Of a DNA stretch of 64,000 bases, positions 1 through 64,000 are shown one piece after another. Made by a program: the position numbers and the translations under genes. The notes below the pieces were generated by a model, which was not told the origin of the DNA, did no database searches, and worked only from the letters and a program-made list of their open reading frames with translations. Where the stretch lies: positions 386,535 through 450,534 of the forward strand of contig JAQWJE010000049.1 in NCBI GenBank assembly GCA_029248525.1, read 5' to 3'. Source of the stretch: Candidatus Binatia bacterium (GTDB lineage: Bacteria; Desulfobacterota; Binatia; UBA12015). Within the stretch, counting starts at the first letter, position 1. Each line of letters begins with the position of its first letter.

Positions 1-96
1 TTTCTGGGATCAGCAGCAGCCTATGAAACAACCGAGTTTGTGCAAAAGGAGCCTGAGGTGCCTGATCAGCCGGCGGGGCCCAGTGGTCGATTCAAG

Positions 97-411
97 ATGA
101 TCGCGATCCTGCAGCGTCCGGAGGGCCAGTCGCGCGAGGAGTTTCGCCGATGCTGGATCGAGGAGCACAAGCCTCTCGCGCTCGAGCATCATCAGGGTTT
201 GGTGAAATATGTGGCCAATATTGTGGATGCGCAGCTCTCGCCATCCGATTTCCCGATCGATGGAATCAGCGAGCTCCATTTCGCGGATGCGGAGGCTTTT
301 CGGACACAGATGTATACGCATCCGGAAAGTCGCGAAATCATCGCAGCCGACACGAAGCGATTTATCGGGAAATCCTGTGCCTGGTTTGTCCAGGAGCATC
401 ACTTCCGTTGA
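97..411 (+). CDS. EthD-like (stress-responsive alpha/beta barrel) protein
   Basis: ORF 40..411. Internal Met at 97 (MIAILQRPEG...) gives a protein of about 105 aa that resembles EthD/Dabb-family proteins. Start choice uncertain. Confidence 0.45.
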   Translation: MIAILQRPEGQSREEFRRCWIEEHKPLALEHHQGLVKYVANIVDAQLSPSDFPIDGISELHFADAEAFRTQMYTHPESREIIAADTKRFIGKSCAWFVQEHHFR

Positions 412-438
412 ACCGAATGCTCCGGCAACCGCGGGCGC

Positions 439-1059
439 TCAGCTGAGTGGAAAGCCGAGATGCTCTTCGAGGGCCGCCAGTGCGACGGCGGGATCATCGA
501 CCTTGATCGTGGTCATCCCCATCTCCCGAGCCGTTTTCAGATTTCTACCGATATCATCCAGGAAGACCGCGGCGTCGGCGGGGACATTCAGGCGCCCCAG
601 AACCAAATCGTAGATGCGTGGATCCGGCTTTTGCAGGCCCTCGATGGCCGACTCGACAAATTCATCGAAGAAGGGGCGCAGGGGATTGGGTCCAGGGTCG
701 CCGGTGGCCCAGTTGTTGGTCAGGGCTGCGGTGCGAAGACCTTCTTCCCGGATGCGTTCGATCGCCCGCATCATCATGGGTCGCGGCGCGGATTCCGCTC
801 CCATGCGCTCAAACATCGTGCTGGCTGAAATCGTGAACCCGGCTGCGGCACAGTCTTTTTCAAAAGCAGGAAAGAATTGCTCCAGATTGAAAAGCCCACG
901 CTCGAGTTTGCTCCACGCTCCTGCTTCGCCTGTGCTCCCCACGACGCGGTTGACCGACCCGGCAGCAATCCCGAGTTCCTTTTCATAATGAGCAATGGCG
1001 TGAAGCGGGGAGCCGAGGACGACTCCGCCAAGATCAAAGATGACCGCTTGGAAAGGCAT
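439..1059 (-). CDS. HAD-family hydrolase (subfamily IA-like)
   Basis: N-terminal AVIFDLGGVV motif (HAD motif I, DxG). Downstream LTNN and FLDD motifs typical of HAD phosphatases. 206 aa. Confidence 0.6.
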   Translation of the reverse strand: MPFQAVIFDLGGVVLGSPLHAIAHYEKELGIAAGSVNRVVGSTGEAGAWSKLERGLFNLEQFFPAFEKDCAAAGFTISASTMFERMGAESAPRPMMMRAIERIREEGLRTAALTNNWATGDPGPNPLRPFFDEFVESAIEGLQKPDPRIYDLVLGRLNVPADAAVFLDDIGRNLKTAREMGMTTIKVDDPAVALAALEEHLGFPLS

Positions 1060-1177
1060 AGGAAAGCCTTAGCGACTCTGGCGCAGGCCTGCACCGGTTG
1101 GTTTTCGGGGGGATTCCTGACTAGGACTTTCAAATCGAGATGATGCGTCGTGCGAGAACAGGCAGGGGGCTTCGGGA

Positions 1178-2803
1178 GTGAAGCCCCGTCAGGCTCTTTT
1201 CGTCAGTGGAATTGACGGGTTTTGTCATCGCTATGCGGTGTCTCATCGCGTTCGCCATCTGCGCTCCTATGGATGGCAGGTCTCTGTCCTCTCGTATCGG
1301 CACCCGGACCTGAGCGAAGTCGCCTCACGCGCAGATCTTTTATTTCTGTATCGAGTGCCGGCGAATGTCGTGGTGATGCAACTGCTGGATCGGGCGGTCG
1401 CCGCCGGTACCGGGCGGATCGGACTGGTAGATGATCTGATCTTCCGCAGCGAGGCGGACTGCCTTCCCTCTTTTCTGACCCAGCCGCAACAACGAGCGCT
1501 CTGGCGTGAGGGTGCCGATCGCTATGCAAATGTGCTCGCTTTGTGCGACGAAGTTCTGGCGAGTTCGTCGGAGTTGGTAGCGGAGATCGAAAGCCTCGGG
1601 ATCGAAAGCCACCTCTACCGGGATGCTTTGAGCGGGGATGAATTGGACCTCGCTCGAACGGCCAGAGAGTTGGCTGGCGAGAATGCGAAGAACGAAGTCT
1701 TCCGTGTCGGCTACTTCAGTGGGACGGCAACGCATGACGCTGATTTTTCTCGAGCGGCGACCGGGTTGGCAAGGGCCATGCAGGAGGATCCTCGGATCAC
1801 GTTGGCGGTTTTGGGTCCTTTGGCACTTCCATCAGAGCTGGCTCGGTTTGCGGCGCGGATCACGCGGAGTCCGCTGATTCCCTGGGTGGAGTTGCCGGTC
1901 GCGATTGCCGCTGTGGATCTGAATTTGGCGCCTCTGGATACGGAAAGCCGTTTTTCGCGCGCCAAAGGAGCGACCAAGGTGATGGAAGCCTCTGCTTGTG
2001 GCGTCCCTTCGATCGCCAGTCCGACATCCAGCAATCGCGCCGCCACGAGCAAGGGCGGCGGTTGGCTTGCCGACACGGTAGAGGAATGGCGGGATACGAT
2101 TCTCGCCTCGGTCGAGCAACGGCCCGCGATGGCGTCTGCAGGACAGCAGGCTCGAGAGCATATCGTCGGAGCTTATGGTCCAGATTCTCGGCTGCCCGAA
2201 ATGAAAGACCTTCTCGCACGTGTTGAATCCCGCAGGAGCCAAACGACGTCGGCCGGGCGAGTCGCCATTGCACCGCTTGCGGTTTTGCCGGAAGAGCCGT
2301 TCTGGCCCGGGGCGCTCACGCCGGATGCCTTTCCGGTTCTGCCTGAGAAATTGCCTCTGGATACCAGTCCACCTCTTGGTGAGGGCGACCTTCTTTGTCA
2401 GGAGTTTTTCCTGACCTCGCCGGGCCTCTTTCGGGTGGATATTTTCACATGGACGTATGGCCAGAGATTCGCCCACACGATCGGGTTTCGTCTGCGGAGC
2501 CGTGCGGGTGAGGTTCTGGAAGGACAAAGCTGGGACGCGGTTCGCTTGCCGGATCGCGGCTTCTTCGCGTGGGACCTCGAGTCCCCTTTGGCTGCGGGTT
2601 CTTTTATACTGGAAGTGGAAGCACGAGGTACTGGGCCGGGGAACGCGGCGTCCTTCGGGTTGGTGCAAGCCGGTCCCGATCGGTCTCTGGCGAAGATCAA
2701 CGGCAAGGAGATTGCGGGGGCCCTCGGTATCCGCGGGTTTTCTTCCTGGGATCAGGTAGGCTCGAGGGGAGATTTGCCCTATGCACCGAAAACATCTGCT
2801 TGA
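1178..2803 (+). CDS. Glycosyltransferase family 1-like protein with C-terminal extension
   Basis: 541 aa. Central segment GATKVMEASACGVPSIASP resembles the GT-B / GT4 nucleotide-sugar binding region. C-terminal ~200 aa of unknown function. Start uncertain. Confidence 0.4.
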   Translation: MKPRQALFVSGIDGFCHRYAVSHRVRHLRSYGWQVSVLSYRHPDLSEVASRADLLFLYRVPANVVVMQLLDRAVAAGTGRIGLVDDLIFRSEADCLPSFLTQPQQRALWREGADRYANVLALCDEVLASSSELVAEIESLGIESHLYRDALSGDELDLARTARELAGENAKNEVFRVGYFSGTATHDADFSRAATGLARAMQEDPRITLAVLGPLALPSELARFAARITRSPLIPWVELPVAIAAVDLNLAPLDTESRFSRAKGATKVMEASACGVPSIASPTSSNRAATSKGGGWLADTVEEWRDTILASVEQRPAMASAGQQAREHIVGAYGPDSRLPEMKDLLARVESRRSQTTSAGRVAIAPLAVLPEEPFWPGALTPDAFPVLPEKLPLDTSPPLGEGDLLCQEFFLTSPGLFRVDIFTWTYGQRFAHTIGFRLRSRAGEVLEGQSWDAVRLPDRGFFAWDLESPLAAGSFILEVEARGTGPGNAASFGLVQAGPDRSLAKINGKEIAGALGIRGFSSWDQVGSRGDLPYAPKTSA

Positions 2804-3392
2804 GATCCTCCGCCGTTACGAGGCGGTTTACCCCCGGGAGATCGCAACGATCGAGAGAATGCGTGCGTTTGCGGTGGCGCATGAAGATTGCTTTTCGCGA
2901 TCCTGCCTTCCGGGCCATATCACGGCTTCCTGCTGGATTGTTTCCTCCGACGGAAATAGGGCCTTGCTGACGCATCACGCGAAGTTGGATCGCTGGCTCC
3001 AACTCGGAGGGCATGCCGATGGCGATTCTGATCCCTTTGCTGTCGCGCTTCGTGAAGCGCGCGAAGAATCCGGAATGGCGGACTTCATCGAGGCCTCTGG
3101 TGACGAATTTCCGGTGCCTCTGGACATCGATATCCATGGGATTCCGGCGCGCCGGAAGGAGCCCGCCCATTTCCATTACGATCTTCGGTACTTCCTGATT
3201 GCCGGCGCGGAGCAATCCCTCCAGATCAGTGAAGAATCCAAGGATTTGCGATGGGTTCCCCGGGCTCGAATAACCGACCTCACAGACGAAGAAAGCGTCT
3301 TGCGGCTTGAGCGCAAGACACGCGAGCGGCCCGCAAAAAACGATCCGGGCACAGGCCTCGGAGAAGGTGCGTCCGACGGCGAAAGGGGTTAA
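2781..3392 (+). CDS. NUDIX hydrolase
   Basis: Nudix box GG HADGDSDPFAVALREAREESG (GX5EX7REUXEEXGU pattern). 203 aa. Overlaps the upstream ORF by 23 nt. Confidence 0.7.
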   Translation: MHRKHLLEILRRYEAVYPREIATIERMRAFAVAHEDCFSRSCLPGHITASCWIVSSDGNRALLTHHAKLDRWLQLGGHADGDSDPFAVALREAREESGMADFIEASGDEFPVPLDIDIHGIPARRKEPAHFHYDLRYFLIAGAEQSLQISEESKDLRWVPRARITDLTDEESVLRLERKTRERPAKNDPGTGLGEGASDGERG

Positions 3393-3401
3393 GAGTCTCG
3401 C

Positions 3402-4877
3402 ATGTCTCTGAATGATCGTACGCCGGTATTAGTGGGTGCAGGAGCTGTCACTCAGCGGGAGAAGGACCCCCGGAAGTCGATGGAGGCCGCAGCGTTGATG
3501 GTCGAGGCGGCTCGTCGCGCAGCCTCGGATGCTGGCAGTGAGGAACTCTTGTCCCGTGCTTCATCGATTCGCGTCACCAACGGCATTTGGGATTACCCGA
3601 ATCCGGCAAGGATCCTCGCCGATCAATTTGGTGCCGACAGTGCGCGGACGGATCTCGTCGAGGTCGGTATCCTGCAGAGCACACTTCTTGCGGATGCGGC
3701 TCGGGCGATTGCGGACGGCTCGGAAGATATTTCTCTGGTGGTCGGTGGGGAAGCCAAGTTTCGTTCCCTCCGCTCGATGATCACGGGCGAGGCTGTGGAG
3801 GATACAACGCAGGCGCCGGGCGAAAAACCCGACCGATTTCTCGAGCCATCCAAGGAGATCCTCAACCCCCTGGAGCTGGAATTTGGTCTGGGGATGCCGG
3901 TAAACCAGTATGCGCTTTTGGAAAGCGCCTTGCGTCATGCCCAAGGTGAGAGCGTCGAGGAGAACCGCCGGGCGCTTGGGGAACTGTATTCCGGCATGAG
4001 CAAGGTTGCCTCGGGTAATCCCGAAGCCTGGGTGCAGGAAGAGCTCTCGCCAGAAGAAATTTCCACGCCCTCCGCGAAGAACCGGATGCTCGCGTTTCCC
4101 TATACGAAGCGTCACAATTCGCAGTGGAACGTGGATCAAGCGGCTTGCCTGATCCTTTGTTCCCTCAAAGTGGCGCGAGAGCTGGGCCTTGCGGAGGATC
4201 GGTTTCTGTTTCCTCTGGCGGCGGCCGAGTCGAATCATATGGTTTCTCTGGTCGAGCGCGGGGCACTCGACCGTTGCTTCGGCTTTCAACTGGCGGGTGC
4301 TGCTGCACTGCGTTCCGCCGGATTGTCGATCGAGGACGTGCAACGCTTCGAACTCTACAGCTGCTTCCCCGTGGCGGTTCGGAGCCAGATGCGTGAGCTC
4401 GAAGTTCCGTCCGGTGCCGAGGTCACTCAATGTGGTGGCATGGCCTATGCCGGCGGGCCGTTGAACAATTTCACATTTCAGGGCCTGGTCCGGATGGTCG
4501 CCCAATTACGCGAAAACCCCGGCGAGATCGGTCTGGTTACGTCCGTGAGCGGTATGCTGACCAAGCAGGGCGTGACCTTATGGTCGACCAAGGCACCCGA
4601 ACGCCCCTTCGAGTTCACGGATGTGTCGGAGGAAGTTGCCTCGCAGATGCCCGTCTACGAAGTTGTCAGGGACTACAAGGGCCCGGCGATCATTTCCGCA
4701 GCCACCGTGCAGTTCTCCGGCGAAGCCGGCGGGAATGCAATCTTCGTATGTGATTTGCCGGATCAACGACGGACTCTCGCGATCTCATCGGACGAGGCGG
4801 TGATGGCGACCGTCCAGCACGAAGAGGTCTGCGGTCGTCCCATCGAAATTTCGGGAAACGTTGCGACCTTTTCCTGA
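3402..4877 (+). CDS. Thiolase-family protein (SCP-x / acetyl-CoA acetyltransferase-like)
   Basis: 491 aa. N-terminal PVLVGAGAV motif and overall thiolase-like organisation with Cys/His-containing C-terminal half. Possible C-terminal OB-fold-like tail. Confidence 0.5.
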   Translation: MSLNDRTPVLVGAGAVTQREKDPRKSMEAAALMVEAARRAASDAGSEELLSRASSIRVTNGIWDYPNPARILADQFGADSARTDLVEVGILQSTLLADAARAIADGSEDISLVVGGEAKFRSLRSMITGEAVEDTTQAPGEKPDRFLEPSKEILNPLELEFGLGMPVNQYALLESALRHAQGESVEENRRALGELYSGMSKVASGNPEAWVQEELSPEEISTPSAKNRMLAFPYTKRHNSQWNVDQAACLILCSLKVARELGLAEDRFLFPLAAAESNHMVSLVERGALDRCFGFQLAGAAALRSAGLSIEDVQRFELYSCFPVAVRSQMRELEVPSGAEVTQCGGMAYAGGPLNNFTFQGLVRMVAQLRENPGEIGLVTSVSGMLTKQGVTLWSTKAPERPFEFTDVSEEVASQMPVYEVVRDYKGPAIISAATVQFSGEAGGNAIFVCDLPDQRRTLAISSDEAVMATVQHEEVCGRPIEISGNVATFS

Positions 4878-4919
4878 AAGTCGTTCGTGAAGCGTCGCAA
4901 TCGCTTCGTCAGGAAAAAA

Positions 4920-5216
4920 CTACTCGCCCAGGGGTGATGTGAGCATCTGCCAGGGTGTCGTCACAAAACGATCCCGGGCGTCTCGCTCGGCGCCGCTGGC
5001 CAAGGTTATGGGAAGCGATACCCCATAGAAAATGGCACCCGAGATCGTGGCGAGCAGCAGGGTCGGTCGTCCGACGAGCAGGTCGAGAGCGATTCCTCCT
5101 GCTCTGGAACCTTCGCTGGTGGCGCTGGAATCGTCGGCAAGGGCTGCCGAAGGCGCGAACGCGAGGGCGAGGGCGAAGAGAGATGCGGCAAAGATTCTTG
5201 TCAATTTCTTGAACAT
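4920..5216 (-). CDS. Small secreted/membrane protein (signal peptide)
   Basis: 98 aa. N-terminal MFKKLTRIFAASLFALALAFAPSAALA signal peptide. Strong RBS GGAGGA 6 nt upstream of the ATG on the minus strand. Confidence 0.5.
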   Translation of the reverse strand: MFKKLTRIFAASLFALALAFAPSAALADDSSATSEGSRAGGIALDLLVGRPTLLLATISGAIFYGVSLPITLASGAERDARDRFVTTPWQMLTSPLGE

Positions 5217-5286
5217 ATCGTTTCCTCCAAGTCGGTGGGTATCAGGTTACCGGAGAGAGGTCGACAGCATCTCTGCCTGAGAGCAA

Positions 5287-6678
5287 TCAGGCAGCCGAGG
5301 AAAGCTTCCCGGAAGGGTGATTCAGAATCTCGTCCATGGCCTCGTGCCGGAATGCAAAAATCTTGGCGAGGTCGGCTCGAACCAGCCAGCCGGCGACAAT
5401 TTCGCCGAGACCCCCGAGCGGCAATCGATAACGAATATGATCGCGAACAATCGTACCGCCCGGTACCTCCTCGAATTGATGAGTATGGTGCCAGAGGGAG
5501 TATGGACCGCTCTCCTGCACGTCGGAGAATTCAGTTTCGGGAGACCACCCGCGGATGACCGTGCGCCATTTCACAGGGATACCGTGGAGCGTCAGTTGGT
5601 AGCGAATCCGGCTTCCCGAATCGAGACTGCCCTCAGGACATTCGAGAATCTTGAAATTGAGGAATTTCGGAGTCAGCTTCTCCAGATTGCCCGGATCCGC
5701 GAAGAATTCGAAGACTTCTGTTCGCGGTTTCTCGATAAATTGCTCCCGAAGAATCTCGTAGCTATCCGCGGATACAATCTCGGCCAGAGCGGTCTCCAGT
5801 GTCGGGTAGCGGAAGCTGAAACCGGTCTCGGCGATGGCCTTGCTGTCAACGCGTGTACTGGCGAGCATCAAGTTCGCGAGCTCTCCGAACACGGCTCGCA
5901 TCGCAATGGCAGGCACCGGGACAACGGCGGGGCGATGCAAAACTCGCCCCAAAGTTTTGGTGAACTCCAGATTGCGAACAGGATTGGGCGCGGTCGCGTT
6001 CCATGAGCCTTCGATCTCCTCATGCTCGACGACGTGCTTGAGCATTGCCACGACATCGTCGAGATGAATCCAGCTCATCCATTGCCGGCCAGATCCCAGT
6101 CGCCCACCGGCTCCCATCCGGAAGATCGGCAGAATCGGTCCCAGCATCCCGCCATCGGGGGCGAGCACGAGGCCGATTCGCAATGTGGCTACGCGCAAGC
6201 CATGCTTTTGCGCACCAAACGCCTCGGCTTCCCAATCGGCGCAGAGTTTGTCGAGGAACCCGGTGCCGGCGGCCGCTGTTTCGGAGAGAGTTTCCTCGCC
6301 CCGATCGCCGTAAAATCCTATGGCCGAGGCGTTGATCAAATTCCTTGGTCGTTGCTCTTCGGGGACCTCGGCAATCGCTTTGACCAGAGCCCTCGTCGTC
6401 TCGATTCGGGAGTCCACGAGGTCTTTTTTTCGGCTTTCGGACCAGCGTTTGCCTGCAATATTCTCTCCGGCCAAATGAATGACGGTATCGAACCCTGCGA
6501 GCGTATTGCTTTCGATCGCTTCCGGGTTCCAGCCGGCGATATGGCAACGAGCGGAAATGCGTCCGCCCACCGCGGCGGGGCGCCGTGTCCAGCAGGTGAC
6601 CTCATGTCCGGAGATGGACAGGAGACGGGAAAGAGGGTTGCCGATTTGGCCGGTGGCTCCGGTGATGAGAATTTTCAT
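5287..6678 (-). CDS. TIGR01777-type NAD-dependent epimerase/dehydratase (YfcH-like) fused to SRPBCC domain
   Basis: N-terminal MKILITGATGQIGNPL Rossmann motif. C-terminal ~150 aa resembles the SRPBCC/polyketide-cyclase fold. 463 aa. Confidence 0.6.
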   Translation of the reverse strand: MKILITGATGQIGNPLSRLLSISGHEVTCWTRRPAAVGGRISARCHIAGWNPEAIESNTLAGFDTVIHLAGENIAGKRWSESRKKDLVDSRIETTRALVKAIAEVPEEQRPRNLINASAIGFYGDRGEETLSETAAAGTGFLDKLCADWEAEAFGAQKHGLRVATLRIGLVLAPDGGMLGPILPIFRMGAGGRLGSGRQWMSWIHLDDVVAMLKHVVEHEEIEGSWNATAPNPVRNLEFTKTLGRVLHRPAVVPVPAIAMRAVFGELANLMLASTRVDSKAIAETGFSFRYPTLETALAEIVSADSYEILREQFIEKPRTEVFEFFADPGNLEKLTPKFLNFKILECPEGSLDSGSRIRYQLTLHGIPVKWRTVIRGWSPETEFSDVQESGPYSLWHHTHQFEEVPGGTIVRDHIRYRLPLGGLGEIVAGWLVRADLAKIFAFRHEAMDEILNHPSGKLSSAA

Positions 6679-6725
6679 GGAGGATTGTCTTTCTTGCGGA
6701 CCCAGCCGTTGCGGGCCGGTTGCTG

Positions 6726-7028
6726 CTAGTGAACGGTTTCTTCGCCTCGCGCCAGGATCTCGGAAATATGGCTGGAGGTCTCGAGGACTTCGTCAAGGAT
6801 CGCGATGGATTCCCAATTCATCGCGAATCCACGGAAGGCGCTCGTCGACAAGGCCATGAAGGGTTCCAGAAGTTCGTCGACGGAATGCGCTTTCTCGATA
6901 CGAACTCGAATTTCATCGAAGAAAACCAATTGATCTTTTTCTCCCGCGTCGCGCACCGCGTCGCAGAGCATCTGCAACCGTGGCACGATATCGCGGTGTG
7001 CGGATTCCAGCGCGTCGAATGATGTCAT
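6726..7028 (-). CDS. Hypothetical protein
   Basis: ORF 6726..7103. Internal Met (MTSFDALESAHR...) chosen to avoid overlap with the upstream gene. Co-directional with neighbours. No recognisable motif. Confidence 0.3.
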   Translation of the reverse strand: MTSFDALESAHRDIVPRLQMLCDAVRDAGEKDQLVFFDEIRVRIEKAHSVDELLEPFMALSTSAFRGFAMNWESIAILDEVLETSSHISEILARGEETVH

Positions 7029-7044
7029 CAAAGGCTCCTTTGGC

Positions 7045-7605
7045 TCAGTAGGGGAAGTAAGCGGGCCAGATGAGGGCATCCAGAACCACGGTCTGGAGGC
7101 CAAAGCCGAGGGCCCCCGCTATGGCCCACGTTCGTCCCCGATCGTTTGGTTTGGCGCCCAGCAGGGCAAAGAAGAGAAAGATCGTGCCGATGGCGACCGA
7201 ATAGAGGCTCGCGCAGATCAGCGCCCACAGGACCGGCCCCGGGTTTTCGACCATGGCATTCGTGAGAGGGAGCCAAAGAGCGGAAGGAATCAGTATGGCT
7301 GCGTAGATCCAGTTGAACCCCGCGTAGCTGAAGCGCCCGAAGAGTCGGGTTTCTGCAGGATCCATCCGACGGTAGATATAGTGAGAGAAAAGGAAGTAGC
7401 CGGTTGCCGCCACGAACATATTTGCTGTGTAGATGGGCTGCAGGTGGCTGGGGACCCCGCCCCACACAGAGCCTGTTGCGGGCGCATCAAGCGCGCCAAG
7501 GACGTAGCTCAATAGAACAGCCGTGCCCCCCACGAGGTTCAGTCGCAGGAGATTTTTGCGCGCGGCGAAGGCCTCGGCAATTGGATCAGCATCGTCACAG
7601 ATCAT
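7045..7605 (-). CDS. Integral membrane protein (unknown function)
   Basis: 186 aa with 5-6 hydrophobic spans. Start overlaps the stop of the upstream gene (7602) by 4 nt, consistent with translational coupling. Confidence 0.45.
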   Translation of the reverse strand: MICDDADPIAEAFAARKNLLRLNLVGGTAVLLSYVLGALDAPATGSVWGGVPSHLQPIYTANMFVAATGYFLFSHYIYRRMDPAETRLFGRFSYAGFNWIYAAILIPSALWLPLTNAMVENPGPVLWALICASLYSVAIGTIFLFFALLGAKPNDRGRTWAIAGALGFGLQTVVLDALIWPAYFPY

Positions 7606-8183
7606 GAGGTTTCCTCGCCCAGAAGTTTCTTTTTGAGTGATTCATCGAGTGGTTGGTCTCCGAGCCAGATCCCGAAGAGAGCGGTGGCGAAATTTTGACC
7701 GGGCATGGTGCCAAGAGGCTCCCCGTTGAGGGCGAGTTCTGTGCCCCGGTCCGGAAGATACGTCAGGGAATACCGATCCCCACTTTCGACGTCTCGATAG
7801 AATTGATTGAACGTATCAATCTGGTCACGGAGACTCTCAAACTTTTCTGCGTCGGTATTTTTACGGATCCCCTCGACGGTCGCTTTTTGAAATTCGTTCG
7901 CTGGAATATCCCAGAAATATTCTATTTCGAGACGTCGAGCCTTGTCCTGCGAACCGTTGGTGTCGGGCGAAATGGGGGCCTGCTGGTAGAGCGCTGCCAC
8001 GTAGCCGCGAAAGATCACCTTGTAGCGCAGGAGTCCTGCACCCTGAAGGTTCATCTCGCGGGGGCCGGCGCGCAGGGACTCCGGGAATTGAACGCCCTCG
8101 ATCGTTCGGGCAGCAGCTTGGCTGACCGGAAGGATCGCCAGGCCGATCACCAGAGACCACGTTATAAGTCGCGACAAGAACAT
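7602..8183 (-). CDS. Chalcone-isomerase-like (CHI-fold / fatty-acid-binding-like) secreted protein
   Basis: 193 aa. Signal peptide MFLSRLITWSLVIGLAILPVSQAAA. Sequence resembles bacterial chalcone isomerase-like family proteins. Inference from motif recollection only. Confidence 0.45.
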   Translation of the reverse strand: MFLSRLITWSLVIGLAILPVSQAAARTIEGVQFPESLRAGPREMNLQGAGLLRYKVIFRGYVAALYQQAPISPDTNGSQDKARRLEIEYFWDIPANEFQKATVEGIRKNTDAEKFESLRDQIDTFNQFYRDVESGDRYSLTYLPDRGTELALNGEPLGTMPGQNFATALFGIWLGDQPLDESLKKKLLGEETS

Positions 8184-8289
8184 CTACTCCAACAGACTAG
8201 ACACGGACTCGCTCCTGTCAATGTGTCGCTTGTCGTACGGCGGAGCATCTTGAAAACGTAGATAAAAAAAGGCTTTTTTCTAATCACCC

Positions 8290-9381
8290 TCAGGGCGCCG
8301 GGCGGCCCCCCGGGCGTGCGCCGCCGGCGGGTCGAGTGGGTCGCCTCGGGGCCGGACAGCAACCGGGTCGGCAGAAGTCCGGCGCTGCCGGAAATTGGCC
8401 CATGCTCGCTGGAGAATGGCCTTCGATTCTTTCGAGAATCAGCTTGCGAATCATGCCGACGAAGCCGGCGTCGGTTCCTACCGTTCGCGCCCGCACCATT
8501 TGCAGACCAATTTCCTCGCAGGTGTCGGCCGCCTCGTGGTCCAGGTCGTAGAGAACCTCCATATGATCGGAGACAAAACCGATCGGCATGACGATCACAT
8601 CGCTTGTGCCGTCCTCTTTCAACGATCGGAGATGGTCGCAAATGTCCGGGTCGAGCCATGGGATCTGGGGTGGGCCGCTCCGGCTCTGATAGACCAGGTC
8701 CCAATGCGAGGAGTCGTATCCGTTCTGCGCCGCGACCAGGCCCGACAGCTCCGTGAGCTGTTGTTTGTAGTCCGACGAATCGCTCATGGAGACGGGAATA
8801 CTATGGGCGGTGAACGCAATCCTCAGGTCTGTCCGACGCTCCTCGGGGATCTTGGCGATTGCCTCTGCGAGGCCGCGTCCGTTCGCGTCGACGAAATCCG
8901 GGTGATTGTAGAACAGACGTAGTTTGTCGATGACCGGGGCCCCGGGGCCGACGACCTCTCGGGCTTTTTCAATATCCTCGCGATATTGTCGGCAACTGGA
9001 ATAGGAACCGGTCGAAGCGGTGACGAACGCGAGGGCGCGCTGTACGCCATCCGCTTTCATCTCGCCGATGGTATCCGCGAGCATCGGGTGCCAGTTTCGA
9101 TTGCCCCAATAAATCGGCAAGTCGAGGCCATTTGCGGCAAAGTCCTCTCGCATGGCGGCCAGCAGGTGCCGGCATTGTTCATTGATCGGGCTGACCCCGC
9201 CAAAGGCATTGTAATGCTCGGAGACTTCCAGCATTCGCTCCCGGGGCACATTGCGACCCCGCAGGACATTTTCGAGAAAGGGCATCACATCGTCCGGCCC
9301 CTCGGGGCCACCGAACGACACCAAAAGGATGGCATCATAGGCGCCGTCGGGCGCAGGGCTGCGTTCATCTGAGTCAGTCAT
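8290..9381 (-). CDS. hemH: Ferrochelatase
   Basis: ILLVSFGGPEGPDDVMPFL... and the rest of the sequence match ferrochelatase. ATG at 9379-9381 chosen (MTDSDE...). Long Pro/Arg-rich C-terminal tail. Start overlaps the upstream acyltransferase stop. Confidence 0.85.
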   Translation of the reverse strand: MTDSDERSPAPDGAYDAILLVSFGGPEGPDDVMPFLENVLRGRNVPRERMLEVSEHYNAFGGVSPINEQCRHLLAAMREDFAANGLDLPIYWGNRNWHPMLADTIGEMKADGVQRALAFVTASTGSYSSCRQYREDIEKAREVVGPGAPVIDKLRLFYNHPDFVDANGRGLAEAIAKIPEERRTDLRIAFTAHSIPVSMSDSSDYKQQLTELSGLVAAQNGYDSSHWDLVYQSRSGPPQIPWLDPDICDHLRSLKEDGTSDVIVMPIGFVSDHMEVLYDLDHEAADTCEEIGLQMVRARTVGTDAGFVGMIRKLILERIEGHSPASMGQFPAAPDFCRPGCCPAPRRPTRPAGGARPGGRPAP

Positions 9382-10417
9382 GGGGTCGTCCGCCGGCGTT
9401 TTGGGTGCAGAAATCGTCCACCTTTTTCCATTCCGTAAAGAACCATTCGATTCGATCTTCTTCCTTCTCGGGCAGGTCAGCAACGGGTACCGACCAGAAT
9501 TTCGCATGCACGACCTTGTCCATCAGCATGCCGTTGGAGAACTCGCGGAAGCTGCGCACGCCGTCGAATCCGGTATGCGCGCAGAACACGATGGTCCCCG
9601 AGGGGTTTTCGTCGATGCAGGCCAAAGCGCCGCCGATTCGGGGCGGCAGGACGGATTTGAATTGCTGCGCGCGTCGTAACTTCTCCGGATCGCTCTCGGC
9701 TGCGAGCTTCTCGTGAAGGCGGTCGCGCGTGCGTTCGGAGAATCGAGTCCCTTCCGGATACAGAAGAATGCCATCGCCGATTTCGAGATGGCGGCTGAGT
9801 TCTCGCACCCGGGCTATTTCGCGGGCGGGGTCGCTGGAGCCGCGACGGATGAAGGTATTGGGCAGACGTTGTCCGTAAAGGTCAAGACAGGGGTCCCAGA
9901 GAAGGTCGCGTTTCATCACGTAGCGGAGGAGAATATCATAGGGCCCGGAAACGAGCGCCACGGGGAGAACCGTGTCTGCGGTCGAGGAGTGTCGCAGAAA
10001 AACGAGCACAGGGCCGTCGCTTCGCGCTCGCGTAATCGCCTCGGTGCCCTCAAGGCGCACGCGGAGATGGAAGAGGGCACGGCCAGTTCCGAAGAGCGCT
10101 CCCGCCCATTGTTGTTGCACCAGAAAGCATGCTCGGATGAATTGGCCGGCCGACAGGAGGCGAGTCGCCCGGAGGATCCAGAGGAAGAAGCCGACCAGCA
10201 GCCCGAGGATTTCGCACCAGAGGTAGACTGTCAGAAATACGAGTGTTCGGGTAAATATGAAGCGATTGCGGCAGACCAGATCCACGCCAACCGCGATCAG
10301 CGCCAGCAGGGGCAGAACGGCCGACACAAAGGCCGTCATCAGGACATATGCCGGAAATGTCATCAGGCGACGTTTCCAGCGCTCCAGAAGGCTCTCCTGT
10401 TCGCGGGGCTGGTCCAT
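9374..10417 (-). CDS. Lysophospholipid acyltransferase (PlsC-family, 1-acyl-sn-glycerol-3-phosphate acyltransferase-like)
   Basis: HSSTAD (Hx4D) and YPEGTR motifs diagnostic of PlsC/LPLAT family. N-terminal TM helix. Start at Met 10417 chosen so as to leave a divergent intergenic region. Alternatives are 10363 or 10549. Confidence 0.65.
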   Translation of the reverse strand: MDQPREQESLLERWKRRLMTFPAYVLMTAFVSAVLPLLALIAVGVDLVCRNRFIFTRTLVFLTVYLWCEILGLLVGFFLWILRATRLLSAGQFIRACFLVQQQWAGALFGTGRALFHLRVRLEGTEAITRARSDGPVLVFLRHSSTADTVLPVALVSGPYDILLRYVMKRDLLWDPCLDLYGQRLPNTFIRRGSSDPAREIARVRELSRHLEIGDGILLYPEGTRFSERTRDRLHEKLAAESDPEKLRRAQQFKSVLPPRIGGALACIDENPSGTIVFCAHTGFDGVRSFREFSNGMLMDKVVHAKFWSVPVADLPEKEEDRIEWFFTEWKKVDDFCTQNAGGRPHD

Positions 10418-10551
10418 CAAGCGCTGGGCTTCCCGGGCCAAAGCTGAAGGTTGTCGATGTTGTGGGCGAAGGTAAGAGCCATTGGATCCAAAAGAATATA
10501 TAGTGGTCCGCAGGGGGTGTCGACAGGGCCCCGAGCAAGGAGACGACAAGC

Positions 10552-11418
10552 ATGCAGGGTTATTTGGGGATTCTGATCATTCTGGTGTTGGGATCGGGAT
10601 TGGCATGGGCCGGGAGCCAGGGAAGCGGTGCGGCATTCGGAATTCCGGTATTCGCAATATGCGCTGCCGTCGCCTTCGGTCTGAATTGGCTGATCTTTGT
10701 GCACGCCTGGCGGCGTCAAACCGAGGTGTATTTTGATCTCTCGGGTTCGTGCACATATTTGCTGGTCATCGCGCTGGCTGTCGCTCTTTCTCCGGAGGTC
10801 GGTCTGCGGGGCTGGTTGCTCGCGTCGATGGTGGTGGTCTGGGCTGTGCGGTTGGGATCCTTCCTCTTCGTGCGAGTGCGCCGGGACGGGGGCGATGGGC
10901 GCTTTGATTCCATCAAACCGAATTTCTCCCGATTTCTGTTTGCCTGGACGCTCCAGGGACTCTGGGTTCTGCTGACCGCGGCATGCGCTCTGGCCGCGAT
11001 CACGGGCAGCTCGGCGCCTGCGATCGGCATCGTTGGTGCGCTCGGTGTGTTGCTCTGGGTCCTGGGTTTTTCGATCGAGGTGATTGCCGATCGACAAAAA
11101 ACAGCCTTTCGCCAACGCGAGGAGAACCGGGGGCAGTTTATCACGGGCGGGCTATGGTCGTGGTCGAGGCACCCGAACTACGTGGGAGAGATCCTCTTGT
11201 GGGTGGGAGTCGCGTGCCTCGCTCTGCCGGCTCTCGAGGGTTGGAGTTATCTGATGCTCATCTCGCCGGTGTTTGTGTACGTGCTTCTGTCCCGAATCAG
11301 CGGTGTACCGATGCTCGAGGCGCGAGGGCTCAAGAAATGGGGCGAAGACGCGTCTTATCGCGAGCACCTCGAGAAGACCCCCGTACTCTTCCCCTGGCCG
11401 CGGGCAAGCGGCGAGTAG
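10552..11418 (+). CDS. DUF1295 / steroid 5-alpha-reductase-like membrane protein
   Basis: Polytopic membrane protein with WSWSRHPNYVGE motif typical of the DUF1295/ICMT/5-alpha-reductase superfamily. 288 aa. Confidence 0.6.
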   Translation: MQGYLGILIILVLGSGLAWAGSQGSGAAFGIPVFAICAAVAFGLNWLIFVHAWRRQTEVYFDLSGSCTYLLVIALAVALSPEVGLRGWLLASMVVVWAVRLGSFLFVRVRRDGGDGRFDSIKPNFSRFLFAWTLQGLWVLLTAACALAAITGSSAPAIGIVGALGVLLWVLGFSIEVIADRQKTAFRQREENRGQFITGGLWSWSRHPNYVGEILLWVGVACLALPALEGWSYLMLISPVFVYVLLSRISGVPMLEARGLKKWGEDASYREHLEKTPVLFPWPRASGE

Positions 11419-11436
11419 CCGAGGGGGCGTTGTCGA

Positions 11437-11853
11437 TCAGCTTTTCAGAGCGTCGCCCAGCCAGCCGACCATCATGGTGTACATCCCGGTCACGGCAGCC
11501 TCGGCCTCTTCTTCGGTCCCGGTCGGGTTGGCTTCACAGCTCCATTCGATCTGTGTTTGTCCACCGCCGAGGTCGGTCAGCTTCACCGTCGCGAGGTATT
11601 GGTCGAGGGGCAGAGGCAGATTGTTGGGAATCTCGTAGGAGAAGGTCTTTGCCTGCTCGTCAAAAGCGACCAAGGTCTCCTGAATCTCGGCCCCGGGAGC
11701 GCCAAAGAACCGGGACATGCCAACTCCTTCGCCTTCGACTCGGACGGAATCGCCGAGTCCCGGAACCCAGCTGACGTTGCCAAAATCTCCCAATACCGCC
11801 CAAACGGTGTCCAGGGGGAATTCCAATGTTTCCGTTACGCCAAATTTTCCCAT
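11437..11853 (-). CDS. SRPBCC-family (polyketide cyclase/dehydrase-like) protein
   Basis: ORF 11437..12033. Start moved to ATG at 11853 (MGKFGV...) preceded by GAGGAG RBS. Remaining sequence is SRPBCC-like. Confidence 0.5.
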   Translation of the reverse strand: MGKFGVTETLEFPLDTVWAVLGDFGNVSWVPGLGDSVRVEGEGVGMSRFFGAPGAEIQETLVAFDEQAKTFSYEIPNNLPLPLDQYLATVKLTDLGGGQTQIEWSCEANPTGTEEEAEAAVTGMYTMMVGWLGDALKS

Positions 11854-11967
11854 CTGCATCTCCTCACGAGCACCGGCCCGCATCCATCTATTCCAACCAG
11901 ATTCAGGTCGATTGCTCCAGTCCGGCTCTTCTGCTGGCTCGGGGACTTCTGGTAGACTGCGGGGAGA

Positions 11968-13005
11968 ATGGTCAATCCGATCGGAATCGGGGTTCTGGGG
12001 CTCGGCAAGCATGGGGAGCGTTATGTCGGTCATCTCGAACGGGATTTGCCGGGATTACGGGTCGTCGCCGTTTCTCGACGCGACGACCGTCAGGGAAGAT
12101 CGCGAGCTGCCAGTCTGGACGCCCACTATCACGCGGATGTCTGGGGGTTGGCTGCGGACCGGGCGGTAGATGCCGTAGTTTCGGTAGTTCCCCCCGCGTT
12201 GCACCCTGAGGTCGTCCGAGCCTGCGCGGCCGAAGGAAAGCCGCTCCTTCTCGAAAAACCCTTTGCCATACATGCCGAAGATGCGGCCTCGATGGCCGGG
12301 CAGATTCAGGATGCCGGAATCCCCGTGATGGTCGCCCAGACGCTGCGGTTCTCGTCGGCCGCCCGGCGGGCCCGCGATTGGTTGGGCGAGGTTGGATCTC
12401 TGCATCAGATCATTTTGGGCCAGAGCTTCGAGCCCTCCCGCCTGAGCTGGCTGGATGACCCCGAAATTTCCGGTGGTGGAAATATTCTTCATACCGGCAT
12501 CCATGAATTTGACCTGGCACGGTACCTCACCGGAGCGGAGGTTCTTGAGGTCCACTGTATGGCCGGACGTGTGGCGACGGAGAAAACTGAGGACAGCTTT
12601 GTGGCTTCTCTCTTCATGGGGGACGCTTCCGGTTGTCGGATTCTCGGGTCCGTGACCGCCTCTCGCGGCACGCGGAGTCGTTACGGTGAAATCCGCCTGA
12701 TCGGTTCGCGGGGGCAAATCTTCTGTGACCATGCCCTGCATCGGGCAATGTTGCTGCAGGAGGGCCGGGTGGTTGCCGAGGAGGTCCTGCCGGACATTCC
12801 GACCGTCCGAGAAGCTCTGGCCGCTTTCGAGAAAGTGGTTCGCGGGACGGAGCCGCCGCCGATTACGGTCGAGGATGGTTTACAGGCGGTAGGAATCGCA
12901 GATGCATGTTATCAATCTTTGCGAAGCGGTCGTCGAGTGACGTTACCGCAGGATCAGGAGAATACGAATGCCTATCTTCGTCATGCGCGGCCTCGACGGC
13001 CCTGA
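11968..13005 (+). CDS. Gfo/Idh/MocA-family oxidoreductase
   Basis: N-terminal IGIGVLGLGKHGERY Rossmann motif and EKP motif (LLLEKPFA) typical of Gfo/Idh/MocA. 345 aa. Confidence 0.7.
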   Translation: MVNPIGIGVLGLGKHGERYVGHLERDLPGLRVVAVSRRDDRQGRSRAASLDAHYHADVWGLAADRAVDAVVSVVPPALHPEVVRACAAEGKPLLLEKPFAIHAEDAASMAGQIQDAGIPVMVAQTLRFSSAARRARDWLGEVGSLHQIILGQSFEPSRLSWLDDPEISGGGNILHTGIHEFDLARYLTGAEVLEVHCMAGRVATEKTEDSFVASLFMGDASGCRILGSVTASRGTRSRYGEIRLIGSRGQIFCDHALHRAMLLQEGRVVAEEVLPDIPTVREALAAFEKVVRGTEPPPITVEDGLQAVGIADACYQSLRSGRRVTLPQDQENTNAYLRHARPRRP

Positions 13006-13261
13006 GGGCCTTGCGCGTCGGCCCGCGGTTCGTCCATCACACCTCGAACATTTGCGGGAGCTCGAAAGGTTGGCGAAAATCATGTTCGCCGGCCCGATTT
13101 TTGCCGAGGATGGCTCGACGCCGATTGGTTCGATCGTGATTTTCGAGTCCGATGATCTGACCACCGCGCAATCTTTTTGCGCCCGAGACCCCTATGTACT
13201 GGAAGGTGTCTTCGGTCAGTGGGATGTGAACGCTGCGATGCAGGTTTTTCCGGAGAACTAG
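12968..13261 (+). CDS. YciI-family protein
   Basis: 97 aa small protein resembling YCII-related domain proteins. Overlaps upstream gene end. Confidence 0.55.
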   Translation: MPIFVMRGLDGPEGLARRPAVRPSHLEHLRELERLAKIMFAGPIFAEDGSTPIGSIVIFESDDLTTAQSFCARDPYVLEGVFGQWDVNAAMQVFPEN

Positions 13262-13267
13262 GCGCCC

Positions 13268-14212
13268 ATGCTGATCGATACTGCCAAATCGGCTGATCAA
13301 AGACACCCCGCAGATGACGACATCGGCTTTTGCGAATCCCTCGGATTTCGCCTGGTGCAACCGGGCGAGACCATGGCCTTGATGGCCCGTTTCAACCAGC
13401 GACCGAACCAGGCGGTTATGGACGTCGGCATCGATATCCTGCTTCACGATGGTGGTTTTCTCGCAGCACGTCATGTGAATGCGATGGAAGGGCCGGACGC
13501 TGCATTGGAAATTCAGGGAGCGACCTTGTCTCTCGAGGGCGATATCTGGCGACTGAATTACGACGGCCCGGCGCATGCCCTCGACTCTTCCCGGAACGCC
13601 AATGACCATGAATTTTGGCATAAGAGCCGCCTCGAGCGATTAATTATCGAGTTGGAGTTTCATCCGGCAGGAGATCCTGTGCAATCCGATGCACAGCCGG
13701 GCAGCCTCGCGGCGGTTGTGGCGGCGCGCGGCGAAGTTTGGGTTTCCGGGGACCAGTATCTGGTGGAGGTCCCGGCTCTGCGCGATCGCACCTGGGGGAC
13801 GGCGTCCATTCCCAAAGCGCGCCGCCGCGTGGACGCCTGTTTTGCCGACGGGCGAGCGTTTGCTCTCGAGCGTCTCTGGACATCGGAGGGACCTCACCTG
13901 AGCGGCTGGCTACGTCTCGATGGAGAAACCCGAGAAATCATGAGCGGTCGAATCGAAACGGAACCGGAGACCGACCACCCCTACCCGAAGGCATTGGCTC
14001 TTTCGCTGGTTGATTCGGCGCGCCAGCGGCATCGTCTGACAGCGGAGGTCCTGCATACGGCCCCGTTGGTGGGGAGCACGAATAATATCAAGTACCTGTC
14101 CTGTCAGAGTCTGGCGATGTTCTCCTGGGACGACCACCAGGGGCATGGATTTGCCGAATATCTGCACTGTCTCGACGACGAAGGCCAGCCATTGATCCCC
14201 ATCGACGTTTGA
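13268..14212 (+). CDS. Hypothetical protein
   Basis: 314 aa, no motif recognised. Codon usage consistent with genome. Sits between yciI-like and padR-like genes. Confidence 0.4.
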   Translation: MLIDTAKSADQRHPADDDIGFCESLGFRLVQPGETMALMARFNQRPNQAVMDVGIDILLHDGGFLAARHVNAMEGPDAALEIQGATLSLEGDIWRLNYDGPAHALDSSRNANDHEFWHKSRLERLIIELEFHPAGDPVQSDAQPGSLAAVVAARGEVWVSGDQYLVEVPALRDRTWGTASIPKARRRVDACFADGRAFALERLWTSEGPHLSGWLRLDGETREIMSGRIETEPETDHPYPKALALSLVDSARQRHRLTAEVLHTAPLVGSTNNIKYLSCQSLAMFSWDDHQGHGFAEYLHCLDDEGQPLIPIDV

Positions 14213-14250
14213 TCGAATCGCCACACGGCCACCTGCACTCAGCACAATTT

Positions 14251-14275
14251 GTCGTAAGAATTTCTGGTCATCTCG
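14251..14275 (+). promoter_or_regulatory. Imperfect palindrome upstream of padR (candidate autoregulatory operator)
   Basis: GGTCATC-N6-GATGATC about 50-75 nt upstream of padR ATG. Confidence 0.2.
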
Positions 14276-14324
14276 CTGGATGATCGCATACGTATTCGGA
14301 GTTCCCTCAAACAGGAGGTGCTCC

Positions 14325-14993
14325 ATGTCCATCAAATACGCGATCCTGGCGTTGATTGTAGAGAAGCCCCAGCACGGCTACGCGGTGCGCAACGCGTTTG
14401 AAGCTCGATTGTCGGATGTCCGCGAAATTGGCTACGGGCAGGTCTATCAAGTTCTTGCCAGCCTGGAGAAGGACGGATTTGTGCGGGGGGTCAGTACCTC
14501 CGCAGGGATTCGCCGCATCGTCTACACGGCGACTCGGCGCGGACGGGCCGCACTGCGTGCATGGCTGTTTGGCTCGGGGTTGGAGCGTCGTGGTTTTCAG
14601 GACGACGTCTTCCTGCGACTTCTATTTGCGAGACCAGAGGAGGTGGAGGGAATGATTCGTTTCCTTGCCGGACAGATCTTGCAGGTAAAGGAGGATCTCA
14701 AAATTTTGCGCAGCCAACAGAGTGAACTCCTGCCAGCTTCAGAACCTGATATCCGCATGCGATGTGTCTACATCGAGGCCGAAGTCCTGCATCGGGAAGC
14801 CGATCTGGCGGCCCTTGGTCTGGCGGTTCAGGAAATCAATATCCTGTGGCCGCAGACGGGCCGGCGTCGAGTGCAGGCGGCCAAGGTGCCACCTTCTCGG
14901 GAAATCGTGCCCGAGCCCCCGGAGCAGGTTCTCACGGGGCGCAAGCAGGCTTCCATGTCCGGCGTCCGTCCGTGGAAATCTCATTTCGGCTGA
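14325..14993 (+). CDS. PadR-family transcriptional regulator (long form)
   Basis: MSIKYAILALIVEKPQHGYAV... winged-HTH typical of PadR. AGGAGG RBS 7 nt upstream of ATG at 14325. C-terminal extent uncertain. Confidence 0.65.
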   Translation: MSIKYAILALIVEKPQHGYAVRNAFEARLSDVREIGYGQVYQVLASLEKDGFVRGVSTSAGIRRIVYTATRRGRAALRAWLFGSGLERRGFQDDVFLRLLFARPEEVEGMIRFLAGQILQVKEDLKILRSQQSELLPASEPDIRMRCVYIEAEVLHREADLAALGLAVQEINILWPQTGRRRVQAAKVPPSREIVPEPPEQVLTGRKQASMSGVRPWKSHFG

Positions 14994-15273
14994 GCAGCTT
15001 CCATGGGATCACTCGCGGGAAGCGAGATTGCTTGTTCTGGACCAGAACGCCGTCGGGGCGAATCCCGAAAATCAGAAGTTCCGATTGGATGTCCATCGAG
15101 GTGTCGAGCGAGGTCTCCGGAGCTTTTTTTTCCGGGTTCGGCGTCAGGCGGAACCATACGCTTCCGGGCGGAAACGAGTCCTTGTCGAAGTTGGGGCAGG
15201 GACTGGAGGCCAGCGAAAGGGGCGCCGATCCCATAGTCAGAACGAGAAGGCCGATACCAAGCAGGATACGCAT
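14932..15273 (-). CDS. Possible small secreted protein
   Basis: Within ORF 14932..16086. Met at 15273 starts MRILLGIGLLVLTMGSAPLSLASS (signal-peptide-like). No clear RBS. Convergently overlaps padR 3' end by ~60 nt. Confidence 0.25.
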   Translation of the reverse strand: MRILLGIGLLVLTMGSAPLSLASSPCPNFDKDSFPPGSVWFRLTPNPEKKAPETSLDTSMDIQSELLIFGIRPDGVLVQNKQSRFPRVIPWKLLSRNEISTDGRRTWKPACAP

Positions 15274-15341
15274 GGTTTCTTGTCTACCCGGTGGCTGCTC
15301 CACATCCAACGGTTTGAAGATTTTGCGAGATACCCAGAGGT

Positions 15342-16676
15342 TCAGTCGGAGCGAGGTCGCTGGAGTCGTCGACGGATTTCCTCCTCGACCAACCAGAGTC
15401 GATCCTGACCCCAGATTGCAAAGTCCGGCTCGCCTTCGCTTCGGATGCGGTAGCTGGGTACCCCCCAGATACCGGCGGCAAGCATCTCCTCGCGATTCGC
15501 CTCCAGTTCCTTCTCCCAACCGGGATGGCTCAGGTGAGGGAGAGCTTCTTCCCAGGAGAGGCCGGCTTCTATCACTACCTGGCGTAATCCTTCGTTGGTG
15601 CCTGTATCGACCCCTCGGGCGAATGAGTTGGTCATGAAAGATGCCAGGTACTCGGCCGCTCGCCCCTGAGACTTGGCGAACGGGTAGAGCGAAAAGGCAC
15701 GCTCGACAGGTTCGCCGACTGGATCGAAGATATCGCCGAAGGGAAGTCCCTGTCGGGTGGCTTCCCGCTTGGTATCGCGCATGATGTAGAGTTGCTTGCT
15801 CAAGGGGACGGGCAGGCCACGCATGACCATCGGCAGGACGGGCTTGAGAACGAGTTTCACAGGAAGTTGTTGTGCCAATGCGTAGGTGCGCTCGGTGCTG
15901 ATTGCGGAATAGGGGCTTCGGAGAGACGGGAAATATTCCAGGACGATGGAAGCATCGGGCGCCTCGATGGATTCGCCGCTGATTTCTCGTGGTGGGATAA
16001 TGGGTCCGGCGTCGGACTCGGAGCGGAGGCCTTCGTCGCGAAGCCGTTCCTCCAGATAATGCAGACGATCGACTCCCCAGTACCATTCCCCCTCGAAGTA
16101 GAAGGTGGCACCATTATAGTGGCCCAGTTTTTGGCGACGCCTGGTTCCTGCCTTCCGGTCGGCGAGCATCTCCTCTTCGCTCGCTGTGGCGAATTCGTTG
16201 GCGAGATTGAGGATCTCGTCGCTGTCGTCGGCCCAGAGAGCCGCACCCACGCGGGGCGCGATTTCGCTGAATCGACCGGGCGCAAGGTTTGCTGCGAGAA
16301 TTTCGCTCGCGCGACGATGGTTTTCCGGGGAGGGCTGTTCGCCGAGGTCCGTAAAGGACAACCCGAGAGCGGGGGCGATGGCGGCCGCATCCATTCGCGC
16401 GTACGGAATCAACCGATCTCGATCGGCAGCGGCATTGTCGGAAGGGGCGTCGACGAGGTGAATTTTTAATTCGACCGTGTAGCGGCGGAGGAATTCGCCG
16501 AGAACCTGACATGCGAGGTGGGAATAGGGATCATCGACCTGATGAAAATATTCCACGCAACGTGCTTTGCCGGAGATTTTTCCGCGAAGGCGTGCGAGGG
16601 ATCTTCGTCGATCGCGCGTGCGGTCCGAGGTGATCGTACGCACGAATATATTCTGCAGGTTTCTTTTCAGCGACAT
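15342..16676 (-). CDS. DsbA-family protein with tandem 2-hydroxychromene-2-carboxylate isomerase-like (thioredoxin-fold) domains
   Basis: Two repeats of HCCA-isomerase/DsbA-like signature (YFHQVDDPYSHLA and LEYFPSLRSPYSAIS). Start at Met 16676 (MSLKRNL...). Confidence 0.55.
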   Translation of the reverse strand: MSLKRNLQNIFVRTITSDRTRDRRRSLARLRGKISGKARCVEYFHQVDDPYSHLACQVLGEFLRRYTVELKIHLVDAPSDNAAADRDRLIPYARMDAAAIAPALGLSFTDLGEQPSPENHRRASEILAANLAPGRFSEIAPRVGAALWADDSDEILNLANEFATASEEEMLADRKAGTRRRQKLGHYNGATFYFEGEWYWGVDRLHYLEERLRDEGLRSESDAGPIIPPREISGESIEAPDASIVLEYFPSLRSPYSAISTERTYALAQQLPVKLVLKPVLPMVMRGLPVPLSKQLYIMRDTKREATRQGLPFGDIFDPVGEPVERAFSLYPFAKSQGRAAEYLASFMTNSFARGVDTGTNEGLRQVVIEAGLSWEEALPHLSHPGWEKELEANREEMLAAGIWGVPSYRIRSEGEPDFAIWGQDRLWLVEEEIRRRLQRPRSD

Positions 16677-16740
16677 GGGGAGATCCTTTGCTCGGTAGCG
16701 AAGTTCCTTTGAAAGCAGATTCTCTGCTACATCTCGATCG

Positions 16741-17892
16741 ATGTCGATCGTCGCCAAATTCCGCGAACGGTTTGCCGCTCCGGCCGGGGTCTGGCGCGCC
16801 CCCGGCCGGGTCAATTTGATAGGCGAACACACGGACTATACCGGCGGCCTGGTCCTGCCGATCGCCTTGCCCTGGGAGACTCAGGTGGCGGCCGCCGCGC
16901 GTGCGGATGGGACTCTTCGCGTTTTTGCCGAGGCTTATCAGGAGACCGTCGAGTTCTCGCTGTCCACCATGCCCGAGCAACGGCAGGGACATTGGAGCGA
17001 CTATGTGCTGGGTGTGGCCCACCAATTGCGCCGGCGCAAGATGCTTTCGACAGGCGCTGATTTATTGATTGAGAGCACGCTTCCGCCCGGTGCAGGGCTT
17101 TCCTCCTCCGCAGCACTTGAAGTCGCTGTCGCGTCCGCACTGCTGAGCTTATCGGAGGAGACGCTCTCGAACCTCGAATTGGCCAAGCTCTGTCAGGAGG
17201 CGGAGGCCGGTTTCGTCGGCACAGCATGTGGGATCATGGATATGTTCGTGTCCATCACCGCGCGCGAAAGGCATGCCACGCTGATCGATTGCCAGCAGTT
17301 GACCTCACGGTTTGTGCCCTTGCCGGAGGATTTGACGATTCTGGTCGTGGACACCGGGGTCCGCCATCAGTTGGCTTCTGGTGAATATAACCAGCGCCGC
17401 GCTTCTTGCGAGGAAGGCCTCCGGCGCCTGCGGGCCGAGGGTCTGGCCCTTGTGGCGTTGGCGGATCTTCCGCTTGCTGACCTCGAGCGTCATGAGGCGG
17501 TTCTGGGAACGTTGCTCTATCGTCGTCTTCGACACGTGGTGTCGGAGAATGCACGAGTGCGAGCCACAGTAGCGGCGCTCGAAGCGGGGAACCTCGACGC
17601 GCTGCGACCATTATTTGCCCAGTCGCAGGCGAGCCTTCGCGACGATTATGAGGTGAGTTGCCCCGAGTTGGACCTCCTCTGCGAAATTGCGACCAATCAA
17701 CCCGGAGTTTTAGGGGCGCGCATGACAGGTGGTGGCTTTGGCGGATCGGTGGTGGTCCTTACACGTTCTCCGGGGGGCCTGGGGGACGCCATTCTCAAAG
17801 CCTATAGAGAGTCGGCAGGCCTTCCCGGATCTGTTCTCGAAGTTGTCGCCTCCCCGGGCGCCAGTCGATTGCCACTCACGGCAAAAAACTGA
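16741..17892 (+). CDS. galK: Galactokinase
   Basis: GRVNLIGEHTDYTGG galactokinase signature and GHMP kinase motif PPGAGLSSSAA. 383 aa. Confidence 0.85.
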   Translation: MSIVAKFRERFAAPAGVWRAPGRVNLIGEHTDYTGGLVLPIALPWETQVAAAARADGTLRVFAEAYQETVEFSLSTMPEQRQGHWSDYVLGVAHQLRRRKMLSTGADLLIESTLPPGAGLSSSAALEVAVASALLSLSEETLSNLELAKLCQEAEAGFVGTACGIMDMFVSITARERHATLIDCQQLTSRFVPLPEDLTILVVDTGVRHQLASGEYNQRRASCEEGLRRLRAEGLALVALADLPLADLERHEAVLGTLLYRRLRHVVSENARVRATVAALEAGNLDALRPLFAQSQASLRDDYEVSCPELDLLCEIATNQPGVLGARMTGGGFGGSVVVLTRSPGGLGDAILKAYRESAGLPGSVLEVVASPGASRLPLTAKN

Positions 17893-18048
17893 CGCTGCGA
17901 GCGAGACTTTCCTTCGTGAAAGCGAGGAAAATCAAGCCATTCTCGTGCGCGATCGATGGTCTGATATTTGCTCCCTATCTCCAGCACACCTGTTGTAAAC
18001 GGCGGCCCGACAATCGGGCCTGCATCGCAGGGGGCAAGGGAGATCGGG

Positions 18049-18171
18049 ATGAAAAAAGTGAAATTGGAAACGAAGCGTTTTCTTCGCCGCTGGACCGTAA
18101 CGGGGACTGTCCCGGTGACTCGAGTTGCCCTGCTGGGAATGGCATTTCTGGTCGGCATGGTCGCTGCCTAG
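18049..18171 (+). CDS. Possible small membrane peptide (40 aa)
   Basis: ATG at 18049 preceded by AGGGAGA RBS (5 nt spacer). MKKVKLETKRFLRRWTVTGTVPVTRVALLGMAFLVGMVAA with C-terminal hydrophobic helix. Atypically A/T-rich codons at the 5' end. Confidence 0.3.
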   Translation: MKKVKLETKRFLRRWTVTGTVPVTRVALLGMAFLVGMVAA

Positions 18172-18230
18172 TTCTCCGTCGGCTTGTAAATCATCTCGTG
18201 ATCTGGTGCATCCATCCCAGGGGGCACGGG

Positions 18231-19151
18231 ATGAAAATTGGTATCGGTATTGGAGAGCTTTCGGGGAAACCCGTTGACTTGTCGCAGGCAATTGAACAGG
18301 CCCGACAGGCCGAAGCTGATGGCTTCGCCTCGGCTTGGGCGCCGAATATCTTCGGGCTCGACGGGATCACCGTCTGTGCGCTCGCGGGGCAGGTCACCGA
18401 GCGTATCGAGTTGGGAACGGCGGTGGTGCCCTCCTATCCAAGGCACCCGACGACGATGGCGCAGCAGGCACTGACAGCCAACGCGGCCTGCCAGGGACGT
18501 TTCACTCTCGGGATCGGACTTTCCCATCCGATCGTGGTCGAGCAGATACTCGGAATGTCCTACGACAAACCGTTCAGCCATATGCGTGAGTACGTCGAGG
18601 CGATCGGGCCTCTCCTTCGCGGGGACGTTCTGGCCCACCAGGGGGAAGAGTTTCGCATTCAGGCACAACTGGGATTCCCCGGGAGTCAGCCGACCTCCCT
18701 GATGATTGCGGCACTGGCGCCCCGGATGCTGGGCCTGGCGGGTGCGCAAACCGATGGCACCATCACATGGATGACCGGTGTCAAAACGATTCGAGAACAT
18801 GTGGTGCCGAAGATCAATCAGGCCGCGGAAAAGTCGGGTCGGCCGGCGCCGAGGACCGTTTGTGGCCTGCCGATCGCGGTGTGCGATGACGTGGATCGAG
18901 CGCGGGCCATCGCGGCAAAACTGTTTGTGGTCTACGGCACATTGCCCTCCTACAAGGCAATGCTGGACCTCGAGGGTGTGGACAGCCCGGGGGGCGTTGC
19001 CCTGGTCGGGAACGAGGAGTCGCTGCGAGAGCAGTTGGGTTCGTTGGCCGAGGCCGGCGCTACGGATTTTCTGGCGGCACCCTTCCCGGCGGATGAGGAT
19101 AGCCAGGCGTCGATGGCGCGGACCCGGGAGTTTTTGAAGAGCCTTCTCTAG
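18231..19151 (+). CDS. LLM-class (luciferase-like monooxygenase family) oxidoreductase, probably F420- or flavin-dependent
   Basis: Start at ATG 18231 (MKIGIGIGE...). TIM-barrel LLM-like sequence. 306 aa. Confidence 0.65.
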   Translation: MKIGIGIGELSGKPVDLSQAIEQARQAEADGFASAWAPNIFGLDGITVCALAGQVTERIELGTAVVPSYPRHPTTMAQQALTANAACQGRFTLGIGLSHPIVVEQILGMSYDKPFSHMREYVEAIGPLLRGDVLAHQGEEFRIQAQLGFPGSQPTSLMIAALAPRMLGLAGAQTDGTITWMTGVKTIREHVVPKINQAAEKSGRPAPRTVCGLPIAVCDDVDRARAIAAKLFVVYGTLPSYKAMLDLEGVDSPGGVALVGNEESLREQLGSLAEAGATDFLAAPFPADEDSQASMARTREFLKSLL

Positions 19152-19747
19152 TTGGCGTCGGGATGCCCGGGGGGCAGGATGCCCGTGGCTGCGTAGTATT
19201 TCTCCAAAACGGCACCTGCGATCTGGTGCTTGCGGAGGTCGCGCGCGTCGATCACGTCGTGAGCGGCCTCGCGATACCAGGGATCCCGCCGTTGCATGAT
19301 CTGACTGAAGGATTTTTCTTCCGAAAGGTCTGGTCGATTTTGATCGCCTCGTATTTTTTGTTCGAGGAACCCAACGTCGCGCTGCAGGTAGAGAACCACC
19401 GAATCTTTTCGCAGTGCCTCGACTTTGCTGGCAGAGAAGATCTCCTGCCCTTCGCTGTCGAGGTCGACGACCACTCCGCCTCCGCAATCGATCAGCTGCC
19501 ATTCGGTAAATTGCGTGACGCGATGTACGACCGCCGTTTCGATTTCCCGAAACTCATGCCATCCGCGAGCAGCTACAATCTCCGGAATGGGCAGTCCGCC
19601 AGCCTCATACCGGATGAGGGCATCGAGAGACCATAGAGTGAAGCGTTTTTCCTTGCCCAGAATTCTTCGGGCGACCGAACTCTTGCCGCAGCCGCGACCG
19701 CCGATCAGAGCTAGATTCTTCGCCTGAGGTTTTGTGGGGAGGCCCAT
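19148..19747 (-). CDS. Shikimate-kinase-like P-loop kinase
   Basis: Walker A LIGGRGCGKSS near N-terminus. Size (199 aa) and layout like shikimate/gluconate kinase family. Exact substrate not inferable. Confidence 0.5.
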   Translation of the reverse strand: MGLPTKPQAKNLALIGGRGCGKSSVARRILGKEKRFTLWSLDALIRYEAGGLPIPEIVAARGWHEFREIETAVVHRVTQFTEWQLIDCGGGVVVDLDSEGQEIFSASKVEALRKDSVVLYLQRDVGFLEQKIRGDQNRPDLSEEKSFSQIMQRRDPWYREAAHDVIDARDLRKHQIAGAVLEKYYAATGILPPGHPDAN

Positions 19748-19873
19748 AGGCGTTCCTTACACCATAAATGTCACGTGTTCTGCGAAAGCCGCCGAGTTCT
19801 TGCAAAAAAGGTTTCGGATTCGTTCGGGGCAGCGCTGGTATCGATCAGGGCCAGGCGGTAGTCTGCGGCAGCC

Positions 19874-20800
19874 ATGAGCCAGCAGACGGCCAAATCCGCT
19901 CGGACGCGCGGACGACTTTCCTGGGAAGCCCCATTGGCGAGGATTGTGCAAAGTCGCAGTGGTCCTCTGCCGGACCTGTCCACTCCTCCCGGAGAGAGTG
20001 GATTGGTGGAACCCGACTCGGTTTCATGGCGTGTGTTCAAGAACCCCGTTAGCCTTTTTATCGGTGGGGTTTCTGCGGTCCTCCTCGAGTTGGCCGAGCC
20101 CCGAGTCCGCTCGGGGGTCTGGGACTTCACCAGTTTTCGCACCGACCCGATGGCGCGGATGCAGAGGACCGGTGCTGCGGCGATGCTCACGGTGTACGGC
20201 GCCCGGAGCATGGCCGAGAAGCGGATCGCCGGAGTCCGGCGGATGCACGACGGGGTCGCGGGGATCACCCCCGATGGAATCGCCTACCAGGCGAATGATC
20301 CTCATTTGCTGAATTGGGTCCATGCAACCGCGGCCTTTGGGTTTCTCGAGGCTTATGATCAGTTCGTCAGGCCCGTTTCTCCGCAGGATCGCGATCGCTA
20401 TTGGGCGGAAGGGCAAATCGCGGCCGGGCTGTACGGCGCGGATGCTCCTCCGGTCTCGCAGGCCGAATGGGAGAATCGCCTTGCCGGGATGCTTCCGGAG
20501 TTGGAGCCATCAGCGATTGTTTTCGATTTTCTGGCGATCCTTCAGGCGGCACCCATTTTCCCTCGCCTTTTTCGACCGTGTCAGCATTCGATGATTCGTG
20601 CCGCGGTGACCATGACGCCGTCGGCGGTGCGCGATCGTTTGGGTCTGGATGCAACGTGGGATCTTTCGCCCCGGGAACGTCGTTGGATCTGTCGGGGTGG
20701 TCTTTGGAGTGATCGGGTATTTCTGACCTCCTCGCCCCCGGCGCAAGCCTGCCTGCGGATGGGGTTGCCTGCCAATTATCTATACCGCTCGGCGGTATAG
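19874..20800 (+). CDS. MpaB/DUF2236-family oxygenase-like protein
   Basis: 308 aa. Resembles ER-bound oxygenase MpaB/rubber oxygenase-related DUF2236 family. Recollection-based. Confidence 0.5.
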   Translation: MSQQTAKSARTRGRLSWEAPLARIVQSRSGPLPDLSTPPGESGLVEPDSVSWRVFKNPVSLFIGGVSAVLLELAEPRVRSGVWDFTSFRTDPMARMQRTGAAAMLTVYGARSMAEKRIAGVRRMHDGVAGITPDGIAYQANDPHLLNWVHATAAFGFLEAYDQFVRPVSPQDRDRYWAEGQIAAGLYGADAPPVSQAEWENRLAGMLPELEPSAIVFDFLAILQAAPIFPRLFRPCQHSMIRAAVTMTPSAVRDRLGLDATWDLSPRERRWICRGGLWSDRVFLTSSPPAQACLRMGLPANYLYRSAV

Positions 20801-20893
20801 TCAGAGGGCCGCTTTACGAGTCCGGGGCGGTTGCCGTTGCCTGAAGACCATCTGCCGTAGTACGGAGAGAGCTGGTTTTCTGAACTGGAGGAA

Positions 20894-22444
20894 TTGTACG
20901 TGCATCTCTACCAATGGACCGAAAAAAACCCGGAACAAGCAGCGCTGATTTTCGCCGAGCGCGATCTGGAGATTTCCTATGGGGAACTCGAGGCCGCCTC
21001 GAATCGCGTGGCGCACGCCCTGCGCTCGTGGGGACTTGGTCCCGGGGACGGTGTTTCTGTTGTCCTGAAAAATGAACCGGCTTTTTTCGAACTCTATTGG
21101 GGTGCGATGCGGGCGGGCTGTTATTTCACGCCCATCAACTGGCATCTGGCAGCGGACGAGGTTCGTTATATCGTCGAGAATTCTGATGCGAAGGCATTTT
21201 TCGCCTCGGCGGACCTCGGGGGTCTTGTACAGTCGCTCGGGGATGCGTCGGGGGACCTTCGCGCGCGTGTCGCTGTCGGTGGCAAGATCGATGGGTTTCT
21301 AGGCTATGAAGAGACCATGCAGGCGATGCCGACCGAGCCTATTGCGGACGGTTGCGAGGGCGCGAATATGCTCTACTCCTCGGGAACGACGGGACGTCCC
21401 AAGGGGGTACGACCCCCATTGCCGGCAACACCTCTGGGCGAAGGCCCCGGAGCCGCGCTGGCTTTCGGGTTCCAGATGCTCTTCGGGCTTCAGGAAGGCG
21501 ATCGTTATCTGTGTCCGGGGCCGCTCTACCACGCAGCGCCTCTTCAATTTTCGACTTTGCAGCATCGAATTGGCGGCACGGTTGTGGTGATGGAAAAGTT
21601 CGATGCGGAGAATGCACTCCGCTTTCTCGAAAAATATCATGTGACCACGAGCCAATGGGTGCCGACGCATTTCAGTCGGATGCTGGCTTTGTCCGACGAG
21701 GTTAGAGCTCGCTACAGCCAGCCTGATTTGCGCGTAGCGATTCATGCCGCGGCTCCCTGCCCGGTGCCGGTAAAGCAGAGGATGATCGATTGGTGGGGTC
21801 CGAAAATTCTCGAATATTATGCAGGGACCGAGGGTGGTGGCACCCTGATCCAGTCTGAGGATTGGTTGACCCATCAAGGTTCGGTGGGACGCCATTGGTC
21901 TGGTGGTACCGTGCATATTCTCGATGAGAACTACCAGCCGATTCTCGAGCCCGATGTGGATGGGATGGTTTATTTTGACGCCCCTGAGGATCCCAAATCA
22001 CGCTTTCGCTATCATAAGGATGAGGAGAAAACGGCCGAGAGCTATCACGAGAGCCGGTTTACGCTTGGGGATATCGGGCACCTCGATGCCGAGGGCTTCC
22101 TGTATCTGACCGATCGCAAATCTCATATGATCATCTCGGGAGGCGTGAATATCTATCCCCAAGAAACCGAGAATTGCCTGAGCGACCACCCGGCGGTGGC
22201 AGATGTCGCTGTTATCGGCGTCCCGCATGAGGATATGGGGGAAGAGGTGAAAGCGGTGGTACAGTTGCGGGATGGTTTTGAACCCGGTGAGGAACTGGCC
22301 GAAGAAATGATCGGATGGGTGCGCGAGAGGATCGCTCGCTACAAGGCCCCGCGATCGATTTCATTTGTTGCCCAGCTGCCGCGTCAGGAGAACGGCAAGA
22401 TCTACAAGCGATTGCTGCGGGATCAGTTCGGGTCCGCCAGTTGA
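20894..22444 (+). CDS. Acyl-CoA synthetase (AMP-dependent ligase, fatty-acid--CoA ligase-like)
   Basis: AMP-binding signature YSSGTTGRPKGV, followed by core motifs including GDIG and a C-terminal lysine (K at PRQENGKIYK). 516 aa. Confidence 0.8.
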   Translation: MYVHLYQWTEKNPEQAALIFAERDLEISYGELEAASNRVAHALRSWGLGPGDGVSVVLKNEPAFFELYWGAMRAGCYFTPINWHLAADEVRYIVENSDAKAFFASADLGGLVQSLGDASGDLRARVAVGGKIDGFLGYEETMQAMPTEPIADGCEGANMLYSSGTTGRPKGVRPPLPATPLGEGPGAALAFGFQMLFGLQEGDRYLCPGPLYHAAPLQFSTLQHRIGGTVVVMEKFDAENALRFLEKYHVTTSQWVPTHFSRMLALSDEVRARYSQPDLRVAIHAAAPCPVPVKQRMIDWWGPKILEYYAGTEGGGTLIQSEDWLTHQGSVGRHWSGGTVHILDENYQPILEPDVDGMVYFDAPEDPKSRFRYHKDEEKTAESYHESRFTLGDIGHLDAEGFLYLTDRKSHMIISGGVNIYPQETENCLSDHPAVADVAVIGVPHEDMGEEVKAVVQLRDGFEPGEELAEEMIGWVRERIARYKAPRSISFVAQLPRQENGKIYKRLLRDQFGSAS

Positions 22445-22454
22445 GCCGGCCGTC

Positions 22455-23621
22455 TTATAGATCTTCAGGCTCGGGCTGAGCAGGGACGGCCCCCGCCAGA
22501 TTCCAGCCGTAGTCTCGAAAGAGCTCCGGCAGGGCCCGCTCGATGGTTTCTCCATCCAGACCGAACTCCTCGAGGTCATAGGTATGTCCTGTCTTGTGGC
22601 TGCCTCTGCGTGCACCAGCCTGCTCGAGTGCCTGCTGCAGCGAGTCACTCATCTCGAGGTCGAGGTTGGAGTAGATCTTCTCGACGGCCGTCTTGGGGTC
22701 CGACGTGAGTTCCCGGTAATCGACTTCACACCAGGCTGTATTCGGACGGCCTGAGAGGACTTCGCGCGGATGTCGGTAGCTATGGAGGCTCTGTTCGATC
22801 AATTTCTCGATCGAGGCCTCTATCCGTTCTTCGCCCCAGCCGAGGCTTTTCCAAGTTTGCTTGAGCATTTTGAGCAAGCTGGGAATCGATTCCCGTGGAT
22901 CTCGCATGCAGACCACGAAGCGCGCATCCGGAAATTCCTCGAGCAGGCTCTCCACCCGCCCGTTGAACGTCGGGTTTTTGCTCAGAAGAATTTGCTTCTC
23001 GCTTCCGAGGGCCATCTGGCGTTTCAGGGAGTTATGATAGCCACGCATCGCGCGCCGCCTTCGGCGGGTGGGCCAGCGGTCCCAATAATAAAAGTCGAGC
23101 TTGTCCATATAGGGGAAGAGCACGATCCAGAACCCCGAGGTGCAGGAGAAGGTCTGGCAGAAGTCATCCTCTTCCGGCGCGAAGAGGCCTGTATCGTGAA
23201 CGTCGCGAGTTTTTGCGAGCTTGCTGTCTTCGGTGGCGCGCAGTTTCTTCTCGAGAAAGGAGCCCAGCATAGCCCGGTCGAACCGGCCCAGAGCGCGGAT
23301 GCACTTTTTTTCCAGCAGCGAGGGAAAGGCCATTTCCCACGCTCGGAAAAACGCATAGCGCCCCTCGTCGGCCAACATCAGTCGATGCAGGAGGGTGGTG
23401 CCGCTGCGGGCGTGGCCAATGATGAAGATCGGCTTCCGAACCTCGGTCCGGCGGAGCTTCGGGCTCAAGTTGTCGAGCAGGTAGCAGGTTGCATGGACGA
23501 TGGCTGCGATCGGAATGACGAGAAAGACGGCGAGGCGAGCCAGCGTTCGGGCCCGATCGGTCTCCTGCCAGGCGAGTCGAAGCATTTTGCCATAGAAGTG
23601 GAAGCTGAAGTGCATCTGCAT
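22455..23621 (-). CDS. Sulfotransferase-family protein (membrane-anchored)
   Basis: 5'-PSB-like P-loop FIIGHARSGTTLL. N-terminal TM helix. Start at Met 23621 (MQMHFSF...), 13 nt downstream of the tetR stop. Confidence 0.6.
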   Translation of the reverse strand: MQMHFSFHFYGKMLRLAWQETDRARTLARLAVFLVIPIAAIVHATCYLLDNLSPKLRRTEVRKPIFIIGHARSGTTLLHRLMLADEGRYAFFRAWEMAFPSLLEKKCIRALGRFDRAMLGSFLEKKLRATEDSKLAKTRDVHDTGLFAPEEDDFCQTFSCTSGFWIVLFPYMDKLDFYYWDRWPTRRRRRAMRGYHNSLKRQMALGSEKQILLSKNPTFNGRVESLLEEFPDARFVVCMRDPRESIPSLLKMLKQTWKSLGWGEERIEASIEKLIEQSLHSYRHPREVLSGRPNTAWCEVDYRELTSDPKTAVEKIYSNLDLEMSDSLQQALEQAGARRGSHKTGHTYDLEEFGLDGETIERALPELFRDYGWNLAGAVPAQPEPEDL

Positions 23622-23634
23622 GGTTCCCGGCCTT

Positions 23635-24261
23635 TCAGTGATCTTGCTCGGAAGGATCGGTCGTATCGGGTCCGATGGCAATTTGGCCCAAATATTGACG
23701 GAGGGCGGCTCGCAGCGAATTTTGCGGGAACAGGTCCGGTGCGAAATGATGACTGGTCGCGAGCCCGGTCACCAGCCCGGCGAGAACGATCGCCTGATCC
23801 CTCGGGATCAGGCTCGACCGCAATTCGCCGAGTTTGCGGGCGCGGGCGAGGAGCTTCTCGATCTGGGCGATCAGAGCACTCTGCGAGCTCTCCTCGATGG
23901 CGATTAGGTCATCGGCGGTCTCGCCCTGGCGGGGAAGAGCCAACCGGATCTGCCAATCCAGAGCCCTCTCTTCATCGAGAGGTAAAAGGGCGCCGAGGGC
24001 ACGCTCGAGGGTGCTGATACCGCCACCTGTCCCGACGGCGACCAGAAAGCGTCCCGCCTGCCGTCGGTGCACCCAGCGGCAGGCCTCGACGAGGAGATCG
24101 CTCTGGTTCTCGAAATAATGCCGAATCAGACCCGCGGAGTAGCCAGCCTCACGAGCCACCTCGCGCAGCGTCATCCGGGCGAGCCCATGGCGCCCCAATG
24201 TGCGCGCGGCGGCCGCTGCGAAATCGGCTCGGCGGCTGGCTGTGTCGATGATTTTGGGCAA
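23635..24261 (-). CDS. TetR/AcrR-family transcriptional regulator
   Basis: N-terminal HTH LREVAREAGYSAGLIRHYF. TTG start with AGAGGAAAG RBS. Immediately upstream of the sulfotransferase gene on the same strand. Confidence 0.7.
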   Translation of the reverse strand: MPKIIDTASRRADFAAAAARTLGRHGLARMTLREVAREAGYSAGLIRHYFENQSDLLVEACRWVHRRQAGRFLVAVGTGGGISTLERALGALLPLDEERALDWQIRLALPRQGETADDLIAIEESSQSALIAQIEKLLARARKLGELRSSLIPRDQAIVLAGLVTGLATSHHFAPDLFPQNSLRAALRQYLGQIAIGPDTTDPSEQDH

Positions 24262-24278
24262 GAAGCTTTCCTCTTTAA

Positions 24279-24303
24279 TTATTATTATGCACAGGAATAA
24301 TAA
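24279..24303 (-). promoter_or_regulatory. Palindromic candidate TetR operator
   Basis: TTATTATT-N9-AATAATAA inverted repeat in a locally AT-rich patch, 18-40 nt upstream of the tetR TTG start. Confidence 0.35.
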
Positions 24304-24363
24304 AAAAGTAAATGAGTTTAGGGTCGCAAGCTGATATTCGCGATGCGGTCACGAGGTTTGGGG

Positions 24364-26592
24364 CTAGGGCTGATCGATGAAAATCGGTGAGGACCAGGCG
24401 CGGTGGGCAGCATCCGCCAGACAATTATCGTCCCAGGGCCGCCCGAAACAGGGGCTTACACTGGCGCAGGTCACGCCATCTTCCTTCTGGCAATGCAGGG
24501 GGTTCGCGCCCACGGTCGGGGTCGGTTCCTCGATTGCGCGCGCGTAGTAGAGGACATCGCGGCCTGAGCCGAGAAACTCCGGATCGCTGAAGGTGACCTT
24601 GCAGCCAGAGCTGTCGTTTGGGCAGGGCAGCTGTTTCCAGGGGTCTTCGATCAGGGGGGCGACGTTCTCACCGGCGAACCTCTGCGGGCGAATCCGCACA
24701 ATATCGATGTGCGTAATCACGTTGCGCTCGTCGGAGGGAAAGTAGCACTCTCCCTGACAAAGGCGCTCGAGTCGGTCTCCAGCCATGGATCCGAGGGCAT
24801 CCGGAGGGCATCCGGGCTTCTGGCGGAAGGAACCGACCGCGCGAACCTCGAATGCCGGGTTTTCGCTGAGTTTGGTCTCGGCGCCCATGGGCAGGGTTTT
24901 TCCCTCAGGTCCATTGGTGAGGTCGAACCAGAGGAGAATGCGGGGCCCGCTGGTTCCATAGACTTCGCGGCGCTGCATCGCGTCCCAGATCGCGCCCCGG
25001 TCCCGGCCGCTTGCGTGCACCGCCGTGAGTCCGCCGTTGAGGAAAAAGGAAGCCTGCCTCTCGGTCTCGAAATTCGCAAAAGGGACATCGATCGCATCCA
25101 TTTCGATCGCCACAGACTCGCCGATCGGGTCGCGGGTATCCCTCGATCCGAGTTGAGTATCGAGGAAATTACCGAAGCGAGCTTCGGTGAACTCCTGACG
25201 GGAAATGGGCTTGTAGCCGGTTCCCGGGCGGGCCGAGTGGTTGTCGCTGGCGGCAAGGAAACCGAAGCGGAAGCGGTCCCGACCGGCGTCGTTTTCGGGC
25301 CGGTTGAGCGCCATAATGTACTGCGCGGAGCTTTTCGGCCGATAGTTGAAGGCCGGGATGAAGCAATCCTTGCACTGACCGGCATCCTGCCAGTCGGCGA
25401 TCGTCGTGCTCGGTACCGTCGAATATCCCCCATTGAAGGAGGCGTCGATATAACGGCGGCGCGCGAGTGCCGCCTTGTCCGCGCAATCCTGAGCGGAGTT
25501 GCCCTCGGCAACGCAGCGCGCGGCAACAATTTCTCCGGCACGCCAGCAGGAAGGTTTGTAGAGGTCGCTTTGTGGCGGCGGGCAGGCCTTTTCATTGTTG
25601 GCACCCAGAAGAACTTCTTCCCAATCACGATATTCCTCGGAGTTGCCGTGTCCGGAGTAGACCTCGATCAGGCGTTGCCAGCGCGGGCTATGCTGGGTGT
25701 TGGTCAGCTGCTTGTCCCAGGAGGAGCCCAACGGTGTGTAGAAACCCCAACTGGTCCCGTGCGGAATGACCAGAGAATCGAGGTTCCAATCATCGAGCCG
25801 GTCGAAAAGTTCTGCGGGTGTGGGTGCCGTATCCCGACAATTATCCGGGAGTTCTCGCACCGGGATGCCTTTCGGGCATGCAGGTACGCTGGAGAGTTCG
25901 GTGAAAAAGCGGGCCAATTCGGGGCCGCCGGAATCAGCTTCGGCGATGGCCAGAAGGCCCATGACCAGCGCGGGAGGAGCAGCTTCGGTCAACGGCGGAA
26001 GTCCCGGAGGCGTTCCGGCCGTGATGGGGTGCGTCGGAATACGCGCGTCGTCAAGATCCCGAAAAATCACGTTTTTGTGGCCCCAATGGTTGGTGGGCTC
26101 GGTGCCGACCTGCGTCCACTCCCAGCCGAGATAGGAAACCAGATCGGGATTGGTATCGCCTCCGATCTGCTGGCATTGACGCATCGAGTCAATGGTTTCT
26201 TCCCAACGTCGAGGGGTCAGGCTGAGGGCGTGGTCGTTGATCGACCAGAAGTCCAAACCGCTGCAATGACGAGCGAAATCGCAGGCATCAGCGACCGGAT
26301 AGGCTCCTGATCCGCCCGCCATGGGCAAGCTCATCTGAAAGGCGTCGAAGGAGAAAGTGGTGTGGACATGCAGATCGCCAAACAAGATCTGCTTTGGCGC
26401 CTCGACGCCGACCGATTTTGCGGCTTTCTCGATCGCGGCGGCTCGCTCGGCGATGACCGCGGGTGCGACTACTTTCCCCTGCGGGACGCCGCCGATCATG
26501 CTCTCGGCAAAATAGCCCTTGCCGAGAATGAAAAGCGTCACCAGGGACAGGCCCACGAGGCCGGCCAATACGATCAGGATCTTGTTTCGCAT
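24364..26592 (-). CDS. DUF3604-domain secreted protein (paralog 1)
   Basis: 742 aa. Signal/TM N-terminus. FGDLHVHTTFSFDA motif (PHP-like metal-binding) characteristic of DUF3604. Paralogous to the 39742..41757 gene. Confidence 0.6.
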   Translation of the reverse strand: MRNKILIVLAGLVGLSLVTLFILGKGYFAESMIGGVPQGKVVAPAVIAERAAAIEKAAKSVGVEAPKQILFGDLHVHTTFSFDAFQMSLPMAGGSGAYPVADACDFARHCSGLDFWSINDHALSLTPRRWEETIDSMRQCQQIGGDTNPDLVSYLGWEWTQVGTEPTNHWGHKNVIFRDLDDARIPTHPITAGTPPGLPPLTEAAPPALVMGLLAIAEADSGGPELARFFTELSSVPACPKGIPVRELPDNCRDTAPTPAELFDRLDDWNLDSLVIPHGTSWGFYTPLGSSWDKQLTNTQHSPRWQRLIEVYSGHGNSEEYRDWEEVLLGANNEKACPPPQSDLYKPSCWRAGEIVAARCVAEGNSAQDCADKAALARRRYIDASFNGGYSTVPSTTIADWQDAGQCKDCFIPAFNYRPKSSAQYIMALNRPENDAGRDRFRFGFLAASDNHSARPGTGYKPISRQEFTEARFGNFLDTQLGSRDTRDPIGESVAIEMDAIDVPFANFETERQASFFLNGGLTAVHASGRDRGAIWDAMQRREVYGTSGPRILLWFDLTNGPEGKTLPMGAETKLSENPAFEVRAVGSFRQKPGCPPDALGSMAGDRLERLCQGECYFPSDERNVITHIDIVRIRPQRFAGENVAPLIEDPWKQLPCPNDSSGCKVTFSDPEFLGSGRDVLYYARAIEEPTPTVGANPLHCQKEDGVTCASVSPCFGRPWDDNCLADAAHRAWSSPIFIDQP

Positions 26593-26692
26593 CCTGACTC
26601 CTTAGCCCGCTAGTGCCTGCTGGTGCAAAATGAATCAACGGATGGCAGCAGGGCGCGGGCCGCTGGCGCAGACCACCGTCTCGCTGGCGGAA

Positions 26693-29395
26693 TCATCCCT
26701 CCAGGAGTTGTCGCAACACATAGGGGAGAATTCCGCCGTGACGGTAGTACTCGATCTCGATCGGCGTATCGATACGGACGGTGACGGCGAGGTTCTGGCT
26801 GGTTCCGTCCGCACGGTGAATGGTCAGGGAGAGGTCTTGCTGGGGAGCGAAGTCCTCGGCTTCCACGCCGATGAGGTCAAAGGTCTCTGTCCCGTCGAGT
26901 CCCAGAGAATCGATGGTATCCCCGTCCTTGAACTGGCAGGGCAGCACGCCCATGCCGACAAGGTTGGATCGGTGGATTCTTTCGAAACTGGCAGCGACTA
27001 CGGCTCGAACTCCCTGAAGTCGGGTTCCTTTGGCCGCCCAGTCGCGAGAACTCCCGGTCCCGTATTCCTGACCTGCCAAAATCACCAGCGGGACACCTGC
27101 GTCGGCGTAACGCATCGCTGCGTCATAGATATCCATCTGCACGCCATCGGGTTGCAGCATGGTCACGCCGCCTTCGACACCCGGAACCATCCGGTTCTTG
27201 ATCCGCACGTTTCCAAACGTGCCGCGGGTCATGACTTGATCGTTACCCCTGCGAGAGCCGAAGCTGTTGAAGTCCTTTTTGGCGACACCGTGCTCCTGCA
27301 GGTAGCGACCGGCGGGAGAGTCTTCCTTGATGGCACCGGCTGGGCTGATGTGATCGGTCGTCACAGAGTCGCCGAAGAGGGCTAGAGGGCGTGCTCCCTT
27401 TACATCAGCCAATGTTCCCGGTGTCAGAGAGAAATTCTCAAAGAAGGGAGGGTCCTGAATATAGGTCGAATCCCCTTCCCATTCGTAGACGTTGCCGACA
27501 GACGAAGGAATTTCGTTCCATAAAGGGTTACCTGCGGCGAAGTCGGCGTAGAGGCGCCGAAAGGTCTCGGGGTCGGTGGCGGCATGCATCTGGGCCTGAA
27601 TTTCGCTCGCCGGAGGCCAGAGATCTCGCAGGAAGACGTCCTTGCCGTCGGTGTCCTGGCCGAGGGGATCGGTCGTCATATCGATATCGATGGTGCCAGC
27701 CAGAGCGAATGCCACGACGAGGGGCGGGCTCATCAGGAAGTTGGCGCGAACCTGTTGATGCACTCGAGCTTCGAAATTTCGATTGCCCGACAAGACGCTC
27801 GCGGCCACCAGCTCGTTGTCAACGATTGCGGACTCGATCGCCGGGGCCAGCGGACCGGAGTTGCCGATACAGGTGGTGCAGCCATAACCAACGGTCTCGA
27901 ACCCGAGCGTATCCAGACTTTTCTGGAGCCCCGTCTTCTCCAGATACTCGGTGACGACGCGCGATCCGGGGCCCAGTGAGGTCTTGACGGTCGGTCGCAC
28001 CTGCAAGCCCCGTTGCACGGCTTTTTGGGCGAGGAGTCCAGCCGCGAGCATGACGCTCGGGTTGGAGGTATTGGTGCAGGAGGTGATGGCGGCAATGACG
28101 ACATCGCCATTCCCCAGAGTGGTTTTGCCTGCAGGAAGTTCGAGCTCGACCTGGTGGCCGATTGCCGATGATTCGCGGCCAAAGCCACCGGCATCGACGT
28201 CCTCTTCCATCAATCCCCGGTAAGCGCTGCCGAGTTCACTCAGATTAATCCGATCCTGCGGTCTTTTGGGTCCGGCTACACCTGGTCGGATCGAGCCGAG
28301 ATCGAGGTCGATGACCTTGGAATAGTCAATCGTTCCGGCCTCGGGGATGCCGAACATGCCCTGAGCCCGATAGTAGTTGCCCACGGTTTGGATATCGTCG
28401 GGACTGCGACCGGTTTGGGCCAGATATTCAAGAGTCTGGTCGTCCGTTCCGAAGAAGCCCATGGTCGCGCCGTACTCCGGTGCCATGTTGGCCACGGTCG
28501 CACGATCGGTCAGGGGCAGGGCGGTCGCACCCTCCCCATGGAACTCGACAAATTTTCCGACCACCTTCGCGGCACGCAGCAATTCGGTCACGCGGAGGAC
28601 CAGATCCGTCGCGGTCACTCCCGCGGGCAGAGATCCCGTGAGGTTGACGCCCACAACGTCGGGCGTGAGGAAATACACAGGTTGTCCCAGCATGCCGGCT
28701 TCCGCCTCGATGCCGCCGACGCCCCAGCCGACGATTCCCAATCCATTGATCATCGTGGTGTGGGAATCGGTTCCCACCAGCGTGTCAGGATAGTAGACGT
28801 CGTCGCGGTTCAGGACGCCGCGCGCGAGATATTCCAGATTGACCTGATGAACGATCCCGATCCCCGGCGGCACGACTTTGAATGTATCAAAGGCCTGCAT
28901 CCCCCATTTGAGGAACTGGTAACGCTCGCGGTTGCGCTGGAACTCGATTTCCATGTTTTTTTCCAGCGCGGTCGCCACTCCAGCGACATCGACCTGCACC
29001 GAGTGGTCGACGACCAGGTCCACCGGGACGAGCGGCTCGATGAGCTTGGGATCACGTCCGATCTTGTCGACCGCGCTGCGCATGGCGGCCAAATCCACGA
29101 GCAGCGGGACTCCGGTAAAGTCCTGCAGGACAATGCGTGACACGACGAAAGGGATCTCGGCGGTCCGATTGGTTTGTGGCTGCCATTGAGCCAGAGCCCT
29201 GACGTCCTCTTCCCGGATGCGCTGGGCGTCGCAGTTTCGCAAAACGGATTCCAGAACAATCCGGATACTGACGGGCAGGCGTGCGATGTCACCGAAGCCA
29301 GCGGCTTCCAGTTTCAGCAGAGAGTAGAACTTGCCGGTTTCGCCATTTCCCAGAGTGAAGTTGTCGATCGTATTCGCGAGAGGATTGTCCTGCAT
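26693..29395 (-). CDS. acnA: Aconitate hydratase A
   Basis: 900 aa. Full-length aconitase family sequence with Fe-S cluster Cys motifs ([21 protein letters not shown]). Confidence 0.9.
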
Positions 29396-29519
29396 GGAAA
29401 AGCTTTAGCGGCCCGACGCGGATGGAGAAAGGGATTGGCTTGCCTCTTCTTCCAACTTTGGGTTGGGTAAGAGTATCGATGGGCGTTTGCTCGCCATACT
29501 CTCGGGGGGATTATCTGAA

Positions 29520-29984
29520 ATGTTGTCGAAATTTCGCGTAGTGACGGGTTTTTTGATTTTGGTCGGGCTATTTTTGGCGCCCACTGTCCATTCCGAAACC
29601 GATCTGGCAAGTCTGCCTGCTGGGCCGATTCGTGATCGAGTCGAATTGATGGAAGAGATTGGCGCGGCCGCAAAGAAAATCAATGAAGCCGCCAAAGCCG
29701 GCGATACGCAGGCGGTGATCGCCCCGGCCGAGGAGATTGCTCGCTTGACGCCGAAATTTGCCGAGCTGTTCCCTGCGGGGAGCACGCATCCCAATTCTCG
29801 AGCGAAGGCCAGCATTTGGACCAATCCCGACGAATTCGAAGCCTATAACGACTATATGGCCAAATACGCGCTCGCGATCGCTGCGACCGCCAAAGATGGC
29901 GGTAATGTAAAAAAAGCCGTGAAGAAAATGTTCAAGAGCTGCAAGAGTTGTCATAAAAAGTATCGAATTCCCGACGAAGATTGA
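29520..29984 (+). CDS. Cytochrome c' (class II c-type cytochrome)
   Basis: Signal peptide then four-helix-bundle-like sequence with C-terminal heme-binding CKSCH motif, typical placement for cytochrome c'/b562 family. ATG at 29520 with G-rich RBS. Confidence 0.55.
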   Translation: MLSKFRVVTGFLILVGLFLAPTVHSETDLASLPAGPIRDRVELMEEIGAAAKKINEAAKAGDTQAVIAPAEEIARLTPKFAELFPAGSTHPNSRAKASIWTNPDEFEAYNDYMAKYALAIAATAKDGGNVKKAVKKMFKSCKSCHKKYRIPDED

Positions 29985-29987
29985 CCC

Positions 29988-31166
29988 ATGGGACCGAGTA
30001 GTTTGGTACTCCCTGATCTCGACGCGCTGACGATGGCCGCGCTTGCGGGGCGGCGTGGTGAGAAGTGGTCGACCTACCCGTCTGACGTTCTGCCCGCCTG
30101 GGTCGCCGAGATGGATTACCCCGTTGCATCGCCTGTTCACGAGGTTCTGTCGGCGATGGTCGCCGGACATGACGTCGGCTACCCGAGGGATGCCCTGAGC
30201 GAAGGGGTGCGGGAAGTATTCGCGACGCGCATGGCCGAGAAATTCGACTGGAAGGTCGACCCCGCCCGGGTGGAGCTTTTGTCGGACGTGGTGCAGGGGA
30301 TTTACCTTGCGGTCGGTACATTGACGACGCCGGGAAGTGGGCTGGTGATTCAAACGCCGATCTACCCTCCCTTTCTGCAGTCAGCGACAGAGAACGGGCG
30401 GGAGATTGTCGAAAATCGCCTGCGTCACGAATCGCGTGGGTACGCAATTGATTTCGAGGCGTTGGAGGAGGCGATTGGTCCGCGCACGGAGATGCTCCTC
30501 TTCTGCAATCCCCACAACCCGACGGGGCGTGTTTTCAGTCGCGAGGAACTGGAGGCTTTGGCGGAAATCGTTTTGCGCCATGACCTGCTTGTGGTGAGCG
30601 ACGAAATCCATGCGGACCTTCTCCATGACGGGAGGTCGCATCTTCCGCTGGCCTCTCTCGGCCCCGAGATCGCCGCACGAACGATCACATTGACCTCGGC
30701 CACCAAGGCTTTCAATATACCCGGATTGCGGCTGGCCGTAGCGCATTTTGGCTCCCATAGGTTGCAGGAAAAGTTCGCCGGGGTGCCCGTGCATGCGCGT
30801 GGCGGGATCGGTCTGCTCGGGATTCATGCAACGATCGCGGCCTGGCGCGATAGTCAGCCCTGGCTGGACCATGTGCGCGGCTATCTCGAGGAACGGCGGA
30901 ACCAGCTGGGCGGTCTCCTGCAGGAGCGGTTTCCGGAACTGATTTTCCGAGTCCCCGACGCCACCTATCTGGCGTGGGTCGATTGCGCGGCCCTGCAGTT
31001 GGATGCCGACCCGGCAGAGTTTTTTCTTGCGAAAGGTCGCGTGGCGTTTTCCTCAGGTCCGAACTTCGGCGCGGGCTACTCCTCGTATATGCGAATGAAT
31101 TTCGCCACCTCGGCAGGGCTGGTGACGGAGGCTGTCGACAGGATGGCCATCGCCCTGGGGCGCTGA
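29988..31166 (+). CDS. MalY/PatB-type C-S lyase (class I/II aminotransferase fold, cystathionine beta-lyase-like)
   Basis: 392 aa. PLP fold with SATKAFNIPGLR lysine motif. N-terminal region like PatB/MalY. Confidence 0.7.
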   Translation: MGPSSLVLPDLDALTMAALAGRRGEKWSTYPSDVLPAWVAEMDYPVASPVHEVLSAMVAGHDVGYPRDALSEGVREVFATRMAEKFDWKVDPARVELLSDVVQGIYLAVGTLTTPGSGLVIQTPIYPPFLQSATENGREIVENRLRHESRGYAIDFEALEEAIGPRTEMLLFCNPHNPTGRVFSREELEALAEIVLRHDLLVVSDEIHADLLHDGRSHLPLASLGPEIAARTITLTSATKAFNIPGLRLAVAHFGSHRLQEKFAGVPVHARGGIGLLGIHATIAAWRDSQPWLDHVRGYLEERRNQLGGLLQERFPELIFRVPDATYLAWVDCAALQLDADPAEFFLAKGRVAFSSGPNFGAGYSSYMRMNFATSAGLVTEAVDRMAIALGR

Positions 31167-31172
31167 GGCGCG

Positions 31173-32399
31173 ATGGAATTCAGGCGAGACCGGATCATTT
31201 TCCATGCAGATATGGATGCTTTCTATGCCTCGGTGGAACAGCGAGATCGCCCCTCGCTCCGCGGGCGTCCGGTTGCGGTTGGAGGCCTCCCCCCGCGCGG
31301 CGTGGTAACCGCGGCTTCCTACGAGGCTCGCGCGTTTGGGGTACGCTCGGCGATGCCGACATCCGAGGCCCTGCAGCGTTGCCCGCATCTCGAGGTGGTC
31401 CCGGGCAATATGAAGCTCTATGCGAGCGAGTCCCGCAAAATACGCAAGGTATTTGATGAGTTCTCGCCAGAGGTCGAACCGATCTCGCTCGATGAGGCGT
31501 TCCTCGATCTGACGGCATCGATGCGTGTTCTGGGTGGCCACAAGGAAGAGATCGCGCAGCGACTCAAGGATCGCGTGCGTGCCGAGACGGGCCTCTGCAT
31601 TTCCGTCGGGATTGGGCCGGTCAAAATGGTTGCAAAGATCGCCAGTGATTTATCCAAGCCCGATGGCCTGTTGGTTGTGGAGCCGAGCGACTGCCGCGAC
31701 TTCCTGGCGCCTTTGCCGATTCGTCGGCTCTGGGGTGTCGGGCCGGTACAGGAGGAGAAACTGCTGCGAAAGGGCATCCGCACCATCGGTGATCTGGCCG
31801 GGTTGGTTGATGTGGCTCCCGGAAGTGAACTGGCGCGGCTCTGCACGCTGGCACGCGGCGAAGACGATCGACCGGTCGAGAACACGCGCGAAGCTCGATC
31901 GATCGGCGAAGAACAGACCTTTGCGACCGATGTAAGGGACCGCGTCCGATTACGCGAGATGATTGGTCAGCACGCCGAAGCGGTCGCACGTCGGCTGCGG
32001 CGGGAAAACCTGGAGGCTCGGGTGGTCCGGTTGAAGATCAAATCCAACGAGAAGCTGGATCGACCGGGAAAGTATCGGATCTACACGCGCCAATTGACCC
32101 TGCCGGAACCAACCCAGGATGGGCGTCGGCTCCGCATCGCTGGCCATGAGTTGTTGTCCGACGACTCCTTGCCCCCGCAGGTTCGGTTGTTGGGACTGAC
32201 GGCCGCCGGCTTGCAAGAGGTCGGTGTGTCGGCGACAGGGCAGATCGATATGTTTGCCGGGGCGCCGCGCGAGGACCAGAGTCTGAACGAGGCGCTGGAC
32301 AAGATTCAGGATCGGTTTGGACTCGAGGTGATCCAGCGCGGGGGAGGTGCAAGGGTCAGCAAGGCATCCCCGAGTCTTGGGATCAAAAAGGGCGAGTAG
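31173..32399 (+). CDS. dinB: DNA polymerase IV
   Basis: IIFHADMDAFYASVEQRD N-terminal Y-family polymerase signature. 408 aa. Confidence 0.85.
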   Translation: MEFRRDRIIFHADMDAFYASVEQRDRPSLRGRPVAVGGLPPRGVVTAASYEARAFGVRSAMPTSEALQRCPHLEVVPGNMKLYASESRKIRKVFDEFSPEVEPISLDEAFLDLTASMRVLGGHKEEIAQRLKDRVRAETGLCISVGIGPVKMVAKIASDLSKPDGLLVVEPSDCRDFLAPLPIRRLWGVGPVQEEKLLRKGIRTIGDLAGLVDVAPGSELARLCTLARGEDDRPVENTREARSIGEEQTFATDVRDRVRLREMIGQHAEAVARRLRRENLEARVVRLKIKSNEKLDRPGKYRIYTRQLTLPEPTQDGRRLRIAGHELLSDDSLPPQVRLLGLTAAGLQEVGVSATGQIDMFAGAPREDQSLNEALDKIQDRFGLEVIQRGGGARVSKASPSLGIKKGE

Positions 32400-32432
32400 G
32401 CCCCTTATGGGGCCTGCTCGCTGCCTCTTTTT
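32398..32432 (+). terminator. Putative terminator after dinB
   Basis: AGGCCCC-ttat-GGGGCCT hairpin starting 1 nt after dinB stop. TTTTT 12 nt downstream. Between convergent genes. Confidence 0.4.
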
Positions 32433-32436
32433 AGCG

Positions 32437-34242
32437 TTATTCTTCTCCGATATAGTAGGCGCCCAGGATCAGGAACATCTCGTCTTCGGTGCTGACGCCT
32501 CCGTTGACAGGGCACGCATCACATAGCCCGTCGCCCTCTCCGGGGGTGGAGTCGCAAGTCGCATCATCGCCCAAGCCGTTGCAGGGCTTCCCAACCTGGC
32601 CCGACCAACAATTGGTTGGCGTACATCGACCGAAAATCGAATTCTGCGGGGTTTCCGAAGCTCGCTTCACGACGCTCGGGTCCGGCTCACCGTTTTCGCC
32701 GTAGCCATTATTATAAGTCGCGCAATAACGGAAGGTGCGATCCTCAACGTCCGGTGAGTCCATCTCCAATGGTGGATCAAAGTATTTGTTCAGAGGGTCG
32801 TTGTAGCTGAAGTTCTGATAGACCAGTTCACCATCAGGGTCGTAGACGAGGAACTCCTTGCCGCGCTGATGGTAGTGCGAGAGAAGGTTGTAGACGCGTG
32901 ACCCTTGGGGTGCGACCCAGCTTTGGCAGAAGGTTTTTTCCTCATATGCGGGGATCGAGATGCTCAGGATTTGATCGGCATCGAAGATCTGGAGGGAGCG
33001 TATCTGCGCATCTTCGGCAAAAGTCCAGTTCAGTCGCCCATTCATTTCGAGATCGCTGCCGGTGAGATTGAACGCATGGGAGTTCCAGTAGAAAATTCCC
33101 TCACAGGGCATTTCGTCGAAGACGCCCTCCGGCATGCTTCTTTTCTCGGAAGTTTGCTGCACGGTCAAAAGATTTGTCGAACTAAGGGGGCTGGGGCCAC
33201 CAGGGGGGCCAAAGCCGGTGCACCCGGGAGTATCCACGATGCGGCTGATACAGAAACCATCATCACAAGCGCCTTGTTCCTTGGGGTCGCAGGATTCGCC
33301 GGACTTCGAGCCCAGACTGCAGGTCCAATCGCCGAATTCAGGAGCATCGACGTCTGCGTATCCTGTGTACTCCATCAAGATGGCATGGTGGCTTTGTGCA
33401 TCCTGTCGGAGATTGTATTCCTCGATCCGGAATCTCTGGCCGTATTGCCTTGGTTGTCCTTGGTTCGGGGAGGTGTCTCTCTCGGTCAGATATTCTTCAG
33501 GGATCTGTCCGCAGAAATCGTAGTATGTCGCGAAGCAGACCTCACGCTCGCTTGCGGCCGGCAGCAGGTAGGAAGGCATGATCAACTGAACGCCTTCACT
33601 CGGGTCCGGGGCGTCCAGGGGCCGAATCGATTGCGGAAGTTCTTCGGGGAGGCAAGCCCCGAGTAGCTCGGCTGTACCCGCAACGGTGCCGTCTTCCTGT
33701 GCACCATTCTTGATCCATAGGCGCAGAAGTTCGATATCGTCCGTGCTCAAAGTACCATTGCCCGTGGGCATCGCGCCGCCGGCAATCTCGACTCCTTCGG
33801 GATCCAGTTTGGCGAGAACTTTCAGATAGAGATAGCTGTCCATCGGTGTTCCGGGTTCGATCAAGTCGAGGTCGAAAGTTTGCGACGGGATCTCATGAAT
33901 ATTCGCCCACGCGACTTCCGGGCTCAGGTCGAGTCCCGCGGCTGCATTGGATCCGTGACAGGGCCCGTCGGCACACTGCTGCTGCACGAAGATTTGCTCG
34001 TAGATGCCTTCCCAAGTGCTTTCGTAGGTGTTGATCTCGTCACACTCTTCAGGACTGTCGGTAGGCTCAGGCTCAGGCGTCGGCTCGGGTGTGGATTCTC
34101 CGGTTGGTTCCGGGGTGGGCATCGGGAGGAGCGGCATCCCGTTGTCCGAGGACCCCCCACCGCAACCGCTGATGATCAGCAGCAAGGCGATGAGAGCGCC
34201 TGCAGTAACTCTTGCGATGGGAGTTTTCTGTGGATGAGCCAT
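32437..34242 (-). CDS. Lipoprotein with C-terminal copper type II ascorbate-dependent monooxygenase-like (PHM/DBH-like) domain
   Basis: Lipobox LLLIISGC. Segments SHHAILMEYTG, NSHAFN, SHYHQRGK and EDEMFLILGAYY align with PHM CuH (HHMLLFGC, H172) and CuM (HTHHLGK, DEMCNLYIMYY) ligand motifs. N-terminal IFVQQQCADGPCHG is cytochrome-c-like (CX4CH). Start at Met 34242 uncertain (alternative 34299). Confidence 0.5.
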   Translation of the reverse strand: MAHPQKTPIARVTAGALIALLLIISGCGGGSSDNGMPLLPMPTPEPTGESTPEPTPEPEPTDSPEECDEINTYESTWEGIYEQIFVQQQCADGPCHGSNAAAGLDLSPEVAWANIHEIPSQTFDLDLIEPGTPMDSYLYLKVLAKLDPEGVEIAGGAMPTGNGTLSTDDIELLRLWIKNGAQEDGTVAGTAELLGACLPEELPQSIRPLDAPDPSEGVQLIMPSYLLPAASEREVCFATYYDFCGQIPEEYLTERDTSPNQGQPRQYGQRFRIEEYNLRQDAQSHHAILMEYTGYADVDAPEFGDWTCSLGSKSGESCDPKEQGACDDGFCISRIVDTPGCTGFGPPGGPSPLSSTNLLTVQQTSEKRSMPEGVFDEMPCEGIFYWNSHAFNLTGSDLEMNGRLNWTFAEDAQIRSLQIFDADQILSISIPAYEEKTFCQSWVAPQGSRVYNLLSHYHQRGKEFLVYDPDGELVYQNFSYNDPLNKYFDPPLEMDSPDVEDRTFRYCATYNNGYGENGEPDPSVVKRASETPQNSIFGRCTPTNCWSGQVGKPCNGLGDDATCDSTPGEGDGLCDACPVNGGVSTEDEMFLILGAYYIGEE

Positions 34243-34332
34243 CCAGAGATCATGTACAATGCCGACTACGGTGGCAAGCCCTAACTCAAGTGACGTCAAA
34301 TCAAGGTTTTTCTCCGATTATGGGTCACGAAT

Positions 34333-35193
34333 TCAGGATTCGCTCACCTGAATTTTATCGTCGACGTGAAGCCTGAGGCCTTTTTCGGCATGGCCGTTGC
34401 GGATCGCGATTTCGAGGTAGCCATCACTGCCGATCAAGGCGAGCGGTTCACCTTCAGCGACCTCCCCGTAAGTGCGGCACAGGGCAACGACGGTTTCGCT
34501 CCGAGGAAGTTGCGCCGCGCAGGCATCGGGAAGGTCCTCTCTGCGAAGATTCGTGATGGCGTTTCCGAAATGATCGAAGAGCAGGATGGTGCCCTCGATG
34601 CGGTTGCCGCGGCGCAAGGGATGCGGTCGCGGCAAGGGTAGGGGCTCGTATCGTGGACCTGTTTGATGCGGGGAAAGCGAACCGCTGGCAAGGGCGGCGG
34701 CGATCGGGGCAAAGAGATCGCGGCCGTGAAACGTTGGCGCGAGATCTACCGGCAAAAAGGGTTCCGTGTCGGGATTTCTCTCGATCTGATGGCAATGGAA
34801 TGGTCCCAGCCTATCCAGAGTTGGGCCGAGAACGCCATTATCAGGAGCCACGAAGCATTGGCCACCAGCCACAGCCACCAGGGCGCGTCGATCGGTTCCG
34901 ACGCCCGGGTCCACGACCACCATATGGACGGTCCCCTTCGGCCAATAGGGCGCTGCTGCCGACATTGTGGTGGCGCCGTGAATGATGTTCTGCGGCGGTA
35001 TCCCGTGCGCGATATTCTCGATCCGAAGTCGAGCATCGTGATTCAGAATCATGCCCTTCATCGCGCCCACATAGCCATCGGTCGTGCCGAAGTCCGTGGT
35101 CATGGTGACCAGGCCGCAGGGATGAAAGAGAGATGGCGGGTCGGTGGAGGCGGTCATGGCTTCAGCTTCAGCCGTGCGGCGGCTCTCTGTCAA
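34333..35193 (-). CDS. SAM hydroxide adenosyltransferase / SAM-dependent halogenase family (DUF62)
   Basis: TTDFGTTDGYVGAMKG N-terminal signature shared with fluorinase/chlorinase/SAM hydrolase family. True start may be an internal Met (35157 or 35103). Confidence 0.65.
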   Translation of the reverse strand: MTESRRTAEAEAMTASTDPPSLFHPCGLVTMTTDFGTTDGYVGAMKGMILNHDARLRIENIAHGIPPQNIIHGATTMSAAAPYWPKGTVHMVVVDPGVGTDRRALVAVAGGQCFVAPDNGVLGPTLDRLGPFHCHQIERNPDTEPFLPVDLAPTFHGRDLFAPIAAALASGSLSPHQTGPRYEPLPLPRPHPLRRGNRIEGTILLFDHFGNAITNLRREDLPDACAAQLPRSETVVALCRTYGEVAEGEPLALIGSDGYLEIAIRNGHAEKGLRLHVDDKIQVSES

Positions 35194-35220
35194 CCACCAT
35201 TCCCTGGCGCCGGGCCCGCC

Positions 35221-37680
35221 TCAGAAGCGGTAGGAGAGTTCCGCGCCCCAGGTCGCGGGTTGGCCCCAGAAGCGAATGGCAGTTCCCCAGGAGGACACTG
35301 TCGCCGGCATCGACCATTGCAGATATTCCGTCCCGGTGACGTTCTGTCCCCAGAAGGCAAACTGGGCTCGATCGTCGAGGAAATCGTAGCTGAGCCGGAG
35401 GTGCAGCAGGTGGTAGGCCGGTTGATTCGAGCTCCAGACCTCAGGCCCTTCGAAATGGAAGGCACTCTGGTAGCTCCAATCGAAGCGCGGGGTAATCCAG
35501 CCGTCCAGCCAGGCTGGTCCGGGAAGATCGATCGGTAGCGCATATTGCATCGATAGATGGGTTTGCAGGTGAGGGCTGAAAGGGAAGGTCTCGCCCGCGC
35601 GACTGATCGGCTGGCCATCCAATTGACTGGGTGCGTCGGGGAAGTCGGCATAGACAGCATCGAGCAGTCCCATCGAGCCGCTCACGCGGAATCCGTCGAT
35701 GGGTAGCGCCATGAACTCCCATTCGATTCCGCGGGTGGTTGCTCGCGCCGCATTCATCGTCACCTGCACGATATTCGGAATAATCTCACCCTCTTCGCTG
35801 AGATCCTGCAATTGCGTGACCTGGATATCATCATAGAGGCCGACGAAGCCCGCGATATTCATGGTCAGCCGCTGATCCCAGAGAATCGATTTGAAACCGA
35901 TTTCGAACGAGTCGAGAGTTTCGGGGGCGAAGTCCGTCAGATTGATATCGGCCGGATTCAGGACCCCATTGAAGCCGCCACCCTTGAAGCCGCGCGCGTA
36001 GGTAAAATACGAGAGGAGAGAGTCCAAGGGCGTATCCTCGAGCAAGGCTTCGGGCATCAATACGGAGATGGTTCCCATCGGGGTCCAGGACGGGAACAGG
36101 GCGGACTTCGGGGGCTCGCTATCCGCGGGTTGGTCGGGAAAGAAGGGGTCGATATTGGACTGTTGGATGCCCTTGCGATCCTCGCTATAGCGCAGGCCAC
36201 CAGTGAAGCTGAGCCATTCACGGGCGCGGAAAGTGGCTTGCGAGAAGAGTGCCCAGGTGAAGTTGTCGATCGCCGTGATGTTTTCTTTCCCGAAGCGAAT
36301 GGCGGTCTCGTAGCCGGAGAGGACGACGCGGTTGTCCGAGCCGTTCTCCCAAAGACTGAAATAGCCGACGATGAAATCAAGACGATCGTCGATCGCTGTG
36401 CCGCTGAGTTGGAATTCCTGCTGGATCTGTCGCTGATGTCCCGGCTTGCCATCGAAGGGGCTGCCGCCGCCTGCATCCGATATTTGCACGATCGTCAGAT
36501 CGGTTCCGTCGAAGTCCTGGCGAAAGCGAAAGTCCTGCTCGCGCCAGGAAGTGATCGATTTTGCCCGGAGATCGATGCCCGCGATTTCGCCGATATCCCA
36601 ATCAATGGTTCCCCAAGTCCCGTAGGAGATGGTTTCCTGCAGTTGCGAGGTATTTGACCAGTTGCGAAATGGCTCACTCCGATCACAGGCCTCTTGTACG
36701 TCGTATCCGGCCTGAGTGAAAAGACCCGCCAGGCCGGTATCCTGAATAAAGACGCATTGGCCTCCGGCGGCATAGCTATGATCCTGCGACCAGGAGCCGC
36801 TCACGTCGACCGTCAATGAATCGGTGGGCAACCAGCGAAGCGAGCCGAGAAAGGCGAGCGTGTTTCGATTGGACCAGTCCTGCTTCCGAGGCACGTTGCG
36901 GACCCAGCCACCATCCTGCACGGAGGCAAACGAAAATCGTGTGAAGAGTTTGTCCTCAAAGGGCCCGAAATCGATCGGCAGGTTGAGCATCGCCCGAGCG
37001 AGCATCGTCTTGCGGCTCCCGGGCCGCACGAGAGCAAAGCCCTCCACGGAATCCTTTGGCTTGGTTGTGGTGATATTGACGGCTCCCCCAACGGTATTTT
37101 TGCCAAAGAGGGTTCCCTGAGGTCCGCGCAAGATTTCGATTTGTTCAATATCGATCACATCGAGAAGCGCACCGACCGACCGCGGCAGAAAGACTCCATC
37201 AATGAAGACGCCGACGCCGGGGTCGAAGGCCATATCGGTATTGGAAGTCCCCACGCCACGGATGACAAAGTTGGCTTCCGCGCCGCTATCGGCCCCGTGG
37301 ATCTGGAGGTTGGGGACAAGGTCCTGAATCTCGTCAAGCCGCGTGATCCCTGCCTCGCGGAGCGTGCTCTCGCTGAGTGCGGTCACGGCGACAGGAGTTT
37401 CTTCCAGACGTTCACTCCGCTTGCGTGCGGACACCACAATTTCTTCGATGGTCTTTCGCCTCGAAGCGGAGCTCTCTTCCGAGGCTTGCTCGGGTTCGCC
37501 GGAGGAGTTCTCAACCAGACTTTCGGGGGAGCTCTCTGTCGCTTCCGCACCCGGATTCTGTACGGAGATCGTTTCAACCGCTGGCGTCACGTCTTCAGCC
37601 TGAGCGAAGGCATAGCCTGTCGCGCAAGCAACCCATGAAAACAGAACGAGAAAAAAACCAGCCTTACCTCGAACGGCCAT
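35221..37680 (-). CDS. TonB-dependent receptor
   Basis: Signal peptide (MAVRGKAGFFLVLFSWVACATGYAFA), plug-domain motif ETPVAVTALSE, beta-barrel, C-terminal ...LSYRF. Start set at Met 37680. Confidence 0.8.
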   Translation of the reverse strand: MAVRGKAGFFLVLFSWVACATGYAFAQAEDVTPAVETISVQNPGAEATESSPESLVENSSGEPEQASEESSASRRKTIEEIVVSARKRSERLEETPVAVTALSESTLREAGITRLDEIQDLVPNLQIHGADSGAEANFVIRGVGTSNTDMAFDPGVGVFIDGVFLPRSVGALLDVIDIEQIEILRGPQGTLFGKNTVGGAVNITTTKPKDSVEGFALVRPGSRKTMLARAMLNLPIDFGPFEDKLFTRFSFASVQDGGWVRNVPRKQDWSNRNTLAFLGSLRWLPTDSLTVDVSGSWSQDHSYAAGGQCVFIQDTGLAGLFTQAGYDVQEACDRSEPFRNWSNTSQLQETISYGTWGTIDWDIGEIAGIDLRAKSITSWREQDFRFRQDFDGTDLTIVQISDAGGGSPFDGKPGHQRQIQQEFQLSGTAIDDRLDFIVGYFSLWENGSDNRVVLSGYETAIRFGKENITAIDNFTWALFSQATFRAREWLSFTGGLRYSEDRKGIQQSNIDPFFPDQPADSEPPKSALFPSWTPMGTISVLMPEALLEDTPLDSLLSYFTYARGFKGGGFNGVLNPADINLTDFAPETLDSFEIGFKSILWDQRLTMNIAGFVGLYDDIQVTQLQDLSEEGEIIPNIVQVTMNAARATTRGIEWEFMALPIDGFRVSGSMGLLDAVYADFPDAPSQLDGQPISRAGETFPFSPHLQTHLSMQYALPIDLPGPAWLDGWITPRFDWSYQSAFHFEGPEVWSSNQPAYHLLHLRLSYDFLDDRAQFAFWGQNVTGTEYLQWSMPATVSSWGTAIRFWGQPATWGAELSYRF

Positions 37681-37765
37681 AGCGGATGTTCCTCCATCAC
37701 TGGTATGACGCTTGAGGCGGTGTCGGGTCAAGCGGACGGAAGTGCATGACGGGGCGGCTGATCGC

Positions 37766-39745
37766 CTATTCGTCCAGCAAGGATTCCAATGCGGTCTGGC
37801 GATCCAGCCAGAGTTCTTCGCATTCTTCCAATTCTCGACTGATTTCCGCGTGACGCTGCTGGCTTTCGCGGACATTGTCGCTGCCGGCTTCGTACGTCGA
37901 AGGGTCGGCGAGTCGTGCTTCGAGTTCCTTCCGCTCCCCTTCAAGACGCGCCATATCCTTGTCGAGTCGTGCGATTTCGGCGCGCACGACCTTCGTTTTG
38001 GCAGCGTTCTGGTTGCGAGTTTCCGCGGCGAGCCTTTTTTCCTCCTTGCGGGCGCGCCCGCTGCGCTCGAGAGGAGGCGCCGTTATGTCCTTGGGCGCGT
38101 TCGCCGTCTTCTTTGCAGATGCCGGAAGGTTTTCCGGGGTCAGGCTTTCCTGCTTGCGTCGCCAGAGATAGTGGTCCCAATCACCCGGGTAGTCGCGGAC
38201 CTCGCCATGCTCGATCCGGACCACCCGCTGCGCGATTTTCTGGATAAAGTGGACATCGTGGCTCACGAAGCCGATCGCTCCCTCGAAACGTTCCAGGGCG
38301 CTTACGAGCGCATCGACCGACGGCATATCGAGATGAATTGTCGGTTCGTCCATCAGGAGGACGCTGGGCGGATTGAGAAGAACCATCGCCATGGCCAGAC
38401 GACTCTTTTCACCGCCGCTTAAAACTCGGGCTTGTTTGTCGACATCGGTTCCGCGGAAAAGGAAAGCGCCGAGCAGGCTGCGGACTTCCGTCTCCCCGGC
38501 ATCACGGGAGGAGTCCATCGCGTTCTGCAGCACCGTATTGTCGAGCGCCAACATTTCCTGGCGATGTTGGCCGTAGTAGCCCACTGTGGCTCGCAAGCCG
38601 ACTTCCCGGTCGCCATGGTCGGGCTTTAAAACTCCGCCCAGAAGTTTCAGCAGGGTGGACTTCCCGGCGCCGTTGGGGCCGACGAGTACGGTCTTTTCGC
38701 CGCGTTCAAGTCGGAAGTCGAGATCCTTGTAGACATGCGTTTCCTCGTAGGATTTCGAGACATTCTGGAGCGCGAGGGCGAGACGCCCGGTCCGCGGCGG
38801 TTGCGGAAATTGGAAGGAGACTTTGCGCGCATCCTTCTCGACGACGATTCGAGTTTCCTTTTCCAGCGCCTTGATCCGGCTCTGCACCTGTCGTGCCTTG
38901 GTTGCCTTGGCGCGGAAGCGTTCGATGAATTTCTCTGTTTCCCGGATCCGGCGCGCTTGTGCGTCGGCCGAGGCCTCGAGCTGGGCGCGGCGCTCGTCGC
39001 GTTGTCGGAGGTAGCTCCGGAACCCCCCTGCGTATCGGGTCACGATGCCGCGATCGATCTCGACAATCGATTGGGTCAAAGCCTCGAGAAACGCGCGGTC
39101 ATGGGAGATGACGACCAATGTGATATCGGACCCCGCCAGATGGTCCTGCAGCCAGAGGACGGATTCCAGGTCGAGGTGGTTGGTGGGTTCGTCCAGAAGC
39201 AGCACGTCCGGCGGTGTTGTCAGAAGTCGGCCCAGCTCGGCACGCATCGCCCAGCCTCCTGAAAGGGTGCGCAGGGCGCGCTCCTCATCTCCCGGAGGGA
39301 ATCCGAGCCCCGCGAGAACTTTCCGGGCGCGTGCTTCCCGATCGTGACCGCCGAGTTGGGCGAATCGTTCATGGGCCTCGGCAAGTTCGGCGGATAGTCG
39401 AGCCTGCTCTTCGGCAGTGGCGTTCTCGATGCGGTCGGGGAGCGTTTCGAGGGCTGCCTCCAGCCGAGCGAATTCCGGGTCGGGGCGGAGCGCGGCTGAA
39501 AGTGCCGTTTCCTCCGACTGGGAATCGAGCTCCTGTCGCAGCATGCCGATCCGTATGCCCGAGTTGTGACCGACCCGGCCGGCATCAGGCTCCTCGTCGC
39601 CTACGATGAGTTTGAGGAGGGTGGACTTGCCGGCCCCGTTGGCGCCTACGATGCCGGTCCGTTCGCCGCGCTCGAAACGCAGCTGGAGGCCTTCGAAAAG
39701 CGTTCTTCCGCCAACTGCCTTATGAATGTCTTCCAGCCAAATCAC
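37766..39745 (-). CDS. ABC-F family ATPase (tandem ABC ATPase domains, no TMD)
   Basis: Two Walker A (GANGAGKST, GPNGAGKST) and two LSGG signatures. Linker and C-terminal coiled-coil typical of ABC-F (EttA/Uup-like). Confidence 0.8.
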   Translation of the reverse strand: MIWLEDIHKAVGGRTLFEGLQLRFERGERTGIVGANGAGKSTLLKLIVGDEEPDAGRVGHNSGIRIGMLRQELDSQSEETALSAALRPDPEFARLEAALETLPDRIENATAEEQARLSAELAEAHERFAQLGGHDREARARKVLAGLGFPPGDEERALRTLSGGWAMRAELGRLLTTPPDVLLLDEPTNHLDLESVLWLQDHLAGSDITLVVISHDRAFLEALTQSIVEIDRGIVTRYAGGFRSYLRQRDERRAQLEASADAQARRIRETEKFIERFRAKATKARQVQSRIKALEKETRIVVEKDARKVSFQFPQPPRTGRLALALQNVSKSYEETHVYKDLDFRLERGEKTVLVGPNGAGKSTLLKLLGGVLKPDHGDREVGLRATVGYYGQHRQEMLALDNTVLQNAMDSSRDAGETEVRSLLGAFLFRGTDVDKQARVLSGGEKSRLAMAMVLLNPPSVLLMDEPTIHLDMPSVDALVSALERFEGAIGFVSHDVHFIQKIAQRVVRIEHGEVRDYPGDWDHYLWRRKQESLTPENLPASAKKTANAPKDITAPPLERSGRARKEEKRLAAETRNQNAAKTKVVRAEIARLDKDMARLEGERKELEARLADPSTYEAGSDNVRESQQRHAEISRELEECEELWLDRQTALESLLDE

Positions 39746-41757
39746 GTACTGGGAGGTACGTACCAGATGGGAGACGTCCAGGCGCGTTCCTGAATGACAC
39801 GCGCGATTTCAGGGTCCTGACAGCCGCCCGGTCGATTTTCGGGCTCGAATTCGAGGCATTGCCAGGCGTTCCAGCGGCAAGAGGGGTTCTCCAGAATCCG
39901 AGCGTAATATACGGCTCGCTGATGCGGATCGAAATCGGGATCGCGCCATCCCCCGCAGAGCTCTCGGTGCCCGGGGCCGGATACGGCGCAGGTATCGAGG
40001 TCGACGGTCGCGCCATTTTCGGCCCCGCCGGCGACCTCATGCACCGATTGGTGGAAGGTATCGTCGGGCCCGTACCACCCCTTCACGATTTGAATATGCT
40101 GCAGCAAGCCTCCGGGATTTTTCGCTGTGCCCGGATCCGCGAGTGCCTGCACGACGAACGTCGGGGCCACACCGATGTCGGGCGCGTCCGGGAGGGTGCC
40201 TCCCATGGGAACACCGAGTTCGTAGCCCAGTTCGGCCAGATTGCTCCGTTCACAGAGGTCCGGCGGCAAGTTCCAGCCGGCGAAGAGGCGGGGGCGGATG
40301 CGGGGGCCGCTGGTGGCAAAGGTTTCGCGTCGTCGCAGGGCATCAAAGACGGCTTCTCGGGAATTCTCTTCCGCCCAGACGCCCGCAAGCCCGCCGGGGT
40401 TTCTGGCGAGATTGCTGCCGATCCCCGCGGCGCCGTTTCCGCTTGTGAGGCGTTTGCGCGCTGTATCGTCCATGATGCCGGACGTCCCGGGATAGCTCTT
40501 TTCGACGACGACACCGGGTGCAGCATTATGAGTATCCGTGCTGCCGATAAAACCCACTTCAAAGGGGTTGATACCGAGGCGCTCCTCTTCGCGCATCCCC
40601 TCGATGATGGCATAGCGTGCGTAGTCCAGCCTCTGGACGCATCCCTTGCGGGCCATGGCCCCGAGAGAGCGCTCGGTGCCGATACAATTCTCGGGGCCGA
40701 GTTCGCCAAGACCGCGCATCTTTTCGAAATTGCAAAGCTCATCGACGCCGCCAAGCACTTTCCATAAGTCGTTGCGGCACTCGGACTCGCCCTTGATCTG
40801 CATCATCTCGACCAGCGGCTCGAGTCGTGCCCGGAGCGCGACTCTTTTTTTCTGTTCGGCAAGCGGCAGGTCCTGATAGTCCAGCGTGAAGATATGCCCC
40901 CCGGAGAGATTGGGATTATGGGGAATTGTCAGGGCATCGCACGGTGTGCCCGTGTCGAGGCAGCGGCTGACCAGCTTCTCCCATAAATCCACCTCGGTGG
41001 CAGCGTCGATCCAGGAGATCGGGAGCTCGGGAACGACATTGTTTCGGAAGAAGACATTGCGGTGAATTTTCGTGCGGCCAGGAGAGCGACTGTATTCCCA
41101 CGCAACCAGAGTCGTGAATTTGCACGAGGAAGACCGGTCATAGAATTCCTCGGCCGCACGCTGGGTTTCTTGCCAGCGAGATTTTGCCGCAGCGCGACAG
41201 GGGCGAGCCTCGTCCCCGCAAATGGTTGCGCCGCGACCTTCCAATGTCATGATCCCGAGCATCCGAGAGGGCCAACCCTTGAGGCCCAGCATCCACGCTA
41301 TCCAGGAGTCTTCTTCGCCCCGGAAAATACGACAGTCGCCGGTGTCGTAGACTGCCGAACCGGGTGTGGTGCAGAGACTGACTTCGCCCAGCCACTCGGC
41401 ATGGTCGGTGACGGCGGCAAAATCCAGTGGTCGATCAATCTTCAGCCCACGAGTGCCCTGGCCGTCCGGACCAAGCGGCGGAACGAAAATCTCCTCGCCC
41501 CGTGCATAACGATAGGCGTCGCCGGGTTGGTTGATGACATCTCGGCCTCGGGCATCCATGGAGAGCCCGGTATGGACATGAAGATCGCCAAAAAGAGCTT
41601 GCCTGGTTTCGCGTCGATCCAGGCAGGGCTCGCGCGGCAGGACTTCGATTTGTGGAGCGGCCCCGCCAGGTGGGGACCATTCGGGATGTTCTGGTTCAAA
41701 GTTCCCGAAATCGCATCCGGAGAGGAGGGTCAGAAAGAGAGCGCATCGGAGTCGCAT
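39742..41757 (-). CDS. DUF3604-domain lipoprotein (paralog 2)
   Basis: 671 aa. Lipobox LTLLSGC. ALFGDLHVHTGLSMDA motif as in paralog 1. Stop overlaps ABC-F start by 4 nt. Confidence 0.6.
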   Translation of the reverse strand: MRLRCALFLTLLSGCDFGNFEPEHPEWSPPGGAAPQIEVLPREPCLDRRETRQALFGDLHVHTGLSMDARGRDVINQPGDAYRYARGEEIFVPPLGPDGQGTRGLKIDRPLDFAAVTDHAEWLGEVSLCTTPGSAVYDTGDCRIFRGEEDSWIAWMLGLKGWPSRMLGIMTLEGRGATICGDEARPCRAAAKSRWQETQRAAEEFYDRSSSCKFTTLVAWEYSRSPGRTKIHRNVFFRNNVVPELPISWIDAATEVDLWEKLVSRCLDTGTPCDALTIPHNPNLSGGHIFTLDYQDLPLAEQKKRVALRARLEPLVEMMQIKGESECRNDLWKVLGGVDELCNFEKMRGLGELGPENCIGTERSLGAMARKGCVQRLDYARYAIIEGMREEERLGINPFEVGFIGSTDTHNAAPGVVVEKSYPGTSGIMDDTARKRLTSGNGAAGIGSNLARNPGGLAGVWAEENSREAVFDALRRRETFATSGPRIRPRLFAGWNLPPDLCERSNLAELGYELGVPMGGTLPDAPDIGVAPTFVVQALADPGTAKNPGGLLQHIQIVKGWYGPDDTFHQSVHEVAGGAENGATVDLDTCAVSGPGHRELCGGWRDPDFDPHQRAVYYARILENPSCRWNAWQCLEFEPENRPGGCQDPEIARVIQERAWTSPIWYVPPST

Positions 41758-41826
41758 GATCGGTCTTTTCGCATTCGCAGGAACCTCGGTGCAACTTCTG
41801 CGATTTGAGTTGCTCCACCGGCCGGC

Positions 41827-42888
41827 TCAATCGATTCGATTCGATCGGTCGCTCGGAGTTTCTTCGGCAAAGCCTTTGACGGTTACCACAGCGGTCGCGC
41901 CCATGCGGAAGGGTTTCTTTGGATTGCGTTGGTCGAGAGTAATACGTACCGGGAATCTCTGCGCGAGTCGCACCCAATTCAATGTTGGCGCGACGTCGGG
42001 CAGCGTTCCGACCGAGGCGCCATTTGTCTGGTAAAGCGCCCAGCCGACTCCCTGAACTGTCCCTGAAAATTTCTCCTCCGGATAGGCCATCAAATACACC
42101 TCAGCCTGCATGCCCGGCTGGATGGAAGACAGGAACGTCTCGCGAAAATTGGCCATCACATACCAGACGCGATCGTCGATCAGGGCGAATATTTCCTGAC
42201 CTTGATTGGCATACTCGCCGACAGCGAGATTGAGATTGGTGATCCAGCCCGAGAAGGGCGCGTGCACGGAGGCATAGCCTACGTTCAATTGTGCTTGGGC
42301 AACAGCTGCTTCCGCGGCGGCTCGGTAGGCGTTGGTGTCGTCGATCTCGCCCAGCGCCTCGATTGCCTGATCGAGGCGTTGGCGTGCTTGCCGCACGGCG
42401 GCCTTGGAGGCTGCTACTCTGGTGCGGGCCTCGGCGACATCATTCGCGGTCACGAACTCCTGGGCCAGCAGTGGCTCGATCCGCGCGAGATATTGTCGGT
42501 CGTACTCATCCTGCGCGGAAATCTTCTCCAACTCGGCGGCCGCGGCTTCAATCGCGCGACGACGCCCGCGAATCTCGAAATCGGTGACGGCGAGGTCAGC
42601 TTCGGCGAGAGCGAGGGTTGCCTCATAGGGGCGAGGATCGATTACGAAGAGAAGTTCGCCCTTCTCCACATATTGGTTGTCCCGAATCGGCAACTCGACG
42701 ATCGGCCCGCTCACATGGGGTGCGATGCCGATCCAATTGGCCCGCACGGAGGCATCATCTGTCCGAGGATTCTCGAAGATCAGACGACCTGCGACCAGAC
42801 AAACGACAATCGTGGAGATGATGATCGCCACGGACAAAAAAGTGCCGATCCATTGTCGTCGTTGATCTTCTTTCGTCAGTTCGTCCAT
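41827..42888 (-). CDS. HlyD-family membrane fusion protein (EmrA/AaeA-like)
   Basis: Single N-terminal TM, coiled-coil and beta-barrel-like sequence typical of HlyD_3 periplasmic adaptor subunits. 353 aa. Confidence 0.75.
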   Translation of the reverse strand: MDELTKEDQRRQWIGTFLSVAIIISTIVVCLVAGRLIFENPRTDDASVRANWIGIAPHVSGPIVELPIRDNQYVEKGELLFVIDPRPYEATLALAEADLAVTDFEIRGRRRAIEAAAAELEKISAQDEYDRQYLARIEPLLAQEFVTANDVAEARTRVAASKAAVRQARQRLDQAIEALGEIDDTNAYRAAAEAAVAQAQLNVGYASVHAPFSGWITNLNLAVGEYANQGQEIFALIDDRVWYVMANFRETFLSSIQPGMQAEVYLMAYPEEKFSGTVQGVGWALYQTNGASVGTLPDVAPTLNWVRLAQRFPVRITLDQRNPKKPFRMGATAVVTVKGFAEETPSDRSNRID

Positions 42889-42891
42889 GCC

Positions 42892-43182
42892 TTATTGCCG
42901 ATAGAGAAGCAGCCAGAGGCTGACTGTGATCAGCAGGGCGAGGCTGGGATAGACGAGGACCCGGGGTTTCACGTAGGGGTCAATGGATAATCGAATCAGG
43001 CCCTGTCGGACGATGGCCGCGCCGGCGATGCCGGTGATCAGGCTGACCATCCAGGCGGGGAAGAAAGCCCCATCGATGCTCACGATCGGATCACAGGCCT
43101 GCAGGGAAAGGGCCGTTGCCGCACCAATCGCCTGAAGCGCCAAGCTGTGCCCGTTAGATCGGGGTATCTTTGAGATCTGCAT
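42892..43182 (-). CDS. DUF1656-like small membrane protein (AaeX-like)
   Basis: Two hydrophobic helices. Position directly upstream of HlyD mirrors aaeX-aaeA arrangement. Start uncertain. Confidence 0.4.
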   Translation of the reverse strand: MQISKIPRSNGHSLALQAIGAATALSLQACDPIVSIDGAFFPAWMVSLITGIAGAAIVRQGLIRLSIDPYVKPRVLVYPSLALLITVSLWLLLYRQ

Positions 43183-43206
43183 TCCGATAGCGGCCTATGG
43201 AGCAGG

Positions 43207-44667
43207 ATGAGATACCAACATCGAGCCCTTGTAAAGCAGCTGACGGTCCTCGGGGTCCTGACGCTCCAGATGGCGTGCGCCGGTGGGCGAGCTCCGACAT
43301 TTCTGGAACCGGAAAATCGCGTGGTCGCCCGACCCGGGATGGTCTGGTCCGGAGGGCCCGAAGTGTCGGCCTCGGCGGGCGTGGGTTTGCCCCTGACTCC
43401 GGATGATCTGATCGAGCATCCGCAGGGATTGTTGGAGCTGGTCGATCTCGCGTTGCTGAAAAACCCGGCGACCAGGCAAGCGTGGCAGTTGGCGCAGGCT
43501 GCCGCGGCCAGAACGGCGCGGGCGCAGTCGGCTTATTTTCCGGAGCTGGAGGCCGGCGTGGATGCCGGTTACGAAAGTTTTTTGTTCCAACAGAAGGAAG
43601 CGCCGATTCGGGTGGATCAGTGGGAAGTTCTGCCGCAGGCGACCCTGACCTGGACATTGCTCGATTTTGGCCGCCGTGCGGGAGCGCTCGAGGCTGCGGA
43701 GTCGAGGCTGCAAGCCGCGAATCTGACTTCGAATCGGGTGATTCAGGACGTGATCTTCGCCGTGGCGCGGAGCTACTATGCTCTGGACGCAGCCTGGGCG
43801 ATGGTGGCTGCGGCTGAAGGGAACCTGGCCCGTGCGGTTTCGGTGAATGAGGCCGCGGAGCAACGCCGAGCCCGAGGACTGGAGACACTTCCTGATGTCC
43901 TCCTGACCCGACAAACACGGGCCAAGGCGATTTACGATCTGGAAAGCGCACGTGTCGGGGTGAGTCACGGCCAGGCCGAGCTGGCGATGGCCATCGGAAT
44001 TCCGGCCAATCAACCGGTCGAGATTGTTCGACTCGGAGATCTCCCTCTGCCGGCCGCTCTGGAAACCTCCGTCGATGATTTGATCGCGAAGGCATTGGTG
44101 GATCGTCCGGATCTCCTCGCGCAGATGGCGCGCGTTCGCGCTCGCGAGGCGGCCGCCGAGGAGGCGCAGGCTGACCTTCTGCCGGAGGTCTATCTCGATG
44201 CGGGCTGGGGTCAGGATCTTTGGTGGTACACGATCAACTCGAGCGCGACCGACGCCGCTGATGAACCTGCTTACCGGGCGCTGCTCAGCGTCAGGTGGCG
44301 GCTTTTTCAGGGCTTCGATCGCTGGAACGCCATTCGGGAGGCCCGAGCCGAGGCCGCTGGTGAACAAGCGGCACTGGAGACCGCTCGCCTCGAGGCCGTG
44401 GCGGCCATCTGGCGGGTCTATCATGACTTTCGAGCCGCCCGGAAAAAATGGGAATACGCGCAGGCGCTCGAAGCCGCGGCTACCGAGGCCTATGGCTCCA
44501 ATCGGGACAGCTACAAGCAGGGGCTGGCGACGATCGTCGAGTTGCTCACTGCGGAGCGCGACCTCGCAGAGGCTTTGTACGTCGGAATTGATGCACGTGC
44601 ACAACTACTGTCCACCGCAGCCGAACTGGATTGGGTTGTCGGCGCGGGGACCTCGCCGGTACCGTGA
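43207..44667 (+). CDS. Outer membrane efflux protein (NodT/TolC family lipoprotein)
   Basis: Lipoprotein signal (LTLQMACAG), then two repeats of OEP coiled-coil sequence. 486 aa. Confidence 0.75.
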   Translation: MRYQHRALVKQLTVLGVLTLQMACAGGRAPTFLEPENRVVARPGMVWSGGPEVSASAGVGLPLTPDDLIEHPQGLLELVDLALLKNPATRQAWQLAQAAAARTARAQSAYFPELEAGVDAGYESFLFQQKEAPIRVDQWEVLPQATLTWTLLDFGRRAGALEAAESRLQAANLTSNRVIQDVIFAVARSYYALDAAWAMVAAAEGNLARAVSVNEAAEQRRARGLETLPDVLLTRQTRAKAIYDLESARVGVSHGQAELAMAIGIPANQPVEIVRLGDLPLPAALETSVDDLIAKALVDRPDLLAQMARVRAREAAAEEAQADLLPEVYLDAGWGQDLWWYTINSSATDAADEPAYRALLSVRWRLFQGFDRWNAIREARAEAAGEQAALETARLEAVAAIWRVYHDFRAARKKWEYAQALEAAATEAYGSNRDSYKQGLATIVELLTAERDLAEALYVGIDARAQLLSTAAELDWVVGAGTSPVP

Positions 44668-44676
44668 AGGCTGCTT

Positions 44677-45687
44677 TCAGCTGCCCGGGCTGATCAAAAG
44701 CTTGATCTGGTCGGTCTGCACCCGGAAACTCGCAAAGACTTCGTTGATCTCGTCCAGTCGATGCACGCTCGAGACCAGGCGGGACACGTCGATAGCCCGA
44801 CTGGCAACCATGGCGACGGCCTCGTCGAATTGCTGCGGGGTGTAGGCAATCGAGGGTAGCAGCGAGATACCACGGTCGACCCAATGACCGGGCTCGATCT
44901 TGGAATGCGCGTGGTAGCTGGCGACCATGACCACGCGACCCCCAATGCGGGCGATGCCGCCCGCGCGGTCAATGGCGTCCTCCTTGCCACTGGCTTCGAT
45001 CACGACTTCCGGTCCACCCAGAGTCAGATCGCGCAGGCGTTCGTCGGCCAGCTCGTCAGCGACAAAGGCGCCGAGTCCCAGAGAGTGAGCGGTTCGGACT
45101 CGATCCGAGCGATGATCGATCCCGAATACCAGTGCGCCGCGTTCCTTGGCGATCAGGCCCGCAAAAAGCCCCAAAGGGCCCAGGCCGAGAATTCCGACGC
45201 GCGTGCCCGCGGCGATGCGGCCCAGATCAACCGCTGCTTGCGCTACCGCAAGGGGTTCCACGAGGGCGAAACTTGCCGGGTCGAGATCCCCGGGGATTCG
45301 GCGCAGTTGCACTGCGGGTACGGTAATTCTTTCGGCGAGGGCGCCCGGCGTGCTGCCGCATCCCATCATCGCGCGCAGGCCGCTGCGGCAGAGATTCGGT
45401 CGGTGATCGGTGCATAATTCGCATCGACCGCAGTAGGGAATCGGCAGAACCGCGGCCGCATCCCCTTCTTCCCACTCTCGGACGGATCTGCCGATTTGCA
45501 GGACCCGTCCGGCGAATTCGTGGCCCAGAATGGTATCTGGTGCGAGTCCGGGAGCTTGCCAGAGGCTATGGTCGGTGCCGCAAATTCCGCAGGCATCCAC
45601 GCTCAGGACCACCTGATCTTCAGCGGGAACGGGTTCGGGAAGTTCCTCAATCCGGAACTTTCCCTCGGAGAGTAAAGCGGCTCGCAT
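44677..45687 (-). CDS. Zinc-dependent alcohol dehydrogenase (MDR family, threonine/sorbitol dehydrogenase-like)
   Basis: GICGTDHSLWQA...GHEFAGRV catalytic Zn motif. Structural Zn cysteines (CGRCELCTDHRPNLC). GxGxxG (GILGLGPLG). Start at Met 45687. Confidence 0.75.
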   Translation of the reverse strand: MRAALLSEGKFRIEELPEPVPAEDQVVLSVDACGICGTDHSLWQAPGLAPDTILGHEFAGRVLQIGRSVREWEEGDAAAVLPIPYCGRCELCTDHRPNLCRSGLRAMMGCGSTPGALAERITVPAVQLRRIPGDLDPASFALVEPLAVAQAAVDLGRIAAGTRVGILGLGPLGLFAGLIAKERGALVFGIDHRSDRVRTAHSLGLGAFVADELADERLRDLTLGGPEVVIEASGKEDAIDRAGGIARIGGRVVMVASYHAHSKIEPGHWVDRGISLLPSIAYTPQQFDEAVAMVASRAIDVSRLVSSVHRLDEINEVFASFRVQTDQIKLLISPGS

Positions 45688-46091
45688 GATTCCTTTGGCA
45701 CGGGTGCAGGATTTCGGCCCGAACTGCAAATGAAACCGCGGATGCAGGAACCCCCTGTTCCAAGGAAGGGGTGGGAAATTGGCCCCTTGCCCTGCAGTTC
45801 GACGTCGAACTTGCGGCCCTTGGGGCGTCGCCGGCAAGACTGCCGTCTCGGGACAATCCAACCGGGGGAGGGCCTTTTCCGGCGACCGGCTATTTCTTTT
45901 TGGTGCGAGAGGCCGCGATGGCCTCCTTTTTACGTGCGCGGGCGACTTCTTTCCGACGTTTCCGGCGGCGTTTGATTTCCTTCGTGCGTTCACTGGCCAT
46001 GGCGGTGTCTGTACGCAAGCCCGGCAAGGCCCGCAATGCAATATGAGAAGTTTTCCGCAGCCCCGGGGGATCTTTGCGCCGGGGGGCTATC

Positions 46092-46140
46092 GGACAATTT
46101 CGAACAATGGTGGACAATTCTGCGCGGCAAAATTGTACCA
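46092..46140 (+). promoter_or_regulatory. Phased repeat array (possible enhancer-binding-protein UAS)
   Basis: GGACAATT at ~46092 and ~46112 (direct, 20 bp apart) and inverted copy AATTGTaCCA at ~46131. Located ~75-120 bp upstream of the putative -24/-12. Followed by an AT-rich tract. Confidence 0.35.
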
Positions 46141-46212
46141 TTTCAGTTCCGTAGATTTCAGGAAACCCTTATTTTTATTGATTTTTCTTGAATCGCGGTG
46201 GCCGATAAGGCT

Positions 46213-46228
46213 TGGCAAGGTTCTCGCT
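46213..46228 (+). promoter_or_regulatory. Candidate sigma-54 (-24/-12) promoter upstream of fliA-like gene
   Basis: TGGCAaggttctcGCt: GG and GC elements separated by 10 nt as in TGGCAC-N5-TTGCA consensus. About 55 nt upstream of ATG 46283. Confidence 0.35.
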
Positions 46229-46282
46229 ATAAAGCTTCGCATCACAGGATCCACGGTTGGATCGAGAGGGGATAAAAGAGTC

Positions 46283-47167
46283 ATGGGTGCACAGGCAGCG
46301 GTGAGGAAGATGGTGGCGGGGGCCGAGTTGGCAGCGGAGACCTCGTTTGATGCGGAATTGGAATTGAACTCGGAGGTCATGGACGCCGATGTCGAGCAGC
46401 AAAGACTATTTTGCGGGGAACTGCTCGGCACCGAACAGAGTCCATATGACGAGGAGATCGTCCGAAGTCATTTACCCCTGGTTCGTCAGGTAGTTCAGCG
46501 GATGTTGCCGCGAAAGCCGCCTGAAGTCGCGGCCGAGGACCTCATTTCCTGGGGCACCCTGGGCTTGCTTGATGCCATGCGCAAATTCGATTCGGACCGA
46601 GAGGCCTCGTTTTCGACCTATGCGCAATATCGCATCAAGGGGACGATTCTCGACTATCTGCGCCGATGTGACTGGTTGCCGAGAAGCATGCGTCAGCGCG
46701 CCCACGAGATCGATTCGGCTGTTGGCCGACTCGAGGGGGAATTGGGTCGGTCGCCGGTAGCTGAGGAAATTGCTGCCGAATTGGGCCTCAGTCTGCAGGA
46801 TTATAATCGCACGACGACGGATCTTAGTACCCAGGCACCGATTGCCACAGGGGATTTATCCTTTGGGCGCGGCGAGGAAATGCTTTGCGGGGACGATGTC
46901 CTCTCGGATGCGTCCGAAGCTGGACCGATGAAGAAGGTTTTGCGCAAGGAACGTGTCGAAATTCTGGCGGAAGCCATCGAAAAGCTCCCGGAAAAGGAGC
47001 GAATTGTCGTTTCCTGTTATTATTTCGAAGGGCTGACCATGCGCGAAATGGCTGAAGTGCTCAGCCTCACCGAAGGTCGGATCTCCCAGCTGCACAGCCA
47101 GGCGATGGGCCGGATGCGGGGATTGCTGGCGGATTGTCGGGAGGAGATCCGGCTCGGCGAAGAATAA
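46283..47167 (+). CDS. fliA: RNA polymerase sigma factor, FliA/WhiG (sigma-28) family
   Basis: Region 2 (DLISWGTLGLLDAMRKFD), region 4 (LPEKERIVVSCYYFEGLTMREMAEVLSLTEGRISQLHSQAMGRMR) closely match FliA. ATG at 46283 with GAGAGGGG/AAAAGAG RBS. Confidence 0.7.
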   Translation: MGAQAAVRKMVAGAELAAETSFDAELELNSEVMDADVEQQRLFCGELLGTEQSPYDEEIVRSHLPLVRQVVQRMLPRKPPEVAAEDLISWGTLGLLDAMRKFDSDREASFSTYAQYRIKGTILDYLRRCDWLPRSMRQRAHEIDSAVGRLEGELGRSPVAEEIAAELGLSLQDYNRTTTDLSTQAPIATGDLSFGRGEEMLCGDDVLSDASEAGPMKKVLRKERVEILAEAIEKLPEKERIVVSCYYFEGLTMREMAEVLSLTEGRISQLHSQAMGRMRGLLADCREEIRLGEE

Positions 47168-47308
47168 ATTTCAACTGCCCGAAAATTATAAAAGTCCCTG
47201 AGATTACAGAGGCTTAATCAATTTATCCCGGCGAAGGGGGTCGCATGACTGCGACTTTTTTTCGCAGAACCCTAAAGCTGCGCCTTGTGGCGGTCGATAG
47301 CTGTTCCA

Positions 47309-47533
47309 ATGAGTGCATTTGATTTTCTCGGGCGGGGGCATGGGGATCACACGGGTCTGGACGCATTATTGGCGACCTCTTTCGGGTCGCGGGCACGCTG
47401 CCAAAGGCTTCGGGCTGCCGTGGAAGCGGGCACCTATCGGCCGGATGCCCGCCGGGTTGCCGAGGCGATGCTTTCGGGGCCGTGTGCGGACTTCTTTCAG
47501 GTTCAGATGGGAGAGATCCCTCTGGCTTCCTGA
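47309..47533 (+). CDS. flgM: Anti-sigma-28 factor FlgM
   Basis: 74 aa. C-terminal LRAAVEAGTYRPDARRVAEAML matches FlgM sigma-28-binding motif. Directly downstream of fliA-like gene. Confidence 0.5.
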   Translation: MSAFDFLGRGHGDHTGLDALLATSFGSRARCQRLRAAVEAGTYRPDARRVAEAMLSGPCADFFQVQMGEIPLAS

Positions 47534-47575
47534 GGGGCTGTTGCACCTGCGCGGGGGGGTCGGTAGCCCGAAAGG

Positions 47576-48415
47576 GTGACTTCGAAGGCCCCGGTTGGCG
47601 AGGATTCCGTTCTGGCGGCTTGCGTGCAGATGCGCGTGGGATCGGACAAGGAGAGAAACCTGCGCACGGCATTTGACCTGGTGCGTAAAGCCGCTGATCA
47701 AGGCGTGCGTCTCGTCGTCCTGCCCGAGCTCTTCTCCTGGAGAGGCGCAACGGCACAGATGGCTGCCGCTGCCGAGTCTCTCGAGGGTCGCACCGTCGAG
47801 TTGCTCAGCGAGGTGGCTGCCGAAATGCGGGTGACCCTGGTCGCGGGCTCGATTCTGGAAGCTGCCGGGACGGCCGACGCTCTTCCCTTCAATACCATGG
47901 TGGTTCTTGGTCCCGATGGCGCGCGGTTGGGGGTCTACCGAAAGATGCATCTCTTCGATCTTGAAGTGCCCGGGGGGCCGGTTGAAAAAGAATCAGCAAG
48001 GTTCCAGGCGGGTCACCAACCCGTTTGTGTTTCGACGCCGGTGGGCAAGATCGGTCTCTCGATCTGCTATGATCTGCGATTTCCGGAACTCTACCGAGAG
48101 CTGGTGCGCGAGGGCGCGGAAATTCTCGTCACCCCTGCGGCCTTTACAGCGCATACGGGCCCGGCACATTGGGAGGTCCTTCTTCGCGCCCGTGCGATTG
48201 AAAATCAATGCTGGATGTTGGCTGCGGCTCAAGTCGGTCCGGTGACTTCCGGAACAGAGGTTTGGGGGCATTCCGCGCTGATCGACCCCTGGGGATCGAT
48301 TCTGGACCTTCGCGCCGAGGGTGAAGGGTTGGCCATGGCGGTTCTGGACCGGTCGTTGGGTCGGGCGGTTCGCCAGCAACTTCCGTGTCTGCAGCACCGT
48401 CGGATTTCGCTATGA
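47576..48415 (+). CDS. Carbon-nitrogen hydrolase (nitrilase-superfamily) protein
   Basis: E-K-C triad contexts VVLPELF, RKMHLF, GLSICYD. 279 aa. Stop overlaps moeA start (ATGA). Confidence 0.75.
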   Translation: MTSKAPVGEDSVLAACVQMRVGSDKERNLRTAFDLVRKAADQGVRLVVLPELFSWRGATAQMAAAAESLEGRTVELLSEVAAEMRVTLVAGSILEAAGTADALPFNTMVVLGPDGARLGVYRKMHLFDLEVPGGPVEKESARFQAGHQPVCVSTPVGKIGLSICYDLRFPELYRELVREGAEILVTPAAFTAHTGPAHWEVLLRARAIENQCWMLAAAQVGPVTSGTEVWGHSALIDPWGSILDLRAEGEGLAMAVLDRSLGRAVRQQLPCLQHRRISL

Positions 48416-49689
48416 GAAACAACGAGAAAATCAAACCTTTTTTTCGGGTGGTCCCCCCGGCGGAGGCGCGGGAGGCGATCGGTCGGATCAACTCGCTCGG
48501 TTCCGAGTTTGTTCCGGTAGAATCTGCGAGTGGCCGCGTTCTGGCCGCGGCCCTGCTGGTTCCCGGCGACCTGCCGACATTCGATCGCGCCCATATGGAT
48601 GGTTATGCGGTGCGGGCCCGGGACACTTTTGGTGCGTCGGACTCCCTGCCTGCGTATTTGAAGCTTTCGGGTGTGGTCGAGATGGGTCAGGCACCCAAAG
48701 AACCATTGCCGCGCGGTTGCGCGATGAGGATTGCTACCGGGGGCATGCTCCCGGAAGGCGCCGATTCTGTGGTCATGATCGAGTACACGGAAGAAGTGGC
48801 GGGGGGGCAGGTCGAGGTCAGTCGGAGCGTGTCGCCCTGGGAGCATGTGATCCGTATCGGTGAGGATATCGCAGCCGGCGCAGAGATTTTGCCGGCGGGG
48901 AGGCGTCTTCGCCCCCATGATCTGGGCGCATTGACCGGGGTGGGCATCCTCGAGGTTTCGGTGGTTCGACGCCCCCGATTGGCCTTGATCGGCACTGGCG
49001 ACGAAATCGTGGATCCTCGAACCGAGCCAGCACCGGGCCAGGTCCGGAATATCAATCAGATCTCCCTGCGCGCGATGGCCGAGGCGGCCGGGGCAGAGGT
49101 CCTGGACTTCGGGATCTGCAAGGACGACCCGGAGGCGTTCGCGAGCGTTCTGGCGCGTGCTCTGGCGAGTGCGGATACGGTATTTGTTTCGGGCGGCAGC
49201 TCGGTGGGCGTCAAGGATATGACTCTCGATGTCATTGCCGGAGTCCCGGAGACGGAACTTCTTTTCCATGGTATCTCGGTCGCCCCGGGGAAGCCGACCA
49301 TTCTGGCGATGACCGGAAACGGATCGGAACGAAAGGCGATTGTCGGTTTGCCCGGCCATCCTGTGAGTGCGTTGGTGATTTTTGCCGTCTTCGGAGGCCC
49401 GTTGGTGCGGATCCTCTCGGGCGAGGCGCCCGCGCTCGCCTTTGCGCCGCAGAACCGTACCCGGGCGAAATTGGGGCGGAATATCGATTCGGCACCGGGT
49501 CGCGAAGATTACGTTCGCGTCCGCGTCGTGGAAGGCCCGCAAGGGATGGTGGCCGAGCCATTGCCCGGTAAATCGGCGGCCATTTTTTCTCTGGTATACG
49601 CCGACGGGTACGTTGTCGTGGATCTGCATCGCGAGGGCCTGGAAGCTGGCAGCGAAGTGGATGTGATCCTGTTCGCAGGGGGGATCTGA
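48412..49689 (+). CDS. moeA: Molybdopterin molybdotransferase MoeA
   Basis: MoeA N-domain, MoCF-binding domain with VSGGSSVG motif, C-terminal domain. 425 aa. Stop overlaps next gene start (TGATG). Confidence 0.8.
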   Translation: MRNNEKIKPFFRVVPPAEAREAIGRINSLGSEFVPVESASGRVLAAALLVPGDLPTFDRAHMDGYAVRARDTFGASDSLPAYLKLSGVVEMGQAPKEPLPRGCAMRIATGGMLPEGADSVVMIEYTEEVAGGQVEVSRSVSPWEHVIRIGEDIAAGAEILPAGRRLRPHDLGALTGVGILEVSVVRRPRLALIGTGDEIVDPRTEPAPGQVRNINQISLRAMAEAAGAEVLDFGICKDDPEAFASVLARALASADTVFVSGGSSVGVKDMTLDVIAGVPETELLFHGISVAPGKPTILAMTGNGSERKAIVGLPGHPVSALVIFAVFGGPLVRILSGEAPALAFAPQNRTRAKLGRNIDSAPGREDYVRVRVVEGPQGMVAEPLPGKSAAIFSLVYADGYVVVDLHREGLEAGSEVDVILFAGGI

Positions 49690-51785
49690 TGTCGAGAAAG
49701 CGCTATTTGAACAAAAAGCCACTGCAGGAGGCTCGGGCCGATATGTTGGCCAGCGCGAGCCCTCTATCCACGCACGAGGTGGTTGGGGTCGAGGGGTCTC
49801 TGGGCCGGATAACCGCGGATGCCGTATATGCCGCGCAATCGGTGCCGCATTATCACGGCGCTGCCATGGACGGCATTGCGATTCGCGCGGAAGATAGTTT
49901 CGGCGCAAGCGAAGGGCGAGCGGTTACCTTTGAACGAGGCGACCCGGAATCTGTCGATCATCCTTTCTCGTACGTCGACACGGGCAACGCCCTGCCGACC
50001 TGGGCCAATGCAGTCGTCATGATCGAGAGAGTGTTCTCCGGAGAGGCCCCGGCGGATGGCCGTCCGATGTTGCCAACCACCGAGACCGCCGTGGGCGTCG
50101 ATGATGGTTGTTGCGGGCCCGACGAGGAACCGAACCACCAGCATCCGGAGACCACAGGTTCGGAGCCGGTGAGCGGTACGGATTGGGAACAGATTCATGT
50201 GCGGACGTCGAGCACTCCCTGGCAGCATGTCCGCCTGGTGGGGGAGGATGTGGTGGCGAGCGAACCGCTGCTTCCTCGGGGACATCGAATTCGACCGTTT
50301 GATGTAGCTGCCTTGCTCGCCGCAGGTCGCCAGGAAGTTGCGGTGCGCCCGCGCCCACGCGTTGCGATCTTGCCGACGGGAACCGAGCTGATCCAGCCTG
50401 GCGATAGTCTCGAACCAGGTCGCGTTGTCGAGTTCAATTCCCGGATGATCGCAGCCTTTGTCGATGAATGGGGGGGAGATCCGGTCAGGCTGCCGCCGGT
50501 GGTCGATGATCCGGAAAAATTGCGGCAGCGATTACTTGCAGCCCTCGAAGAAGCCGATGTGGTTTGCGTCATCGCGGGTTCGTCAGCAGGTGAGCACGAT
50601 TTTACGGCGTCCACACTCGCCGGCATGGGCTCTCTGCTGGCACACGGGGTCGATGTGATGCCTGGAAAGCCTGCCATTGTCGCGAGTCTCGATCCGCCGG
50701 CAGGCCGTCCGCAAATGGGGACGCGGATTGCTCTGGGGATGCCTGGCTATCCAGTTTCTTCGGCGATCATTTGTCGAGAGCTGTTGGAGCCCTTGTTGGC
50801 GCATCTCCTCGGCACAGCAATCGCGGATCGGGTGACGCTTGCGGCGATCGCACCTCGTAAATTGCCCTCGCGTCTCGGACAGGAGGAGTTCATTCGAGTG
50901 ACGCTCGGCCGGGTGGGTGGGCGCTTGCTGGTCAGCCCTCTGCCGCGGGGTGCTGGCGCGATTACCACCATGGTCAAGGCGGACGGTTTTTTGCGCGTAT
51001 CCCCTCTGGTCGAGGGGATCAATGCGGGGGAAGAGGTCGAGATCGAATTGTTACGCCCTCGCGCGGAGGTTGAGGGGACCGTTCTGGTCACGGGCAGCCA
51101 TGACCCGATGCTGGGTGTTCTGGAGAATGTCTTCAAAAAGAATTTCCCCGCCGGAAAGTTGGCGACCAGCTCGGTCGGCAGCCTCGCGGGATTGCTCGCT
51201 CTGGGGCGCGGGGAAGCTCATATGGCGGCGACACATCTCCTCGACCCGGAGACCGGAGTTTACAATCTGCCCGATATCGAAAGACTGATTCCCGAGGTGC
51301 CGGTGCGGATCCTTACCCTCGCCGTGCGGGAGCAGGGCTTGCTGGTGCCCAGAGGCAATCCGCGAGAGTTGTCCGGCATTGCGGATCTGGCAACGACGGA
51401 CGTCCGTTTCGTGAATCGCCAGAGGGGTGCTGGTACGCGTGTTCTACTCGATTTTCATTTGGATCGCGCCGGCATCGATCCGGATGAAATCGACGGCTAC
51501 GACCACGAAGTCTTTACGCATACTGCGGCTGCGGTGGCTGTTTCCAGTGGCCTTGTGGATGTCGGATTAGGAGTCCGCTCAGCTGCTGTCGCTTTGGGCC
51601 TGGACTTCATTCCGGTCGACCAGGAGGATTATGATCTGGTCTTGCGAGAGGACTTCGCGGCATCGCCGGTGGGCGAGGCTCTCTGCGAAGTGTTGCGGAG
51701 CGAAGATCTTCGTCGCGAGATCGGCGCGGTACCCGGTTATCAGACCTCCAGTACGGGGACCGAGAAGAAACTGACCGCACTGTAG
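49689..51785 (+). CDS. MoeA-like protein fused to C-terminal periplasmic-binding-like (molybdate-binding, COG1910-like) domain
   Basis: N-terminal ~400 aa MoeA-like (IAGSSAGEHD motif). C-terminal ~250 aa resembles PBP-type molybdate/tungstate-binding domain. 698 aa. Confidence 0.65.
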   Translation: MSRKRYLNKKPLQEARADMLASASPLSTHEVVGVEGSLGRITADAVYAAQSVPHYHGAAMDGIAIRAEDSFGASEGRAVTFERGDPESVDHPFSYVDTGNALPTWANAVVMIERVFSGEAPADGRPMLPTTETAVGVDDGCCGPDEEPNHQHPETTGSEPVSGTDWEQIHVRTSSTPWQHVRLVGEDVVASEPLLPRGHRIRPFDVAALLAAGRQEVAVRPRPRVAILPTGTELIQPGDSLEPGRVVEFNSRMIAAFVDEWGGDPVRLPPVVDDPEKLRQRLLAALEEADVVCVIAGSSAGEHDFTASTLAGMGSLLAHGVDVMPGKPAIVASLDPPAGRPQMGTRIALGMPGYPVSSAIICRELLEPLLAHLLGTAIADRVTLAAIAPRKLPSRLGQEEFIRVTLGRVGGRLLVSPLPRGAGAITTMVKADGFLRVSPLVEGINAGEEVEIELLRPRAEVEGTVLVTGSHDPMLGVLENVFKKNFPAGKLATSSVGSLAGLLALGRGEAHMAATHLLDPETGVYNLPDIERLIPEVPVRILTLAVREQGLLVPRGNPRELSGIADLATTDVRFVNRQRGAGTRVLLDFHLDRAGIDPDEIDGYDHEVFTHTAAAVAVSSGLVDVGLGVRSAAVALGLDFIPVDQEDYDLVLREDFAASPVGEALCEVLRSEDLRREIGAVPGYQTSSTGTEKKLTAL

Positions 51786-51840
51786 CTCCGGATCCGGAGC
51801 TACAGTGCGGGGCTTGCTCCGGATCCGGAGCTACCTTGTG
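51780..51840. repeat. Two tandem copies of a GC-rich palindromic element (REP-like) between convergent genes
   Basis: CTGTAGCTCCGGATCCGGAGCTACAG (perfect 26-bp palindrome overlapping the moeA-fusion stop). A second near-copy ttGCTCCGGATCCGGAGCtacc ~10 nt downstream. Confidence 0.6.
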
Positions 51841-51847
51841 GTGCTTG

Positions 51848-54841
51848 CTACTTCAGGCACTGCAGCTTGAGACGGTCTCCGTCCCGCTTCTTGGAACCCG
51901 CTACGGAGACTTTGGATGCGATCACCAGTTTTGATCCGCGTGGGACATCCACCAGCATCGCCTTCGTGCAGCTTTCTTCGCTGGTGTTCAGCAGCGTGCC
52001 GTCGTTGAGTCCCTCGAGCAAGCTGGCTCTCGCGGCCAGATCGATCGCCTTTCGGGAACGTGCGGCCGGACGTTTGAGATCGATCTCGCTGACCGCTTGT
52101 GCGGGGCAGCTGATGCGCTCATCGGCACCACCGAAGCAGCCCCAGAGCCGGAACTGGCAACCCGGCGCGGCAAGATCAAAGTCGCAGGTTGCATCGCCCT
52201 GAGCGCAGATAGCGATAGGTCTGGGGAGCCCATTCCGCGCGATGGGGACCCCACCGGGTCCGGTTTCCACGACCCATTCGGCAGCGCAGTCAGTTTTGCT
52301 CGAGCCACCGCCGGGGATTCTCAGGTCGGTGGGTGCGATCTCGCAAGTGAGGTTACAGCGACTGCTCTCGGTGCCGTTCAGGTCGCCGTCATCGCATTGC
52401 TCCCCGCACTCGAGGGTACCGTTGCCGCAAACCTCGACGTTGCAGGTATTGGAACAACCATCGCAGGAGTCGAGATTACCATCATCGCAACGTTCGCCAA
52501 TCTCGAACGCGCCGTTGCCGCATACAGCATCATTTCGCAGACAGGCGAGATTGATCTTGTTGCCGACCACCGAGCGGCCGCCGGCATCCCGGGCACCTAC
52601 ACTCAGCGGTTTGGCCGCCAGGGAGCGACCGCCAACCGGGACTACGAACTCGAACGAATTCGTGCAGAGGCCGTCCTCGGGCAGATTGGGTCCATTCTGC
52701 AAAGTGGTCGTTCCGGATTTCACGGTCCCACCCAGACCGGTGAGTGCTGACGCGACCACAGCGGCATTGCTCAGGTCGACGGGATCCCGGCCGAAGCCGA
52801 CTCGCGGCTTACGCAACTTGGCAAAGACAATGGGCTCTGCGTCGCAGAGCGGTTTCTCGGGATTATTGACACCGAGGCAGGCACTGACCTCCCAGGCACA
52901 GGAATTGTTGATCACGCCATCCTGATCGCAAATGGGATCCCCGTCGGTACACGACTGTTCGTTATCGGGGTTGCCGTTGCGATCCAGTGCCGGGTCCGCT
53001 GTGACGAGGTCCCACTGGACCAGGCAGCCGTTGCGGGCCTTGGTCCCGGGGATGCGAATCCCGTCTACGCCGGTTGGCTGACACGTGTCTTCGCAGCCAT
53101 CATCATTGTCGAGATTCCCATCGTCGCAGGATTCGTTGCATTCAAGAATACCATCGCCGCAGAGATCGTCGATTCGACTACAGTCGGAACTGCAACCGTC
53201 ACAGTTCCGGATGTTGCCATCGTCGCAAACCTCGCCCTCATCGGTCGTGCCGTCGCCACACGCACTCGCGCATTCCGGGAGCACGACCGGCGGCTGCGCC
53301 CCATCGAGAGAGGGGTCGGAGACGGGTGTAATTATCGGATCCGAGCCGTTGTCGGCGCTGATATTGCCGGTGATGGTCGGTTCCACGGTGTCGTAGATCA
53401 AAACATTTGCATACGAGGCCAGCATGGTGCCGGCAATCGTGATGGCTCCCCGGGCCCGGATCTCGTTGACGCCAAGTCCTTGGTAGACAAAGCCGGCCCG
53501 GGTATCGATCTCGGCGCCTGCCGCCACATTGACGGAACAGCCGGAGAGAAGGACCATACCGCCGAGGCCATCGCGCCCAGTGCCTTCGGCATCGAGCTCT
53601 CCAAGGATCTCTGTGCCTCCACCCGAGAAAATTTCCACAAATCCGCCACCTCCCGGGGAGGTCAGATCGGCATCCCGGATGATGCTGTTTCCGGTCGCTG
53701 CGATGGAGATGCCACCGCCACTTCCGTAGCTGCCGCCAGCGCGCAGGGAGAGTGAACTGCCGGGATGCATGGTGACACTGCCGCTGGTAGTGATATCGAC
53801 TTCACCGCCAAAGCACTGGGTGCCGCCCTGGAATCGTAGCTCGGAGCGTAGATCGATATCTCCGCCCGATTCAATCGTGAGTGGTGAGCCGTCCCCGCAA
53901 TTTTCGTCGGCACCAGCCCCGCCCTTGCCGTTCATGATCCCGGAAATATCGACAAAGCCTGCGGGAGCGGAAAAGTCGATGGAACCGGCTTCGCCGTCAG
54001 GACCGCCGCCGGAGGCCTCGATCTCTCCGTTGAAAATGATGTTCCCGCCCGTGCTGCTGAAGAAGATCGGTCCGCCGCCGTATGCGCCGCCTTGTGTGGT
54101 GATCTCGCTACTCACAACGAGGTCGCCGCCCGCATATGCGGAGAAGTCTCCGCCTGCGGAGTCCGCGCCAGAGGCATTGAGAATCATCTCGCCGGATAGT
54201 GTGATCGGCCCGGAGGCATCGATTGAAATCACCCCTCCCTGCGCATCGGCGCCGGTGGCGGAGGAGCGCAGCTCGCCGGCTGCGGTCACGGCGCTGCCGG
54301 GAGTTTCCAGAGCCTTGATGTAGATCGAGCCCGCGTAATTGTCACGGACGTCAATGATACTCCCGACCTCAAGGGAGATGTCTCCCGCGAGGGCCTCCAG
54401 GTCGACACGAGATTGCGCCCCATTGCCGTCAATTTCAGCACCGCTGCGCATCGTAATCGTTCCGGCTTTGAAGGTGATGCGCCGGAGGACCGGATCAGGC
54501 AGAGACTCGATCGTGACTTTGGCCGAAGCCGCGAAGACCAGGTCGGTCTCTGCGCCAAATTCCAGAACGGAGCCGGCATCGATGGTGACGGCGCTGCTGA
54601 TTGTACAGGGGTTCCCCGTGCACAGTTCGCTGGCTTCCGTGGCCAAGCCGGTTCGTGGCAGCAGGACAAATAGAGAAAGAAGGCAAATTTGAGCAAATGA
54701 TTTCAAGGGAACCCCTCCCAGGGATAAATTTTGGGGATTTTGTGTGCGATCCAACCGGATCTGGTTTGCCTGATTCAAGTTTCTGTCCGGGGCCACAAGC
54801 CAAGCCAACCCTGAAATTATCATGGGTTCCAAAAAAAGCAC
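51848..54841 (-). CDS. Large secreted protein: glycine-rich beta-helix-like N-terminal region plus Myxococcus-type cysteine-rich repeats
   Basis: 997 aa. N-terminal half is G/S/D-rich with periodic repeats (beta-helix-like). C-terminal half carries repeated CDDGN...CDGCS...C modules matching Myxococcus cysteine-rich repeat. N-terminal start and signal peptide position uncertain. Confidence 0.6.
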   Translation of the reverse strand: MLFLEPMIISGLAWLVAPDRNLNQANQIRLDRTQNPQNLSLGGVPLKSFAQICLLSLFVLLPRTGLATEASELCTGNPCTISSAVTIDAGSVLEFGAETDLVFAASAKVTIESLPDPVLRRITFKAGTITMRSGAEIDGNGAQSRVDLEALAGDISLEVGSIIDVRDNYAGSIYIKALETPGSAVTAAGELRSSATGADAQGGVISIDASGPITLSGEMILNASGADSAGGDFSAYAGGDLVVSSEITTQGGAYGGGPIFFSSTGGNIIFNGEIEASGGGPDGEAGSIDFSAPAGFVDISGIMNGKGGAGADENCGDGSPLTIESGGDIDLRSELRFQGGTQCFGGEVDITTSGSVTMHPGSSLSLRAGGSYGSGGGISIAATGNSIIRDADLTSPGGGGFVEIFSGGGTEILGELDAEGTGRDGLGGMVLLSGCSVNVAAGAEIDTRAGFVYQGLGVNEIRARGAITIAGTMLASYANVLIYDTVEPTITGNISADNGSDPIITPVSDPSLDGAQPPVVLPECASACGDGTTDEGEVCDDGNIRNCDGCSSDCSRIDDLCGDGILECNESCDDGNLDNDDGCEDTCQPTGVDGIRIPGTKARNGCLVQWDLVTADPALDRNGNPDNEQSCTDGDPICDQDGVINNSCAWEVSACLGVNNPEKPLCDAEPIVFAKLRKPRVGFGRDPVDLSNAAVVASALTGLGGTVKSGTTTLQNGPNLPEDGLCTNSFEFVVPVGGRSLAAKPLSVGARDAGGRSVVGNKINLACLRNDAVCGNGAFEIGERCDDGNLDSCDGCSNTCNVEVCGNGTLECGEQCDDGDLNGTESSRCNLTCEIAPTDLRIPGGGSSKTDCAAEWVVETGPGGVPIARNGLPRPIAICAQGDATCDFDLAAPGCQFRLWGCFGGADERISCPAQAVSEIDLKRPAARSRKAIDLAARASLLEGLNDGTLLNTSEESCTKAMLVDVPRGSKLVIASKVSVAGSKKRDGDRLKLQCLK

Positions 54842-54880
54842 AAGGCTTTAATTCGCAGCCCTGTAGAGGGTGCTATGTGC

Positions 54881-55459
54881 TCAGGTATGCATCCGGGGCA
54901 AGTGCTTCGGCATCCGGGAAAGCACCTCAGCCTCATGCTCTGCCAAAGTGCGGAGTCGTTCGGAAACGTCGTGATCTCCGGCGATTTCCTCAGCCAGAGT
55001 CACATAAGATCTGTGATGTCGGGCCTCGCTGGCCAGGAGGCCACGATAAAGATCTCGCAACTCCGGGTCGTCGAGATGATCGGCGAGCAATTTCATGCGC
55101 TCGCAGCTTCGTGCCTCGATCAAGGCGAGACAGAGCAGGGTGTCGAGGAGCCGATCCGGCTCGCGGGTGCGGACGGCGGCCAGTAATTCCCCGGCGTAAG
55201 GGCTCGCTTTTTGCCTCTGAAAAGTCATGCCGAGACGAGATAGATGGCCCAGAACTGTCTCGAAATGAGCGAGTTCTTCGCGCGCCAGACGTGCGAGAGG
55301 AATTTGCAGCGGTTCCAGATGAGGGTAGCGAAAGAGCAGCCTGATGGCGGTCGAGGCCGCCTTCTTTTCGCAATGCGCGTGGTCGACCAGAACCTCTTCC
55401 ATTTGGAGAGAGGCCCGGTCGACCCAGGCGCGATCGGTTGCGGATGCCAGATTCAGCAT
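54881..55459 (-). CDS. miaE: tRNA-(ms2io6A37)-hydroxylase
   Basis: LVDHAHCEKKAASTAIRLLFRYP is the conserved MiaE diiron signature. Start at Met 55459. 192 aa. Confidence 0.7.
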   Translation of the reverse strand: MLNLASATDRAWVDRASLQMEEVLVDHAHCEKKAASTAIRLLFRYPHLEPLQIPLARLAREELAHFETVLGHLSRLGMTFQRQKASPYAGELLAAVRTREPDRLLDTLLCLALIEARSCERMKLLADHLDDPELRDLYRGLLASEARHHRSYVTLAEEIAGDHDVSERLRTLAEHEAEVLSRMPKHLPRMHT

Positions 55460-55488
55460 CGTGTCGTGTCGGCTTTCATGCCGACATC

Positions 55489-56202
55489 TTACTTGGTGGG
55501 ATCGGGAGTCACCACCTTCTCCGGCGCGACAATTTCGATCAGCTCGACATCGAAGATCAGCGTCGCTCCGGGCTGAATGCTGGGCGGCGCGCCACGGTCG
55601 CCATAAGCAATATCCGAGGGACAGACCAGCGTCGCTTTGCCCCCAGCCTTCATCTTCTGCACACCCTCGGTCCAGCAAGGAATCACGCCGTTGAGAGGGA
55701 AGGTTGCCGGAGTCCCTCTCTCGACCGAGCTGTCAAATACGGTTCCGTCGAGAAGTTTCCCGGTGTAGTGAACCTTGACGCGGTCGGTGGCGGCAGGCTG
55801 AGCTCCCGTCCCGGCCTCGACGCTGGTGAAGATCAACCCGGAATCTGTTGTCTCGGCGCCGGGTGCTTTTGCGGCTTTGGCAAGATACGCCTTCCCGGCG
55901 TCCTTCTCCTTTGCGGCACGCGCGGTGCTGCGCTCCTGCGAAATTGTTCGCAACTGGTCACGGAACGCATTGGGATCCACGGCGGGCTCCTTCCCGCTGG
56001 CGCCATCGGCTAGGCCCTCCTGCACGAATTTGAGTTCTGCGGGGGTCAAATCGAAAGCTTTCAAATTGCCACTCATCAAAAAGCCCAAAGCGTAAAACGT
56101 CTTCTGATTGTCGTCAGCCGGAGCGGCTTCTTCCGCGGATGAAAACGTGGGGCTGACGATCAGGGCGAATGCCATGGCTGTGGTGAGGATAAACTTCATC
56201 AT
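55489..56202 (-). CDS. FKBP-type peptidyl-prolyl cis-trans isomerase (FkpA/FklB-like, periplasmic)
   Basis: Signal peptide. C-terminal FKBP domain (VHYTGKLLDGTVFDSS...ATLIFDVELIEI). 237 aa. Confidence 0.8.
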   Translation of the reverse strand: MMKFILTTAMAFALIVSPTFSSAEEAAPADDNQKTFYALGFLMSGNLKAFDLTPAELKFVQEGLADGASGKEPAVDPNAFRDQLRTISQERSTARAAKEKDAGKAYLAKAAKAPGAETTDSGLIFTSVEAGTGAQPAATDRVKVHYTGKLLDGTVFDSSVERGTPATFPLNGVIPCWTEGVQKMKAGGKATLVCPSDIAYGDRGAPPSIQPGATLIFDVELIEIVAPEKVVTPDPTK

Positions 56203-56328
56203 ATGCTTTTCTCGATTCCTTTTCGGGACAGTTGGTTGAACGATGTTTTTTTGACGGGAATCCCCGCGAGATCTTCAAGACTTGCCCAAACACGTTTGCG
56301 GCCGCAAATCGCGCGGCCAAACCAGGAC

Positions 56329-56356
56329 GGAAAAGCCCATTTTCATGGGCTTTTCC
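56329..56356 (-). terminator. Second hairpin (tandem terminator element)
   Basis: GGAAAAGCCCAT-tttc-ATGGGCTTTTCC, 12-bp perfect stem whose 3' arm ends in a U-run on either strand. Confidence 0.4.
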
Positions 56357-56369
56357 AAAATCAGGAGGT

Positions 56370-56412
56370 TGCCGCAAAAGGAAAAGGGCCGGAGCGGTCA
56401 TCGCTCCGGCCC
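56370..56412 (-). terminator. Rho-independent terminator downstream of GT75-like gene
   Basis: GGGCCGGAGCG-gtcat-CGCTCCGGCCC (11-bp stem). On the minus-strand transcript it is followed by UUUUCCUUUUGC. ~70 nt downstream of the stop at 56482. Confidence 0.55.
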
Positions 56413-56481
56413 TCCTCGGTTCTTTTTGGAAGCTGGTGTCCTGCCTCTTGGGCTATGGCCGCAAGCAGCTTCCGGAAAATG

Positions 56482-57579
56482 CTAGCGATCGAAAAGTTCG
56501 GACCAGCGATGCAGTCTCTGGAAGGTTTCCAGAAAATATTCACGGTACATCGGCGGGCAGAGAAGATCATCAGCCACCTTGGTGAAATTGTTCACCAGGA
56601 AGCCGAATACGTCCTGATACATGGCCGCATAGGTTCCGGGCTGCGCCGCGTCCACTCCCGCATCGATCATGCCGTAGAAGTAGGGTGACATCAGGTGACC
56701 GTAATGCTCGCCGTGAACTTCCTTGAGAAGATCGCCTTCTTTGAGGTGAGTACCGACGGGCTCGCCAACTGCAATCAGGTCCTGGCCGCCGCGCTTATGC
56801 ACCAGCGCTTCGATCACATAACCGGCCCAGATATCGTCAAATCTCCAGATCGGATAGCCCTTGGCAATCTCTCGATCCATGGGCATCTGGTAGGCTGCCG
56901 GCAACATGTCGCGATGGAAAGCGAAGTTCATTGCACAGAAAGAGAACTTGGTGGGAACCTTTGGCGTTCCGACTGTGAGGAGCGGCTCGACAAGCTTCAC
57001 ATCGTTTCGCAGCGAGCGATAATCCTCGAACAGATATTTATCCAGTCCGTCATAGTCGAGAACGTTTTTCCAAAGCCCCATGATGCAGGTCATGCGTCCG
57101 GAGACTTCAGTGAATTTCTCTTCGAGGGGATGACGGAGCCAATATGGGAAGCCGCGCGGATAGATGGTGCGCCCATCGTCGCCGAACTCATTGAGGAAGG
57201 AGATGGTGTTGTACCAGCCATCGACCTCCACGTTGGGCCAGGTGCCTTCTGTGCCGACACAGGAGTACGCGTCCATAAAATTGGGTGGGCAAAACACATC
57301 ATCGTCGAGAGTAATCACGACGTCATGGTCGGTGTGTTTGTAGACGTAATAGAACGCGAAGTTGCGGCACGCCGCAGTCTTGTGGGGGATTAGATCATAA
57401 TCCTTACCCATGACTTCCCGCTGGTCGTCGTAGGTGAAGACCGTCATTTTGTCGCGAGATTTCTTGATATTGCCGTCCGAGTCATCGACGACAAAAATAT
57501 CGACATCCTCGGGAATCGCGGCGATGCGGTCGGCCTCGATCGTGCGGATCGAGGGAATAATGACGACGGGTTTTTTCAT
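56482..57579 (-). CDS. GT75-like / reversibly-glycosylated-polypeptide (UDP-arabinopyranose mutase)-like protein
   Basis: VVIIPSIRT, ITLDDDVFCPP (DxD) and YPRGFPYWLR align with RGP/GT75 signature regions (IVIPTIR, TIDDDCF, RGYPFSLR). Start at ATG 57579 with GGAGG RBS 8 nt upstream. Confidence 0.5.
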   Translation of the reverse strand: MKKPVVIIPSIRTIEADRIAAIPEDVDIFVVDDSDGNIKKSRDKMTVFTYDDQREVMGKDYDLIPHKTAACRNFAFYYVYKHTDHDVVITLDDDVFCPPNFMDAYSCVGTEGTWPNVEVDGWYNTISFLNEFGDDGRTIYPRGFPYWLRHPLEEKFTEVSGRMTCIMGLWKNVLDYDGLDKYLFEDYRSLRNDVKLVEPLLTVGTPKVPTKFSFCAMNFAFHRDMLPAAYQMPMDREIAKGYPIWRFDDIWAGYVIEALVHKRGGQDLIAVGEPVGTHLKEGDLLKEVHGEHYGHLMSPYFYGMIDAGVDAAQPGTYAAMYQDVFGFLVNNFTKVADDLLCPPMYREYFLETFQRLHRWSELFDR

Positions 57580-57615
57580 TTTACGGAACCTCCGGGGAAC
57601 ATACTTGAACAGTGA

Positions 57616-57634
57616 TACCTGCGACGCAGGTTTA
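57616..57634 (-). promoter_or_regulatory. Perfect palindrome upstream of GT75-like gene
   Basis: ACCTGCGaCGCAGGT located ~40 nt upstream of ATG 57579 in a 276-nt intergenic gap. Confidence 0.25.
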
Positions 57635-57855
57635 AGAGCCCACAAGATTCCCTATCGGCAGGGCTGCGGGAAAGTCTATTTTTTCTATTGCCGACGATCT
57701 GGGCAAAATTCTCTCGAATTTGGCCGGTTTTTCGTCGGGGCTATCCTTCAAGCAATTGTTTTCACAACGGTTTTGCAATCGCTGTCGCAAACAAAGATCG
57801 AGCGGCCGCAAGCAGATTTTTTTTTCACAGCTGTCTCCATAAGCTGAAATTTTCT

Positions 57856-59442
57856 CTAATCGGCTCGTCCCGTCCTCCCTTGCTCGATGGGGGGCGAGCG
57901 CAAATTCCGGATAATCTCCTCGATCTCCGCTCCGGAGAGTCCGGCCGCAGATGGCTGGTCGAGAATTGATAATCTTGGTTCGCGCCAGGTCTCGGCGCGC
58001 TCAATTTGCGCAAAGATTCTTCCAAAAGCTTCCGGAAGAATCGCCTCTCCGCCGAGGACGGCGACCGTCCAGTCGTCAGATGTTGCCGCAGCGAAGCCGA
58101 AATGGCTGCTGGGTTTTTGCGCGGTTCGTGCGGGAAGCTCCGCGGCGCTGGTCCCCTTTTTCCGGAAGGTTTCGGTGAATTTCTGCACTTTCGTTCGTGG
58201 CATCAGGAAGTCGGCAAGAAGGTGAAATGGCGTCGGGCGCCCGGCGGCGCGCAGACTCGCACCGGTTTTCGGGTTCCGCCAAAACGCGCGCAAGGAAGCG
58301 AGGGTCACGCTCTGTGGCTGTTTACTGGCAATGGCGATCCATCGCGAGGCTGGCTGGCCGGCCCAGATCGTCACGTCGAGGAACTCCGTTGTCAGCTCCG
58401 ACATAACCAGAGCCAATTCCTCGACGGGTAGGGTCCCCGGATCAATTTTCACGGCGTAGAGCCCGTCGGGAGCCAGAGCTTCAGCGATCGAGTCGAGAAA
58501 CGATTGCGAGAGACACGCGGCAAAGGCTTGCGAGGTGACCATCGGCGGTTGGAGGAGAATGACGTCGAAAGGGCCTCCCGAGACGGGAGAGCATGCCGCT
58601 GCGGTCTCTGTCCGGGGCGTGATTGGCGCCGCCGACTTGTCGGTAAACCAACTCGTCAAATGGGCGGGTTCGCCGAGTCGGTCGCGAACGAAGATTTCGA
58701 GATCCGAATGCGTGCCCGCGGCGGCGATTGGTTGGCCGCTGCCTCGGCCGAGAAAGAGCATTCGCTTTGGCTGGCCTTGGAGGATCAATGGCAGATGGGC
58801 CAAAAATCGATCCTCTTGCGCCAGAGCTTCCGCGTATATCGCGCGGCCGTCGGGTCCGCGCAGGAGCCGTCCCCGATTGGCATCATCGGTGACCATCGCT
58901 ATCCCGGGCGCCTCGTCCGCGAGCGCGAGAAGCGTACCGAATCGATCTTGCAGGCTCCCGCTGAGCAGCGAGCGGGGCCATAAGGCGCTGAGCCCGACGC
59001 AAAGCAGGAGGAAAATCAGCGTGCGCTTGCGTGGGGGAAGGGTTGTCTCGATGGCCAACGCAATGGCGGCTGTCGCCGGAAAGATTTGGAGAGTCCCAAA
59101 TTGCCAGGCAAAGGCTGCTTGCAGCCAAGGCATCGCGGCCAGAGCGCCGACAAGAAAACCTGCGAAAACGGGCCCGCTGGATTCGGCCTCTCGTCTGGTC
59201 CGGGAAAGGGTCGCCCCCAGAAGGGGCGCCACCGGCAGCAGGAGGAGGGTATGAACGCCGAAGATCCAGAGCAGGGTGCTGGGCCAGCTATCGAGTTTCG
59301 GGAGATAGGGCGCGGCTCGGGGGAGCACCCATCCAAGAAAGAGCCAGAGGAGAGGCAGGCTGAGAGTTGCTGCGATCGCGCCGAATAGCAGTCGTTTGGA
59401 TGAGCCCGTCAGGCGCCGCCAGTCAAGCAGGGATCCGATCAC
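57856..59442 (-). CDS. Membrane protein with spermidine-synthase-like (aminopropyltransferase/PABS-fold) C-terminal domain
   Basis: N-terminal ~200 aa with multiple TM helices. Later LFLGRGSG and FDVILLQPP resemble SpeE GGGDG and DVIIVD motifs. 528 aa. Confidence 0.4.
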   Translation of the reverse strand: MIGSLLDWRRLTGSSKRLLFGAIAATLSLPLLWLFLGWVLPRAAPYLPKLDSWPSTLLWIFGVHTLLLLPVAPLLGATLSRTRREAESSGPVFAGFLVGALAAMPWLQAAFAWQFGTLQIFPATAAIALAIETTLPPRKRTLIFLLLCVGLSALWPRSLLSGSLQDRFGTLLALADEAPGIAMVTDDANRGRLLRGPDGRAIYAEALAQEDRFLAHLPLILQGQPKRMLFLGRGSGQPIAAAGTHSDLEIFVRDRLGEPAHLTSWFTDKSAAPITPRTETAAACSPVSGGPFDVILLQPPMVTSQAFAACLSQSFLDSIAEALAPDGLYAVKIDPGTLPVEELALVMSELTTEFLDVTIWAGQPASRWIAIASKQPQSVTLASLRAFWRNPKTGASLRAAGRPTPFHLLADFLMPRTKVQKFTETFRKKGTSAAELPARTAQKPSSHFGFAAATSDDWTVAVLGGEAILPEAFGRIFAQIERAETWREPRLSILDQPSAAGLSGAEIEEIIRNLRSPPIEQGRTGRAD

Positions 59443-59628
59443 GAAGAGGGCCGCGAAGCTGGCGGCGAACGAGATTTCCGACCAGAGCGTATTTTGCGAC
59501 AGGAGAGTCGCCAGCCGGGCCAGGAGAAAAAACAGACATGCGGTAAGCAGCCCGATCGAAAAGGGGCGTACCCCGGCCCTCAGGCGAAACGCTCGGGCGG
59601 AGCCTCTGCTTTCCTCCGAGCCCAGCGC

Positions 59629-60753
59629 TCAGGCTCCGGTGCCGGCAGCAAAGAGATTTTCTCGCTTTCGCTGAGCGGTCAGTGGCTGTCCGAGATTTTT
59701 CTCCAGTCGGGCGGCTGCAGCAGGTGCCTGGCGACGCATTTTTCCGAAAACTTCCGCGGGAATCGCCACAGCAACGCACGGCATATCGGCAATGACGGTT
59801 TCCGAATGGCGGTACTTTTCAAACGATCCATTCTGTCCAAAATGATCGCCGGGCTGAACGGGAAATTTTCGGTCCCCCTGGATCGATGTTGCCTCACCTG
59901 CGACGAGGAGGAACGTTGATTTGGCGGGCTCTCCGCGTCTGGCGACCCGGTCGCCGGTGCAGATCCGAAAGATTGTGGACTGGTCGAGAATCTGGTCTAT
60001 CTCGCGATCTCCCATGCCACGAAAAATAGCGCAACTGTTCGCGACCCCGGAGCCCAGCCGCTGTTCCACCCGAGGTCTCATGCCGCCGGGTCCGAGCTCT
60101 GTCCCGGTTAGCGCCGGTCCCGCTCCCGGGTACATTTCGTGGAACCACGCGATGACCTCATTGTCGTCGAGGTAGTTTGCAGCAGCTCGAGCGAGCGGCG
60201 TCCGACGCCGCAAAAGTTCCTGTCGATCGCCGAGCAGCATGAGGAGTGGCAACTTGTAACCGTAAGCCGGATCATCAAACCCTCTCTCGTAATTGCGGAA
60301 GCCCAAATGCTGATAAAAGGGGAGCTGGTGAGGGCTGCAGTCCCCGAAATTCAGCCGGATTTCGCGTTGGCGCATATAGTCGTACACGACCTTCATCAAA
60401 GGATAGATCAATCGTCCATTGCGATTCCGGGGATCGAGCATGAATCGGCTCGTCGTGCAGAGGGCGTCCATGCCGAAGCCGGCCAGAGCCGGGTGCATAT
60501 GGAGGCGCGATAGAATCTTCTGCGGTTCCGGAAGGTCGGCAAGGCAGGTCACCCGCAGAGAGCCGATCGCTTCCCCATTTTTCCAGGCACCGAAGGAGAG
60601 GCTGTTCTCCTCGATCACATCCCGGATAGATCGGGACTCGTGATCGGCCTCGGGGGTCGGGATTTGCAACTCCTCGACGTAGACGCGGTAGCGGAGTTCG
60701 CAGATTTCCGAAATCTCTCGGGGCGTCTTCGCTGGACCTATGACCACGCCCAT
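59629..60753 (-). CDS. FeeM-like N-acyl amino acid synthase (GNAT fold) fused to cyclic-nucleotide-binding domain
   Basis: N-terminal ~230 aa resembles FeeM/autoinducer-synthase-like N-acyltransferases (LRYRVYVEEL...). C-terminal ~120 aa has cNMP-binding beta-roll signature (FLLVAGEA...GDHFG...A). Confidence 0.5.
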   Translation of the reverse strand: MGVVIGPAKTPREISEICELRYRVYVEELQIPTPEADHESRSIRDVIEENSLSFGAWKNGEAIGSLRVTCLADLPEPQKILSRLHMHPALAGFGMDALCTTSRFMLDPRNRNGRLIYPLMKVVYDYMRQREIRLNFGDCSPHQLPFYQHLGFRNYERGFDDPAYGYKLPLLMLLGDRQELLRRRTPLARAAANYLDDNEVIAWFHEMYPGAGPALTGTELGPGGMRPRVEQRLGSGVANSCAIFRGMGDREIDQILDQSTIFRICTGDRVARRGEPAKSTFLLVAGEATSIQGDRKFPVQPGDHFGQNGSFEKYRHSETVIADMPCVAVAIPAEVFGKMRRQAPAAAARLEKNLGQPLTAQRKRENLFAAGTGA

Positions 60754-61520
60754 CCGGCCTGCTCGTTTCCCACTTGTCGGAACATTGTCGTGTACAGATA
60801 CGAGACTACGCGAGCCGCTTCGCAGACGTCTCTCCGATCTTCAGGAGTCTGGATATGACCCTCGATGGCTCGGCTTATATCCTCGAAATGGCTCGCATCA
60901 GCCGCTCCATGCCCCGCTACAAATTGTACGGGAGCCGATACGCCCCCTCGGTTTTCGCTCAGCTTCGCGCCCACCTCGGAGCCGATATCCGCCCCGACAG
61001 CCTCGAGGATATACATCCAACCCATGATAGCGGCGGGGTTTCCGGACGTCGCCAAATCGTGGACGTAGCCAACCAGTGCCGCACAGGCGAGGGTGGGGCG
61101 CGCCCGGACGACGGTTTCCCCGGAGACGCCGAGTTTCTCGAGGTCTGCGAGAGCCCATTTTTCATGCCCCTGCTCTTCAAGGGAATGCCGCAGCAAATAC
61201 GTTGCAAGGCCTTCGTTCTCCGTACAGCAGCGGGCTGCCGCAGCCGCCATGATAACGGGGCTGAAACGGGCATAATGGTATACGTTGGTCAGGTAGTTGG
61301 CGTAGTCCTCATTGCTCAGGCTGCCGGCCAAAGCCTCGGAAACGATCCGACATCCCTTGAGGTTTGCCATGGTCGACAGGCGTATTTCGCCGAGCGCCTC
61401 CATCGGCTTTTGCTCATCTTTGCTCTGCTGGTCAGCTTGCTTGACGCGAGCAATTCCCAAACCACCCATCATCCACCCCACATACGCCCGACCCACATCG
61501 TTCGGCGCGTTCTTCGTCAT
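60738..61520 (-). CDS. Iron-containing redox enzyme family protein (heme-oxygenase-like fold, PqqC/CADD/TenA-like)
   Basis: 260 aa helical protein with EEQGHE and HGAADASHFED carboxylate/His motifs like HO-like diiron enzymes. Overlaps downstream gene start by 16 nt. Confidence 0.45.
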   Translation of the reverse strand: MTKNAPNDVGRAYVGWMMGGLGIARVKQADQQSKDEQKPMEALGEIRLSTMANLKGCRIVSEALAGSLSNEDYANYLTNVYHYARFSPVIMAAAAARCCTENEGLATYLLRHSLEEQGHEKWALADLEKLGVSGETVVRARPTLACAALVGYVHDLATSGNPAAIMGWMYILEAVGADIGSEVGAKLSENRGGVSAPVQFVAGHGAADASHFEDISRAIEGHIQTPEDRRDVCEAARVVSYLYTTMFRQVGNEQAGWAWS

Positions 61521-61647
61521 GATCACCCTGATTCTCAGGGTGTGCAAGACAACATCTTACCGTGTTGATCATAGCAAATGCAGCATGACGAGTAAATTTG
61601 TCGAGATATATGACAATCGGGAGGCTGGTTGGTGGTGCGAAAACGGT

Positions 61648-63732
61648 TCAGGAGGTCCAGCTGGCCTCGAAACCCGCATACCAGTTCAGGCGCGCGGCCG
61701 GTTCATAGAAGCGTCCTCCGCGGGCGTTGATCCGCAGGGTTCCATCATAGGTTGCACCATTGAGATTCCGGACGCCTGCGAACGGCTGGACTTGCCAATG
61801 TTTGCCGATCATCCCTGTCCAGGCCATGCGGAGGCCGAGCGTGACGTATGCCGGGCTTTTGGCCAGATTTGCGTCATCCACGGGGATGGCTCCCACCCCC
61901 TGGACCTCGGCGGCCAGATACAAGCCGGAATCGCCGCGCCAGGAAAGTTCCCCGAACGCCTGCCAGGGCGGGATTCCGGGCTCGGCGTTCCCGTCGAATT
62001 GTCCATTATCCGTCGTATACGAGATATATTTTGCATCGAGGGCGGCGGCGGCCAGAGTCCATCCAAAGCCCATCGGCAGCTTGCCGCTTCCTTCGAGTTC
62101 GACTCCCCGGCGTTGCGATCGACCGGCATTTCGAAACGCCACTCTTCCCGACAGGGTTTCATAGGGAATCAGTTCGTCCTGCAGGTCGATCAGGAAAAAA
62201 GCGAGACCCAGAGTCAGGGATTCGTGTTCATATCGGGAGCCTACCTCCCAGCTTTGGGCGGTTTGGGGTTTGATTTCGTCGTTGAAGCCCGGCCTATTGG
62301 GGTTCACCAATTCTGTCGTGGTTGGGACCTGAAAAGCGGTGCTGAACGAGGCGAAGACGGAGAGATCGCTGTCCGGCGTCCAGAGGATTCCGGCCGAGGG
62401 GCTCCAACGGTCCATGGTTCGATTGCCCGAGTCTCCGCTGTCGGCAGGGAAGCGGACGTCGACCGCATAGAAAAAGGCGTCGTAGCGAATGCCGCCTGTG
62501 AGCTCGACCTCGGGAAGAATTTCAAAGTCCTCTCGAAGGAAAACGCCGATGCCGGTAACCTCCTCGACTTGATGGAGTCCGAGCGCACCCTGATTCCCCT
62601 CCTCGTTGGCCCAGCGCCGGCGATCGTCGTTCTGGTGTTGCACCTCGAGACCGGTGGTGATGCGTTGTGTCCACCCCCATAGCGGACCGTTCCATTGGTA
62701 CTGGAGCCCACCGGACGGGGAGATGCGATCGAATCCGACGACCCCGTCACCGAATTGGGGAAGGATGGGCAGGCGAGCAAAAAAGCTGCGGTAGAGCAGG
62801 CTGATATTGCCATCGACGCTATGTGGGCCGTCCTGATACGAACCGACCAGACCCAGCCGGACTTGCTGGACCTCTTCGCCTGCCCGCAACAGAACATTTC
62901 GCTCTCGAGCGCTGCGCCGATCCTCCTCGACCTCCTCGATCGTCAATCCACCGGGGTCCTGCGCCTGCGGCGCATCCACCGCCTGAAGGAGCAACGTCAG
63001 ATCAATCGTGTCGGATAAATCCCATTTCGCCTTGCCGCTCAGGTTGGCACTTCTGGTCCGCGCATGATCGCGATAGCCGTCCTGCTGCATCCAGGTCGCC
63101 CCGAGATAACCGCCGCCGGACTCCCAACGAGTATCAGCCTGAGCAGATGCTCGCAGCAGCCCGAAGGATCCGCCGAGAACCCGGGCCGTGACCCCGGGAT
63201 TTTCCGGAGGTTCGCGCGTGAAAATTTGTACGACCCCTCCTGCCGCATTCCCGTAAAGGGAAGCGGATGCGCCGCGCAGGACTTCGACCCGGTCGGTCAT
63301 CGCGAGATCGAGGTCGTCGATCTGGGTTTGGCCGTCGGCGAGAGTAGCGGGCAGTCCGTCAACAAGAACTTTGATCTCTCGAATTCCGAATGCCGCTCGC
63401 GTTCCAAAGCCACGAATCTGGATTCGTGCATCCTGCGCAAAGTTTCCGCTTTCCTGCACGAGAAGGCCGGGCACGCGGGCCAGGGATTCCCCGAGGGAGA
63501 CGCCCGGGCGAGCCAGAGTCAGTGCGTCGGGCCCGACGATACTGATACTCGCGGCGTTCTTCTGGAGTGGCCGCGGTGATCGAGTGCCCGTCACGACCAA
63601 GGATTCAATGGAGGCCGGAGGGGTCTCGCCGGTGCTTGTTGGCGCTTCCTCTTGGGCAACAGTTGCCGCATATGCCATGCTCGGGCCTGCAAGTAAAAAC
63701 AGAATTCCCGTAAGCCATCGTTGCCAGTTCAT
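61648..63732 (-). CDS. TonB-dependent receptor
   Basis: Signal peptide MNWQRWLTGILFLLAGPSMAYA. Plug motif (ESLVVTGTRSPRPLQ), 22-strand barrel-like repeats. 694 aa. Confidence 0.75.
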   Translation of the reverse strand: MNWQRWLTGILFLLAGPSMAYAATVAQEEAPTSTGETPPASIESLVVTGTRSPRPLQKNAASISIVGPDALTLARPGVSLGESLARVPGLLVQESGNFAQDARIQIRGFGTRAAFGIREIKVLVDGLPATLADGQTQIDDLDLAMTDRVEVLRGASASLYGNAAGGVVQIFTREPPENPGVTARVLGGSFGLLRASAQADTRWESGGGYLGATWMQQDGYRDHARTRSANLSGKAKWDLSDTIDLTLLLQAVDAPQAQDPGGLTIEEVEEDRRSARERNVLLRAGEEVQQVRLGLVGSYQDGPHSVDGNISLLYRSFFARLPILPQFGDGVVGFDRISPSGGLQYQWNGPLWGWTQRITTGLEVQHQNDDRRRWANEEGNQGALGLHQVEEVTGIGVFLREDFEILPEVELTGGIRYDAFFYAVDVRFPADSGDSGNRTMDRWSPSAGILWTPDSDLSVFASFSTAFQVPTTTELVNPNRPGFNDEIKPQTAQSWEVGSRYEHESLTLGLAFFLIDLQDELIPYETLSGRVAFRNAGRSQRRGVELEGSGKLPMGFGWTLAAAALDAKYISYTTDNGQFDGNAEPGIPPWQAFGELSWRGDSGLYLAAEVQGVGAIPVDDANLAKSPAYVTLGLRMAWTGMIGKHWQVQPFAGVRNLNGATYDGTLRINARGGRFYEPAARLNWYAGFEASWTS

Positions 63733-64000
63733 GCATAGGGTCCAAGGTTTTTCTGATCAGGAAGTCAAGGTATGCCAGGGATTCTATTGCAGGAATTGCA
63801 ACGAGATGGAGATCCGGATACCGCAGGATCAGGAGGCTTTTTGACACCGAGTGCTGGCTGCTCGGCGACGGAGGTCGTCCTGAAGTCCCGTCGGGCGGTC
63901 GGGATGAATGCTCGGGTGTTGAATTCGAATTCGGGGCGAGGTGTGATGCACCTCGTCCCGAGCCGCATATCAGGCCTGGTATTAAACCCCATATCTCGCC

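What the first reader, a model, noticed from the sequence alone, without database searches (positions are those of the whole stretch)
59629..60753. N-acyl amino acid synthase-like GNAT domain fused to a cyclic-nucleotide-binding domain
The N-terminal ~230 aa look like a FeeM/AHL-synthase-like acyltransferase. The C-terminal ~120 aa look like a CAP-family cNMP-binding beta-roll. I do not recognise this pairing. It would put lipid-signal synthesis under direct allosteric control by cAMP or cGMP.
Basis: inference. Interest (0 to 1): 0.65.

Follow-up and report, generated by a model that had tools for sequence, protein, structure and literature searches.

The report
Sensor-fused lipid acyltransferase with diiron-oxidase partner
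The gene really does fuse a FeeM-type N-acyl amino acid synthase domain to a cyclic-nucleotide-binding-fold sensor domain and belongs to a widespread unstudied family, but this copy has lost the two residues that normally hold cAMP or cGMP, and it is always paired with a diiron oxidase gene.

Summary
ORF 59629-60753 (-) encodes 374 aa. FeeM (PF21926, aa 17-168) and cNMP_binding (PF00027, aa 264-341) both score above Pfam's gathering cut-offs. A confident AlphaFold model (pLDDT 90, pTM 0.87) matches FeeM and LuxI-type synthases in its N-terminal part and CNB domains in its C-terminal part.

The fusion is not an artefact. It occurs in relatives from 128 GTDB species genomes across many phyla. 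No paper on it was found.

The cAMP/cGMP interpretation is only partly supported. Most relatives keep the canonical FGE...R[ST]A phosphate-binding cassette.

There is a new finding. In 39 of 39 loci of its subfamily, the gene is abutted or overlapped upstream by a heme-oxygenase-like diiron oxidase (HDO) gene with all six metal ligands intact. More distant relatives are instead fused or adjacent to SAM methyltransferases or B12 radical-SAM enzymes. Seven loci carry MMPL lipid exporters directly downstream.

My best reading is a sensor-gated, probably acyl-carrier-protein-dependent synthase of an oxidatively tailored lipo-amino acid. In this clade the effector is probably not a cyclic nucleotide. 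It is a new variant of a known kind, following the Rv0998 cAMP-GNAT logic.

The parts
59629..60753 (-). Whole ORF, 374 aa: FeeM-like GNAT, helical linker and CNB-fold domain.
   Evidence: ORF list. Pfam hits above gathering cut-offs. AF2 pLDDT 90.1, pTM 0.87.
60229..60753 (-). N-terminal FeeM/LuxI-clan GNAT acyltransferase domain (aa 1-175). Family-invariant residues include R21, Y22, Y25, E28, D45, R67, S102-R103-F104, R111, N135, G137-D138-C139, Y147, G151, R153. The acyl-CoA P-loop is degenerate (R111-N-G-R-L-I instead of RxxGxG/A).
   Evidence: Pfam FeeM, 48 bits. Foldseek matches to 2g0b, 3p2h, 5w8*, 1ro5. Invariant columns. GNAT motif alignment. P-loop loss as a mark of carrier-protein-dependent GNATs (PMC11685415).
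60019..60228 (-). Helical linker (aa 176-245) joining the two domains. Conserved D176, P186, L187, R189, D197, W203, F204, Y208. The profile aligns from about position 198 with the C-linker plus CNBD of SthK.
   Evidence: Alignment A1. pLDDT 89-97 across this stretch. SthK alignment, profile 198-356 to chain 273-432.
59686..60018 (-). C-terminal CNB-fold domain (aa 246-356): beta-roll plus alphaB and alphaC helices.
   Evidence: Pfam cNMP_binding, 37.6 bits. PDB profile hits to PKG, PKA, CRP and SthK. Foldseek.
59788..59850 (-). Non-canonical phosphate-binding cassette (aa 302-322), G-D-H304-F-G-Q307-N-G-S-F-E-K-Y-R-H316-S-E318-T-V-I-A. The canonical Glu is Gln and the canonical Arg is His. 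H304 and E318 are clade-specific invariants.
   Evidence: Family alignment. Pairwise alignments to PKG CNB domains. hmmalign of all loci and proteins.
59632..59685 (-). C-terminal tail (aa 357-374), poorly conserved and of low model confidence.
   Evidence: pLDDT below 50 for aa 359-374. Variable in alignment A1.
60738..61547 (-). Partner gene: heme-oxygenase-like diiron oxidase/oxygenase (HDO; Pfam Haem_oxygenas_2). Putative metal ligands E125, H128, E182, H213, D217 and H220 are invariant (numbering of the 269-aa ORF). The true start is probably internal, between 61403 and 61481.
   Evidence: Pfam 62.9 bits against cut-off 28.9. Alignment A2. PDB profile search: 3DDE E 3.7e-31, MboA 4.5e-8, CADD 6.7e-4. 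Present directly upstream in 39 of 39 subfamily-1 loci.
60738..60753 (-). 16-nt overlap between the end of the HDO gene (TAG at 60738-60740) and the ATG of the FeeM-CNB gene (60751-60753). This implies co-transcription and probably translational coupling.
   Evidence: Sequence read. The same 16-nt overlap occurs in L001, and overlaps of 4-10 nt occur in L003, L006, L008, L089 and L091.
61648..63732 (-). TonB-dependent receptor upstream on the same strand. The neighbourhood is conserved only in the Binatia clade (L001, L002, L009, L010).
   Evidence: Pfam Plug plus TonB_dep_Rec_b-barrel. Below every NCBIfam equivalog cut-off. Synteny.
57856..59442 (-). 528-aa hydrophobic protein downstream on the same strand, with no Pfam family. 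Conserved as a neighbour only in the Binatia clade. More distant loci carry an MMPL exporter at this position instead.
   Evidence: No Pfam hit. Equivalent 566-aa gene in L001 and L002. MMPL or MMPL-LolA_like downstream in 7 of 39 loci.

Best explanation
The ORF encodes a two-domain enzyme. The N-terminal domain is a GNAT-fold acyltransferase of the FeeM/LuxI/OlsB clan. It most likely takes a fatty acyl group from an acyl carrier protein and puts it on the amine of an amino acid or amino-acid-like acceptor, making an N-acyl amino acid type lipid.

A rigid helical linker joins it to a C-terminal CNB-fold sensor domain. That domain most likely gates the acyltransferase allosterically, in the way the CNB domain of Rv0998/MSMEG_5458 relieves autoinhibition of its GNAT domain.

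The gene is co-transcribed with, and overlaps, an upstream HDO gene. The HDO most likely oxidises either the acceptor or the N-acylated product. The pair would therefore form a minimal two-gene cassette for a tailored lipo-amino acid, which is exported in some relatives by MMPL transporters.

In most family members the sensor has a canonical cAMP/cGMP pocket. In the window's Binatia clade the phosphate-binding Arg and ribose-binding Glu are replaced by a conserved His and Gln, with clade-specific His304 and Glu318 alongside. Here the effector is probably not cAMP or cGMP but an unidentified ligand.

Shown: the domain identities, the fusion, the altered pocket residues and the gene linkage. Inferred: the acyl donor, the acceptor, the product, the direction of regulation and the ligand.
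For: Domains and fold.

Family-wide conservation of the full-length architecture.

Degenerate acyl-CoA P-loop, as in carrier-protein-dependent FeeM: and PMC11685415.

Pocket substitutions Q307 and H316 are fixed in 13 clade members, while 135 other members are canonical E/R. Within the clade the cassette segment is better conserved (69% identity) than the CNB domain as a whole (59%). Between clades the CNB has diverged far more (29% identity) than the catalytic domain (50%). This argues for a retuned sensor rather than a decaying one.

HDO linkage: the HDO gene lies directly upstream in 39 of 39 subfamily-1 loci. This includes 3 of 3 loci reached from the HDO side. The six diiron ligands are invariant.

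A small-molecule or lipid role is supported by repeated fusion or adjacency to other tailoring enzymes. SAM methyltransferase is fused in 6 loci and directly downstream in 3. B12 radical-SAM is directly downstream in 6 loci and fused in P0079. MMPL or MMPL-LolA_like exporters lie directly downstream in 7 loci.

The nearest characterised HDO, MboA, oxidises the side chain of an amide-linked C-terminal residue (PMC13185094).

Precedent for a CNB-gated GNAT: PMC8556138. Precedent for CNB pockets retuned by loss of the Arg: PMC10959531.
Against: No biochemical data exist for any member.

Similarity to FeeM is at profile and fold level only. A phmmer search of the N-domain against PDB sequences finds no FeeM or LuxI chain. 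The acceptor and donor are therefore unknown.

I could not inspect the model coordinates, so the inter-domain interface and pocket geometry are untested.

Glu to Gln alone is compatible with cAMP binding (Epac has Gln there; from my own knowledge). A protonated His316 with the neighbouring Arg315 might still bind a phosphate weakly.

HDO linkage shows co-function but not reaction order.

Histidine-kinase adjacency in distant relatives (13 of 50 loci) is only modestly above what chance might give and was not tested statistically.
Confidence: 0.55

Rival explanations
1. First reader's reading, taken literally for this protein: cAMP or cGMP binds the C-terminal domain and switches N-acyl amino acid synthesis on or off.
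For: The CNB fold is intact and confident. Gly306, the beta-roll and the C-helix are conserved. Most relatives have a canonical pocket. Gln at the Glu position is tolerated in Epac (own knowledge). Arg315 sits next to His316 in the window protein.
Against: The Arg that neutralises the cyclic phosphate is His316. The flanking Arg315 is not conserved within the clade (Thr or His in several members). Glu318 adds a negative charge within the cassette. Loss of this Arg abolishes cAMP response in trypanosomatid PKA, and restoring it restores cyclic-nucleotide response (PMC10959531).
Confidence: 0.15
2. The CNB-fold domain of this clade binds no small molecule. It serves as a structural, oligomerisation or partner-docking module, like the CNB-homology domains of KCNH channels. 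It might, for example, hold the HDO or an acyl carrier protein.
For: Both hallmark ligand residues are lost. Foldseek gives about 20% identity matches to EAG1 CNB-homology domains. Several other lineages of the family also have degenerate cassettes. Unfused FeeM-like enzymes still pair with the HDO (L033, L035).
Against: The cassette is the best-conserved part of the domain within the clade, and it carries new invariant polar residues (H304, Q307, H316, E318). That pattern is what a retained binding pocket predicts.
Confidence: 0.15
3. The cassette makes a lipidic hydroxamate or other N-oxygenated amphiphile. The HDO N-oxygenates an amine and the FeeM-like domain acylates it. In Binatia the product is an iron-related compound taken up through the adjacent TonB-dependent receptor.
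For: Characterised HDOs include N-oxygenases such as SznF and RohS (papers listed). A TonB-dependent receptor lies directly upstream on the same strand in the Binatia clade. Hydroxylamine acylation by GNATs is established in siderophore pathways (own knowledge).
Against: The TonB receptor is not conserved outside this clade. The nearest characterised HDO is a desaturase/acetylenase, not an N-oxygenase. No other siderophore genes were seen.
Confidence: 0.1
4. The GNAT domain is a protein lysine acyl/acetyltransferase, like Rv0998, rather than a small-molecule lipid synthase.
For: The only experimentally studied CNB-GNAT fusions are protein acetyltransferases (PMC8556138). The N-domain profile weakly matches acetyl-CoA-dependent GNATs, at E about 1e-5.
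Against: The best Pfam family is FeeM, and the fold is closest to FeeM and LuxI-type synthases. The acetyl-CoA P-loop is degenerate. The domain order is reversed. There is tight linkage to tailoring enzymes and lipid exporters.
Confidence: 0.05

Closest known systems
FeeM and related N-acyl amino acid synthases (Pfam PF21926; PDB 2G0B)
   Same: GNAT fold of the LuxI/FeeM type. The Pfam hit is above the gathering cut-off. The acyl-CoA P-loop is lost, as in carrier-protein-dependent GNATs. Tailoring enzymes lie nearby.
   Different: Known NAS enzymes are stand-alone proteins of about 200 aa. Here a 70-aa helical linker and a CNB-fold domain are appended. Sequence similarity to FeeM itself is detectable only by profile or fold. 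The partner is an HDO, not the Fee-cluster enzymes or the PEP-CTERM/exosortase context (TIGR03694, E 0.11).
Rv0998 (MtPat) / MSMEG_5458 (MsPat), cAMP-regulated GNAT protein acetyltransferases
   Same: A CNB domain and a GNAT domain lie on one polypeptide. In those enzymes ligand binding relieves autoinhibition of the acyltransferase (PMC8556138).
   Different: The domain order is reversed (CNB is N-terminal there). Those are acetyl/acyl-CoA-dependent lysine acetyltransferases with a canonical P-loop and a canonical cAMP pocket. Here the GNAT is FeeM/LuxI-like, and the pocket of this clade lacks the Arg and Glu.
LuxI-type acyl-homoserine lactone synthases (TofI, LasI, BjaI)
   Same: Fold-level similarity (TM 0.62-0.71 normalised to the target). 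The N-terminal R..Y/F..E motif and the S-R-F motif are shared. The profile gives weak hits to TofI and BjaI.
   Different: The window protein has no Autoind_synth Pfam hit. I did not find the conserved SAM-site Trp in the alignment by eye. No LuxR gene is adjacent.
Trypanosomatid PKA regulatory subunit (nucleoside-binding CNB domains)
   Same: The CNB fold is kept, but the phosphate-binding Arg is replaced and an acidic residue is introduced in the cassette, which changes ligand class (PMC10959531).
   Different: The positions and residues substituted differ: there Ala202 to Glu and Arg209 to Thr or Asn; here Glu to Gln, Arg to His and Ala211 to Glu. No ligand is known here.
HDO enzymes: PDB 3DDE (uncharacterised, TENA/THI-4-like), MboA acetylenase, CADD
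   Same: The partner protein has the HDO fold family and all six putative diiron ligands. MboA also acts on an amide-linked amino acid residue.
   Different: Only 3DDE is a close relative (E 3.7e-31), and it has no known function. MboA and CADD are remote (E 4.5e-8 and 6.7e-4). No MboB-like reductase is adjacent.

Membership tests
FeeM / N-acyl amino acid synthase family (PF21926) | Profile match above the curated threshold | tested here: met
   48 bits against gathering 27, aa 17-168 covering profile positions 2-152 of 158. The same domain is precomputed in 28 of 30 homologues.
FeeM / N-acyl amino acid synthase family (PF21926) | GNAT fold of the FeeM/LuxI type | tested here: met
   AF2 pLDDT 90. 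Foldseek matches to 2g0b (TM 0.77 normalised to the target), 3p2h, 5w8*, 1ro5 and 6wns.
FeeM / N-acyl amino acid synthase family (PF21926) | Loss of the acyl-CoA pyrophosphate P-loop (Q/R-x-x-G-x-G/A), as described for carrier-protein-dependent GNATs | tested here: met
   R111-N-G-R-L-I aligns with R-G-A-G-L-G of 3fb3. Criterion taken from PMC11685415.
FeeM / N-acyl amino acid synthase family (PF21926) | Produces an N-acyl amino acid from acyl-ACP and an amino acid | not testable with these tools
   Needs heterologous expression with LC-MS, or an in vitro assay.
Cyclic-nucleotide-binding domain (PF00027) | Profile match above threshold, and the beta-roll plus alphaB/alphaC fold | tested here: met
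   37.6 bits against 27.5. Family profile hits PKG, PKA, CRP and SthK at E 1e-13 to 1e-41. Foldseek.
Cyclic-nucleotide-binding domain (PF00027) | Phosphate-binding cassette with Gly-Glu and Arg-[Ser/Thr]-Ala, contacting the ribose 2'-OH and the cyclic phosphate | tested here: not met
   The window has G306-Q307 and H316-S317-E318. This Q/H state is conserved in 13 clade members, whereas 135 other family members are E/R.
Cyclic-nucleotide-binding domain (PF00027) | Binds cAMP or cGMP | not testable with these tools
   Needs ITC, DSF or a co-crystal. Co-folding with ligands is not available here.
cAMP-regulated GNAT (type III KAT; Rv0998/MSMEG_5458) | N-terminal CNB domain preceding a C-terminal acetyl-CoA-dependent GNAT with a canonical P-loop | tested here: not met
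   The domain order is reversed. The P-loop is degenerate. The GNAT is of the FeeM/LuxI type.
LuxI-type AHL synthase (PF00765) | Autoind_synth profile match | tested here: not met
   No PF00765 hit for the window protein at E up to 1. Only weak profile hits to TofI and BjaI, at E about 1e-3.
OlsB ornithine-lipid N-acyltransferase / PF13444 | Match above curated cut-offs | tested here: not met
   Acetyltransf_5 scores 19.8 bits, below 22.4. NF052554 scores 19 bits against a cut-off of 350.
Pycsar-type defence effector (CNB domain plus effector, next to a pyrimidine cyclase) | Adjacent nucleotide cyclase gene and an effector-model match | tested here: not met
   Only weak CNB-level hits to PycTIR models, at E 2.5e-5 to 4e-4. 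No cyclase appears among the called neighbours in any of the nine encoding-contig look-ups.
Heme-oxygenase-like diiron oxidases (partner gene; PF14518) | Profile match plus the three-His, three-carboxylate metal ligand set | tested here: met
   62.9 bits against 28.9. E125, H128, E182, H213, D217 and H220 are invariant in seven partners at 40-69% identity. Assigning these residues as ligands is by analogy with CADD (own knowledge).

The most novel reading that the evidence does not exclude
FeeM-CNB proteins are a widespread, unrecognised class of second-messenger-gated (or metabolite-gated) synthases of tailored lipo-amino acid signals. Each lineage couples the synthase to one dedicated tailoring enzyme: an HDO, a SAM methyltransferase or a B12 radical-SAM enzyme. 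Often there is also an exporter or a histidine kinase. This would amount to a quorum-sensing-like chemical language outside the LuxI/LuxR paradigm. Within it, the Binatia clade has rebuilt the cyclic-nucleotide pocket (His304, Gln307, His316, Glu318) to sense a different ligand. That ligand could be a nucleoside-like or anionic metabolite, or a metal, which would fit the diiron partner and the neighbouring TonB-dependent receptor.
Probability: 0.2. Interest if true: 0.8.

Novelty: new variant of a known kind. Interest (0 to 1): 0.55.

Why it matters
N-acyl amino acids and their relatives act as bacterial signals, surfactants, membrane lipids and host-receptor ligands. How their synthesis is controlled after translation is essentially unknown.

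A family in which the synthase carries its own ligand sensor would give a direct, testable link between intracellular second messengers (or another metabolite) and lipid-signal output.

The invariant HDO partner defines a compact two-gene biosynthetic cassette. It can be expressed heterologously to find a new product and a new HDO reaction. It may also give the orphan PDB structure 3DDE, its closest solved relative, a functional lead.

The contrast between canonical and retuned pockets within one family is a natural experiment on how CNB domains change ligand specificity.

Cultured carriers of distant members exist: Anaerospora hongkongensis DSM 15969 and Rhodospirillaceae bacterium LM-1.

Tried and rejected
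Structure libraries:
- Model coordinates are not exposed, so pocket geometry and the inter-domain interface were not examined.

Sequence searches that added little:
- Sequence-only PDB searches with the N-domain did not retrieve FeeM. The link to FeeM rests on the Pfam profile and on fold.

Literature:
- Searches for the fusion, or for HDO plus N-acyl chemistry, found nothing relevant.
- The paper on N-acyl alanine methyl esters says nothing about biosynthetic genes.

Readings rejected:
- Defence-system reading: only weak domain-level PADLOC hits and no cyclase neighbour.
- AHL synthase, OlsB and PEP-CTERM-associated NAS memberships: all fail curated thresholds.
- Apparent 'unfused' relatives L036 and L037 turned out to be frameshifted long-read assemblies.

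Weak or unquantified signals:
- The promoter/terminator scan is not above the shuffle expectation. One sigma-70-like site at 61596-61568 (-) upstream of the HDO gene is only a consensus match.
- Many 'conserved neighbour' clusters in the BLAST clustering were antisense shadow ORFs of the two core genes in GC-rich DNA, and I ignored them.
- Enrichment of histidine kinases near distant members was not tested statistically.
Full report
**Observation.** The minus strand carries an ATG-to-stop ORF at exactly 59629-60753, encoding 374 aa. Pfam places FeeM (PF21926) at aa 17-168 (E 1.5e-12, 48 bits, gathering 27). It places cNMP_binding (PF00027) at aa 264-341 (E 2.1e-9, 37.6 bits, gathering 27.5). 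NCBIfam has no model for the protein. It returns only sub-threshold hits to CRP, a CNB-bearing encapsulin, OlsB and the exosortase-associated acyltransferase.

An AlphaFold2 model built on 28 homologues is confident (pLDDT 90.1, pTM 0.87). Only the last 16 residues are disordered. Foldseek against the PDB matches the N-terminal half to the AHL synthases TofI, BjaI, LasI and MesI, and to FeeM itself (2g0b, TM 0.77 normalised to the target). It matches the C-terminal half to the CNB domains of HCN channels, PKA, PKG, GlxR and SthK.

**The fusion is a family, not a one-off.** A word-index search found 30 clusters. Nearly all are about 374 aa with both domains, and all come from metagenomes or MAGs. 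One hit, 100% identical but partial, is labelled Candidatus Binatia bacterium, which identifies the likely source of the window.

A scan of one genome per GTDB species found relatives in 128 genomes. In most of the 80 loci kept, the match covers query residues from about 1 to about 358. The carriers are Binatia, several proteobacterial classes, Acidobacteriota, Planctomycetota, Nitrospirota, Methylomirabilota, Negativicutes, Melioribacteraceae, Gloeobacterales, Rickettsiales and others. They include the isolates Anaerospora hongkongensis DSM 15969 and Rhodospirillaceae bacterium LM-1.

A phmmer search with the N-domain alone against 1.84 billion cluster representatives gave 1425 hits (588 at E 1e-10 or better). 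No paper describing the architecture was found.

**The sensor pocket.** In CNB domains the phosphate-binding cassette reads F-G-E ... R-[ST]-A. The Glu contacts the ribose 2'-OH. The Arg neutralises and hydrogen-bonds the cyclic phosphate (role of the Arg as described in PMC10959531).

The window cassette has the same length and aligns without gaps to PKG cassettes. It reads F305-G306-Q307 ... R315-H316-S317-E318-T319. The Glu is thus Gln and the Arg is His. Arg315, which precedes the His, is not conserved in the clade.

Across about 214 distinct CNB-bearing members, 135 have the canonical E/R pair. The Q/H state occurs in 13 sequences, which are exactly the window's clade. Other lineages show other departures, such as L/R, A/H, A/Q and E/Q.

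Within the window clade the cassette is the best-conserved part of the sensor: 69% mean pairwise identity against 59% for the whole CNB domain. It also carries clade-specific invariant residues H304 and E318. Between this clade and canonical subfamily members, the CNB domain shares only 29% identity against 50% for the catalytic domain.

I read this as a pocket that changed specificity and is now under selection, not one that is decaying. The trypanosomatid PKA regulatory subunit is an experimentally proven precedent. There, replacement of the Arg and introduction of a Glu switch the CNB domain from cAMP to nucleosides (PMC10959531). Glu to Gln alone would be compatible with cAMP binding (Epac; my own knowledge). 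The loss of the Arg is the stronger argument.

**The catalytic domain.** Family-invariant residues are R21, Y22, Y25, E28, D45, R67, S102-R103-F104, R111, N135, G137-D138-C139, Y147, G151 and R153. They fall in the N-terminal motif and the beta4/alpha3 region that FeeM/LuxI-clan enzymes share. The family profile weakly matches TofI and BjaI over this region.

Where acetyl-CoA-dependent GNATs have R-x-x-G-x-G/A, the window has R111-N-G-R-L-I. Loss of this P-loop has been described as characteristic of carrier-protein-dependent GNATs such as FeeM (PMC11685415). I infer an acyl-ACP donor. The acceptor cannot be predicted.

**An obligatory partner gene.** The upstream ORF (60738-61547, -) is a Haem_oxygenas_2 protein (62.9 bits). 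Its stop overlaps the FeeM-CNB start by 16 nt.

Every locus of the window's subfamily has the same gene directly upstream, overlapping or abutting. That covers six distinct metagenomic loci at 33-74% identity and all GTDB loci L009-L038. In total this is 39 of 39 loci.

The putative diiron ligand set (E125, H128, E182, H213, D217, H220) is invariant. The closest solved relative is the uncharacterised structural-genomics entry 3DDE (E 3.7e-31). Next come MboA (4.5e-8) and CADD (6.7e-4). MboA desaturates the side chain of the C-terminal, amide-linked Arg of a tripeptide (PMC13185094). That is chemically analogous to acting on an N-acylated amino acid.

Two loci (L033, L035) pair the HDO with an unfused FeeM-like enzyme. 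The HDO-synthase pairing therefore does not depend on the sensor.

**Other linkages point to a tailored, exported lipid.** In the more distant subfamily (22-29% identity, 50 loci) the HDO is absent. In its place:
- A class-I SAM methyltransferase is fused C-terminally in 6 loci (mostly Rickettsiales MAGs) and lies directly downstream in 3 loci.
- A B12-binding radical-SAM enzyme lies directly downstream in 6 loci (mostly Negativicutes). It is fused in the 948-aa P0079.
- A histidine kinase is adjacent in 13 loci.

In the window's subfamily, 7 of 39 loci have an MMPL transporter directly downstream, three of them fused to a LolA-like domain.

The Binatia clade instead has a 528-aa Pfam-less hydrophobic protein downstream and a TonB-dependent receptor upstream. 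These associations favour a small-molecule lipid product over protein acylation.

**Mechanism proposed.** The proposal has four steps:
1. The FeeM-like domain N-acylates an amino-acid-type acceptor, probably from acyl-ACP.
2. The HDO oxidises the acceptor or the product.
3. The CNB-fold domain gates step 1 allosterically. The only studied CNB-GNAT fusions, Rv0998 and MSMEG_5458, work this way: cAMP binding relieves autoinhibition (PMC8556138).
4. In most of the family the effector is plausibly cAMP or cGMP. In the window's clade it is probably something else.

Steps 1 to 3 are inference from homology, fusion and gene linkage. The pocket change in step 4 is read directly from the sequence, but its consequence is inferred. 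I put 0.55 on this composite.

**Rivals.** Four alternatives remain:
- Literal cAMP/cGMP control of this protein (0.15).
- A ligand-free structural or docking role for the domain (0.15).
- A hydroxamate or iron-related product, suggested by the N-oxygenase precedent among HDOs and the clade-specific TonB receptor (0.10).
- A protein acyltransferase (0.05).

A Pycsar-like defence role is rejected. PADLOC gives only weak domain-level hits, and no cyclase neighbour was seen.

**Comparison with what is known.** It works like Rv0998 in logic, and like FeeM-type NAS enzymes in chemistry. It is a member of neither the type III KAT family (reversed order, no P-loop, different GNAT subtype) nor, by curated thresholds, the LuxI, OlsB or exosortase-NAS families. 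It passes the Pfam FeeM and CNB profile and fold tests, but it fails the defining cNMP-contact residues.

**Verdict.** This is a real, conserved and unstudied architecture, and a new variant of a known kind. Its cAMP/cGMP conclusion is plausible for the family but not for this copy. The more informative discovery is the invariant HDO partner, together with the pattern of alternative tailoring enzymes. Interest 0.55.

Noticed in passing
L053, L076, L077, L081, L084, L085 (e.g. L076:3782-5971); proteins P0094, P0134: Triple fusions of FeeM-like domain, CNB domain and class-I SAM methyltransferase (about 600-730 aa), mostly in Rickettsiales MAGs. In L050, L071 and L087 the methyltransferase is a separate gene directly downstream. 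[quoted passage not shown]
   Followed up: partly
L068:1993-6834 (Anaerospora hongkongensis DSM 15969); also L046, L064, L066, L072, L083; protein P0079: In Negativicutes the order is PAS histidine kinase, FeeM-CNB, then B12-binding radical-SAM enzyme, with a 4-nt overlap. P0079 (948 aa) fuses FeeM-CNB to the B12 radical-SAM enzyme. The CNB cassettes in these lineages are also non-canonical (HFG[AEV]...Q/H).
   Followed up: partly
L011, L012, L019, L021, L024, L037, L091 (e.g. L021:5203-8439): MMPL (RND-type lipid transporter) genes lie directly downstream of FeeM-CNB. Those of L019, L021 and L024 are fused to a C-terminal LolA-like domain (about 1060-1080 aa).
   Followed up: partly
L073:2353-5089 and L088: In L073 (Panacagrimonas MAG) an HDO-like gene, an unfused FeeM-like gene and a FeeM-CNB gene lie in a row. 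In L088 (Planctomycetaceae MAG) there are three FeeM-like paralogues and two HDO-like paralogues within 6 kb.
   Followed up: no
window 57856-59442 (-): A 528-aa hydrophobic protein with no Pfam family, and only faint similarity to fused MFS/spermidine-synthase models. It is conserved downstream of the cassette only in the Binatia clade (566 aa in L001).
   Followed up: no
window 56482-57645 (-): A 387-aa protein matching the Pfam family 'Reversibly glycosylated polypeptide' (RGP, 44.5 bits). It is syntenic in L001.
   Followed up: no
window 61648-63732 (-) and 35224-38082 (-): Two TonB-dependent receptors. The one next to the cassette scores best against PqqU (332 bits), far below that model's cut-off of 1200, so its substrate is unknown.
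   Followed up: no
window 51851-54847 (-): A 999-aa protein whose only Pfam match is DUF4215 (43.8 bits for the whole protein, though no single stretch passes on its own). A 949-aa counterpart is syntenic in L001.
   Followed up: no
window 49572-51782 (+): A MoeA molybdopterin molybdotransferase fused to a C-terminal PBP_like periplasmic-binding-protein-type domain (737 aa).
   Followed up: no
protein P0093 (545 aa): A FeeM-like domain followed by two cNMP_binding stretches. This is a tandem-sensor variant of the family.
   Followed up: no
L090:2201-3829, L001:1-411, L091:1-3624: Acyl-activating (AMP-binding), enoyl-CoA hydratase, SDR and CoA-transferase genes lie near several cassettes. This fits fatty-acyl supply, but enrichment was not tested.
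   Followed up: no
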